A stretch of 64,000 nucleotides of DNA from Mobula hypostoma (taxonomy: Eukaryota): positions 76,076,001 to 76,140,000 of the forward strand of contig NC_086108.1 in assembly GCF_963921235.1 (NCBI RefSeq). Reading direction: 5' to 3'. Positions 1 to 64,000 of this stretch are shown in pieces. The number at the start of each line of letters is the position of its first letter. The first letter of the stretch is position 1. A program made the position numbers and the translations under genes. Under the pieces are notes generated by a model. It was not told the origin of the DNA. It made no database searches and saw nothing but the letters and a program-made list of their open reading frames with translations.

Positions 1-54
1 TCACTCTATTAGCACCTTCCTGCCTTGAAGCTGAAAATTAATCTTAAAAATATT

Positions 55-235
55 GAGGATACTGGAAACTTGAAATAAAAACAAATCGCTGTAAACACCC
101 AAAGGAACAGGCGGCATCCAGTGGAAAAGAAACAGAGTAGAGGTTTCAGGATCATTCATTTGATGAATGGTCTTAAACTGGAAATATTAACTCTTTTCTG
201 TTTCCACTGACAGGGCCTGAACTGTTAGTTTCCCG
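55..235. repeat. Old, degraded Penelope-terminal-repeat-derived palindromic repeat
   Basis: Imperfect inverted arms (cagtggaaaagaaacagag / ctcttttctgtttccactg) around a decayed TTGATGA...GGAAA core; loosely resembles the short repeats at 12947 and 60731. Confidence 0.35.
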
Positions 236-367
236 GAAAAATTAATTCACACTCAAACTACAAGTCCCATAGGGCCATGCAATTTGTACATGCGCAGAAC
301 GACGAAATGCATCTCCCACAATGCAGCTCGGCCGATACCAGTGTTATGCGGAAAGCGCTGTCGGAAG
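231..367 (+). promoter_or_regulatory. Candidate DMAP1 housekeeping promoter (ZNF143/THAP11, NRF1-like and ETS motifs)
   Basis: ACTACAAGTCCCA 257-269, CATGCGCA ~289-296, Staf/ZNF143-like CTCCCACAATGCAGCTCG 313-330, CGGAA at 234, 349 and 362; local CpG enrichment; GTGAGT donor follows at 400. Confidence 0.65.
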
Positions 368-399
368 ATTAAAAGAGAAAAACTGTGCTAGTTTTGGGG
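340..399 (+). other. DMAP1: Candidate non-coding first exon of DMAP1 (start approximate)
   Basis: Directly downstream of the promoter motifs and ends at GGG|GTGAGT; the first coding exon at 53171 has an acceptor but only 10 nt of UTR, so an upstream exon is required. Confidence 0.5.
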
Positions 400-1029
400 G
401 TGAGTAGTAGAATCGTGTGTTTTTGTGCTTATAATAGGAGAGCATCGTCTTTGTAATTATTCATTGATCATGTTTATTACCATTGCAGATGTTAGAATGA
501 AGTGATCGGGCCTAGGAGTGAAGCCTTGTGTAATGACAGATTCGCGCTAGCTGCCCTGCCTCTGGTATTGATTTGTCCAGCAGGTGGAAGCAGATTTCAA
601 TTCCAAACTATTGGCTTATGTTGAGAAATTTATCTTTTTTTCGTTGTAATGTGTGCATAATAAGAAAAACTGCCAACGTAATCAGTGAAAATGTATAGGG
701 TGAAGTGCATGACATTTGAAAACTTACGTGTAATTGAGTTCCACGTGGTTGCTGTTTTGACTATCGCTTTTTGAAACTTTCCCCTATTACAGCCGAATAA
801 TTAGAACGTGTGAATTGGAAATGGGCCACTCCGTTCCTCACACCTTATTTCACCATTCAGTATGTCGCACTTAATAGGATAAACAATAGATGTTGTTTAT
901 CCCCTGTGGAAAGATGGTTGCAAATATCTGCTTAATTCAAATTTTATTCCTAGCTTTACAATTTTAAATACTCAAACTCAATTTGTATAGCACTAACACT
1001 CCGTTAACTTCTTAAAGCATGTCTTGCAA

Positions 1030-2009
1030 CTGTTTCGTGCCAAACCCCTATTTTAAAAAGCCAAACCTTGATAGTGAAGTACTAGCTAATGCCAGCCTAT
1101 ATCAGATCTCTCCCTTCTTGGGCAAGATTCTTGAGAAAGTCATTTTCAACCAACTCAACTTTCTGAATGAGAACAAAATTCTGGAAAAGTTTCTGTCAGG
1201 TTTTAGAGCAAACCTCGGCATGGAGTTAGTTCCTTACCAAAATTGTCAGTGACAATTTTAGCTTAGCACTGATGCCAACAGGGTCTCAGTTCTAATTTTC
1301 CTAGATCTAAGTCCTTTGACACAATTGACAACAACTGACTAGAACATTCTCCTTGATTGCCTTGAGAACTGGGTTGGCCTTTCTGGTAGTTACCTTGGTT
1401 GGGTTCACTCATATCTCAGAGATAACTTTTGTCTGTTTCGGAGACCATTTTTCTAAGCGGTATAATGTTACGTTTGGTGTCGTTCACGGAAACTGTCTTG
1501 GTTCTCTACTCTTCTTTTGGAGACATCATTAAAGAGCATAAACTTGATATCCACAGACATGCAGATAGCATACAATTGTATATCTCAGCTGAGCCTGATG
1601 ATGATAACACCCTATTCACTCTGACTTCTGATAGAGCGGTAAGAAACAAATAGGTGAGCAGTAATTTTCTCAAACTAAATTAAGATGAAACTGTGAAATG
1701 CTCTTAGTTGGTCCCAAAGAGGAAAAAAGAGATAAACTATTTGATAAACTTGGAAATGGCTTCCCTTGTAAAATCAGAAGTAACAACCCTGGGTGTTGTC
1801 CTTGATTCAGAAATGAGTTTTAAATACCACATAAAGAAGGTAACCAGAGAAGCATTTCTGCTCTTAAGAAATATTGTGAAAGTATATCCTCCGTTACTGT
1901 CACGTGATGATGCTGAAAAACCAATTCACGCCTTGAGTCAGATAGACTAGATTATTGCAATACACTCGTTACTGTCCTTCCAAAGTAATCTATTCACAAA
2001 TTTCAACTC
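1030..2009 (+). mobile_element. L2-clade LINE, degraded RT fragment
   Basis: Frameshifted pieces KKPNLDSEVLAN..PFLGKILEKV..ILEKFLSGFR, HADSIQLY and LGVVLDSEMSF. Confidence 0.8.
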
Positions 2010-4745
2010 AAGTCAAGTCAATTCATGTCACTTTTTAATTGTCATTTCAACCATAACTGCTAGTAGAGTACACAGTAAAAACAAGACAACGCTTTTCAGG
2101 ACCATGGTGCTACATGAACAATACAAAAACTACACTGAACTACGTAAAACAACACAAAGCTACACTAGACTACAGACCTACCCAGGACTGCATAAAGTGC
2201 ACAAAACAGTGCAGGCATTACAATAAATAATAGACAAGACAATAAGCACAGTAGAGGGCAGTAGGTTGGTGTCAGTCCAGGCTCTGGGTATTGAGGAGTC
2301 TGATGGCTTGGGGGAAGAAAGTGTTACATAGTCTGGTCGTTAGAGCCCAAATACTTCGGTGCCTTTTGCCAGATGGCAGGAGGGAGAAGAGTTTGTATGA
2401 GGGGTGCATGGGGTCCTTCATAATGCTGTTTGCTTTACGGTTGCAGCATGTGGTGTAAATGTCTGTAATGGTGGGAAGAAAGGCCCTGATGATCTTCTCA
2501 GCTGTCCTCACCATCCACTGCAGGGTCTTGCGATCCGAGATGGTGCAATTTCCGAACCTGGCAGTGATGCAGCTGCTCAGGATGCTCTCAATACAACCTC
2601 TGTAGAATGTGGTGAGGATGGGGGTTGGGAGATGGACTTTTCTCAGCCTTCGCAGAAAGTAGAGGTACTGCTGGGCTTTCTTTGCTATGGAGCTGGTGTT
2701 GAGGGACCAGGTGAGATTCTCTGCCAGGTGAACACCAAGAAATTTGGTGCTCTTAACGATCTCTACAGAGGAGTCGTTGATGTTCAGCGGAGAGTGGTTG
2801 TTCCGTATCCTCCTGAAGTCAACAACCATCTCTTTTGTTTTGTTCACATTCAGAGACAGGTTGTTGGCTCTGCACCAGTCAGTCAGCCGCTGCACCTCCT
2901 CTCTGTATGCTGACTCATCGTTCTTGCTGATGAGACCCACCACACTCTGCCATCGGCGAACTTGATGATGTGTTTCGAGCTGTGTTTTGCAGCACAGTCA
3001 TGGGTCAGTAGAGTGAACAGCAGGGGACTGAGCACACAGCACTTGGGGGCCCCCGTGCTCATTGTGATGGTGTTGGAGATACTGCTTCCAATCCGGACTG
3101 ACTGAGGTCTCCCAGTCAGGAAGTCTAGGATCCAGTTGCAGAGGGAGATGTTCAGGCCCAGTAGGCTCAGCTTTCCAATCACTTTCTGAGGAATGATAGT
3201 GTTGAATGCTGAACTGAAGTCTATGAACGGCATTCGAACGTACGTGTCTTTTTTTGTCCAGGTGGGTTAGGGCCACGTAGAGGGTGATGGCAATGGCGTC
3301 GTCTGTTGAACGCTTGGGATGGTACGCGAACTGCAGGGGGTCCAGTGAGGGGGGCAGCAGGGTCTTGATATGCCTCATGACGAGCGTCTCGAAATGCTTC
3401 ATGATGATGGATGCGAGTGCGACGGGACGGTAGTTGTTGAGGCAGGACACTGAAGCCGCCTTCAGCACGGGGACAATGGTGGCGGCCTTGAAGCACGTAG
3501 GAACGACGGCGCTGCTCAGGGAGATGTTGAAGATATCAATGAGAATCTCAGCTAGCTGGTCTGCACATCCTGTAAGCACTCTGCCAGGAATATTGTCTGG
3601 TCCAGCAGCCTTCCGTGGGTTGACCCTGCACAGGGTTCTCCTCACATCGGCCACGGTAAGACACAGCACCTGGTCGCTTGGAGGAGGGGTGGTCTTCCTT
3701 GCCGCCATGTCATTTTCCGCCTCAAAATGAGCGTAAAAGTTAGTCAACGCATCTGGGAGGGAAGCATCACCAGCACAGGCAGGTGGTGTTGTCTTGTAGT
3801 TGGAGATGTCCTGAATGCCCTGCGTGTCGCCACTGTTCTAGAAGTAGCTGTGGATTCGCCGGGCGTGTGCACACTTTGCCTCTCTGATGGCCCGGGACAG
3901 TTTGGCCCTTGCTGTTGTTAGGACTACCTTGTCGCCTGCTGTGAAGGCGGTCTCACGGGTCCTCAGCAGTGCACGCACCTCTGCGGTCATCCATGGCTTC
4001 TGGTTTTTTTTATTTCAAAATATACTTTATTCAAAAATAAAATTATGTACAATAAACCATTAAATGAATCTCAATCCTTTACAGATGTTTCCATTACGGG
4101 CTTTACATTTCCACACTTTTAGCCACCCACGTGGCACTCTGTTGTTTCGTCTTTCCACACCATTGTTGAGGGGTATACTCCCCGCCACCCAACCCCTCCC
4201 ACTCCCGCGGGAGAAGAACCCTAAACAGTGGTCCTTCCCCACCGGGCCCTTACGGTGGCTGCACCAAGTTTCAGTGCGTCTCTCAGCACGTACTCCTGCA
4301 GCTGAGAATGTGCCAGTCGGCAGCATTCTCCCACGGACATCTCCATGTGCTGGTAGATCATCAAGTTTCAGGCCGACCAAAGAGTGTTTTTCACTGAGTT
4401 GATGATCTGCCAGCAGCACCGGATCTGGTTAGCACGTGTAGTGATGGTCTTGGCCACAGTGACGTCATCAATGCACTTGCTCATGTGGCTAGTCACTGAT
4501 GCCGTGTACTCCTCTAGGTTGGTAGAGTGGCTACTGGTTGCAGCCTCCCTGAACATGTGCCAGTCAGTGTGCTCAAAGCGGTCTTGAAGAGCAGAGATGG
4601 CTCCTGCTGGCCAGGTTTTCACCTGCTTTTGAACTGGTCTGGAGCGCCTGACGAGCGGTCTGTATGCTGGGACTAGCATAACAGAGATGTGGTCTGAGTA
4701 GCCGTGGTGGGGGCGGCACTCTGCCCGGTATGCGCCGGGAATTGC
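2010..4745 (-). mobile_element. Rex1/Babar LINE (end of endonuclease, RT, 3' end), frameshifted, inserted into the L2
   Basis: ORFs 4368-4748 (GYSDHISV), 2998-3747 ([15 protein letters not shown]), 2883-3233 and 2272-2943; short (TGACT)n-like tail at ~2010. Confidence 0.9.
4006..4423 (-). mobile_element. Tx1/L1-like LINE 3' fragment with poly(A), nested in Rex1
   Basis: 7-bp TSD TCTGGTT (3999-4005, 4424-4430) splits Rex1 RANQ/KPWM; T-run at the left end; minus strand reads [16 protein letters not shown]...RDALKLGAA, a Tx1 ORF2 C-terminal motif. Confidence 0.75.
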
Positions 4746-4870
4746 CACTGTAGGCTTTTAACTAGATGCTTAAAGCTCTCAATGGTCTAGAACCAAATTA
4801 TATCACAGAATCACTTTTGTTTTATAATCCTGCTCGAGCTCTCAGGTTTTCTTCTGCTGGTTTCTTAAAC
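4746..4870 (+). mobile_element. Continuation of the L2 LINE (ORF2 C-terminus)
   Basis: KALNGLEPNYITESLLFYNPARALRFSS matches the L2 KALNGLAPxY...RxLRSS motif. Confidence 0.7.
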
Positions 4871-4903
4871 TTATTATTATTATCCATTTTTGTTTGTTGG
4901 ACA

Positions 4904-6212
4904 TCTCCCTCTCTCTCTCTCTCTCTCTCCCCCCCCCCTCTCTCTCTCTCACCCCTCTCTCTCTCCCCCCTCTCTCTCTCCCCCCTCTCTCTCTCCCCCC
5001 TCTCTCTCTCCCCCCTCTCTCTCCCCCCCTCTCTCTCCCCCCTCTCTCTCCCCCTCTCTCTCCCCCCTCTCTCTCCCCCTCTCTCTCCCCCCCTCTCTCT
5101 CCCCCCCCTCTCTCTCCCCCTCTCTCTCCCCCCTCTCTCCCCCCTCTCTCTCCCCCCCTCTCTCTCCCCCTCTCTCTCCCCCCTCTCTCTCCCCCTCTCT
5201 CTCCCCCTCTCTCTCCCCCCCTCTCTCTCCCCCCCTCTCTCTCCCCCCTCTCTCTCCCCCTCTCTCTCCCCCTCTCTCTCCCCCTCTCTCTCCCCCCTCT
5301 CTCTCCCCCCTCTCTCTCCCCCTCTCTCTCCCCCCTCTCTCTCCCCCTCTCTCTCCCCCCTCTCTCTCCCCCCTCTCTCCCCCCCTCTCTCTCCCCCTCT
5401 CTCTCCCCCTCTCTCTCCCCCTCTCTCTCCCCCTCTCTCTCCCCCCTCTCTCTCCCCCTCTCTCTCCCCCTCTCTCTCCCCCCCTCTCTCTCCCCCTCTC
5501 TCTCCCCCTCTCTCTCCCCCCTCTCTCTCCCCCCTCTCTCTCCCCCTCTCTCTCCCCCTCTCTCTCCCCCTCTCTCTCCCCCTCTCTCTCCCCCTCTCTC
5601 TCCCCCCTCTCTCTCCCCCCCTCTCTCTCCCCCCCTCTCTCTCCCCCCTCTCTCTCCCCCCTCTCTCTCCCCCCTCTCTCCCCCCTCTCTCCCCCTCTCT
5701 CTCCCCCTCTCTCTCCCCCTCTCTCTCCCCCCTCTCTCTCCCCCTCTCTCTCCCCCTCTCTCTCCCCCTCTCTCTCCCCCTCTCTCTCCCCCTCTCTCTC
5801 CCCCTCTCTCCCCCCTCTCTCTCCCCCTCTCTCCCCCTCTCTCTCCCCCTCTCTCCCCCTCTCTCTCCCCCTCTCTCTCCCCCTCTCTCTCCCCCTCTCT
5901 CTCCCCCTCTCTCTCCCCCCTCTCTCTCCCCCTCTCTCTCCCCCTCTCTCTCCCCCTCTCTCTCCCCCTCTCTCTCCCCCTCTCTCTCCCCCTCTCTCTC
6001 CCCCTCTCTCTCCCCCTCTCTCTCCCCCTCTCTCTCCCCCTCTCTCTCCCCCTCTCTCTCCCCCCTCTCTCCCCCCTCTCTCCCCCTCTCTCCCCCCTCT
6101 CTCTCCCCCTCTCTCTCCCCCTCTCTCTCCCCCCTCTCTCCCCCCCTCCCCCCCCCCCCCCCCCCCCCTCTCCATCTCTCTCTCCCCCCCTCTCTCTCTC
6201 TCCCCCCCTCCC
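4904..6212. repeat. 1.3-kb polypyrimidine/polypurine tandem repeat, unit ~(CTCTCTCTCCCC) with 10-14 nt variants
   Basis: Only C and T apart from two A residues (4951, 6174). Confidence 0.97.
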
Positions 6213-6229
6213 AAAACACACAATAACTT

Positions 6230-6620
6230 AGGAAAGTAAGTATAAAATCTAGGCATAAAGGAAGTGCATAAATTATATATTGTAAGGTACAGAACAGATT
6301 GCAATGCAATCCTTTGAATGGAATCCAGCAGGAAGTTCAGAAGTCTAATCGCCTGAGGGAAGAAATGGTTTTGCATCCTGACCATTCTTGTTTTTATGCA
6401 TTGGAATCTCCTGTCTGATGGTAGAAAGTCAAAGAAGATGCTGGGTGGATGGGTGGCATCCGATACTAAGGGCCCTGCGTATGCAGTGCTTCTGATAAAT
6501 TTCGCCGAAGGATGGGAGAGAGACCCCTATGATGTACTTGGCCAGTCTCACAGTGCTTTTTAGGGATATCCGGTCCAATGCTTGACTGCTCCCTAACCAG
6601 ATGGAGGTGCAGCTTGTCAA
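6230..6620 (-). mobile_element. Rex1/Babar-like LINE 3' fragment, degraded
   Basis: NHFFPQAIRLLN and TSCTSIWLGS..VRLAKYIIGVSLPS on the minus strand. Confidence 0.65.
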
Positions 6621-7273
6621 CTACTGAAATGGTGAGGCCACTCTCAGGTTGGAGGAGCAATACCTCATATTCCATTTCCGGCAACACTTTTGGCAAGATG
6701 GCGGCTTTTATGGGGTCAACAAAAGGTGCTACTGTTCTATCTTCTCAAGACCCTGCTATACATTAAGAACGTAAAGGTACTGTAGGTCTACACCATCAAC
6801 AAGTTGCTAGCTGGCTGAGATAATGAAGGAGCTGCACAATGTGTTGTTGCCTGAGGTGATGGAAACTTACAGTCAAATAGCAAGTGGCCATCAGAATTGT
6901 TTTTCTTGTGATTGCAAGACCTCTTTGGACATTGTTAATCTGGTGTGCTGCAAGTTCGATTTGCTTATTTATTGGATGAGAGTAGGAGCAAATGGAGGGG
7001 GGAGCTCCTTGGTCATAGCAAGGACTAGGCCTGAAGCCTTGGTGCCAGCTGTTTGCAGCAGCCTGGAGTGAGGGGATGAAACCATTGGCGCTTCACTGGG
7101 GGTGGTGTGGTGTGGCATCGCTGCCCTTCCAAAATTTTGCTGGGCAGAAGACAAGCTCTGTTGTGGCCAACTGCAGATTTTTTTATTTGGATGCATTCAA
7201 TGAACTCGGGACCTCAAGCTGCGGAGGGCGCATAGCACAGTTGTGGCAACTGAAGATTTCAAATGGGCTAAGG

Positions 7274-8459
7274 CAGGGGTCCCCAACCTTTTTTGCACTG
7301 TGGACCGGTTTAATATTGACAATATTCTTGCGGACTGGCAGTCAAATACGTTGTGTTTACCCAGAAATAGACTACAATAACCATGAAGCCTTGCGCACGC
7401 ACCAGTGCGCATGCGCGTCGTAACCTGCCGATTTTTTTTTCCCTGCAAATCCTTTTTGGTGATTCTGTACCGGGGGGGGGGTGGAGGAGGTGTTAATCAC
7501 GACCGGAAGTGATACACTCAAATACAGGAATATAGGTGATAGGTGATACACTCAATTTCATTTCTAAAAGGGTTTATCTAATGAATTTAATATTAAACAC
7601 AGTGCATATTTTCCTCGCATGAATATAGTGATAAGTTAATTATCAGGGGAACTTGAAGTAAGTGTTGAACAAACTTCCAGTAGAAGTGGCAGAAGCAGGT
7701 TCGATATTATCATTTAAAGTAAAATTGGATAGCTATATGGACAGGAAAGGAATGGACGGTTATGGGCTGAGTGCAGGTCGGTAGGACTCAGTGAGAGTAA
7801 GTGTTCGGCACAGACTAGAACGGCCGAGATGGCCTGTTTCCGTGCTGTAATTGTTATATGGTTATATAAGTAAGTCAATAGCATCATAACATTTTAAGTA
7901 ACGTTTGGATATTAAACACACAGCACATATTTTCCCCGTATGAACATATAAAATCATTGCAACACACCAATATCGCTGATTCAGTGGGAGCCCTGGGTTT
8001 GTTTCCCTGCAACAAGACGATCCCATCAAGGGGTGATGGAAGACAGCGATACTCGAAGGGGGTTCCTTATGTCCAGTCTATTCTGCAATTTAGTTTTCGT
8101 TGCATTCATTGCAGAGATACATTGGAAATGGAAGCAACGTTTTCAGTGCTTTCGTGGCTATCTCAGGATATTTAGCCTTGACTTTGATCCAGAATGCCGG
8201 CAGAGATGTTATATCAAACATACTTCTCAGCCCGCCGTCATTTGCAAGCTCGAGGAGTTGATCTCCTTCCCGCGCTGACACGGATGACGCGCGGGTAATG
8301 ACCTCGCATGTGTTCGAGCTCAACAGTGGGTGGGTGTGACAGGGAATGAGGAAAGGTGCAGCTGGCTCACATCGCCAAATCATATTGTTTCCTCGCGGCC
8401 CAGTAGCAAATGCTTTGCGGTCCGGTACTGGTCCACGGCCCGGTGGTTGGGGACCGCTG
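7274..8459 (-). mobile_element. Non-autonomous hAT (Charlie/Buster-type) transposon carrying a CR1 3' fragment
   Basis: TIRs CAGGGGTCCCCAACC / GGTTGGGGACCGCTG; 8-bp TSD GGCTAAGG/GACTAAGG; transposase dimerisation-domain remnant FWIKVKAKYPEIATKALKTLLPF...QGSH* on the minus strand; CR1 tail at 7664-7867. Confidence 0.9.
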
Positions 8460-8525
8460 GACTAAGGGGTCTGTACTATATACATATATATTTGTGTGGT
8501 TTCTGTTTTTGCTAATATTCTATTT

Positions 8526-11500
8526 TATAAGACCATAAGGCATAAGAGCAGAATTAGGCCATTTGGCCCATCGAGTCTGCTCTGCCATTTAATCATGGCT
8601 GATTTAATCATCCTTTTTTCCCCCTCCTCAGCCCCACTCCCCAACCTTCTCCCTGTAACCTTAGATGCAGTGTCCAGTCAGGAACCTGTCAAGCTCTGCC
8701 TTAAATACCCTTGACGACCTGGCCTCCACAGCTGCCTGTGGTAATAAATTCCGCAAATTCACCACTCTCTGGCTAAAGAAATGTCTCCACATCTCTGCTT
8801 TAAATGTCGCCCCTCTATCCTGAAACTGTACCTTCTTGTCATTGACTCCCCTATCATAGGAAACATTCCTTCCATATCTATTCTGCCTAGGCCTTTCAGC
8901 ATTCGAAAAGTTTCCGTGAGATGTCCCCTCATTCTTCTAAATTCCAGTAAGTTCAGATCCAGAGCTATCAAACACTCCCCGTATGTTAACCCTTTCATTT
9001 CTAGAATCATCCCTGTGAACATCCTCTTGACCCTCTCCAATGCTAGCACATCTTTTCTAAGATGAGGGGCCTAAAACTGTTCACAGTACTCAAAGTGAGG
9101 CCTCACTAGTACCTTATAAAGCCTCAGCATCACCTCCTTGCTCTTGTGTTCTAGACCTCTTGAAATAAATGGCATTTGCCTTCCTCACCATCGACTCAAC
9201 CTGCAAGTTAACCTTCAGGGTGTTCTGCACAAGGACTCCCAAGTCCCTCTACATCTCAGATTCTTGGATTTTCTCCCCGTTTAGAAAATACTCCACACAT
9301 TTATTTCTACCACCAAAGTGCTTGACCATGTATTTTTCTACTTTATATTTCATTTTCCTTTCTCTTGCCCATTCTCCTAATCTAAGTCCTTCTGCATCCT
9401 ACCTGTTTCCTCAAGACAACCTGCCCCTCCACCAATCTTCATATCGTCTGCAAACTTGGCAACAAAGCCATCTATTCCATCACCTAAGTCATTTATATAC
9501 AGCATAAAAAGAAGTAGTCCCAACAGTGACCCCTGCAGAACACCACTTGTCACTGGCAGCCAAACAGAAAAGGATCCTTTTATTCCCACTCACTGCCTCC
9601 TGCCAATCAGCCAATGCTCTAACCATGTTAGTAACTTTCCTGTAATACCATGGGCTCTTAACTTGGTTAGCAGCCTCATATGTGCACCTTGTCAAAGGCC
9701 TTCTGAAAGTCCAAATATACCACATCCACTGCATCCCCTTTATCTATCCTACTTGTAATCTCCTCAAAGAATTCCAACAGGTTCGTCTGGCAAGATTTTC
9801 CCTTAAGAAAACCATGCTGACTTTTCCTATCTTGTCCTGTGTCACCAAGTGCTCCATAACCTCATCCTTAACGATTGACTCCAGTGTCTTCCTAACCACT
9901 GAGGTCAGGCTAATTGGTCTATAATTTTCTTTCTGCTGCCTTCCTCCTTAAGGAGTGGAGTGACATTTGCAATTTTCCAGTCCTCTGGCATCATGAGTCT
10001 AATGATTTTTGAAAGATAATTTCTAATGGCACCACAATCTCTATTGCTACATTTTTCAGAATCCTAGGGTGCAGTTCATCTGGTTTGGGTGACTTGTGTA
10101 CCCTTAGGTTTTTCAGCTTTTTGAGCATCTTCTCCCTTGTAATAGTAACTGCACTCATTTCTCTTCCCTCACACCCTTCAATAACTGGCACACTGCTAGT
10201 GTCTTCTACAGTGCAGACTGATGCAAAACACTCCTTTGGTTCATCTGCATCTTCTCGTCCCCTGTTATTATTTCTCTAGCCTCATTTTCTAGTGGTCATA
10301 TATCCACTATCATCTCTCTTTTTATTTTTTACATACCTGGGAAAAGCTTTTACATACCATCCACTTTGATATTGTTTGCTAGCTTGCTTTCATATTTCAT
10401 CTTTTCCCTCTTAATGATTCTTTTAGTTGCTCTCTGTCGGGTTTTAGAAGCTTCCCAATTCTCTGCCTTCCCACTCATTTTTGCTTTTACATTGGCTTTG
10501 ACATCCCTTGTCAGTCATGGTTGAACTATTTTGCCATTTTGGGTATTTCTGTGTTTTTGAAACACATCTCTCCTGCACCTTCCTCATTTTTCCCAGAAAC
10601 TCATGCCATTGCTGCTCTGCTGTCATCCCTGCCAGCATAGAACCATAGAAACTACAGCACAGAAACAGGCCCTTTGGCCCTTCTTGGCTGTGCCGAACCA
10701 TTTTCTGCCTAGTCCCACTGACCTGCACACGGACCATATCCCTCCATACACCTCCCATCCATGTATCTGTCCAATTTATTCTTAAATGTTAAAAAAGAAC
10801 CCGCATTTACCACCTCGTCTGGCAGCTCATTCCATACTCCCACCACTCTCTGTGTGAAGAAGCCCCCCCTAATGTTTCCTTTAAACCTTTCCCCCCTCAC
10901 CCTTAACCCACGTCCTCTGGTTTTTTTCTCCCCTTGCCTCAGTGGAAAAAGCCTGCTTGCATTCACTCTATCTATACCCATCATAATTTTATATACCTCT
11001 ATCAAATCTTCCAATTTACTTTGGCCAACTCCTGTCTCATACCACTGTAATTTCTTTTACATCACTGAAATACTGCTATGTCAGAGTTCACTTTCTCCCT
11101 ATCAGATTTCAAGTTGAACTGAATCATATTGTGATCACTGCCTCCTAAGGGTTCTTTTACTTTCAGCTGCCTAATCACCTCTGGTTCATTACATAACACC
11201 CTGTCCAGTATAGCTGAACCCCAAGTAGGCTCAATGACAAACTGCCCAAAAAAACCATCTCATAGGCATTCAACAAACTCACTCACTTGGAATCCATTTC
11301 CAACCTGATTTTCCCAATTGACCTGCATTTGAAATCTCCCATGACTATCATAACATTGCCCTTTTAACACGTCTTTTATATTTCCTGTTGCAATCTGTGG
11401 TCCACATCCCAGCTACTATTTGGAGGACTGTATATAACTGCCATCTGGGTCCTTTTACCCTAGCAGTTTCTTAACTCAACCCACAAGAATTCAGCGTCTT

Positions 11501-12760
11501 CCAATCCTGTGTCACATCTTTCTACTGCTTTGATGCCATTCTTTACCAGCAGAGGCACGCTACTCCCTCTGCTGACCTTCTTATGCCTCCGATACAACAT
11601 GTAACCTTGGACATTCACCTCTCAACTACAACCATTCTTCAGCCATGATTCAGTGATGGCCACTACATCATACCTGATAATCTGTACACGTGCAACAAGA
11701 TCATCCACCTTATTTTTTGTACTCTATGCATTGAGATATAACACTTTGCTGCATTTGCTACCTTGTTTTGATTCTGCATCCCTAATGTACTGATAGCCAT
11801 CCTGCTGGCTGCAATTATGTCCTATCATCTGCCTACTCTTCCTGATGGTCTGATTGCACACTATCTTTGCTTTTTTACCATCCATCCTATCCTGTGTCCC
11901 TTTACGCTGGTTCCCACACCCCTGCCAAATTAATTTAAACCCTCCCCAACAGCTCTAACAAACCTGCCTGCGAGAATATTGGTTCCTCTCAGGTTCAGGT
12001 GCAACCCGTCACTTTTGATCAGGTCATACCTTCCCCCAGAAGAGATCCCAATGATCTAAGAGTCTGAAGACCTGCCCCCTACAGCAGCTTCTCGGCCACG
12101 CATTAGTTTGCCAAATCAACCTGTTTCTAACTTCAATGGCGTGTGCCACAGGCAGCAATACAGAAGTTACTACCTGGGAGGTCCTGCTTCTCAGGTTTAT
12201 ATCTAGCTCTCTAAATTCTCTTTTTGGGACCTCTTTGCTTTTCTTTCCTCTGTCATTATGTACCATGACATCTGGCTGCTCCCTTCCCTCTCCAAAATGT
12301 TGTTGATGCGATCCGAGGCATCCCTGACCTTGGCACCTGGGAGGTAACATACCATCTGGGTGTCCCATTCACATCCACAGAATCTCCTGTCTGTTCTCCT
12401 GACTATTTGAGTCCCCTAAAACTACTGCTCCCTTCCTCTCCCTCTTTCCCTTCTGCTCCACGGACCTATGCTTAGTGCCAGTAAACCAGTCTCCGTGGCA
12501 TTCCCTTGGAAGGTTATCCCCCACAACAGTATCCAAAGTGGTATACTTAATTTTTGAGGGGAATGACCATGAGGGCACTCTGTGCTAACTGCTTGTTCAC
12601 ACTTTCATTTCTCCTGACAGTCACCTACCTGTTTGCCTCTTCCAGCTTCATGGTGACTACTTCCCCGTAACGCTGATCGATTATCTCTTCACTCTCCCAT
12701 ATAAGCCGAAGGTCATCTAGTTGCTGTTTCAGATCCCTAACACGGTATTCAAGGATGTGC
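8526..12760 (-). mobile_element. CR1 LINE, long degraded copy (ORF1 esterase remnant, ORF2, 3' UTR)
   Basis: VTSGVLQGSLLG, KFADD, KSPKPDELHPRIL; SGNH-like ORF1 QPDVMVH..VVTSVLLPV..LDHWDLFWG at 12024-12368. Confidence 0.9.
10636..11006 (-). mobile_element. Younger CR1 3' fragment nested in CR1
   Basis: Open DLIEVYKIM...FFTQRVVGVWNELP...KLDRYMD; (TTCTATGG)n tail at 10636-10650. Confidence 0.85.
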
Positions 12761-12946
12761 AGCGAGGTTTAGGTGTCAAAACCGTGACACCTAGCAGGAG
12801 TCAGGTGTTAGGACAAGGACTGGGCCTCAAAGCCTTGGTGTCACCTAGCGAGCATTGGCTCCAGTCAACAGATGATGTTGGTGGGCTGGGAAGTCTGAAT
12901 TATATACGTGCATATTGTGTGTCATTGTATTTTACTGATATTCTAA

Positions 12947-13117
12947 TCACAAACAAGAGAAAATCTGTAGATGCTGGAAATCCAGGCAACACACCCAAAA
13001 TGCTAGAGGAATCAGCAGGCCAGGTAGCATCTATGGAAAAGAGTACAGTTGACGTTTCAGGCCAAGGCACTTCAGCAGACCCTTCCTGAGTTCTTCAGCA
13101 TTTTGTATGTGTGTTAC
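12947..13117 (-). mobile_element. Older Penelope-terminal-repeat-derived short repeat with partial inverted arm
   Basis: Similar to 23741-23950; minus strand has a decayed core CTGCTGA..GGCCTGAAACGTCAAC. Confidence 0.65.
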
Positions 13118-13795
13118 TGATATGACTTGTATGTGCGAGGACTGGGCATCAAGCCCCAGTGTCGCGGGGGCAGGGGGACTCTTATTAGGTGATTCTCAAT
13201 ATATCTATGGTTCAAGAGTTTAATGGTTGAGGGGTAATAACTGTTCTTGAATCTGTGGATGTGAGTTCAGAGGCTCCTATACCGCGCACCCAAATTGCTT
13301 CTCAGGCAGGAGTTATGTTTCATCACCCTCTCAACGCACTTCATTACTCTGGATGTAAGTACTCCTGGACGATAGTCAACGAGGAAGGTTTCCATGTTCT
13401 TGTACACTGGTGTAAGTGAAGTCTGCTTGAAGACCATAAGTCTATAAGACACAGGAGAAGAATTAGGCCATTCGGCTCATTGAGTCTTCTCCGCCATTCC
13501 ATCATGGCTGATTTATTAACCCTCTTACCCCTTTCTCCTGCCTTCACTCTGTAACCTTTGACATCCTGATTAATCACGAACTTAACAACCTCTGCCTTAA
13601 ATATGCCCTGTGATTTGGCTGGCTCAGCCATCTGTGGCAATGAATTCTACAGACTCGCTACTCTCTGGCTAAAGAAATTTTTCCTCATCTCTTTTCTAAA
13701 TGGATGTCCCTCTGTTCTGAGGCTGTACCCTCTGGTCCTAGACTTCCCCACTATAGGGAACATCCTTTCCACATACACTATCTAGGTCTTTCAGT

Positions 13796-14740
13796 CAACA
13801 TACATCAAAGTTGCTGGTGAACGCAGCAGGCCAGGCAGCATCTATAGGAAGAGGCGCAGTCGACGTTTCAGGCCGAGACCCTTCGTCAGGACTAACTGAA
13901 GGAAGAGTGAGTAAGGGATTTGAAAGCTGGAGGGGGAGGGGGAGATGCAAAATGATAGGAGAAGACAGGAGGGGGAGGGATGGAGCCGAGAGCTGGACAG
14001 GTGATAGGCAGAAGGGGATACGAGAGGATCATGGGACAGGAGGTCCGGGAAGAAAGACGGGGGGGGGTGACCCAGAGGATGGGCAAGAGGTATATTCAGA
14101 GGGACAGAGGGAGAAAAAGGAGAGTGAGAGAAAGAATGTGTGCATTAAAAAGAGTAACAGATGGGGTACGAGGGGGAGGTGGGGCCTAGCGGAAGTTAGA
14201 GAAGTCAATGTTCATGCCATCAGGTTGGAAGCTACCCAGACGGAATATAAGGTGTTGTTCCTCCAACCTGAGTGTGGCTTCATCTTTACAGTAGAGGAGG
14301 CCGTGGATAGACATGTCAGAATGGGAATGGGATGTGGAATTAAAATGTGTGGCCACTGGGAGATCCTGCTTTCTCTGGCGGACAGAGCGTAGATGTTCAG
14401 CAAAGCGGTCTCCCAGTCTGCGTCGGGTCTCACCAATATATAAAAGGCCACATCGGGAGCACCGGACGCAGTATATCACCCCAGTCGACTCACAGGTGAA
14501 GTGATGCCTCACCTGGAAGGACTGTTTGGGGCCCTGAATGGTGGTAAGGGAGGAAGTGTAAGGGCATTTGTAGCACTTGTTCCGCTTACACGGATAAGTG
14601 CCAGGAGGGAGATCAGTGGGGAGGGATGGGGGGGACGAATGGACAAGGGAGTTGTGTAGGGAGCGATCCCTGCGGAATGCAGAGAGAGGCGGGGAGGGAA
14701 AGATATGCTTAGTGGTGGGATCCCGTTGGAGGTGGCGGAA
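13796..14740 (-). mobile_element. Penelope-like element, solo terminal-repeat unit (GIY-YIG region, 3' UTR, hammerhead)
   Basis: 10-bp TSD GTCTTTCAGT (13786-13795, 14741-14750); open VIYCVRCSRCGLLYIGETRRRLGDRFAEH; nearly identical to 51464-52411. Confidence 0.93.
13857..13894 (-). ncRNA. Minimal type I hammerhead ribozyme motif
   Basis: Minus strand TAGTC-CTGACGA-AGGGTCTCGGCCT-GAAA-CG-TC-GACTG. Confidence 0.8.
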
Positions 14741-14750
14741 GTCTTTCAGT

Positions 14751-15560
14751 ATAGTCATAGTCATATTCATACTTTATTGACCCCGAGGGAAATTGGTTTT
14801 CGTTACAGTTGCACCATAAATAAATAGTAATAAAACCATAACTAATTAAATAGTAATATGTAAATTATGCCTGGAAATAAGTCCAGGACCAGCCTATTGG
14901 CTCAGGGTGTCTGACTCTCCAAGGGAGGAGTTGTAAAGTTTGATGGCCACAGGCAGGAGTGATTTCCTATGACGCTCGGTGTTGCATCTCGGTGGAATGA
15001 GTCTCTGGCTGAATGTACTCCTGTGCCTGACCAGTACATTATGTAGTGGATGGGAGACATTGTCCAAGATGGCATGCAACTTGGACCACATCCTCTTTTC
15101 AGACACCACCATCTGAGAGTCCAGTTCCATCCCCACAACATCACTGGCCTTACGAATGAGTTTGTTGATTCTGTTGGTGTCTGCTACCCTCAGCCTGCTG
15201 CCCCAGCACACAACAGCAAACATGATAGCACTGACCACCACAGACTCGTAGAACATCCTCAGCATCGTCCGACAGATGTTAAAGGACCTCAGTCTCCTCA
15301 GAAAATTGAGACGGCTCTGACCCTTCTTGTAGACAGCCTCAGTGTTCTTTGACCCGTCCAGTTTATTGTCAATTCGTATCCCCAGGTATTTGTAATCCTC
15401 CACCATGTCCACACTGACCCCCAGGATGGAAACAGGGGTCACCGGTACCTTAGCTCTCCTCAGGTCTACCACCAGCTCTTTAGTCTTTTTCACATTAAGC
15501 TGCAGATAATTCTGCTCACACCATGTGACAAAGTTTCCTACCGTAGCCCTGTACTCAGCT
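14751..15560 (-). mobile_element. Rex1/Babar LINE 3' fragment
   Basis: ORF 14894-15493 KTKELVVD..YKYLG..FLRRLRSF; (GACTAT)n tail. Confidence 0.88.
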
Positions 15561-18038
15561 TGATTTGATAGGTTTCAATGAGATCCCCCCTCATTTTTCT
15601 AAGCTTCTGCATGTAGAGGCCCAGAACCATCAAACGCTTCTCATATGTTAACCTTTCATTCCTGGAATCATTCTTGTGAACCTCCTCTGGACCATCTCTA
15701 ATGCTAGTACATCTTTTCTTAGATAAGGGGCCCAGTACCGCTCACAATATTCCAAGTGTGGTCTTACCAATGTCTTATAAAGCCTCAGCATTATGTCCTT
15801 ATTTTGTATTTATAGTCCTCTTGAAATAAATGCTAACGTTGCATTTGCCTTCCTCACCACAACTCAACCTGAAAGTTAACTGTTAGGGTATCCTGCACAC
15901 CTCAGATTTTTGAATTTTCTCCCTATTTAGAAAATAGTGCATGCCTTTATTCTTCCTACTGAAGTGCAAGACCATGCACTTCCCTGAACTATATTCCGTC
16001 TGCCACTTTACCCATTCTCCCAATCTGCCCTTCTGCAGATCCCCTGCTTCCTCAACACTACCTCCCCCTCTACTTATCTTTGTATTTTCTACACACTTGG
16101 CCACAAAGCCACAAATTCCTTCATCCAAATCATTGACATATAACATAAAAAGAAGCCGTCCCAACACTGACCCCTTTGGCACACCACTGGTCACCAGTAT
16201 CCAACCACCAAAGGCTCCCTTCATTCCGATTCTTTGCCTCCTGTCTTAAATAATTTTCTATCCATGGTAGTATCTTTCCTGTAATACCATGGGCCCAGGT
16301 CCTTGCTGAGATAAGCGTTAATTCTAGCCATAACCAACCTCTTCATCACCGTAGACGTGAGTGCTACTGGATGATAGTCATTAACGTACCTCACCCTGTT
16401 CTTCTTGGGCATTGGTATAATTGTTCCTCTGCCACTTCTTTGTCCCCCATTACTACCTCTTTATTTTCCAGTGGTCTGATACTCACTCTTGTCTCCCTTT
16501 TATTTTTTATATAATCTAAAAAAAACTTTTTATGTCCTCTTTTATATTATTGGCTAACTTGCCTTCATGTTTCTTCTTTTCTCTCTTAATGGCTTTTTTA
16601 GTTGCCTTTTGTTGGTTTTTAAAAGCTTCCCAATCCTCTACAGTACATCCCCACTAATTTTTGCTATATTATATGCTCTCCCTTTTTACTTTAGTGCTGT
16701 CTTTGACTTCCCTTGTCAGCCTCAGTTGGTTCATGCTCCATTTAGAATACTTCTTCATCTTTGGGATGTATCTTTCCTGCTTCTTCTGAATTGCTCCCAG
16801 AAACTCCAGCCATTGCTGCTCTGCCATCATCCATGCTGTTCTCCTCTTCCAATGAATTTTGGTCAGCTTCTCTAACATACCTCTGTAATTCCCTTTACTC
16901 CACTGTAATACTGATACATTTGATTTCAGCTTTTCCTTCTCAAAATGCAGGGTGAATTTTATCATATTGTGATCATTGCCTCTTAGGGCAACCTTTACCT
17001 TAAGCTCTCTAATTAAATCTGGGTCATTACATAACACTCAAACCAGAATTGCTGGTTCTCAACCACAAGCTGCTATAAAAAGTCATCTCATATGCATTCT
17101 ACAAATTTTCTCTCTTGGGATCCTGATTTTCCCAATCCACCTACATACATATTGAAATCCCCCATGATTATTGCAACATTGCCCTTTTTGACATGCCTTT
17201 TATATTTCCCATTGTAATTTGTAGCCCACATCCTGGTTACTGTTCTGAGGCCTGTATATAACTCCCATCAGGATCTTTTTACACTTGAATTTTCTTAACT
17301 CTACTGCAGGGATTCTACCTCTTGTGATCCTATGTCACCTGTTTCTAAGGGTTTGATTTTCTTTTACCAACAGAGCCATTCCATCCTCTCTGCCTACCTG
17401 TCTATCCTTTTGATACAATGTGTATTCTTGAATATTAATCTCCCAACTATGATCTTCTTTCAGCCGTGACTCAGCGATGCCCACAACATCATACCTGCTA
17501 ATCTCTAACTGTGCTATAAGATAATTTACTTTATTCCATATACTGTGTGCATTGAAATATAACACCTTCAGTCCTGCATTCAACACCCTTTTCGATTTTG
17601 GCCCCATTACGCTTAACTCCTTCCACTGACAGCAATTTTGCCTTATCACCTGCCTGTCCTTCCTCATAATGTTATTACACAGTGCGTCTAGTTGTGTACC
17701 AAATGACCCATCCTCAATTGTATCACTCTTGTTCCTATCCCCCTGACAAATTATTTTAACCTTCCCTGACACCTCTAGCAAACCTACCCACAAGGATCTT
17801 GGACCCTCTCGGGATCAGGTATAACCTGTTCATTTTGTACAGGGCATACCTTCCCCAGAAGAGATCCCAATCATCCAGAAATCTGAAATCTGCCCTCTGT
17901 ACCAATTCTTCAGCCACAGATGCATCTGCCAAATACCAAATGATCTGGCCCGTGCTTGCAATTAATTTTTCCTTCAAGGCTGATGCTATTCATAACTTTA
18001 TTTATCCAACTAGTGGATTCTGTACTTGGAGTTTTTAA

Positions 18039-21000
18039 GCAACACACATAAAAGTTGCTGGTGAACGCAGCAGGCCAGGCAGCATCTCTACGAAGAGGTG
18101 CAGTCGATGTTTCAGGCCGAGACCCTTCGTCAGGACTAACTGAAGGAAGAGTGAGTAAGGGATTTGAAAGTTGGAGGGGGAGGGGGAGATCCAAAATGAT
18201 AGGAGAAGACAGGAGGGGGAGGGATGGAGCCAAGAGCTGGACAGGTGATAGGCAAAAGTATACGAGAGGATCATGGGACAAGAGGTCCGGGAAGAAAGAC
18301 AAGGGGGGTGGGGGAACCCAGAGGATGGGCAAGGGGTATATTCAGAGGGACAGAGGGAGAAAAAAGAGAGTGAGAGAAAGAATGTGTGTATAAAAATAAG
18401 TAACAGATGGGATTCGAGGGGGAGGTGGGGCATCAGCGGAAGTTAGAGAAGTCGATGTTCATGCCATCAGGTTGGAGGCTACCCAGACGGAATGTAAGGT
18501 GTTGTTCCTCCAACCTTAGTGTGATTTCATCTTTACAGTAGAGGAGGCCGTGGATAGACATGTCAGAATGGGAATGGGATGTGGAATTAAAATGTGTGGC
18601 CACTGGGAGATCCTGCTTTCTCTGGCGGACAGAGCGTAGATGTTCAGCAAAGTGGTCTCCCAGTCTGCGTCGGGTCTCGCCAATATATGAAAGGCCACAT
18701 CGGGAGCACCGGACGCAGTATATCACCCCAGCCGACTCACAGGTGAAGTGTTGCCTCACCTGGAAGGACTGTTAGGGGCCCTGAATGGTGGTAAGGGAGG
18801 AAGTGTAAGGGCATTTGTAGCACTTGTTCCGCTTACACGGATAAGTGCCAGGAGGGAGATCAGTGGGGAGGGATGGGGGGGGGGAATGGACAAGGGAGTT
18901 GCGTAGGGAGCAATCCCTGCGGAATGCAGGGGGGGGGGAGGGAAAGATGTGCTTGGTGGTGGGATCCTGTTGGAGGTGGCGGAAGTTACAGAGAATAATA
19001 TGTTGGACCCGGAGGCTGGTGGGGTGGTAGGTGAGGACCAGGGGAACCCTATTCCTAGTGGGGTGGCGGGAGGATGGAGTGAGAGCAGATGTACGTGAAA
19101 TGGGGGAGATGCGTTTAAGAGCAGAGTTGATAGTGGAGGAAGGGAAGCCCCTTTCTTTAAAAAAGGAAGACATCTCCCTCGTCCTAGAATGAAAGGCCTC
19201 ATCCTGAGAGCAGATGCGGCGGAGACGGAGGAATTGCGAGAAGGGGGTGGCGTTTTTGCAAGAGACAGGGTGAGAAGAAGAATAGTCGAGATAGCTGTGA
19301 GAGTCAGTTGGCTTATAGTAGACATCAGTGGATAAGCTGTCTCCAGAGACAGAGACAGAAAGATCTAGAAAGGGGAGGGAGGTGGAAATGGACCAGGTAA
19401 ACTTGAGGGCAGGGTGAAAGTTGGAGGCAAAGTTAATAAAGTCAACAAGTTCTGCATGCGTGCAGGAAGCAGCGCCAATGCAGTTGTCGATGTAGCGAAG
19501 GAAAAGTGGGGGACAGATACCAGAATAGGCACGGAACATAGATTGTTCCACAAAGCCAACAAAAAGGCAGGCATAGCTGGGACCCATACGGGTGCCCATA
19601 GCTACACCTTTAGTTTGAAGGAAGTGGGAGGAGCCAAAGGAGAAATTATTAAGAGTAAGGACTAATTCCACTGGATGGAATTCCACTGGACAGTGGTGGT
19701 AGAGGGGAACTGATTAGGTCTGGAATCCAAAAGGAAGCGTAGAGCTTTGAGACCTTCCTGATGGGGGATGGAGGTATATAGGGACTGGACATCCATGGTG
19801 AAAATAAAGCGGTGGGGGCCAGGGAACTTAAAATCATCGAAAAGTTTAAGAGCATGAGAAGTGTCATGAACATAGGTGGGAAGGGATTGAACAAACATAG
19901 GTCGGAAGGGATTGAACAAGGGGGGATAAAAACGTGTCGAGGTATGCAGAAACGATTTCGGTGGGGCAGGAGCAAGCTGAGACGATAGGTCGGCCAGGAC
20001 AGGCAGGTTTGTGGATCTTGGGTCGGAGGTAGAAACGGGAAGTGCGAGGTGCGGGAACTATAAGGTTGGTAGCAGTGGATGGGAGATCCCCTGAGCGGAT
20101 AAAGTCGGTGATGGTGTGGGAGACAATGGCCTGGTGCTCCTTAGTGGGGTTATGATCGAGGGGTAAGTAAGAGGAGGTATCCGCGAGTTGTCGCTGTGCC
20201 TCGGCAAGGTAGAGGTCAGTACGCCAGACTACAACAGCATCCCCCTTATCGGCGGGTTTAATAATAAGGTTAGGATTAGTGCGGAGGGAGTGGAGAGCAG
20301 AGCGTTCCGAAGAAGTGAGGTTGGAATGGGGACAAGGTGCGGTGAAGTCGAGACGATTGATGTCCCGTCGGCAGTTAGCGATAAAGAGATCCAGAGCAGG
20401 CAGAAGACCAGAGTGGGGTGTCCATGAAGAAGAGGAGGGTTGAAGACGGGAGAAGGGGTCATCGGTGGGGGTGGAAGAGTCCTTGCCGAAGAAGTAGGCT
20501 CGGAGACGGAGACGGCGGAAGAAAAGTTCCTCATTATGGCGAACATGGAACTCGCTGAGGTGTGGGCGAAGGGGGCCAAAGGTGAGGCCCTTACTGAGGA
20601 CAGAGCGTTCTGCCTCCAACAGTTGAAGGTCGGAGGGGATGGTAAAGACCCGGCACGGATGAGAGCTGGGATCAGAGGCGGGAGGGGGGAGGCTGGGGGT
20701 GTCAATGGAGAGGGGATGGTTGGGGTGAGAGGAAGATGGAGCCTCTGAGGGCCCAGGAGCTGATGGTGGGATCTGAGGGAGACCGGATTGCAGAGTATTG
20801 GTGGGGGAAGGGGAGACGGGAGTCACAATAGCAGGACATAAAGACCCGGCCTGGAGTTCAAGGCTGGAATCTTGAAAGTTGGGATCAGAGGCGGGAGGGG
20901 GGAGGCTGGGGGTGTCAGTGGAGAGGGTATGGTTGGGGTGAGAGGAAGATGGAGCCTCTGAGGGCCCAGGAGCTGACGGTGGGATCTGGGGGAGACGGGG

Positions 21001-21131
21001 TTGCAGAGCAGTGGTGGGGGAAGGGGAGACGGGAGTCACAACAGCAGCACATGAAGACCTGGCCTGGAGTTCAAGGCTGGAGTCGCAGTTGGTGGTTGCG
21101 CAATCACTTTGAATGTCTCCATGGTCGTTGC
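18039..21131 (-). mobile_element. Penelope-like element, 5'-truncated and mutated
   Basis: 12-bp TSD TGGAGTTTTTAA (18027-18038, 21132-21143); RT (KGVAMGTRMGPSYA, RYIDN) and GIY-YIG split by a stop and frameshifts; internal duplications. Confidence 0.93.
18101..18138 (-). ncRNA. Hammerhead motif variant, probably impaired
   Basis: GAAACATC replaces GAAACGTC, which breaks the ACGT palindrome of stem III. Confidence 0.6.
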
Positions 21132-22131
21132 TGGAGTTTTTAACTCCTGTTGGAATGTAGGCATTTTGTGTTTTCTGACATAAATGTTGATTTATTGTTG
21201 TTACATTTACTGAGGTACAGTGAAAAGTTTGTCTTGCAAACTATTCAAATAGAATAAATCATTACACAGTGCATTGAGGTAATACAAGGTGAAAAAATCC
21301 ACCTGATCATTGGGTATATTTACAGAAGCAGTTGATGTTCTTGATAAGGGTATCAAAAGTTATGGGGAGAAGACAGGAGAATGGGGTTGAGGGGTGGTTA
21401 CAAGTCAGCCAGGTGGATTAGACTTGATGGGCCGAATGCCCTAATTCTGCTCCCATGTTTTATGGTCCAAAATGTTTGCCAATGTATCTTAATTGACCAA
21501 TTCCTTAACCTAACTTGCCAGCTTGATTTATCTTACTCGGCTTTCAAGTCCTCAAAATTGTTGTGATTGAAGCTTAAAGACCTAGTTTTAAACCCATTCT
21601 TCTCTCCCTCAAACTTAATGCATCCTAAGGGTGTCTTGGAGTTTGTTAGGCTGACTTTATTATATAATACCAGGTATAGTGTGGCCTGCAGCCTGGCTGG
21701 CTCCAGAATTTGTTAATCTAAGAAACTATCCTGAAAACACTGGAAATCCTTATATAGACTTAGAGTCATAGAGCATAGAAACAAATCCTTTGGCCCATCG
21801 AGTTTGTGCTGAACTGTTATTCTGCCTCGTGCCAATGACATGGAATTGGACCAAAGCTCTCTGTACCTCTTCCATCTATGTACTTATCCAAACTTCTCTT
21901 AAATGTTGAAATCAAACTCGCATCCACTACTTCCTCTGGCAGCTCATTCTACACTTAAACCACCCTCTAAGTGAAGAAGTTCCACTTCAGGTTTTCTAAA
22001 TGTTTCACCTTTCATCCTTAATCTATGACTTCTAGTTCTCATCTCACCCAACCTCTGAAAAAAGCCTTCTTGCATTTATGCTATCTATACCCCTCATAAT
22101 TGTGTATACCTCTACCAAATCTCCCCTTATA

Positions 22132-23735
22132 CAGGTTTCCCCCGCCATCCGAAGGTAGAGCGTTCCTATGAAACGGTTCATAAGCCGAAATGTTGTAAAG
22201 TGAAGAAGCAATTACCATTTATTTATATGGGAAAAATTTGTGAGCATTTGCAGACCCAAAAACAACCTACCAAATCATGCCAAATAACACATAAAACCTA
22301 AAATAACAGTAACGTATAGTAAAAGCAGGAATGATATGATAAATACACAGCCTATATAAAGTAGAAATACTTTTCCACAATCATTACTGCACTGTTCTCT
22401 GTAGCAAAAATCTCACGCAAGCGCCGTCGGCAGAAAATCTCACGGAAGCACTGTTGGCAAAAACTCGGCGCAAGCGCTCTCCAGTAACCTTTAAGCTATG
22501 AAGCTGCCAAATCATACCAAATAACACGTAAAAATACACAGCCTATATAAAGTAGAAATAATGTATGTACAGTGTAGTATCACTTACCGGAATTGGTTCA
22601 GCGCCGGGCACACTGATGATGGTGTGTTAGGCTGAGTCGTCGCAGGTTTGGGTGCGCAGTGGCCCCCACCCTCCAGGCCACCATCGATACATTGCCGTGA
22701 AGCATGCAGGGGTGCAGTGGTAGCAGGGAGGCACACAGCACATCTTTAAGAAAAAAGCCGAAATAAACAAGCTAATTAATTAGGTGTCACCCGGCACGTA
22801 ATTGTCGGCCCAGATCAGTGCCGATTTCCGATTGCGTCATCTCTGATCTGGTCCGACATTTATGTGTCGGGCAGCACCTAATTAATTAGCTTGTTTATTT
22901 CAGCTTTTTTCTTAAAGATGTGCTGTGTGCCTCCCGGCTACTACTGCATTCTCCGCGAATCGCGGGGTGGTGGGACACTGGGCTGTCATCTCATTGTCTG
23001 TTTCCATTAGAGCAGGCAGCTCATGTTCTGCTATGACCGCCTGCCTCGATGTCGAAGGTCGAGGTTCGTCGTCTGCTGTGGCTGATGTGGAAGGCTTGCT
23101 TGACTGCTGAGCCTCGCGCATTTTTCTATCATACAGTTCTTTGTAAGGACTCAAACCATCCTGCAAATATCCCCTAAACCTAAGTACCCTTTCAAAATTG
23201 AAATCGTACTTTAACATTGCAGCAAAAATCTCATGCAGTTGCTTCACGTTCAGTTCCTGGACGACTTCACTTTCGGTCCGTTCGCTACTGCATTCAGTTT
23301 CAATTGTTATTCTTTCCTCTTCCAATTGCATCAGCTCTTCATCTATCAGTTCTTAGTCATGGGATGCCAAAACTTCTTCAACATCATGTTCGTCAGCTTC
23401 CACAACCCAAACTCACTTAGTCCTTACTTCGTTCACCACGATCGAAATGCTTAATTATGTCTAGTTTTACGCTAAGTGTAACACCCTTACGAGCTCTTTT
23501 AGGCTTTTCCAATACCTTAGAATTCATCTTGCAAATGGCTGCTCACAGGCACGTGTTTAAGCAATGCCAGCGAGAATGCCGTTCGGAATTCGGGGGAGAG
23601 CGGCTGCTCGGGTCGCGTGCTGCTTTTTCTTCGTAACAGTGAAAACACCTTCTGAAAGCGAAAACGGTACTACTGTAGGTCTTTCGTAACCATGAGGTTT
23701 CGTAAAGCGAATGTTCGAAAAGCGGGGGACACCTA
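22132..23735 (-). mobile_element. Tigger/pogo DNA transposon, internally deleted
   Basis: TA|CAGGTTTCCCCCGC ... GCGGGGGACACCT(A/G)|TA; transposase C-terminal remnant 22912-23331 (YDFNFERVLRF..YKELY). Confidence 0.8.
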
Positions 23736-23740
23736 TATTT

Positions 23741-23950
23741 AAAAACGTAAACACAAGGAATTCTGCAGATGCTGAAAATTCAAGCAACACACATCAAAGT
23801 TGCTGGTGAACGCAGCAGGCCAGGCAGCATCTCTGGGAAGAGGTACAAGAGGTCCTGACGAAGGGTCTCGGCCTGAAACGTCGACTCTACCTCTTCCTAG
23901 AGATGCTGCCTGGCCTGCTGCGTTCACCAGCAACTTTGATGTGTGTTGCT
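23741..23950 (+). mobile_element. 210-bp Penelope-derived inverted-repeat mini-insertion with central hammerhead
   Basis: 63-bp arms at 23783-23845 and 23888-23950; 14-bp TSD GGACACCT(A/G)TATTT (23727-23740, 23951-23964). Confidence 0.9.
23851..23886 (+). ncRNA. Minimal hammerhead ribozyme motif at the hairpin tip
   Basis: GGTC-CTGACGA-AGGGTCTCGGCCT-GAAA-CG-TC-GACT. Confidence 0.78.
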
Positions 23951-25450
23951 GGACACCTGTATTTGTAACTTCGAGGAATAAAGTTCCAACCTATTCAACC
24001 TTACTCTGCAACTCAGGTCCTCAAGCCCCGGTACCATCCCTGCAAAATTTCCTTGTAGCCTTTCAACCTTACTGATGTCTATCCTGCAGGTAGGTGACCA
24101 GAACTGCACACATTACTCCAAATTTGACATTACCTTTACATTATAAAACTGTAACATAACATCCCAACTCCTGTATTCAATTATGAAGGCCAGTGTGTCA
24201 AAAGCTCTTTTTAATAACCTTGTCTACCTGTTACACCACTTTTAAGGGATTATGGATTTGTATCCCTAGATCCCTGTTCTACCACTCTCCACAGCACTGT
24301 CTATGCCTATCTGATTTTTCCAGTCTCTAAATAGATTAAAATTGTCCATGATAATCACAGCGCTCTTTTAACCAGCTGCAATTGTTTACTCTTTTATACT
24401 CTGTTCAAATGTATGGTCACAGATAAGAGGCCTGTATGCTGTTCCCACAAGTGACTTCTTACATCTATTTTGTCTTAACTCCATCCGAATTGCTTCTGCA
24501 TCCTAATTTCCAAATTTAGGACATCCCATGTTGGTTACCATTAACTATGATGCTTTCAGTAGCCTTCAATATTTGGATTCCATTCGATGACATCTTGCAG
24601 CCATATGTTTATAATGGTTTCAAGTCATAATTAGTTATTAAATCATACAGTTATTCACAATTAATCCACTTTATTTCAGATTCTTTGTCCATTCAATGCA
24701 GTGCAGAGCTTTTAATCTTATTCTTTTTTTCTGTATCCTTTAGCCTTATCTTCTGCTGTGATGTTAGATTCGTATTCCACATCCCTTTCACAGTATGTCA
24801 TTATCAAAATTTATCTCCATATCTCCATATGAAGAAATGCAGGGAGCTATCCCTGATATCCAAAATATATTCAAATATATTTATCCCTCAATCCAACACA
24901 GGACAAAATTACTGGATTACATTTTGTGAGGAAATGTCAGCATTTGATAAATAAATTAGTTAATTAAAGTTCAGAATGTTGAATGTTTCTGAATATTTCT
25001 GAAATGCTTTATATTTGAAAAATGTCATTGTTACTAACTGAAGATATCTGGCTTTTGCGGATGTCTGAGTCTTTTCAGCAGCTTGGTCATAGAGGCTTTT
25101 TCTTGGCTTCCCTATGTGATGGGATTCATGTGGTGGAATTGGTGTGTCTCTGTGGAATTTGGGGCTGAGATTATCCTACTACTTTACAGTTGTGGGGAGG
25201 GGAATACCAAAAAGAAGCAAAATTAGCCCAGCTCATTGTCTTGTTTGGGAATTTATTTATATGCTGATTGATTAGCATTTTTCACATTGTTGTGGGGGGT
25301 GGGGAGAGAGTGCAGTGTAAAAAGTTGTCAAGTGCTTTCACACATTCTGAAGTGGTGAATGCAGATATACAATTGCAAATCTGCAATTCAAATTGTATGG
25401 TCAATTAAGATAATTAAGTGATAGAATTTTTGCTCCTAACATGAAACTGA

Positions 25451-26428
25451 GGCTACGTCCACACTACACCGGATAATTTTGAAAACGCCGGTTTCGGGTA
25501 AAAACGACAGGCGTCCACACTAAGCGTTTTTCAAAATATCTCCGTCCACATTAGGCGGATATTTGGGCGAATCTCCTCCTACTGGGCATGCGCAGGACAC
25601 ACACAGAAAACTAGCGAAGAGGAAACGATATACTTCGTGCGCGTTTGTTCAGTTACAGAGTAGAAAAACTTTAAAGGAATTGCTCTTGGCTCTCGCACAG
25701 GAGGACTTAAAACTTAAAAAAAAATACTGGAGCGTATGGAGGCAACTGACAGGGAGTTCACGGACGGTATGACCCAGCTGACGACGAACATTGAAAAACT
25801 AACTCTGTTACATTAATAAAGCACCTTGTTAAATGTATAAAACGCCTGCATCAGCGTTATCTTGTATTTCCATACAATGTTACATTAGGCTGTTACACAT
25901 CTATTGTCAGAGAAGTACTTGCATAAATAGGTAAACCACCTTCATACAAGCAAGGACAGAAAACAGGGCGAAGTGAGTATACGTATTTATTCAGTAAGCT
26001 ATGGGTCAACTGGCTTCAGTCTCGTCCGTCTGTTCTGAAATTGTTAGGTGGTGGCGTTCAAGAAAACAATGAACATCTGTTCCAGCACGTCATGACAGCG
26101 TTTTTAAATAGTCAAAAAAACTCACTTTACAATTTAACTCTCACGCCGTTCACACCGATTGTGTGTTATAACAGCTTGCGCAGTACCAAGCAGAAGCAGA
26201 AAAAAGCATTGTTGTTGTGCTGTCATGACAGCGTTTTAAAATCTCTCCGGTTACCCTGTACACACTACGCCGGATATTAAGCGTTTTCAGATTTATTCAC
26301 TCTGGAGAGTGTTTTCGAAAATCTCCGTTTTCGGGGGCTGAAAACGCCGGCTCAGTGTGGACGGGAGGGCAAAACGAAGAGAAAAAAGCTTCGTTTTCAA
26401 AATTATCCGGCGTAGTGTGGACGTACCC
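25451..26428. mobile_element. Non-autonomous PIF/Harbinger transposon
   Basis: 37-bp TIRs GG(C/G)TACGTCCACACTAC(A/G)CCGGATAATTTTGAAAACG; 3-bp TSD TGA; short coiled-coil-like coding remnant at ~25650-25800. Confidence 0.85.
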
Positions 26429-26639
26429 TGATTGAAACGTTGTATTTTTGGTGTGTTCTTAGTGAAGAGTTTATTCCTCAATTATTAGTGATTTGAGGTC
26501 CAATGTACTATATTTATCAAATTTAGTTCCACTTGGAAAGTGGGTACTCAACTTGTTTTTGGATATGTGAATGATTTATTGTATAATTGGAAACTAAGAA
26601 TTGAATTTAGATGCTGTAAAATGGGAAAATTATATACCT

Positions 26640-29600
26640 TACTAAGGTTTCATAAAAAGCAAAAATTGCATAGGTCACTAGATTCTAAAAGGACAATGAG
26701 TGTAAGGGCATTTTAAATGCCTGTAGTATTAGAAACAAGGTTAGTGAACTTGTGGCACAGATCAGTACCAAGGCATATGATTTAGTGGCCATTACAGAAA
26801 CCTGGTTGTAAGGTGGAGATGACTGGGAATTAAATATCCAAGGGTATCAGGTAATACGGAAAGATAGGCAGGAAGGTAGAGGAGGTGGGATGGCGCTCTT
26901 GATTAGGGATGAGTTCAGGGCAATTGTGAGTGATGATATAAGATCTACGGAGCAGAATGTTGAGTCCATCTGGGTAGAGATTAAGAATAGTAAAGGAAAG
27001 AAAATCACTGGTGGATGTTGTCTATAGGCTACCGAATAAAAATATTGCAGTGGCAGAGGAGGTTAACCAAGAAATAACTGAGGCTTGTAAGAACAGTTGT
27101 CATGGGGGATTTTAACTTCCACATTGGGTGAATCAGGTTGGTCAAGGAAGTCTTGAGGAGGACTTCTTAGAATGCATCCGTGATGGCTTTCTTGAGCAGC
27201 ATGTTAGTGAACCTACAAAGGGAAAATACAATCTTAGATCTAGTCCTGTGCAATGAGACAGGTAAGATTAATGATCTTATAGTCAGGGATCTTCTTGGAA
27301 AGAGTGTTCATAGTATGATTGAATTTCGCTGCAGATGGAGGATGAAATAGTTAGATCTAGAACTAGTGTATTATGCTTGAACAAGGGAGACTACAACAGG
27401 ATGAGGGAGGAGTTGGCTAATGTGGATTGGGAGCACAGGCTATTTGGTAGGACAGTTGAGGGAACAGTGGAATACTTTCAAAGATTTTTCGCAGTGCTCA
27501 ACAAAAGTATATTCCAGTCAAAAGTAAGGACAGTAAGAGTGGGGAGAGCCAGCCTTGGATAATTAAGGAAATAAAAGATAGTATCAAATTAAAAACTCAT
27601 GTGTACAAAGTTGCAAAGAGTAGTAGGAGACTGGAGGTTTGGGAAAACTTTAAAAAGCAACAGAGAACAACTAAACAAGAAATAAGGAAAGGGAAGATAG
27701 AGTATGAAAGTAAATTAGCACAAAATATAAAAACAGATGGCAAAAGTTTCTATAAATACATAAAGTGGAAGAGGGTGGCTAAAGTCAACGTAGGTGCCTT
27801 GGAAGACGAGAAGAGGAAATCGATATTAGGTGATAAGGAAATGGCTGAGGGGTTGAATGACTATTTTGTGTCGGTCTTCACGGTGGAGGACGCGTCTAAT
27901 ATGCCAAAGGATGTTATGGATGAAATGGGAGGTGAGGACCTCTGTAAAATCACTGTCACTAAAGAGATAGTGATGAGCAAATTAGAGGACCTGAAGGTAG
28001 ATAAGTCCCCTGGTCCTGATGGGATGCATCCCAGGGTACTAAGGGAATTGGTGGAGGTTATAGTAGATGCGTTGGTAATCATTTATCAAAACTCTCTAGG
28101 ACTTTGGGCAGGTCCCAGTACATTGGAAGACAGCAAATGTCACGACACTTTTTAAAAAAGGATGTAGGCAAAAGACGGGCAACTATAGGCCAGTTAGCTT
28201 AACATTTGTAGTTGGGAAAATGCTTGAAGCTGTCATTAAGAAATAGCGAAATATTTAGAAAGGAGTGGTTCCATTAGATAGAAGCAGCATGGATTCGGAA
28301 AGGGCGGGTCCTGTTTGACAAACTTACTGGAGTTCTTTGAGGACATAATAATTGCAGTAGATAGAGGGGAACAGGTGGATGTCGTATACTTGGATTTCTA
28401 GAAGGCGTTCTATAACGTGCCACTCAAGAGACTTATAAATTAGATACGGATGCATTGCGTCAGAGGAAGTGTATTGGCATGGATAGTGGATTGGTTAACC
28501 AATAGAATGCAGAGAGTTGGTATAAATGGGTGTCTCTCCGGTTGCAGGCAGTGGTGAGTGGGGTGCTGCAGGGGTCGGTGCTGGGCCCGCAGCTGTTTAC
28601 CATTTACATTGATGATTTGGTAGAGGGGGCTGAGTGTAGCATAGCAAAATTTGCTGATGAGACTAAACTGAGTGGAAAAGCAAATTGTACAGAGGATGTG
28701 GAGAGTCTGCAGAGGGATATAGATAGGTTAAGTGAATGGGCCAAGGTCTGGCAGATGAAATACAACATTGGTAAATGCGAGATCGTTCATTTGGAAAGAA
28801 TAATAGAAAGGCAGATTATTATTTAAATGGTGAAAGATTGCAGCATGCTATTGTGCAGAGGGACTTGTTCATGAATCGCAAAAAAGTTGGCTTGCAGGTA
28901 CAACAGGTTATTAAGAAGGCAAACGAAATGTTGACCTTGATTGCTAGAGGGATTGAATTCAAGAGCAGGGAGGTCATGCTGCAACTATACAGGGTACCGG
29001 TGAGGCCACACCTGGAGTACTGTGTGTAGTTCTGGTCTCCATACTTGAGGAAGGATATACTGGCTTTGAGGCAGTGCAGAGGAGGTTCACCAGATGAGTC
29101 CAGGGATGAAGGGGTTAGCCTATGAGGAGAGATTGAGTCGCCTGGGACTATACTGTCTGGAATTCAGAAGAGTGAGAGGAAATCTTATAGAAAAGTACAA
29201 AATTTTGAAAGGGGTAGATAAGATAGAAGTAGGAAAGTTGTTTCCATTGGTAGGTGAGACTAGAACTGGGGGACATTGCCTCAAGATTCAGGGGAGTAGA
29301 TATAGGATGGAGATGAGGAGAAACTGTTTTTCCCAGAGAGTGGTGAATCTGTGGAATTCTTTGCCCAGGGAAGCAGTTGAGGCTTCTTCATTAAATATAT
29401 TTAAGATATGGTTAGATAGGTTTTTACATAGTAATAGGGGAATTAAGGGTTATGGGGGTAAACTCAGATGGAGCTGAGTTTACGGATAGATAAGCCATGA
29501 TTTTATTGAATGGCGGGGCAGGCTCGATGGGCCAGATGGCCTACTTCTGCTCCTATTTCTTTTTTTTTGGTGTGTGCCTGCGTGCATGCGCGTCTGTGCG

Positions 29601-29855
29601 TGTGCGTGCGTCGGTGATGATGTCTTTTTCATGGCTTTTGCAAGGCACAGAGTGAGAGAGACTATGTGGCGCGCCACTCCTCACCCAGACATTTTTGCAG
29701 TATTTTTCCCTCTTTATTTTACGCTTTGAGGTCAAGTTGGGATCTCGACACTCAACCCGGCACGGTTGGAAAGCGTACTCTGCTCCCGGGTCCGGTGCCG
29801 ATGTTGTTGTGCCACCAGCCGGCCCCTGCTCCTATTTCTTATGTTCTTATGTTCA
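26640..29855 (+). mobile_element. CR1 LINE ORF2 (endonuclease and RT) with 3' tail, degraded
   Basis: KSPGPDGMHPRVL, SGVLQGSVLGP, KFADETKL, FSQRVVNLWNSLP; (TTCTTATG)n tail at ~29837-29855. Confidence 0.92.
29562..29825 (-). mobile_element. Poly(A)-tailed SINE, probably tRNA-derived
   Basis: 15-bp TSD CTGCTCCTATTTCTT (29547-29561, 29826-29840); T-run at the left end; minus strand starts GGGCCGGCTGGTGGCACAA (A-box-like). Confidence 0.75.
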
Positions 29856-31139
29856 TAAGTAATGTTACATCAAATAGTGGTATGCACCTTCCAAAGTTTT
29901 GTATAATGTTCCACCAAAACTGAATTATTTCTGAACATCTATATAACATTAATAAGAACTACACAATGCATCTGAAAGGGAGAGATCCTTTTTAACAATA
30001 AAAGCACCTTGACTTCTTTTAAAGACAATATAGATTAAAAACTAGCACTTGAAAGCTTAGTTCCACATGAAAGACTTCTAATTAAACTAAGCTTTACACA
30101 AATCTGGTTTTGAAAATGGAATACCTTTGTAGCTTACTTACAATAACCACCTCTAATGGTTCTGCAATCCCAAAATCCACGAACTGTGAAAACTAAGTCC
30201 AAGTACTTAGAAACATGTCAATTCTTCAATATACCCTGTAAGCGTGTGTCCTTAATCTCTTGGCTGTCCCATCCTCTTATTACAAATGTATTTATAATAT
30301 CCTGAATGTTTGTACCAAGCAATATTGAAAGAAAATTAAATATCAGAAGGATTGCAACAGTTCAAGGAGATGGCCCAACACCATATCCTCAGGGAAAATG
30401 GGTCTTAAATAAAGAGATAAAACATACATTTAAAAATTTCCTCAGTTTTGCTAATTGTATCACTTACTACTTACTATTTTTAATCTTTTTTGAATCTTTT
30501 TTTAAAATCTAATGTGATTTTTTTAATGAGAAGATTGTAGTAGGTTTGAAATAAGTAGTCACGAGGCAAGACAAACTAAATAACGAGGCAAAACATTAAA
30601 GGGGTGCAGGAACAAGATCCCCCAAGCTGTTTGTACATAAGTAATTGAAAATGAGAGTTCAGTTGATAAAGCTATTAAAAGATCAGACAAAATTATAAGC
30701 TTCACACATAAGCATAGATTACGAAAACAAGAAGGTAATACAAAACCTTCATTTAACAAAACAGGTGTTTGGATCTTAATTAATGAATTGTGTCCAATTA
30801 TGAGCACAAGACTTTACTACTACTGAAAGCACCAAAAAGATATGCTGGAATTAAGTCAGAGATCTATGACTTCAACTTGGAAGAAGGTCATTAGATGTGA
30901 GACATATCCTCATTACATGAATCTACAGTGCCTGTAAAAAGTATTCACCACACCCCACCCCCCAAGAAGTTTTCATATTTTATTATTTTACAACATTGAA
31001 TCACAGTGTATTTAATTTGGCTTTTTTTAACACTGATCAGTAGAAAAAGACTCTTGTGTCAGAGTGAAAACAGATCTCTGTAAAGTGACCCAAATAATTA
31101 CAAATATAAATCACAAAATAATTGGTTGCTTAAGGATTT

Positions 31140-31280
31140 ACCTTTGTATTTGGAGTCTGACTCCTGATCCTTTTTTTCTCCGGTCCTGCTGAAGGAACTC
31201 AGTCTGAAATGGGGACTGTACTCTTTTCCATGGATGCTGCCTGGCCTACTGTGTTCTTCCAGCATTTTGTGTGTGTTGCT
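31140..31280 (+). mobile_element. Older Penelope terminal-repeat fragment with decayed hammerhead
   Basis: GTC-CTGCTGA-AGGAACTCAGTCT-GAAA-TGGG-GAC followed by the shared end ...cagcattttgtgtgtgttgct. Confidence 0.65.
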
Positions 31281-32143
31281 CTTCTCCAAAGTTGCAGTTA
31301 TCTTGCAGACTGCATCAAGTTTTCCTTCAGGATTTCCCTGCATTTTGTTGTGTTCATTTTATCCTCTATCTCAGCATTTCTCAACCTTTGGGAACCCTTG
31401 AAATAATTTTCAGGTTTCGGGGAACCGGTGTAGAATTTATTATATTTATAGCTCACAGTACTTTAGCGTATCAGTAAGTAGTAGATATAATAATCCAAAA
31501 ATAATTGTTAATGCTCTTTTGAGTAGGGAATGATTTTTTAGCCAACCTTTCTTGAAAGCTCATAAGGCAAATATAGCAAATTTCTGTTAAATAACTAGCT
31601 TAAGCCAAAATGGGATTTAATTTTTTTAAAGGTAGGCTTGGTAGATTTAATTTGAATAAAGGTTGTTAACTGATTTTAATTAATATTAATTACAACATGA
31701 AAATTTATTTGCAATGTTGAAGCAGTGTGTTGTGACTTCAGATTTCCTTTTTTTTTACAAGAGAAATGAAACCTCTCACGGAGCCAGTCATTGATGGCGC
31801 ACCATCAGTACAGATGTCGAAACAGTTCCTCCAAGGCAGACCTTTTGTTTCCAGATATGAAGCTGAAACATTAAATATATCTTGGCCTTTGCTTGTTTTG
31901 GGCAGCTCTTTGCAACAGAAAACACTTTCTTGAATTTCACCATCATTAACAAATCGTACAAATGCTACAACATGATGACATTTTCTGGTGAAATCTGTTG
32001 ACTCATCAACCCAGATAGAGAAGCTGTTGTTTTTCAGTTTATCACATAAAACCTCTTCAGCATCATGTGACATGTCATCAATATGTCAACTGATCGTACT
32101 GTTTGAGCGTGAAACCTTTTCAATTTCTCATACTACATCTTCT

Positions 32144-32530
32144 CCATAGGACCATATGACGAAGGAGCAGAATTTAACCATTTAGCCCATCGAGTCTGCT
32201 CCACCATTCCATCATGATCCCAGATCTCACTCAACCCCATACGCCTGCCTTCTCGCCATATCCTTTGATGTCCTGACTGATCAGGAAACTATCAGCTTCC
32301 ATCTTAGATATACACATGGACTTGCCCTCCTCCACATCCTGTGGCAGAGCATTCCACAGATTACTTACTCTCTGGATAAAAAAAAATTACTCTTTACCTC
32401 TATTCTGAAAGGTTGCCCCTCAATTTTGAGGCTGTGCCTGCTAGTTCCAGAAATATCCTCTCCACATCCACCCTATCAAATCCTTTCAACATTAGGTAGG
32501 TTTCAATGAGATCCCCATGCATTCTTCCAA
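32144..32530 (-). mobile_element. CR1 3'-end fragment
   Basis: Closely similar to the CR1 3' end at 33005-33400. Confidence 0.8.
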
Positions 32531-33535
32531 CGAATTATTGTCCTTCCCCAGAATTATCACAAAGGCAGGGTCCAAAAAGGTGTGCTAGTTTGCAGTAAGA
32601 ACATTAGATTTGAGGAACTTCAGAGAACTAGAACTTGTGTTGTGGTGTAACTATTCAGGTGGAATCTGACTTGTCAGAGGTGCCCCTGTGTTTCGCCGAG
32701 AGTTCAGAGCACAGGAATCCTCAGCAGGACTGACCAAGAGTGGTGTTAGTCTTGAAGCAGCGCGCACTTCCACAGATTTCATCAAGATTTACAGGAAGAT
32801 GTTTTCTGCTTAGCATTGCTGCTTGCTGCACCTCCAACAATGTCTTTGGGTCAGCTGCAGAGTCATCAGCCAGGGACCATAACTCATTGATGTTTCACTC
32901 CCTTAGCCCTGGTACACCTCCAGGTGGTGTGGCAGGCCTACTCCCTGCCACCTGCAGCTTCCATTGGGGTTAGTTGGTCCCCCAGTTTCTTCCTTAACCA
33001 CAGCCATGAGACCATAGGACATAAGAGCACAATTAGACCATTCTGCCCATCGTGTCTGCTCTGCCATTCCATCATGGCTGATCCCAGCTCCTACTCAAAC
33101 CCATATACCTACCTTCTCACCATATCCTTTGATGTCCTGACTGATCAGGAAATGATCAACTTCTGTCTTAAATATACCCATGGATTTGGCCTCCACTGCA
33201 GTCTGTGGCAGAGCATTCCGCAGATTTACTACTCTCTGGCTAAAAAAAATTACTCCTTATCTCTGTTCTAAAGGGTCGCCTCTCAATTTTGAGGCTAGTT
33301 CTAGATACCCCCACCATAAGAAACGTCCTCTCCACATCCACCCTATTTAGTCCTTTCAACATTCAGTAGGTTTAAATGAGTTCCCCCTGCATCCTTCTGA
33401 GTTCCAGTGAGTACAGCTCTAAAGCTGCCAAACGCTGCTCATATGATAACCGCTTCATTCCCGGAATCTTCCCCATGAACATCCTCTGGACTCTCTCCAA
33501 TGACAACACATCTTTTCCGAGATGTGAGGCCCAAA

Positions 33536-34140
33536 AATCAGAATCAGGTTTATTATCACCGGCATGTGTCATGAAATTTGTTAACTTAGCAGCAGCAGTT
33601 CAATGCAATACATAATATAGAAGAAGGAGGAAAATAAAGTAAAATAAAATATAATAATAATAAGTAAATTACAATATGCATATATTGAATAGATTAAAAA
33701 TCGTGCAAAAACAAATAATATATATTAAAAAGTGAGCTAGTGTTCAGGGGTTCAGTGTCCATTTAGGCAGAGGGGAAGAAGCTGTCTTGAATCACTGAGT
33801 GTGTGCCTTCAGGCTTCTGTACCTCCTACCTGATGGTAATAGTGAGAAAAGGGCATGCTATGGGTGCTTGAGCTCCCTAATAATGGATGCTGCCTTGAAG
33901 ATGTCCTGGGTACTTTGTAGGCTAGTACCCAAGATAGAGCCGACTAAATTTACGACCCTCTGCGGCGTCTTTCAGTCCTGTGCAGTAGTTCCCCCCCCCC
34001 CCGCCATGCCAGACAGTGATGCAGCCTGCCAGAATGCTCTCCACAGTACAACTATAGAAGTGTTTGAGTGTATTTGTTGACATACCAAATCTCTTCAAAC
34101 TCCGAATGAAGTATTGATATGTTGGGACCAGGTTAGGTCC
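33536..34140 (-). mobile_element. Rex1-like 3' fragment nested in CR1
   Basis: (TTCTGA)n tail at 33536-33548; degraded Rex1-type C-terminal sequence; CR1 resumes at 34141. Confidence 0.6.
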
Positions 34141-34376
34141 TGTGACAGTACTCCAAGTGCTACCTGACGAATGTCTTATAAAGGTTCCGCATTATCTCCT
34201 TACTTTTGCAATCTATTCCCCTTGAAATAAATGCCAACATTGCATTTGCCACCTTTGCCACAGATTCAATCTGTAAATTAACCTTCTGGGAGTCTTGCAT
34301 GAGGACTCCTAATCCCTCTGCACCTCTGATGTTTGAACCTTCTCTCCATGTGGATAATAGTCTGCACTATTGTTCC

Positions 34377-35663
34377 TTTCCCCCGCTATCCGAAGGTAGA
34401 GCGTTCCTATGAAACAGTTCGTAAGCCGGAATGTCGTAAAGTGAATAAGCAATTACCATTTATTAATATGGGAAAAAATTTTGAGCGTTCCCAGACCTAA
34501 AAAAATAGCCCCCAAGATCATGCCAAATAACACATAAAACCTAAAGTAACAGTAACATATAGTAAAAGCAAGAATGATATGATAAATACACAGCCTATAT
34601 AAAGTAGAAATACTTTATTGCAGCACTGTCTAATGCAGCGAAAATCTTGCGGAAGCGCTCTCGATAGAAACACTCTGTCCAGTAACCTTGAAGCTATGAA
34701 GCTGCCAAATCATACCAAATAACACATAAAAATACACAGCCTATATAAAGTAGAAATAATGTATGTACAGTGTAGTTTCACTTACCAGAATCGGGAAGAC
34801 TCCAATAAATTGCAGTTTCGTCACAGTTAAACACTTATACGAATAAGCACCTGATGCAATTGGCAATCACCTCTGATCTGGACCGACAATTACGTGCCAG
34901 GCGGCACCTAATTAATTAGCTTGTTTATTTAGACTTTTTTCGTGAAGGTGTGCTGGGTGCGTTCCGACTACCGCTGCACCACTGCATTCTTCACAGCAAT
35001 GTATCAGTCCACGGCCCAGAGGTTGGGGACCACTGATTAAACTATGAAGCTGCCCTCGCCTCAGAAACCGATCAAACCACCCATGACTACCTTTAAATTC
35101 CACTTTCGCAACACTTTCATCACCATCGTCCAGTGCTTTCTGGTTCAGCTTATTTAAAAGACTGACTGATTTCTCCTTAAGTATAAGAAAACTTAATGGA
35201 ACACCATGCTTTGTACACCCATCAATGCACTCAAGCAATAGACTTTCCATTTTATCCATTATAGGATGCCGACTAAGAGAGACCAGTTTGTTACGAGCAG
35301 AACCAAAAGTAACATTGGCAGCTTTCAAAATTCTTTCTCTCTGCGGATAAATAGTGTGAATGGTGGATACAGGCAAGATCAACACACGGACAGTGTCCTT
35401 ACTTCGTTCACTACGATCGAAACGCTTAATTATGTCTAGTTTTACGCTTAGTGCAACACCGTTACAAGCTCTTTTAGGGTTTCTGATACTTTACAACTCA
35501 TCTTGCTAACAGATGCACAAAATAAATTGAGATAAAGCATGTGTTTAAGCAATACTGACTAGAATGCAGTTCCGGGGAAGGAGCTTGGCTGTTCAGGCGC
35601 GCGCTGCCTTTTTTCGTAACAGCAAGGTGTCGTAAAGCGAACGTTTGGAAAACGGGCCACCTG
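34377..35663 (-). mobile_element. Tigger/pogo transposon, deleted copy retaining the CENP-B-type HTH
   Basis: Ends homologous to 22132-23735 (right end CACCTG|TA, left TIR damaged); ORF 34912-35385 MESLLLECID..EFKGSHGWFDRF. Confidence 0.8.
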
Positions 35664-37814
35664 TATTATATATTTCCCAACACTGCATTCCATCTGCCAC
35701 TTTTTTGCCCACTCTTCCAATTTGTCTTAAGGCATTGCTTCCTCAGCACTATCTACCCCTCCACTTATCTTCGTATCATCCGCAAACATTGCTATAAAGC
35801 CATCAATTCCATTATCTGAATTATTGACAAATAATGTGAGAAGTAGTGGTCCTAATACTGCCCCTTGAAGAACACCACTAGTCACCTGCAGCCAACCAGA
35901 AAAGGCCCCTTTTATTCTCACCCTTTGCTTCCTGCCTGTCAGCCATTCCGCTATCCGTGCCAGTATCTTTCCTGTAACGCCATAGGATTTTATCTTGTTA
36001 AGCAGCCTCATGTGTGACACCTTATCAAACGCTTTCTGAAAATCCAAGTAAATGACATCGACTGCCTCTCATTTGTCCACCCTGCTTGTTACTTCCTCAA
36101 AGAACTGTAACAGATTTGTCAGGCAAGATTTCCCTTTAAGAAACTTTGCTGACATTGTGTTATTTTATCATTAGTCTCCAAGTACCTTGACACCTCATCC
36201 TTAATAATAGACTCCAATACTTTCCCAACCACTGTGGTTAGGCTGACTGACCTGTAATTTTCTTTCTTTCGCCTTCCTCCCTTCTTACAGAGTGGAGTGA
36301 CATTTGTAATCTTCCAGTCCTCGGGGACCATGCCAAAATCAAGTGATTCTTGAAAGATCATGAGCAATTCATCTGTAATCTCTTCAGCAACCTCTCCGGG
36401 ACTCTGAGATGTAATCCATCTGGTCCAGGTGACTTATCCATCTTAAGACCTTTGAGTTTGCATCAATCTTCATCGTGGAAGACCCTAGCAGTGTGCCAGA
36501 GGTCCAACTCAGGGAGCAGGAGTGAGTGCCATTGTGATTACGAAGGAAAAAGTGCTAGGCAAAGTACCCATTAAGTTCATCTGTTATTTCTTTGTCCCCC
36601 ATTACTACCACACCAGCATAATTTTCTAGTGGTACAGTATGAACTATCACCTCCATTGTACTCTTTATATAACTGAAAAAACTTTTAATATCCTGCTTTA
36701 TATTATTAGCTAATCTGCCCTCACATTTCATCTTTACCCTTGTAGCTTTTTTAGTTGAGTTTTGTTGGATTTCAAAAGCTTCTCAATCATCCAAATTCCC
36801 ACTCACTTCTGATACCTTGTATGCCCTTTTCTTGGCTTTCATCCAGTCCTTAACTTCCTTTGTCAGCCACAGTTGCCTATCCCTGCCATTTGAGAACTTC
36901 TTCCTCTGTGGGACGTATCTCTGCTGCACCATGTGAACTATTCCCAGAAACTTCAGCCATCTCTGTTCTGTTGTCATCCCCGCTAGTATCTTCCTCTGAT
37001 CTGCCTGGACAATCTCCTCTCTCGTGAATCTGTAATTCCCTTTATTCCATTGCGATAGAGATACATGTGAGTTATGCTTCTCCCTCAAATTGCAGTATGA
37101 ATTCAATCATTTTATGATCACTGTCTCCTAAGGGATCCTTTACTTTTAAGCTCTCTAATAAGATCTGGGTTATTACACAACACCCAATCTAAGATTGCCT
37201 TTCCCCAACTATGCTCAACACAAACTGCTCTAAAAAGCCATCTCGTAGGTATTCAACAAATTCCCTCTCGTGATCCGACACCAACCTGATTTTCCCAATC
37301 CTCTTGCATATTGAAGTCCCCCATTACAATTATGTCATTACCCTTATTACATGTCTTTTCCAACTCCCTTTGCAATCTCAACCCCACATCTAGGCTACTA
37401 TTTGGAAGTCTATATATGATTCCCATAATGACTATTTTACCCTTGCAGTTTCTTAGCTCCACCCACAAAGATTCAACATTCTCTGACCCTATGTCACCTC
37501 TTTCTACAGATGTAATTCCATCTACTACCAACAGAGCCACACCACCACCTATACCTTCCTGCCTGTCCTTTCGATACAAAGTATGTACTTTGATGTTAAG
37601 CTCCCAGCTATGGTATTCTTTCAGCCACAACTCAGTGATGCCCACAACATCATACTGACCAATTTAATTGTGCCATGAGTTCGTCCACCTTATACCAGAT
37701 ACTGCGCACATTTAAATACATCACCTTCAGTCTGTCCTGCATTCTTTGCCCTTTTGAATTTTGCTTGTGTGGTACAATTTTAATTCTTTGGCCTGATTGC
37801 ATTTGTACTCTAAC

Positions 37815-38074
37815 TCACAGTTGGAGACTCATTCCACCCAGATGCAACACAGAGCGTCATAGGAAGTCATTCCTGCCTGTGGCCATCAAACTTTACAACT
37901 CCTCCCATGGAGGGTCAGACACCCTGAGCCAATAGGCGGGTCCTGGACTTATTTCCTGGCATAATTTACATATTACTATTTAAATATTTATGGTTTTTTT
38001 ACTATGTAATTATTTATGGTGCAACTGTAGCGAAAACCAATTTCTCCCGGGATCAATCAAGTATGACTATGACT
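37815..38074 (+). mobile_element. Rex1 3' fragment (same subfamily as 14751-15560)
   Basis: 14-bp TSD ATTTGTACTCTAAC (37801-37814, 38075-38088); RLIPPRCNTERHRKSFLPVAIKLYN; (GACTAT)n tail. Confidence 0.9.
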
Positions 38075-39934
38075 ATTTGTACTCTAACCTTGTCCTTCCT
38101 TACATTCATGTTACACCTATCATTTACTTGTAAGCCTGCTGGCTTATCCTCAGCTCTATCGTACTGTTTCCCATCCCCCTGCCATATTAGTTTAAGCACT
38201 TCCAACAGGTCTAGTAAATCTGCCCGCAAGAATATTGGTCCCCTTCAGATTCAAGTACAACCCGTCCCTTTTGTACAGGTCCCATCTGCCCCAGAAGAGG
38301 TTCCAATTATCCAGAAATCTGAATCCCTCTCTCCTGCTCCAATTCTTCAGCTACACGTTTATCTTGCACCTTATTCTATTCCTATCCTCACTGTCGTATG
38401 GCACAGGCAGCAATCCTGAGATTACTACTCGAGGTCCTGCTTCTCAGCTTTCTTCCTAACTACCTGTATTTTTTTCAGGACCTCCTCCCTTTTCCTTCCT
38501 ATGTCATTGGTACCAATATGTACCACGACTTCTGACGGCTCACCATCCCTTTTCAGGATATTGTGGTCGCTTGGCACCTATGAGATAAACATCTTGGACC
38601 CTGGCACCAAGGAGGCAAACTACCATCTGTGTTTCCTTTTTGTCTGCACAGAATCGCTTATCTGACCTCCTGACTGTAGAGTCCCCTATTGCTGCTGCCA
38701 TCCACTTCAGTTCCTTCCCCTTCTGAGTGGCCAGAGGCACAGCCACTGTTGCTTCCTCCAGGTGGGTTTTCACCCCCCCCCCAAATGGAGTACTTATTGT
38801 TGAGGGGGATGGCCACAGAGGTGCTCTCCACTATCTGATGTTCTCCCTTGCCTCTCCTGTCTCCTGTAGCCTTGGGGTTACTGCCTCCTGTAGCCTTGGG
38901 GTTACTGCCTCCCTGTAGCTCCTGGCTATCACTGCTTCACTTTCCCTAACAGGCCAAAGGTCATTAACACGGTCTCTTAAGGAGCTGTATCTCAATGCAC
39001 CTGGCTCAGATGTGGCCATCGGGGTGGCTGGAAGTCTCCTGGAAATCCCTCATCTCACGCGGACCAGGTCACTGGCTCTGTAGACATACCCCCATTCTCT
39101 CCAGAGTTGAATAAGAAATAAGGAATGAACTTGCCTACCCCTCCGCCTGATATCATTGAAGCCTTGTTGAGCTAATGCCTTACTACTCTGACTCAAGACT
39201 TCTCCCACGACGACCGCAGTACACCTCTTTTATAGAGACTGGGTTTTTAAAAGCTCTTTGTCGGACCTACATGGGAACGCTCCTGCTGCATCTAGGCGGT
39301 ACTCCAATCAATGACTCCCATTGAAATACTTGCTGCTAGCACTTTACCTGCTATAATTTTACATGTTGCCATTATTAGGTTCTCACCAACTGTGTGACTT
39401 TTCCTTTTTTGGGTAACAACTTCTACCAAACAACTTGCTTCCTTTTACCTTTTTACTGTCTTTATTAACAATAGCTTTACTCTGTTTTGAGATTCCAATA
39501 ACTGTTGAAAATAATCATCACTTTTGCATGTCATATAGGTGTGATTTGTAGTCTTTTCAATTTTATTCGAACCATTGCTGCATTTGTAAGTTGTTTGCCA
39601 CAGACTAGGCACAATGGAATAGGACAACTTGGATAACCAGTCCATGTAAAACCCAATGATAAGTAGCTTTCATTTGTAAAGACAGACTTTGCTTTTGTGT
39701 CCCTTGTTGCATAATATGAACGGCATAATAAATAACTAAATGAGAAAACCACAAAAAACACGAAAACTTCACAATGTAATTCGCTTCTAATCTACACAAT
39801 CTGCCTTTTGCAATGTTACACAACAGCAAAGTGGCAGGCCAGCAACTAAGTCGCAGCAAGTAAAAATTCCTTTACAATGAAAATTTCTCTCCAAATTTCT
39901 GCTACACCAGTAAAGTTTGTTCGCTCCCGTAAAT

Positions 39935-41128
39935 CAGCGGTCCCCAACCACCAGGCTGTGGACCGGTACCGGGCCGTGAAGTATGTGCTACTGGGCCACG
40001 AGGAAAGGATATGATTTGGCGATATGAGTGAGCTGCACCTTTCCTCATTCCCTGTCACGCACTATTGAGCTTGAACGCATGCGAGGTCATTACGCACACG
40101 TCATCCATGTCAGGGCGGGAAGATCTACTCCTCGAGCTTGCAAATGACGGCGGGCTGAAAAGTATGTTTGACATAACATCTCTGCCGGCATTCCGGATCA
40201 AAGTCAAGGCTGAATATCCTGAGATAGCCACGAAAGCACTGAAAACGTTGCTTCCATTTCCAACATATCTCTGCAATGAATGCAACGAAAACTAAATTGT
40301 GGAATAAACTGGACATAAGGAACCCTCTTTGAGTATCGCTGTCTCCCATCACCACTCGATGGGACTGTCTTGATGCAGGGAAACAAGCCCAGGGCTCCCA
40401 CTGATTCAGCGATATTGGTGTGTTGCAATGATTTTATATGTTCATACGGGGAAAATATGTGCTGTGTGTTTAATATCCAAACGTTATTTAAAATGTTAAG
40501 ATGCTATTGACTTACATAACCATATAACAATTACAGCACGGAAACAGGCGATCTCGGCCCTTCTAGTCCGTGCCGAACGCTACACTCACCTAGTCCCACT
40601 GACCTGCATTCAGCCCATAACCCTCCATTCCTTTCCTGTCCATATACCTATCCAATTTTTCTTCAAATGATAATACTGAACCTGCCTCTACCACTTCTAC
40701 TGGAAGTTCGTTCAACACTTACTTCAAGCTCCCCTGTCTTCCCCTGATAATTGACTTATCACTATATTCATGCAAGGAAAATATGCGCTGTGTGTTTAAT
40801 ATTAAATTCGTTAGATAAACCCTTTTAGAAACGAAATTGAGTGTATTAGCCACTTATCACCTATATTCTGGTTGTGATCAACACCCCCCCCCGAACAAAA
40901 TCGCCAGAAGCGATTTGTAGAAAAAAATCGACACGTACACGCATGCACACTGGTGCCCGCGCAAGGCTTCATGGTCATTATAGTCTTTTCGGAGTAAACA
41001 CAACGTATTTGACTGCTACTTTTGCCCGTTGGCAACCCTGCACCCCCCCGCCGGCCGGATCGACCGGTCCGCAAGAATATTGTCAATAATAAACCAGTCC
41101 TCAGTGCAAAAAAGGCTGGGAACCCCTG
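39935..41128 (+). mobile_element. Second copy of the CR1-carrying non-autonomous hAT, opposite orientation
   Basis: TIRs CAGCGGTCCCCAACC / GGCTGGGAACCCCTG; perfect 8-bp TSD CCGTAAAT; colinear with the reverse complement of 7274-8459. Confidence 0.92.
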
Positions 41129-41853
41129 CCGTAAATTAGTCAGCGGTGCATAAGGAGAAGTTTGGGAAGGTAATTCAGGAGGGAGAGGCTGACATCACAG
41201 TTGGAAGAGTCCGTTCAATGATCAGAAAACGTACCGTGCTCCTCATCAACCTACTGTACTCCCCTCCATGCAATACAGCACTTCTCATTAGCCTGCTGGC
41301 CTCCCGTCTGCAATCCAGTGCTCACCAATTATCAGCCGCCACTCCTATCTCGCATCAAAAACTGAGAATGGACTCAAGCAAATAACCACGGTCCTAGTGA
41401 GGGGGACTAGTGAGAGAGGCCACCAAGAGACTTGTGACAACTCTGGAGGAGTTGCAAGCTTCAGTGGCTGAGATGGGAAAGATTAGTCATACAGCAAAAT
41501 ACAGGGAAATCCTGGAGGAAAGCCAGGTCATGGCATAAAGACAAAGCTTAAAAACAGGAATGGCTTAAAAACAACAGAATTAATGTCTTGGAGTGGCCAA
41601 GTCAGGGTCCAGGCCTCAATCCAATTGAGAATTTGTGGCTGGACTTGAAAAGGGCTGTTCACTCTTCCCATGCAATCTGACAAAGCTTGAGCAGTTTTGT
41701 AAAGAAGAATGGGGAAAAATTGCAGTGTCTAGATATGCAAAGCTGATAGAGACCTATCCTCACAGTCTCAAGGCTGTAATTGCTGCCAAGGGTGCACCTA
41801 CTAAATACTGACTTGAAGGGGGTGAATACTTGTGCAGTCAATTATTATGTGAT

Positions 41854-42140
41854 TATAGCGATGTGCTACACACAGTGTTAGAATAACCACATAGAGTCGG
41901 TGAGTTAGAGTTGCGATGAAAGAGATTTATTCAAACTTCGTGGCCCGCTTTAAAGCTTTCCCGTTCCCGCCCTCCCTGGGCGGGACTACTGTGGGGAATG
42001 CATATTCCCAGACACTTCCTGCGCGCGGGATTTTCCCCCTGCTGGTGAAGATGGCCTGGTGCCCTTTTTGCTGCCGGTCCTCTGCCTGCGTGCGCTGTTT
42101 CGTGAGCCGGTTCGTGGGTGCCAGAAAGTGGGTCGCCACA
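41854..42140 (-). repeat. Gypsy 3' LTR (287 bp)
   Basis: Direct repeat of 45923-46210; I count 11 substitutions and 1 indel. Confidence 0.95.
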
Positions 42141-42149
42141 TAACCCCCC

Positions 42150-45100
42150 CCCCAGAACCGGCGATACCTCCCCCAATGTCCACAGTCTGGATCGGCCTCT
42201 GTTTGGGAGGTCTGCCCCTGCGCCGCGGTGCCTGAGCCTAGACCGGTTGCGCCAAGTCCACATGGGCCGGTTTGAGTCGGTCCACCGTGAAAACCTCCTC
42301 TCTCCCCCCAATGTCCAGCACGAACGTGGACCCGTTGTTCCTGATCACCTTAAACGGCCCCTCTTTAGGGCCGCTGTAGCGGTGCCCGGTGTCCGCCCCG
42401 TCGTACAAAAAGAAACTTACAGTTCTGCAGGTCTTTGGGTATGCAGGTCGGGCTCTGTCCGTGCTGTGAAGTGGGTATGGGGGCCAGGTTACCGAGCCTC
42501 TCCCGTAGTCTGTCCAGGACTGCTGTGGGTTCTTCCTCTTGCCCCCTTGGGGCTGGTATGAACTCTCCTGGGACGACCAGGGGCGCGCCGTACACCAACT
42601 CAGCCGACGAGGTGTGTAGATCCTCTTTGGGCGCCGTGCGGATTCCGAGCAGGACCCAGGGAAGTTCGTCCGCCCAGTTAGGCCCCTCCAGGCGGGCCAT
42701 GAGAGCCGATTTCAGGTGACGGTGGAAGCGCTCCACTAGTCCGTTCGACTGTGGGTGGTAGGCAGTTGTGTGGTGTAGCTGTGTTCCTAAAAGTCTGGCC
42801 ATAGCCGACCACAGGCTGGAGGTGAACTGGGCGCCCCTGTCGGAGGTAATGTGGGCCGGTACCCCAAAGTGTGCTACCCAGGTTGCGATCAGTGCTCGGG
42901 CGCAGGATTCGGAGGTGGTGTCGCTGAGCGGGACTGCCTCTGGCCATCTGGTGAACCGGTCTATCATAGTTAGGAGGTACCGCGCTCCTCGTGACACTGG
43001 CAGGGGCCCCACGATATCCACATGGATGTGGTCGAACCTCCGGCGGGTGGGTTCGAACCGCTGCACCTTGGCCGTTTAGCACTACATACACGTTTTGGCC
43101 CATTCACTGACCTGTTTACGAAGTCCATGCCACACGAACCTGTTGGAGACCAGCCGGACAGTTGTCCTGATGGAGGGGTGCGCTAAGTTGTGAATGGATT
43201 CGAACACCTGCCGGCGCCAGGCTGCTGGGACGACGGGGCGGGGTTGGCCGGTAGCTACGTCACACAGTAGGGTCCTCTCACCTGGGCCTACGGGGAGGTC
43301 TTGGAGCTGCAAACCGGAGACTGCAGTCCTGTAGCTGGGGATCTCAGCGTCTGCCTGCTGTGCCTCTGCCAGCGCTGCATAGTCCACCCCCTGGGACAGG
43401 GCCTGTATGGTAGGTCTGGAAAGTGCGTCTGCCACGACATTGTTCTTTCCAGAGACATGCCGGATGTCCGTCGTGTACTCGGAGATGTAGGACAGATGTC
43501 GCTGCTGGCGGGACGACCAGGGGTCGGACACCTTAGTGAACGCAAAGGTAAGCAGTTTGTGGTCTGTGAACGCGGTGAAGGGCCTACCTTCTAAGAAGTA
43601 CCTGAAATGCCGGATTGCCAGGTATAGTGCCAATAGCTCCCGGTTGAAAGCACTGTATTTGAGTTCGGGTGGTCGTAGGTGTTTGCTGAAGAACGCCAGG
43701 GGTTGCCAGCGACCCTCGATGAGTTGTTCCAGCACTCCACCGACTGCTGTGTTGGATGCGTCCACCGTGAGGGCAGTAGGAACATCCGTTCTGGGGTGCA
43801 CTAGCATCGCGGCGTTTGCCAAGGCTTCTTTGGTTTTAACGAAAGCGGTTGTGGCCTCTTCGTTCCAGGTACTGTCCTTGCCCTTACCCGACATTAGAGT
43901 GAACAAGGGGCGCATGGTTCGGGCTGCTGAGGGGAGGAAACGGTGGTAGAAATTCACCATACCCACGAATTCCAGCAAGCCTTTGATTGTGTTGGGTCGG
44001 GGGAAGTGGCGGACCGTGTCTACCTTGGCGGGCAGCGGGGTTGCCCCGTCTTTAGTAATCCTGTGGCCCAGGAAGTCGATGGTGTCGAGTCCGAACTGGC
44101 ATTTGGCTGGATTGATTGTAAGGCCGAATTCACTCAGGCGGGAGTAGAGCTGGCGGAGGTGGGACAGATGCTCCTGCCGACTACTGCTGGCTATGAGGAT
44201 GTCGTCCAAATAGATGAATGCAAAGTCCAGGTCGCGTCCCACCGCGTCCATTAGCCGCTGGAAAGTCTGTGCGGCATTCTTTAGACCAAACGGCATTCGG
44301 AGGAATTCGAAAAGTCCGAACGGGGTGATAAGTGCTGTTTTGGGGATGTCGTCCGGATGTACAGGGATTTGATGGCATCCCCGGACGAGGTCTACCTTGG
44401 AAAAGATCCTTGCGCCGTGTAGGTTTGCTGCGAAGTCTTGAATGTGCGGCACAGGGTAGCGGTCTGGCGTTGTAGCCTCGTTCAGTCTGCGGTAGTCACC
44501 GCATGGTCTCCAGCCCCCCGTTGCCTTGGGCACCATGTGAAGGGGGGAGGCCCATGGGCTGTCAGACCGTCGTATGATCCCTAATTCCTCCATCTTCTTG
44601 AACTCCTCCTTCGCCAGCCGGAGCTTGTCCGGGGGAAGCCTTCGAGCACGGGCGTGGAGGGGTGGTCCCTGGGTCGGGATGTGGTGCTGTACTCTGTGTC
44701 TGGGCATGGCTGCCGTGAACTGCGGTGTCAGTACTGATGGGAAATCCGCCAGGACCCTGGTGAATTCATCGTCGGACAGCGTGATGGAGTCCAGGTGTGG
44801 GGCTGGCAACTGTGCTTCACCCATGGAGAACGTTTGAAAAGTCTTGGCGTGGACTAATCGCTTCCCTTGCAAGTCGACCAGCAGGCTGTGGGCTCGTAGA
44901 AAATCTGCCCCCAGCAGTGGTTGGGCCACGGCGGCCAGTGTGAAGTCCCACGTGAACCGGCTGGAGCTGAACTGTAGCTGCACCGTGCGGGTGCCGTAGG
45001 TTCGTATTGTGCTGCCATTAGCGGCCCTCAGGGTGGGTCCCAGTTCTCTGTTCCGGGTGTCGTAACTCGTTGGAGGTAAGACGTTGATCTCCACTCCGGT

Positions 45101-45205
45101 GTCGACCAAAAAGCGGCGTCCCGACTGCTTGTCCCAGACGTACAGGAGGCTGTCCTGATGGCCAGCCGCCGTAGCCATCAGCGGCGGCTGGCCCTGGCGT
45201 TTCCC
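42150..45205 (-). pseudogene. pol: Gypsy pol (protease, RT, RNase H, integrase), disrupted in the integrase
   Basis: FLVDTG, YLDD, VDAS, FTDHK, HVDIVGPLP, SDRG, VERFHR; two stops in the integrase zinc finger (~43076-43084) and a stop/frameshift at ~42365. Confidence 0.93.
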
Positions 45206-45882
45206 GGGAATTTGCAGGGCGGTCTGCAGCGGCGGGCCTCCGTGCCCCACTGCTGGTGGTAGAAACACCATTGTTCGTTGGGCTCCTCACTCCCGTCGCC
45301 GGGTTTTGTAGGCTCTGCTGCCGGGCCTGGTCTGGTCTGTCGTTGGGCACGTGGCTTGGTGATCTGTGCGACGGATGCCCCTCTCTCTTTCCTGGCATTC
45401 CACAGCACATCTGCTCGGGCCGCCACCTCCCGGGGGTTGCTGAAATCTGCGTCGGACAGCAGCAGGCATATGTCCTCGGGCAGTTGCTCTAGGAGCGCCT
45501 GCTCAAACATGAGGCAGGGTTTGTGTCCTTCAGCCAGGGCCAGCATCTCGTTCATTAATGCTGACGGCGGCCTGTCTCCCAAACCATCCAGGTGCATTAA
45601 ACGGTGTGCTCGTTCGCGCCGTGAGAGTCCGAAAGTCCTTATGAGCAGGGCTTTGAATGCTGTGTATTTGCCGTCCTCCGGGGGCGACTGTATAAACTCC
45701 TCAACTTGTGCAGCAGTCTCCTGGTCGAGGGAGCTCAGCATGTAGTAGTAGCGAGTGGACTCCGAGGTTATCTGCCGAATGTGGAATTGTGCTTCTGCTT
45801 GTTTGAACCATAAATGGGGTTGCAGCGTCCAGAAGCTTGGCAGTTTTAACGAAACGGCGTGAACAGATGCAGCGTCGGTCAT
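45178..45882 (-). CDS. gag: Gypsy gag, 234 aa, open
   Basis: [28 protein letters not shown]-terminal [19 protein letters not shown] zinc-knuckle-like motif. Confidence 0.88.
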
Positions 45883-45906
45883 CTCTGGTCCAAATATCGT
45901 TTGGGC

Positions 45907-45920
45907 CGTCGGGGTCACCA
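45907..45920 (-). promoter_or_regulatory. Primer-binding site, tRNA-Trp type
   Basis: TGGTGACCCCGACG starts 2 nt inside the 5' LTR boundary and is complementary to the tRNA-Trp 3' end (...CGUCGGGGUCACCA). Confidence 0.85.
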
Positions 45921-45922
45921 AT

Positions 45923-46210
45923 TGTAGCGATGTGCTACACACAGCGTTAGAATAACCACACGGAGTCGGTGAGTTAGAGTTGCGATGAAAAGAGATGTAT
46001 TCAAACTTCGCGGCCCGCTTTAAAGCCTTCCCGTTCCCGCCCTCCCTGGGCGGGACTACTGTGGGGAATGCATATTCCCAGACCCTTTCTGCGCGCGGGA
46101 TTTTCCCCCTGCTGGTGAAGATGGCCTGGTGCCCTTTTTGCTGCCGGCCCTCTGCCTGCGCGCGCTGTTTCGTGAGCCGGTTCGTGGGTGCCAGAAAGTG
46201 GGTCGCCACA
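45923..46210 (-). repeat. Gypsy 5' LTR (288 bp)
   Basis: TG...CA termini; adjacent to the PBS. Confidence 0.95.
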
Positions 46211-46780
46211 TGATTTATATTTGTGATTGATTTATATCACTTTGTAGTGATCTGTTTCACTTTGACATGAAAGTGTCTTTTACTGTTGATCAGTGTCAAA
46301 AAAGCCAAATTAAATCTATTGTGATTCAATGTTGTAAAACAATAAAACATGAAAGCTTCCAAGGGGGTGAATACCTTTTATGGGCACTGTATATTCAGGC
46401 AATAGAGTGATTTGGATTCAGTACAGGCAGAAGAGATTTAGTTCAGTTTGCCATCATGTTCAACTGAACATAGGCTGAAGGTCTGTTACTGCACTGTACT
46501 GGTCTAAGCTTAAGTAAAGTTAGCATTTTAGATACAAACTTAAGTTAATAGGGGAAAGTTAGTTAGGATTCTCCCTAGTGCATCCCCAGATTTTAGTACA
46601 GACTATTTGAATATACTTGATTTTACATTATATCTTAAAACTATTCTCCTTTTTGAGTGTTTTTCCTTGTGACTTTTAGTCAATTTTTCTTTTCATCGAA
46701 ATTTGGCTTGGATTTTGAGTATGCAAAAATAAGCTATTTTATTTCCAGTTAAGTACTCTTGTCCTCATTTTCTTTTTCAG

Positions 46781-46884
46781 TTTCTTCCTTGCATTCAATA
46801 TTTTGGTGGTGAAAGGTGAAGAATACTTTAAAAATCTAGGGAGTCAAGCCCCATTTGTGGAGAACGAAACAGTTTGCATTTCAG
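46781..46884 (+). other. DMAP1: Candidate 104-nt non-coding 5'-UTR exon of DMAP1
   Basis: Strong acceptor ctcattttctttttcag|, donor CAG|GTCAGT, no ATG inside, lies in non-repeat-looking sequence. Confidence 0.4.
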
Positions 46885-48796
46885 GTCAGTATTCTTTCAT
46901 CAGTTGGAGAGCATTTTAGATGCACCAGCAGCGTTCTGTTGTGGGGAAGAGTGAGGAGAGTGAACAGAACCTTGGACTAAAAGTTAGCTTTTAGGCTGGA
47001 GTATAAACTTGGAAGGACATTAATTGATGGTTAGGAAGGGCATCTGGAGATCAGAGAAGGTAGATTAATATTAACATGGTGTAACAATAATTCTGTTTCT
47101 GTTCCCATGGATGTGGCCTGATCAGCTGAGTATTTCCAGCATTTTCTGTTTTTAAATTACTTCGGCATTATTTAGGTGTTGGCGAGGTGCTAGAGCTAGG
47201 AACTTGGATGAGTAACTTAGTTACAGAAGAGTTCTCCCAGATTGAAGGTAAACAGACTATCCAAGTAATGCCCAAGAATTAGCATTCTGAGACCAGCAAG
47301 GTTGTATGAGGGATACTATCTCTTATGTACCTTTGACTGCCACTAAAATTGATCTGAAGTTGAAAGGAATAAATGAAGAAAGACAGGAGGTGTGGGTGGA
47401 TCCTGTATTGATTGCAGGTGAAAAGGCTGAGGATTTGAAAAGGAATTTCCTGAGCATTGAGTGGGTGATGTGCAGACCAGAGTCAGGGAACAAATAGTTG
47501 TGGGAAAATTTAGTTGGAAGAGACTATGATCAGATGGAGTGACAGCAAAAGGTACTCAAATACCAGAGTGAGAATTTTGAACTTGAGACAATGCATGATT
47601 GGCTGTCAGTGTGGATGAGCAAAGAAAGATGTATTAAGTATTTAATTTAATTTTGTGGTAGGCTGTAGAATTCTGAAACAGCTGATTATAAAATGTGGAG
47701 CATGAGAGAGATTTGTGAGAATTAAATCTTCAGTGTAAATGGATTAACACATTGAAGGAGACAGATGTTAGAAATGTCATCTGGATTTATTTTGAATGCT
47801 AAGAATATATCTTAAAACAGATAGTTCAACCTTGCAAAAGAATAAAATTTGTGACAACAAATGTATGCTTCTGCCAGTGTCCAGTGAAATAGGGTAAGGT
47901 TTAGAATAGTGAAATTCAAATATTTGTTAGTACTTGAATTTCGATCTAGTGTCGCCACCTCCAACGGGATCCCACCACTAAGCACATCTTTCCCTCCCCC
48001 CCTCTCTCTGCATTCCGCAGGGATCGCTCCCTACACAACTCCCTTGTCCATTCGTCCCCCCCATCCCTCCCCACTGATCTCCCTCCTGGCACTTATCCGT
48101 GTAAGCGGAACAAGTGCTACACATGCCCTTACACTTCCTCCCTTACCACCATTCAGGGCCCCAAACAGTCCTTCCAGGTGAGGCATCACTTCACCTGTGA
48201 GTCGACTGGGATGATATACTGCGTCCGGTGCTTCCGATGTGGCCTTTTATATATTGGTGAGACCCGACGCAGACTGGGAGACCGCTTTGCTGAACATCTA
48301 CGCTCTGTCCGCCAGAGAAAGCAGGATCTCCCAGTGGCCACACATTTTAATTCCACATCCCATTCCCATTCTGACATGTCTATCCACGGCCTCCTCTACT
48401 GTAAAGATGAAGCCACACTCAGGTTGGAGGAACAACACCTTATATTCCGTCTGGGTAGCCTCCAACCTGATGGCATGAACATTGACTTCTCTAACTTCCG
48501 CTAGGCCCCACCTCCCCCTCGTACCCCATCTGTTACTCTTTTTAATGCACACATTCTTTCTCTCACTCTCCTTTTTCTCCCTCTGTCCCTCTGAATATAC
48601 CTCTTGCCCATCCTCTGGGTCACCCCCCCCCTGTCTTTCTTCCCGGACCTCCTGTGCCATGATCCTCTCATATCCCCTTTTGCCTATCACCTGTCCAGCT
48701 CTCGGCTCTATCCCTCCCCCTCCTGTCTTCTCCTATCATTTTGCATCTCCCCCTCCCCCTCCAGCTTTCAAATCCCTTACTCACTCTTCCTTCAGT

Positions 48797-48834
48797 TAGT
48801 CCTGACGAAGGGTCTCGGCCTGAAACGTCGACTG
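48797..48834 (+). ncRNA. Minimal type I hammerhead ribozyme, 5' repeat
   Basis: Stem I TAGTC/GACTG, core CTGACGA 48802-48808, stem II, GAAA 48822-48825, CG-TC; predicted cut after 48829. Confidence 0.82.
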
Positions 48835-48967
48835 CGCCTCTTCCTATAGATGCTGCTTGGCCTGCTGCGTTCACCAGCAACTTTGATGTGTGTTGCTTGA
48901 ATTTCCAGCATCTGCAGAATTCCTGTTGTTTGCGTTTAAATTCACTACTGCGAAGCCTCTTCCGGTG

Positions 48968-51900
48968 ATGCCTACACCGAAGAAGTTTAGATCCTCTCTT
49001 CGACGGGAGTTCAGTGAAACCATCTCTCACTGCTCCCCATCTGTAATTTCTTCGGCCCTTCAACTTTTCGACCACACTTTGACTCAAACTCGCTATCACA
49101 GCCATGTATCCTTTCTTGGAACGTGCCTCCGTCGCCAACTTACTCCAGTTGGCTTTAGGATTCGTTTCCAAGCCTCTCAATTTGGACCTTCTGAGGATCC
49201 CAGGTACTCACATTTTATTGACTCTGCCTCTCGCCGCTTCTCCTGTCAAGCTCTGAAGGCGACTCTCTCCGCCATGAGAAGGTACTTGGTGTCCCTATCC
49301 CAGACCCTTCCACACCTTCGGGACACTTTCTTCACCGTCTGTAATGGTCCTACCCGTTATTTCATCCTCCGTCAGATCCACGCCTGCAATCGCCATTTTT
49401 TTGACTTTGTCATGTTAGGCAAAGATCGCAAGATCTTACATCTACGGACTCCAGAGCCTGCCGGCCCCGACGCTAGCAGGCATGAACTTTCAATTGCGGC
49501 CACTGCCATTGATCTCGGCGGCTCCAACACCTCAGGACATATTCAAAACCCGGACTCCAGCAACGACCATGGACACATTCACAGCGATTACGCAACCACC
49601 AACTGCGACTCCAGCCTTGAACTCCGGGCCGGGTCTTTATGTGCTGCTGTTGTGACTCCCGTCTCCCCTTCCCCAACCACCACTCCGCAGCCCCGTCTAC
49701 CTCAGATCCCACCGTCAGCTCCTGGGCCCTCAGAGGCTCCATCTTCCTCTCACCCCAACCCTCCCCTCTCCATTGACACCCCCAGCCTCCCCCCTCCCCC
49801 CTCTGATCCCAGCTCTCATCCGTGCCGGGTCTTTACCATCCCCTCCGACCTTCAACTGTCGGAGGCAGAACGCTCTGTTCTCAGTAAGGGCCTCACGTTT
49901 GTCCCCCTTCGCCCACACCTCAGCGAGTTCCGTGTTCGCCACGATGCGGAACTTTTCTTCTGCCGTCTCCGTCTCCGAGCCTACTTCTTCGGCAAGGACT
50001 CTTCCACCCCCACCGATGACCCCTTCTCCCGTCTTCAACCCTCCTCTTCTTCATGGACACCCCGCTCTGGTCTTCTGCCTGCTCTGGATCTCTTTATTGC
50101 CAACTGCCGACGGGACATCAACCGTCTCGACTTCACCGCACCTTGTCCCCATTCCAACCTCACTCCTTCGGAACGCTCTGCTCTCCACTCCCTCCGCACT
50201 AATCCTAACATTATTATTAAACCCGCCGATAAGGGGGGTGCTGTTGTAGTCTGGCGTACTGACCTCTACCTTGCCGAGGCACAGCGACAACTCGCGGATA
50301 CCTCCTCTTATTTACCCCTCGATCGTGACCCCACTAAGGAGCACCAGGCCATTGTCTCCCACACTATCAACGACTTTATCCGCTCAGGGGATCGCCCATC
50401 CACTGCTACCAACCTTATAGTTCCCACACCCCGCACTTCCCGTTTCTATCTCCTACCCAAGATCCACAAACCTGTCTGTCCTGGCCGACCCATTGTCTCA
50501 GCTTGCTCCTGCCCCACCGAACTCGTTTCTGCATACCTCGACACTGTTTTATCACCCCTTGTTCAATCCCTTCCGACCTATGTTCGTGATACTTCTCACG
50601 CTCTTAAACTTTTCGATGATTTTAAGTTCCCTGGCCCCCACCGCTTTATTTTCACCATGGATGTCCAGTCCCTATATACTTCCATCCCCCATCGGGAAGG
50701 TCTCAAAGCTCTACGCTTCTTTTTGGATTCCAGACCTAATCAGTTCCCCTCTACCACCACTCTGCTCCGTCTAGCAGAATTAGTCCTTACTCTTAATAAT
50801 TTCTCCTTTTGCTCCTCCCATTTCCTCCAAACTAAAGGTGTAGCTATGGGCACCCGTATGGGTCCTAGCTATGCCTGCCTTTTTGTTGGGTTTGTGGAAC
50901 AATCTATGTTCCGTGCCTATTCTGGTATCTGTCCCCCACTTTTCCTTCGCTACATCGACGACTGCATTGGCGCTGCTTCCTGCACGCATGCAGAACTCGT
51001 TGACTTTATTAACTTTGCCTCCAACTTTCACCCTGCCCTCAAGTTTACCTGGTCCATTTCCGACACCTCCCTCCCCTTTCTAGATCTTTCTGTCTCTGTC
51101 TCTGGAGACAGCTTATCCACTGATGTCTACTATAAGCCTACTGACTCTCACAGCTATCTTGACTATTCCTCTTCTCACCCTGTCTCTTGCAAAAACGCCA
51201 TCCCCTTCTCGCAATTCCTCCGTCTCCGTTGCATCTGCTCTCAGGATGAGGCTTTTCATTCTAGGACGAGGGAGATGTCTTCATTTTTTAAAGAAAGGGG
51301 CTTCCCTTCCTCCACTATCAACTCTGCTCTTAAACGCATCTCCCTCATTTCACGTACATCTGCTCTCACTCCATCCTCCCACCACCCCACTAGGAATAGG
51401 GTTCCCCTGGTCCTCACCTACCACCCCACCAGCCTCGGGGTCCAACATATTATTCTCCGTAACTTCCGCCACCTCCAACGGGATCCCACCACTAAGCACA
51501 TCTTTCCCTCCCCCCCCCTCTGCATTCCGCAGGGATCGCTCCCTACACAACTCCCTTGTCCATTCATCCCCCCCATCCCTCCCCACTGATCTCCCTCCTG
51601 GCACTTATCCGTGTAAGCGGAACAAGTGCTACACATGCCCTTACACTTCCTCCCTTACCACCATTCAGGGCCCCAAACAGTCCTTCCAGGTGAGGCATCA
51701 CTTCACCTGTGAGTCGACTGGGATGATATACTGCGTCCGGTGCTCCCGATGTGGCCTTTTATATATTGGTGAGACCCGACGCAGACTGGGAGACCGCTTT
51801 GCTGAACATCTACGCTCTGTCCGCCAGAGAAAGCAGGATCTCCCAGTGGCCACACATTTTAATTCCACATCCCATTCCCATTCTGACATGTCTATCCACG

Positions 51901-52016
51901 GCCTCCTCTACTGTAAAGATGAAGCCACACTCAGGTTGGAGGAACAACACCTTATATTCCGTCTGGGTAGCCTCCAACCTGATGGCATGAACATTGACTT
52001 CTCTAACTTCCGCTAG
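48968..52016 (+). pseudogene. Penelope RT/GIY-YIG polyprotein (~1016 aa if one 2-nt deletion is restored)
   Basis: ATG at 48968; KPADKGG, LPKIHK, GRPIVS, MDVQSLYTSI, GVAMGTRMGP, RYIDD, IYCVRC..YIGET; single frameshift in the C/CT run at ~51506-51521. Confidence 0.92.
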
Positions 52017-52311
52017 GCCCCACCTCCCCCTCGTACCCCATCTGTTACTCATTTTTATGCACACATTCTTTCTCTCACTCTCCTTTTTCTCCCTCTGTCC
52101 CTCTGAATATACCTCTTGCCCATCCTCTGGGTCACCCCCCTCCCCCCGTCTCTCTTCCCGGACCTCCTGTCCCATGATCCTCTCGTATCCCCTTTTGCCT
52201 ATCACCTGTCCAGCTCTCGGCTCTATCCCTCCCCCTCCTGTCTTCTCCTATCATTTTGCATCTCCCCCTCCCCCTCCAGCTTTCAAATCCCTTACTCACT
52301 CTTCCTTCAGT

Positions 52312-52349
52312 TAGTCCTGACGAAGGGTCTCGGCCTGAAACGTCGACTG
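52312..52349 (+). ncRNA. Minimal type I hammerhead ribozyme, 3' repeat
   Basis: Identical to 48797-48834; predicted cut after 52344. Confidence 0.82.
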
Positions 52350-52449
52350 CGCCTCTTCCTATAGATGCTGCTTGGCCTGCTGCGTTCACCAGCAACTTTG
52401 ATGTGTGTTGCTAGTAATTTTTAATGGTTGTTGATTAGTTTTGTTATTT

Positions 52450-53130
52450 TTCAAACGTAAGGGGAAAGTATACAGTTAATGCAGGACCTTTGACAGCATT
52501 GCTGTACAGAAAGATCTTGGAGTCTTAAGTCCCTAGCTCCCTGGAAGTGGCCACACAAGTAGATGGGATGGTAAACAAGGTGTATGGCAGGCTTTCTTTC
52601 ATCGGTTGGGGCGCCGAGTATAAGAGGAAGGAAATCATGCTTACTTATTTTGTTGTTGAGATACAGCACGGAATGGGCTCTTCCAGCTCTTTGAACTGCG
52701 CAACCCAGCAGGTCCCAATTTAACCCTAGCTTAATCACTGGGCAGTTGCAGCTATATAAAACTTTGTTTAGGCTGCACTTTGAGCATTGTGTGCAATTCT
52801 GCTTGCCCCATTACAGGGAGGATGTGGAAGGTTTAGAAAGAGAGTAAGAAAGATTTACCAGGATGCTTCCTGGATTAGCTGGCACACAGTAATGTTAATT
52901 ACTCAGACGGGTACTTAAAGTGACATGAGGAAGGTTAAAAGAGATGCATGAGACAGGTTTTTTATACTGAGAGTGGTGGGTGCTTGGAATGAGCTGCCAA
53001 GGGTAATGTCTGTGCAGTGAATAGTGAATGTGGATCATGTACAAGCAGAATAGATGTGGTTTAAATTGACATCATGTTCAGTGCAGACATTGTGTTCTGA
53101 AAGGCCTGTTCCTGTTCTCTACTGTTTTTT
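52450..53130 (+). mobile_element. CR1 3' fragment, degraded
   Basis: Remnants resembling LEHCVQF..PHYREDV and FILRVVGAWNELP. Confidence 0.7.
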
Positions 53131-53180
53131 TCGTTCTATCTTCTCAAATTTCTTCTCGCTATTTCTACAGGTACACAAAA

Positions 53181-53279
53181 ATGGCTACAGGAGCAGATGT
53201 TCGTGATATCCTGGAGCTGGGTGGTGGTGATTCGGAAAACACACCAATCAGTAAAAAAGATATTATCAACTCAGATAAG
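53181..53279 (+). CDS. DMAP1: DNA methyltransferase 1-associated protein 1, first coding exon (exon 53171-53279)
   Basis: MATGADVRDILELGGGDSENTPISKKDIINSDK matches the vertebrate DMAP1 N-terminus; acceptor ctacag| at 53170, donor AAG|GT at 53280, phase 0. Confidence 0.96.
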
Positions 53280-54234
53280 GTACAACTGGCTTAGTTTAGC
53301 ATTTAATACTTGTACTATTGATGTTAGTTATCCATATTATCAGTTGCTGATTGCCCAATGACTGACATTCATTTTGATTACATCTTCACTAAGTGTAGAT
53401 AGCAAGGAGCCAAAATACAAAATGTAAAAATGAGAGGAAGCTGCCAAGAAAATTTGCACTTTTAGCTCCTTTACGATTGAAACAGCCATGTAAGGTTCTG
53501 TAATTTAATCGCTATAGATTGAAGAGTTTCTCAATATTTTTCAAGATCACCGCACTCCCAAGGGAAGCTTGTTGGAGATAAAGGCACAATATTGCAGTGA
53601 GGAGCATCAAGAAAAGTTGAGAAGCAATGTTGCAGCCTTATTGATACTGGTCTTTTCTGAGATTGGCTCTTTTGAAGATCCTTTGATTAGGATCATGGTA
53701 TACATTCTATTGAAATGCAAATATAAAATGGGAAAGAATTACTGCTGACAGTCACTTTGGAGGAGGTTATATTACAGTCCCGAGTCGATGGAGTCAAATG
53801 CTCTAAAGAGAAAGTGAACTGGCTGGTACTGCTCTTTGAATCTTTATTTGGAATTATAGTGGTGAAGCTCATGTACACTATTTAAAAGGATAGAATCCAT
53901 TCTATCCTTATCAGCTACTGGGATGAGACAGCTGGGAGATGAAGATTTTCTATGTGGCAGATAATTCTTTTGTTACTACAGTTATCTTGCCTCCATTCTT
54001 GAGGTTGACTGCGATTATGCCGTTTTTCAGGTGTGCGTGATGAGATAAGATTTGTGACTGAAGTTTTTTTTCCTTCAATCTTTAGAATTTCAGTGATGTT
54101 ACAGATTGCCTCATGGTCCTTGAGGAATCCTTGATCGTTTTTGAATCTCAGTGCAGTAAATTTCATCACCACTGTTTACTTTTGCCAAGACTCCTAAGAT
54201 AGGGTTTGGGCAAACTTGAATTGTTGTGGAGGTG

Positions 54235-54520
54235 AGGGGAGATCTGAGAGGTTTACAGGATTGAGAGGCGTAGATAGAATAGACAGCCAGAGTCTTTTAT
54301 CCCAAGTTTGAAATGTCAAATACGAGGGCATGTGTTTAAGGTAAGAGATATGCGGGGCAAGTTTTTGATACAGAGTGGTGGGCTCCTGAAATGAGCTGCC
54401 TGGGGTGGTAGTAGAAGCAAATATGACAGATTCAAAAAGGCTCTTAGATCGGCATATCAGTATGTAGAAAATGGAAGGATGTGGGCAGAAGGGTTTAGTT
54501 GGACATTTGCTTAATTAAAT
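54235..54520 (+). mobile_element. CR1 3' fragment, degraded
   Basis: Remnant QRVVGS*NELPGVVVEA. Confidence 0.6.
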
Positions 54521-55589
54521 TAGGTTTCTGTGAAGGAGTTCTGTTCATATAGAACGTAGAGTAGTTCTATATGCCCGTATAGAGCTGTTCTGCATTCTTT
54601 ATGAAAAATGGTCTTTGTTTCCCATGATCTTGCCTGTTTGGCCAGAGATGGCTTTGATAGCACGGAAGAACCAGTGCATGTCATGGCTGTCAGTGAGTCA
54701 CTGAGCCTCCTGCGTTTTCTCCATCTAGGTTAACAATTTTAACTCCTGTGTTTTCAGCTGGACCTCTGTGTTTAGGTGCAAAAGTTCTTTCTTTTCCCTT
54801 GAAGACAAGTGAAGCTTTCCTTATGTTTGTGGTTAATAAGCTCTTTGATTTACTATTTACATCAAAGCTTAGTAGGAAAACCAAATATATTGACTTCAAG
54901 GAAACACATAATTAGTGGGCATTCTGGTGTCTGGGCTGGGTCTGAAAAACAATTACCATTGTGGTTTTTACAGCTTTGACATAGATCTTCTGGAATAATA
55001 CTTGTAATTGAAGCTGCTGTTTTGGGCCATATTGATGGTCACAGTCGGGCAGATTAGACAGCATTCAGTTCAACAGTCACCAATATTTGTTAAGATCAGG
55101 ATAATGCAAACATTTTTATGATCCTTCACTTGAACAATGACAAAGTCTAGCAGGCGCCAGAATTTAAACTGGGGTTGTTACCCTGTGGTTTTGTGCTGGC
55201 CCATTGCTAAGTCAGGGTTTGCTATGGTTAATTTATCATAAGGATTCCACTGGAGAAAGCCTTCCCTATTTCTTTTTGTCAGAGGGTTGCCTTTGAGGCA
55301 TTACAGCCTCTCAGGAGGATCAGTTTGTGTGCCTTTTGGAGGAGGATTTAGATTTTCCACCCAAGTTCAAAGTCCTCCTGAGGCTTCCTGAGTTGGCTCA
55401 TTGAACTGATGATTGTAGCTGTTGTTTCTGTTTTAGACCAAGCTGAAGGCATCTGGTATTTCTAAAGAAGAATCCTCTGAGGTGCTGGAGTAGCTAATTA
55501 TTGATAGCAAAGCTCACTTTGTGAAGACAGATTTTCATTTCCAGAATGTGTATCTGACTCCTTTGACTCTAGTTTCTCAGTCAGTGTGA

Positions 55590-56370
55590 TGATATCAATA
55601 GTGAAGCAGCTTACAGAGAAGAAGTCGTCACCCTGACACAGTGGTATCAAGAAAACAACCTCCCTCAATGTTGCAAAAACAAAGGAGCTGGTTGTGGATT
55701 ACAGGAGGAATGGAGAAGATCTAACCCCTGTTGACATCAATGGATCTGGGGTTGAGAGGGTGAACAGCTTTAAATTCCTTGGCATACACATCACTGAGGA
55801 TCTCACGTGGTCTATACATACTGGCTGTGTGGTGAAAAAGACAGAACATCGCCTCTGTCACCTCAGACAGTTGAAGTTTGGTATTAGCCCCCATATCCTA
55901 CGAACTTTCTACGGAGCACAATTGAGAGCGTCCTGACTTGTTGCATCACTGCTTGGTATGGGAACTGTACTTCCCTTAATTGCAGGACTCTGCAGAGAGT
56001 GGTGCAGATAGCCCAGCGCATCTGTGGATGTGAACTTCCCACTACTCAGGTTATTTACAAAGACAGGTGTGTAAACAGGGCCCGAAGGATCACTGGGGAC
56101 CTGAGTCACCCCAACCACAAATTGTTTCAGCTGCTACCATTCGGGAAACGATACTGCAGCATAAAAGCAAGGACCAACAAGCTCTGGGACAGCTTCTTCC
56201 ACTGGGCCGTCAGACTGATTAATTCATGCTGACACAACTGTATTTCTGAAATATTGTACATACTATTTATTATAAATTGCACATTGCATATTTAGACAGA
56301 TGTAATGTAAAGTATTTACTCATGTATATGAAGGATGTAAGTAATAAAGTCAGTTCAATTCAATTCAATC
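55590..56370 (+). mobile_element. Rex1/Babar 3' fragment
   Basis: KTKELVVDYRR..FKFLGIHITEDLTWS..SHPNHKLFQLLP; (TTCAA)n tail. Confidence 0.85.
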
Positions 56371-56641
56371 AAAAGACCATAGGTTATGATTGCATGGCAT
56401 TGTTCAGTTATGCTTGGATTGTTTATAATGTTCCTGGAATTCCAGGTCCTAAACATATTGGAAGTATAAGATATTCTTGGATTACTTTTAATGTTGGGGT
56501 GCTGTTGCATAGTAGCTATCACTAGGACTTGATAGAGCCAAGATAATTGGTCCTGTGGCAAAGGAGACCAGGACAGTTAGAGGTCAGACAGTGTTAAATG
56601 GGTATTGACACTTAGACATTGTGCTTACTTGCTCAATAATG

Positions 56642-56721
56642 CAGGGCTTCTCAACCTTGGGTCCATGGTTCTGTCGGTTAATGGTTGGGGTCCATGGCAT
56701 AAAAAAGGTTGGGAACCCCTG
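56642..56721. mobile_element. 80-bp hAT-type MITE
   Basis: TIRs CAGGGCTTCTCAACC / GGTTGGGAACCCCTG; imperfect 8-bp TSD CAATAATG/CTCTAATG. Confidence 0.7.
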
Positions 56722-57047
56722 CTCTAATGGGATATCAAAGTCATGTAAAATTTTGTTTTTTGCAAAATTCTTGTGCATGTTTGGGAAACATCAGTGAATA
56801 ATTATTCACTCCCAGTTCTTAGATTATTAGTGCCATTTATCAATCTCTGATAATTAGTCTGACTCGGGTCAGTTCATTCGACATGGATTTACAATTAAAA
56901 GTATGTTGTAGCTAACCAATGTTAAATCCACACAGCCATCAAAAAAGTAATGAAATATTTCTTTAATTGAAACTAAGTAACTCTCAATGTAATTGGAAGA
57001 ATATTTTTAAATATTTTAGGGTGAAAATAAAGTAAAATCAAAAGTAC

Positions 57048-60000
57048 CTTTTTTCTTTCTTTTCTTTCTTAATCTTTTTATTAGTTTTCAATTTCATAAA
57101 CATAATAACAATAGTGATACAAAGAGATTGGAATTACATTATTGGTAATAAACATATACAAGAGAAACTACAAATTGTACAAGTGTAATAGACTTTCAAA
57201 TTCATAATATAATTAATCACGAAGAGAAAAGAAATAAAAAAAGGATATCACAAAGAAAAACCCCAAAAAACAAAAACAAAACTTTAAAAAAAGCTAAATT
57301 ACTAAACCCCCCCAAAAAAACCCAAACAGAACAAAACAGGGCTGAACCAATATATTAGATGGAATACGTTCATTAATGTCGTCAACTCCGCTCCTCTATT
57401 CATATATTCTAATTTAATAAAAAGGATTCAGAAAAGGTCAAATTACATCATATGAAAATGTTGAATAAATGGCTTCCAAGTCTCTTCAAATTTAACTGAA
57501 GGATCAAAAATGACACTTCTGATTTTTTCTAAATTTAAACATGATATAGTTTGGGAAAACCATTGAAATGTAGTAGGGGGATTGGTCTCTTTCCAATTCA
57601 ATAAAATGGGTCTCTTGGCCATTAATGTAACAAATGCGATTATCCGACAAGCTGAAGAGGATAAAGCACTATGTTCCATCATTGGCAAACCAAAAATAGG
57701 ATGGGGTTGTAAATCAAAGCGCTAAACTGTTGAAATGATATCAAAGATATCTTTCTAAAATTTTTCCAAAAGAGTGCAGGACCAGAACATACGAATCAAA
57801 GAAGCCACCTCAGAGTGACATCTATCACAAATAGGATTTGTATGGGAGTAAAAACGCGCTAGTTTATCTTTAGGTATGTGGGCCCTATGTACTACCTTAA
57901 ATTGTATTAGCATATGTTTAGCACATATTAGATTATGAGAACACTCCTCGTTTATTGTCATTTAGAAATGCATGCATGCATTAAGAAATGATACAATGTT
58001 CCTTCAGAGTGATATCACAGAAAAACAGGACAAACCAAAGACTAACACCGACAGAACCACATAATTATAACATATAGTTACAGCAGTGCAAAACAATACC
58101 ATAATTTGATGAAGAGCAGACCATGGGCACGGTTAAAAAAAAAATCTCTAAGTCCCGGTCGACTCCCGAGTCCCTGATAGCAGGCGGCAAAAGGGAGAAA
58201 CTCCCTGCCATAAACCTCGAGGCACCGACAACTGCCGATGCATTGGAAGCACCCGACAACAGCCGACACTGAGTCCATCCATCCAAAAACTTCGAGCCTC
58301 CAACCAGCCCCTCTGATACAGCCTCCCGAGTGCCATCCTCTGCCGAGTGCCTTCTACCTCGCCCCGGCCGCCAAAACAAGCAAAACCAAGGATTCGGGGC
58401 TGTCTCCGGAGATTCCGGACCACACAGTAGCAGCAGCAGCGAAGTGGGCATTTCAGAAGTTTCTCCAGTTGTTCCTCCATACTCTCATGTCTGTCTCCAT
58501 CAAATCAGAATTGTGCACGGTACCCTAGCTGACAGATTACAGATATCATTCACCGGAGTGGCCGTGCACGCTGCGTCGCACCGCCATCTTCTCCTCCTCC
58601 AACATATAGAGGAAGAGCTAACTAATTGAAAAATTTTCTCCCATTTCTGTATAGGTAAGTGAAGTTGAAGTTCCCTTTCCCATTCATTTTTTATTTTATC
58701 AAATATATCTGGCTGTATTTTCATAATTATATCATAAATAGTTGCTATTAATCCCTTCTGATAAAGAAATAAACCTAAAATTTTTTTCATGATATCAGTT
58801 GAGTATGAAATCAGAAATGTTGGCAGCATGGTATTTAAAAAGTTTCTTATTTGTAAATATCTTAAAAAAAAAAGGGGGATCTGGGCAAGTTATATTTATT
58901 AGACAACTGTTCAAAAGACGTGAAACAGTTATTCAAAAATAAATCACGAAAACATGTTATACCTTTCATTTTCCATATCAAAAAGGCTTGATCCATAACA
59001 GAAGGTTGGAAAAAAAATTAGATATAATAGGGATAATATAAATTTGTTCTAACCAAAAAATTTACAAAAATGGAACCATATTCGTAACGTGTGTTTAATT
59101 ATTGGTTTAACCATTTGTTTATTCAATTTAGAAAACACAAAGGGGAGTGAAGATCCTAAAATAGAAACTAATGAAAACCCTTGTACAGAATAACTTTCGA
59201 GGTTTACCCATTGTGGACTTGGAATTATATCCCAATCTTGTGTCCAAAATACTAAATATCGGATATTAATTGCCCAGTAATAGAATCTTAAATTCGGTAA
59301 TGCTAAACCTCCATCTTTCTTGGACTTCTTTAAGTATTATTTACTTAACCTGGGATTTTTATTCTGCCATATGTAAGAGGAAATTTTAAAATCAATAGTA
59401 TCAAACAAAGATTTAGGAATAAAAATTGGTACCGATTGAAATAAATATAAAAATTTAGGTAGAATAATCATTTTAATAGCATTGATTCGGCCAATCAGTG
59501 ATAGAGACAATGGGGACCATTTAGTAAGCAATTGTTTAACCTGACTAATTAACGGTAAAAAATTGAGCTTGAATAAGTCCTTATCCCTCTTAGCAATTTT
59601 ATCCCCTAAATAAGTAAAATGGTCAGTAATCAATCTAAGTAGTAAACATCTATAAATGGGAGCCTGCATATTTAATGGAAAAAGTTCACTCTTGCTAAGA
59701 TTCAATTTGTAATCAGAAAAACTACTAAACTGAACAAGCAAAGATAATACTGCCGGAATGGATTTCTCAGGGTTAGAAATATATAATAGTAAATCATCTG
59801 CATATAGTGATAATTTATGCATCTCATTCCCACAGGTAATACTAAATATATTAGGAGAGTCACGAATGGCAATAGCTAACGGTTCCAGGGCAATATTGAA
59901 CAATAATGGGCTAAGAGGGCAACCCTGCCTAGTACCACAGAATAACTGAAAAAAGGGAGATCTTTGATTATTAGTAAAATCCAAAGCCAGAGGAGTAAGG

Positions 60001-60660
60001 TATATCAATTTAATCCAAGATATGAATATCAGACTAAAATTGAATTTCTCAAGTGTATTAAACAAATATGTCCATTCGACTCTATCAAAAGCTTTCTCAG
60101 CGTCCAATGAAATTATGCACTCTGGAGTTCTAGGTGAAAAAATATAAACAATATTCATTAATCTCCTAATATTAAAGAAGGAGTAACGATTTTTAATAAA
60201 TCCAGTTTGATCAACAGAAATAATTTGAGGCAATACATTCTCCAGTCTCATTGCCAATATTTTAGAAAAAATCTTAGAATCCACATTCAGCAAAGATATA
60301 GGCCTGTAAGATGCACACTCGGTAGGATCCTTATCTTTTTTAAGAATTAGGGAAATAGAAACTCGATAAAAAGATTGTGGTAATTTACCTATAGATACTG
60401 CATCCTTAAAAATTCTACAAACGTTTTTTACATAACCAAGGAGAAAGTATAGTAGAGAAGGATTTAAAAAATTCTACTGTATAACTGTCTGGACCAGGTG
60501 CTTTACCTGAATTTATCGAGGAAATAGCATTCTTTACTTCTTCTACCGTAATAGGTATGTCTAGTTTTAAATGTTCATTGGGTGGTAATTTTGGAATATT
60601 CAATTTCTTTAAAAATTCATGCATTATAGTGGAATCATCAGGAAATTCTGCTTGGTATAA
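57048..60660 (-). mobile_element. L1 LINE, 5'-truncated ORF2 with 3' UTR and A-rich tail
   Basis: GKAPGPD, SLDAEKAFDRV, GTRQGCPLSPLLF, YADD, C-terminal CDRC..MFWSC; T-rich end at ~57048-57080. Confidence 0.92.
57929..58601 (-). mobile_element. Unclassified non-autonomous retroelement inserted in L1
   Basis: 6-bp TSD ACATAT (57923-57928, 58602-58607); GC-rich; minus strand begins GGAGAAGATGGCGG and ends near AATAAA; no credible ORF. Confidence 0.65.
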
Positions 60661-60730
60661 ACTTTTTTATTTGAGATGGTGAAGGAAGAGATAAACTTCT
60701 GCATGCATAAATGTGTGGAAAATGAAAACC

Positions 60731-60920
60731 AACAAACTGCAGAGGCAGAAGTGTCTGCAGATGTTGGAAACTGAATTTAAAAAAAAAACAAAGCAAAATG
60801 CTGCAGAAAATAAAACAACTTGTAGAAATGCAGATACTCAGCAGGTGAGGCAGCATCTGTGGAATAGAAATAAGTGTTTGCATTTCAGGTGTTCCTGCTG
60901 AGTATTTCCAGCATTTTTGG
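60731..60920. repeat. Old Penelope-terminal-repeat-derived palindromic remnant
   Basis: ctgcagatgttggaa..aaatgc..tactcagcagg / cctgctgagtatttccagcattt arms, resembling 12947-13117. Confidence 0.5.
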
Positions 60921-61239
60921 GGGTTTTTTTTTGTGTTGAAAAGTCAGGAGAAGAGTAAGTTAGTAGAATGGACCTTGCCTTTGCACAAAATTGTTGAAAA
61001 TGATCATTTTAAAGTCCATTATAGATACTAACATACTGAATAAAATGGGCAGCTGGAACTTTACTGCACTTGCACATGAAATAATGTGAATAATTGGTGG
61101 TTGTAATTAATATTTATTTATTTCCTACTTTGTGATTAACTTATTTTCTGTACAGTTTTATTTCCTTTAGCAATCCCCCAGCCGTCACTGCATCCTGTAG
61201 TGCTGAAGGTAATTTAGAACAATTTTTTTTCTGTTTTAG

Positions 61240-61331
61240 AAAAAGTCAAAGAAATCAACAGAAACGCTCACTTTTAAGAGACCAGAGGGAATGCACAGAG
61301 AAGTTTATGCTCTCCTATATTCTGACAAAAA
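61240..61331 (+). CDS. DMAP1: DMAP1 second coding exon (92 nt)
   Basis: KKSKKSTETLTFKRPEGMHREVYALLYSDK in frame with the previous exon; ttttctgttttag| acceptor and AA|GTAAGT donor. Confidence 0.96.
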
Positions 61332-62142
61332 GTAAGTAAAAGCAAATGATCTGTAATGGTTTTATCATTGCTCACTTTTTATGGTTATTTAAAGAATGTT
61401 GAACTTTAGATTTACAGCAGCCTCCTGTGGCTGAAAAGCAATATTACAGTGCAATCTTATTCCACTGTGCTGGATTCTACTAACAGTTTACGGATCTTTT
61501 TGGCTTGGAACATTGGGAAAATCATTCCTTGAAAATTTTTATCAATGCGAATTAGCAGAAGATCACCATCTCATCGTAATGTAGTGGAGTAAATTTTAGA
61601 TTAGAAATAATGCATAACTGCAATTTGACAGTCAGAAAATGAAGGGTAAAAAATCCTAATTATAGAATTGTATATGTGTTGTAGACTCTTCTTAAACATG
61701 CTTAAGAAGATCTATGTAATCAGTCCCATTTACTTTCAACGAAGCTTTATATTTATTCTTTTCAAAAATCATGAAATTATTGGATTCTTTAAAAGCACCA
61801 TATGTTGCACCACAGCATGCATGTCTGGAGTCTGCTTTGGTGAGTAAGGGAGTTGATAATGCTTCAATTATTTATTTGTTTAATTTAGTTTTATATTTAA
61901 ATTTTCTTAACCATGCAGTTTGCACTTGCAACTGTAAGCAAGTAATAAAAAAGTGGTATATATAGCCTGTCGGTCTTTTGGGTGATTAAATAGTGGCAGC
62001 TGATTAACTGCAGTTATTGCGAGCTTACTTGTAACTGGATATACAAATTAATGGGCTTTGTTAAAACACAGAGGGCAATGTCTAAAGAGTGTTGAATTTG
62101 GTGAATAAAGGACTATAGTAAAGTAAGTGGAACAGTAGTGTA

Positions 62143-62375
62143 GGGTGGTACAGCAGCGTTGCGGTTGGTTAGTGCATCACTTTACAGCACCAGTGATTAC
62201 TTATCGGGGTTCTATTCTCATTGTTTTATACACTTTCCCTGAGATGCGTAGGTTTCCTCTAGGTGCTCTGGTTTCCTCCCACATTCCAAAGACGTACTTG
62301 TAGAGTTATTGAGTTGTTGCCATTCTGTGTTCGAGCCGAAAGTGTGCAACACTTGCCTAGCATAATCTTTGCTGA
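62143..62375 (+). mobile_element. tRNA-derived V-SINE (HE1-like), degraded
   Basis: A/B-box-like head and V-domain GGTTTCCTCTAGGTGCTCTGGTTTCCTCCCACATTCCAAAGAC. Confidence 0.75.
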
Positions 62376-63589
62376 TGTCAAATCAAATTGAATTAAGTTT
62401 AATTATCCTTCAACCATACAAAAATATAGCCGAATGTAACAGAATTCCAAGACCCTGAGTGATATGTCCCACAGTTAATGGTACAGTCTCTTGATAATGT
62501 ACAGACACATGCAATCCAGCCTGTCATCCACCGATTGAACACAAAAGGGCAGCATCAACGGGAGAGACCAGCTCCAAGCCAAGTATGGCTGCCACACTGC
62601 ACTGTCTCCAGCGTCTCCTCTCCTGGTCAGCAGCATGCAAGCCCGCAACTTGAGGCCTAGTCCTCACTACAACCAGGCTGCCGGCTTCTATGTCATCAGT
62701 CGCACCACCAGACAAGGGTAACAGACCTGCGGCAGCTTACATTGTCAATGTCCAAAGAGTCTTGCAATCCCAGGTGAAATGTCAGAGACAAAATCACCCA
62801 CTGTTATACTGCATGCTGCTTTTGCAGATCAACTCCATTGCCTTAGAGTAGCAAGAAGCAACACTGTCTGCAGCCAGGTCAACTCCTTCCCCGACATCCT
62901 GGTCAGCCCCTTCGACAATAGTCCAGCTACTCCGATCAACAAACAGCTCACTGATGGCATAGCCCTGCAGTACCCAAAGTTCTTGCAGTAGAATTGTCTT
63001 GTGATCATAAAAAAAGCACCTTTGGTTGGCCCCCAAGAGGCTGCTGTATGCAAGCGCCACCATCTTAACAAATAAGACCTGATTTGATTTGACACAAAAC
63101 AATACATTTCATTGGATGTTGCACTGTACATGTGACAAAGTTCATCTTTAAAAAAAATCATCACTGCAGTTTTATAATTAAAAGATGAAATAAATTATTC
63201 TGAGTTCTGCTTAGTGAGCTACCTTAAACAGGAACAGAAATGGTTAGTTATCTCAGACTTGTAGAGTGCACAACCTGTGCAAGGCAGAAACTCCAGGCAG
63301 TTTCCTATGCCTTAGATAATCTTATTTGCTGGGCATGTCGTCAGTTGGAAAAGCTCAGGTTTGGGTTTTGTTCTTTGAGCAATAGATGGTCTATAGATGG
63401 TGCTTTGTAGATAGCAAAATTCAAGAGGTGGTCACCTCACAGCTCAAGAAAGTTGTTAAATGAGTGAATTATGTCTATTCAAAATGTTTTCTCATTTATC
63501 TCCTAGTACCAGATAATAGATTGACATTGAAGAAGAGTTGGGGCAGGGTGTAACACCATGCTATGCAGTGGCAAGGAGCAATAAATATT

Positions 63590-63690
63590 CTGCCCTGAAG
63601 AAGGGTCTCGGCTCAAAACGTCGACTGTTTATTCATTTCCATAGGTGCTGTCTGATCTGCTGAGTTCCTCCAGCATTTTGTGTGTGTTGC
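63590..63690 (+). mobile_element. ~100-bp Penelope 3'-end insertion with mutated hammerhead core
   Basis: TSD (GC)AATAAATATT at 63578-63589 and 63689-63700; CTGAAGA-AGGGTCTCGGCTC-AAAA-CGTC-GAC (GAAA changed to AAAA). Confidence 0.75.
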
Positions 63691-64000
63691 AATAAATATT
63701 TGCTCTTTAGTATCAGCATTCTGTGGAGGATTATACCGTTGCTATAATACATAATACATAATTGTAATACATAATACAATTATGTATTATGTATTAATAG
63801 CATAATACATGCTATTATGTTCTTTTTCTGAACATAATAGCATGTTCAGAAAAAGAAGAAAACCAGATAAATCATCAATCAAGGCATTGAATTTGGAGAT
63901 GGCAGAGTAATTTGTAGGCCAGATGAACTTGTGACGTTCTTGTCTCAAACATGTGGGGATTGGTATCTAAATTGGCAGAGCTGTCCCACAGATGAATTAA

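What the first reader, a model, noticed from the sequence alone, without database searches (positions are those of the whole stretch)
47953..52412. Near-intact Penelope-like retroelement bracketed by two dimer-type hammerhead ribozymes, sense within the DMAP1 intron
Seen: each terminal repeat has UAGUC-CUGACGA-[stem II]-GAAA-CG-UC^GACUG. Stem III has no loop and is the palindrome ACGU, so it can only form between two copies. The predicted cuts (after 48829 and 52344) are 3515 nt apart and enclose the whole ORF. The DNA 3' end lies 68 nt beyond the cut site. Known: Penelope-like elements carry minimal hammerheads thought to act as dimers. Inference: host DMAP1 transcription could supply a tandem RNA whose two motifs pair and excise a unit-length RNA. 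If that RNA circularises, reverse transcription starting at +68 and running more than one round would explain both the fixed 3' end and the partial-tandem structure. Cleavage would also sever the DMAP1 pre-mRNA ~0.8 kb before its first coding exon.
Basis: partly seen in the sequence, partly recalled or inferred. Interest (0 to 1): 0.88.

Follow-up and report, generated by a model that had tools for sequence, protein, structure and literature searches.

The report
Penelope retroelement with paired hammerhead motifs
A young, frameshifted copy of a very abundant Penelope-type jumping gene, with the tiny self-cutting RNA motifs already known from this family, sits in an intron of the DMAP1 gene of a shark-like fish; it is real but ordinary, and the proposed RNA-circle mechanism is an existing, still unproven idea.

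Summary
A Penelope-like element (47953-52412) has 945-bp repeats, each with a minimal dimer-type hammerhead. The predicted cuts are 3515 nt apart. It lies sense in a DMAP1 5'UTR intron (46885-53170; spliced contig). One frameshift separates RT from GIY-YIG. The exact motif occurs 29,805 times in the genome.

The excision-and-circle model is the one Cervera and de la Pena proposed in 2014. The '+68 fixed end' is one of two ends (+68, +102), which is the known PLE tail; in an Anolis PLE it marks internal RT starts and needs no ribozyme in vitro.

Against cleavage: 1 of 100 copies starts at the cut site, the fold is unfavourable, the G10.1-C11.1 pair is G.U, and an older subfamily amplified with an A6C core. 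For one-template, more-than-unit copying: the two repeats of simple partial tandems agree at 61 of 62 diagnostic sites (background 54%). All 27 two-armed insertions carry exactly one long tail.

The scan noted related short copies in other shark-like genomes. Verdict: new member of a known kind; circle unproven; effect on DMAP1 unlikely.

The parts
47953..48897 (+). 5' pseudo-LTR: 5'-truncated partial copy of the unit (GIY-YIG coding end, C/T-rich UTR, hammerhead, +68 end)
   Evidence: 98.3% to the 3' repeat; same haplotype at 11 of 11 diagnostic sites
48780..48799 (+). 3'-splice-site-like motif (branch-like CTTAC/CTCAC, pyrimidine tract, CAG then TAG) ending in the 5' strand of hammerhead stem I; use not shown
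   Evidence: read from the sequence; a pyrimidine tract plus AG also precedes older relics; an intron end maps to helix I in Drosophila Penelope (PMC4209133)
48797..48834 (+). minimal type I hammerhead motif 1, predicted cut after 48829
48898..48931 (+). about 34-nt 'tail' between the two family 3' ends (+68 and about +102); present only at the internal junction of this copy
   Evidence: bimodal 3' ends; exactly one long end in 27 of 27 two-armed insertions
48968..51589 (+). ORF part 1 from the first ATG: N-terminal region, DKG motif, RT (YIDD); runs out of frame after the C-run near 51510-51520
   Evidence: RVT_1 E 9.6e-5, below cut-off; 1494 relatives; best 72% from the shark Chiloscyllium
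51520..52016 (+). ORF part 2, in another frame: CX4CXXC linker and GIY-YIG endonuclease with CCHH, stop at 52014-52016
   Evidence: (GIY-YIG E 2.3e-4, 21.8 bits against cut-off 22.6)
51467..52412 (+). 3' pseudo-LTR, ending at the short (+68) end
52312..52349 (+). minimal type I hammerhead motif 2, predicted cut after 52344
46781..46884 (+). DMAP1 non-coding exon upstream of the element (3' end shown; 5' end inferred from an acceptor motif)
   Evidence: loose end of a spliced contig matches once in the window
53171..53279 (+). DMAP1 first coding exon (ATG at 53182)
   Evidence: contigs of runs X2 and X3 match with 0 differences and stop at 53279; DMAP1 domains downstream

Best explanation
This is a recent, frameshifted insertion of a very abundant Neptune-type Penelope-like element into the 6.3-kb 5'UTR intron of DMAP1. 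Family mechanism (inferred, modelled on the Anolis PLE): the GIY-YIG/RT protein, probably as a dimer, nicks both target strands about 10-15 nt apart. It primes cDNA at two internal sites of its RNA, about +68 and +102 beyond the hammerhead cut position. Copying runs through the hammerhead without stopping at the cut, often ends over its 5' half, and sometimes runs more than one unit along the same template, which gives the pseudo-LTR. So the template is continuous across the cut site: uncut, or cut and precisely re-joined. The hammerhead is weak and needs a partner and protein help, so in the host pre-mRNA it rarely cuts, and DMAP1 is spliced across it. Shown: anatomy, copy number, two 3' ends, one long end per two-armed insertion, target duplications, the spliced host junction. 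Inferred: twin priming, weak activity, no effect on the host.
For: Bimodal 3' ends, 68 and 63 of 147. Of 27 two-armed insertions, 22 pair long with short and 5 pair long with a shorter end; none has two long ends or none long; 25 of 27 share 10-18 letters between their ends. The Anolis PLE cuts and extends both strands, starts RT at two internal sites that bound the tail, is modelled as a dimer, and inserts with dead hammerheads (PMC11167929). 5' ends: 1 of 100 at the cut, 9 at -20..-28, 11 at -29..-37 (by eye); 23 of 100 at -29..-37 against about 10 at -38..-68 (by eye). The double-hammerhead fold is -11.5 kcal/mol against -22 for two monomers and -30.3 for the best dimer; stems I and II have probability near 0 in context. 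G.U at 10.1-11.1 in 29,805 copies against G-C in 4,395. 11,196 copies have a non-A at core position 6, with C in 75 of 100 listed; A6C cripples cleavage in Mg2+ (PMC7151607). Spliced DMAP1 contigs cross the intron.
Against: The core boxes, ACGU palindrome and stem I are the commonest bases in both young and older copies, so something maintains them. Repeats of simple partial tandems agree at 61 of 62 diagnostic sites, more than inverted arms (203 of 230; 9 of 10 against 6 of 19 pairs fully concordant, Fisher p 0.005), which a circle predicts. Folding energies ignore tertiary and protein effects. The RNA contigs cannot show ends or levels, and their animals may lack this insertion. No clear target duplication at this copy.
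Confidence: 0.6

Rival explanations
1. Circle model (first reader; Cervera and de la Pena 2014): two hammerheads pair, excise a unit RNA, it is ligated, and RT starting at +68 or +102 rolls more than once round it. This could hold for the family whether or not this copy takes part.
For: Pseudo-LTR concordance 61 of 62 against 54% background. No common 5' limit: extra lengths run from about 50 nt to over one unit among 14 of 61 loci with a unit-to-unit junction. Copies cross the cut site intact. Pure linear copying would lose length every generation (inference). The Anolis hammerhead does cleave when protein is present.
Against: No RNA ends at the cut in Anolis data, and mutants insert. A6C subfamily. 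In the three-copy arrays L099 and L100 the 3'-most repeat differs from the two upstream ones, in L099 by a linked five-site block, which one circle cannot give. Hammerhead-less Naiad PLEs form the same structures (PMC8557442).
Confidence: 0.35
2. Uncut multi-unit transcripts are the templates, and tandem arrays are renewed in DNA by unequal exchange between pseudo-LTRs or by RT template jumps; the hammerhead has no role in copying.
For: The units of L099 and L100 differ by only 0.1-0.2%, share 10-11 rare variants each and share the same shortened frame, and their 3'-most repeat is the odd one, as unequal exchange predicts. 44 haplotypes in 61 loci show much mixing.
Against: It does not explain why the motif is kept. 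Arrays of two or more units are few (3 or 4 of 61 RT-selected loci).
Confidence: 0.3
3. Locus-specific reading: DMAP1 transcription drives paired cleavage of this copy, severs the pre-mRNA and lowers or regulates DMAP1.
For: Sense orientation and two motifs in one intron are confirmed.
Against: Unfavourable fold, G.U at the base of stem II, partners 3.5 kb apart. Spliced contigs exist. With about 30,000 exact motifs split evenly between strands, many must lie sense in introns (inference). Published minimal PLE hammerheads cleave poorly even as dimers.
Confidence: 0.08
4. The region matters mainly as a splice acceptor and RT signal: upstream exons (the element's own, or the DMAP1 exon ending at 46884) splice to the AG in stem I and give a translatable RNA, and the motif is kept for that overlap.
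For: Acceptor-like sequence at 48780-48799, also before older relics; the intron end maps to helix I in Drosophila Penelope; 5' ends are enriched at this edge.
Against: No spliced read was examined. Short copies show no common upstream exon in the listings. Palindromic microhomology in fold-back joints can also place ends there.
Confidence: 0.2

Closest known systems
Minimal hammerheads (min-HHR) in pseudo-LTRs of metazoan PLEs: Xena, Poseidon, Neptune of fishes (Cervera and de la Pena 2014, PMC4209133; parts 1-2 of 4 read)
   Same: Type I, no loop 3, palindromic 15.2-16.2, extra base after A9, 5-bp helix I, one per repeat about 3 kb apart, most copies truncated; same proposed dimer, circle and more-than-unit RT model
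   Different: G10.1-C11.1 is G.U in the dominant young subfamily; helix II is only 4 bp. I saw no cartilaginous fish named in the parts read; supplements were not seen and may list one.
PAc, Poseidon element of Anolis carolinensis (Frangieh et al. 2024, PMC11167929; parts 1-2 of 4 read)
   Same: RT plus GIY-YIG ORF, tandem pLTRs, hammerhead, two 3' ends that bound a tail downstream of the cut site, both target strands used
   Different: There the ORF starts inside the hammerhead; here the first ATG lies 139 nt past the cut. This element has the CX2-5CXXC linker that Poseidon lacks. No activity was tested here.
Neptune clade EN+ PLEs (Craig et al. 2021, PMC8557442; passages read)
   Same: Zn-finger-like linker, DKG, CCHH GIY-YIG, partial tandem, adjacent inverted truncated copy, 30-40-bp tail often at one end only
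   Different: No tree was built, so Neptune versus Nematis is not settled. Here the one-end rule is strict (27 of 27) and target duplications are plain.
Non-LTR retrozymes (PMC7229834, passages; bioRxiv 10.64898/2026.07.22.740005, parts 1-2 of 5)
   Same: Type I hammerheads in tandem; circles proposed as RT templates, probably using PLE proteins
   Different: Those are small non-coding repeats with canonical, efficient hammerheads and demonstrated circles; this is a coding 3.5-kb unit with a minimal motif

Membership tests
EN+ Penelope-like element | Single ORF with RT and C-terminal GIY-YIG | tested here: met
   Both domains present, each below its Pfam cut-off; split by one frameshift in this copy; 6 of 16 whole units fetched have one frame of 1035 aa or more
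EN+ Penelope-like element | DKG motif upstream of the RT core | tested here: met
   KPADKGG in the translation
EN+ Penelope-like element | Partial tandem forming pseudo-LTRs | tested here: met
   14 of 61 loci have a unit-to-unit junction
EN+ Penelope-like element | Optional 30-40-bp tail and adjacent inverted truncated copy | tested here: met
   Met for the family; this copy has the short end and no inverted arm
EN+ Penelope-like element | RT groups with PLE RTs in a phylogeny | not tested
   Only a similarity search; no named reference set
Neptune clade | CX2-5CXXC linker between RT and EN | tested here: met
   CKRNKCYTC; Nematis shares this linker
Neptune clade | Placement in the Neptune group by RT tree | not tested
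   No reference sequences at hand
minimal type I hammerhead (min-HHR) | CUGANGA and GAAA boxes, UH cleavage site, helix I of 4-5 bp | tested here: met
minimal type I hammerhead (min-HHR) | Palindromic helix III without loop | tested here: met
   ACGU; a nested double-hammerhead fold can be drawn
minimal type I hammerhead (min-HHR) | G10.1-C11.1 pair | tested here: not met
   G.U in this copy and 29,805 others; G-C in 4,395
minimal type I hammerhead (min-HHR) | Core better conserved than flanks across the family | tested here: inconclusive
   38 older relics: core 0.82, loop and N7 0.72, spacer 0.71, tail (used to select) 0.84; some rows truncated or misaligned; A6C subfamily
minimal type I hammerhead (min-HHR) | Match to an Rfam hammerhead model | tested here: not met
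   None at E up to 10 over 46000-55000
minimal type I hammerhead (min-HHR) | Self-cleavage as a dimer | not testable with these tools
   Needs an in vitro assay; only contigs, no raw reads, were available

The most novel reading that the evidence does not exclude
In this very young, very abundant family the two hammerheads really do excise and close a 3.5-kb unit RNA, also out of host introns such as DMAP1's. A dimeric RT then primes both target strands at two fixed sites (+68 and +102) and rolls round the circle. The copy population would be the first genomic record of a circular PLE intermediate: identical pseudo-LTRs from one RNA, more divergent inverted arms from a second RNA.
Probability: 0.2. 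Interest if true: 0.7.

Novelty: new member of a known kind. Interest (0 to 1): 0.27.

Why it matters
What PLE hammerheads do, and how pseudo-LTRs are regenerated, is still open. This locus adds no new principle, but its family is a good test bed. Copies differ from the majority by about 0.6-0.7% at non-CpG sites, at least 85,544 tail motifs exist, whole ORFs survive, and diagnostic variants allow a genome-wide test of whether both repeats come from one RNA. The strict one-long-end rule, if it holds genome-wide, is in vivo support for twin priming at the two RT starts seen in vitro. A natural A6C subfamily offers a control for whether cleavage is needed.

Tried and rejected
Rfam scan: no hammerhead match. 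DNA search of the own genome with the repeat end returned nothing because common words are skipped. No holder is on record as RNA; only contigs could be laid, so RNA ends, strand and level were not testable. The DNA run X19 gave no empty-site contig, so the age and polymorphism of the insertion stay open. PDB and Pfam searches with the two short DMAP1 exons found nothing; the gene name rests plus my recall of the DMAP1 N-terminus.

My first reading was that tandem repeats share private variants 20 times more than other loci. Rejected as stated: 33 of the 34 shared variants come from three multi-unit arrays (L099, L100, L102), which may be DNA-level duplications. Simple partial tandems share 1 in 3,689 sites and differ by 0.62%, like unrelated loci (0.58-0.60%).

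Cleavage as the source of short copies: rejected, 1 of 100 starts at the cut. Target duplication for this copy: none clear, at most 5 nt. No random genomic sample was obtained, so all loci are selected by motif or by RT. Lunse et al. 2016 was not held and is known to me only as cited in PMC6765202. Searches for Penelope + hammerhead + shark, Neptune + Penelope-like + cartilaginous and Penelope + twin priming + inverted listed no paper whose title or abstract start concerns this family; subscription papers and Repbase were not searched.
Full report
Observation. The two repeats run 47953-48897 and 51467-52412 and are 98.3% alike. The 38-nt motif occurs 29,805 times exactly in the 3.48-Gb genome, with 0 for the reversed control. 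Rfam has no hammerhead match here.

Protein. A 900-aa stop-free frame (48887-51589, first ATG 48968) carries DKG and RT motifs; a second frame ending at 52016 carries a CX4CXXC linker and a GIY-YIG domain. Both Pfam scores are below the curated cut-offs. The frames part in a C-run near 51510-51520, so this copy cannot make the full protein. Of 16 whole units fetched, 6 have one frame of 1035 aa or more. The best named relative is from the shark Chiloscyllium, 72% over the RT part, among 1494 hits from 7995 scored candidates; a cartilaginous-fish host is my inference. The linker marks Neptune or Nematis (PMC8557442, passages); no tree was built.

Host gene. Contigs of 2074 and 2080 nt from runs X2 and X3 match 53168-53279 with no differences and stop at the donor. 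The loose end of the X2 contig matches one place in the window, an exon ending at 46884. The element is therefore sense in a 6,286-nt intron (46885-53170), 827 nt from cut 2 to the coding exon. The SANT and DMAP1 domains occur only on this contig and strand, 10-46 kb past the window. The runs are only guessed to be RNA, but the join is a splice. Whether those animals carry the insertion is unknown.

3' ends. I fetched 60 of the 142 RT hits and used 30 motif loci plus the window. Of 183 distinct hits to the hammerhead region, 147 were at least 90% identical and away from locus edges (33 older and 3 at edges were set aside): 68 end at +60..75, 63 at +95..120, 8 run into the body, 8 end elsewhere. 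So +68 is one of two ends about 34 nt apart, which is the known PLE tail. Among 31 inverted-pair rows I dropped 4 that run into a body. Of the other 27, 22 pair a long with a short end and 5 pair a long with a still shorter end; none has two long ends or no long end, and 25 share 10-18 letters between their two ends, a target duplication. In the Anolis element both strands are cut and extended, RT starts at two internal sites that bound the tail, the protein is modelled as a dimer, hammerhead mutants insert normally, the hammerhead cleaves only with protein, and no RNA-seq ends were found at the cut (PMC11167929, parts 1-2). Twin priming, one strand at each site, is my inference. Single-arm copies mostly show duplications too; this copy shows none clearly.

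5' ends. In the first 100 of 85,544 matches to a tail motif, read by eye, 1 starts at the cut, 5 at +2..+18, 5 at -19..0, 9 at -20..-28 and 11 at -29..-37. In the first 100 of 40,391 matches to the hammerhead, 23 start at -29..-37, about 10 at -38..-68 and 67 run on. Both listings come from the start of one contig and under-count truncated copies by about a quarter. RT thus passes the cut site and drops off over the 5' half of the motif. This agrees with an uncut or precisely re-joined template and gives no trace of cleaved linear RNA. An acceptor-like sequence sits at the same edge; its use was not examined.

Is the ribozyme likely to work? The isolated motif folds as a rod in which the core pairs with the cleavage strand (-11.0 kcal/mol, z -1.2). 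The double-hammerhead fold scores -11.5 against -22 for two monomers and -30.3 for the best dimer, and stems I and II have probability near 0 in 130-260 nt of context; such models ignore tertiary contacts and protein. The conserved G10.1-C11.1 pair is G.U in 29,805 copies and G-C in 4,395. Among 45 older relics found by the tail alone I kept 38 with the motif region present: modal-base frequency was 0.82 in the core, 0.72 in loop and N7, 0.71 in the spacer, 0.84 in the tail used for selection, which is inconclusive. There are 11,196 copies with a non-A at core position 6, and 75 of 100 listed have C, 13 G and 12 T (by eye), so an older subfamily multiplied with A6C. That change cut the rate in Mg2+ strongly in two other hammerheads while sparing Mn2+ activity (PMC7151607, Results). 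Those copies could have been moved in trans.

Circle or line? Twenty diagnostic sites split the 61 loci into 44 haplotypes; unrelated loci agree at 54%. The two repeats of 10 simple partial tandems agree at 61 of 62 sites (this copy 11 of 11), inverted arms at 203 of 230 (19 pairs), multi-unit arrays at 73 of 81. Fully concordant pairs: 9 of 10 against 6 of 19 (p 0.005), but tandem pairs have fewer sites each and sites are linked, so this is a hint. It fits one RNA copied more than once round, by a circle or a template jump, and also homogeneous source arrays. Against a single circle: in L099 and L100 the 3'-most repeat differs from the two upstream ones, in L099 by a linked five-site block. 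These arrays share 10-11 rare variants and the same shortened frame, as DNA-level duplication would give.

Comparison. Minimal hammerheads in both pseudo-LTRs, dimer action, low activity, and the excision-circle-more-than-unit model are all in PMC4209133 (parts 1-2 of 4) and are repeated in PMC6765202 (passages). PMC8557442 notes that hammerhead-less Naiads make the same structures and that the tail is often at one end only. I also saw passages of PMC6155905, PMC7229834 and PMC8782182, and parts 1-2 of bioRxiv 10.64898/2026.07.22.740005; no supplements were read, and those of PMC4209133 may list shark or ray motifs. Two earlier scan notes report related short and fold-back copies in other shark-like genomes; none was near this place or matched by sequence.

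Verdict. Observation confirmed, interpretation partly supported. It is a new member of a known kind. The circle remains possible (about 0.35 for the family); cleavage that matters for DMAP1 is unlikely (about 0.08). Interest 0.27, mainly because the family's many young copies make the open question testable.

Noticed in passing
window 46879-46903 (- strand): An old antisense hammerhead-like relic (CTGATGA...GAAA) overlaps the end of the DMAP1 non-coding exon and supplies its splice donor at 46885: a possible exonised Penelope relic.
   Followed up: partly
window 250-405: Housekeeping-promoter-like motifs (ZNF143-, NRF1- and ETS-like, labels recalled) and a GTGAGT donor at 400; candidate DMAP1 exon 1. 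About 74 letters of the spliced contig remain unplaced and would fit; not shown.
   Followed up: no
window 13790-14742 (-), 18034-21137 (-), 23743-23953 (fold-back pair), 12944-13073 (-), 31182-31280 (+), 63594-63701 (+): Further copies and older relics of the same family in the window; the 23743-23953 pair has one long and one short end.
   Followed up: partly
window 41852-46211 (- strand): LTR retrotransposon with about 290-bp LTRs (95.9% alike), gag-like DUF7041 ORF and protease-RT-RNase H-integrase ORF, inserted in what looks like a Tc1/mariner remnant (label recalled).
   Followed up: no
genome-wide: Older subfamily with an A6C hammerhead core, roughly 8,000 or more copies by extrapolation from 75 of 100 listed; the same change is known as a Mn2+-preferring natural variant.
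   Followed up: partly
L099 249-8290 and L100 1691-9654: Arrays of more than two units whose 3'-most repeat differs from the two upstream ones; looks like unequal exchange between pseudo-LTRs.
   Followed up: partly
window 47910-47941: The left flank holds a 9-bp inverted repeat whose arm equals the first bases of the element's tail; chance or target preference.
   Followed up: no
window 4905-6210: About 1.3 kb of pure C/T simple repeat.
   Followed up: no
window 59337-60473 (- strand): LINE-type RT fragment in the intron after the first coding exon.
   Followed up: no
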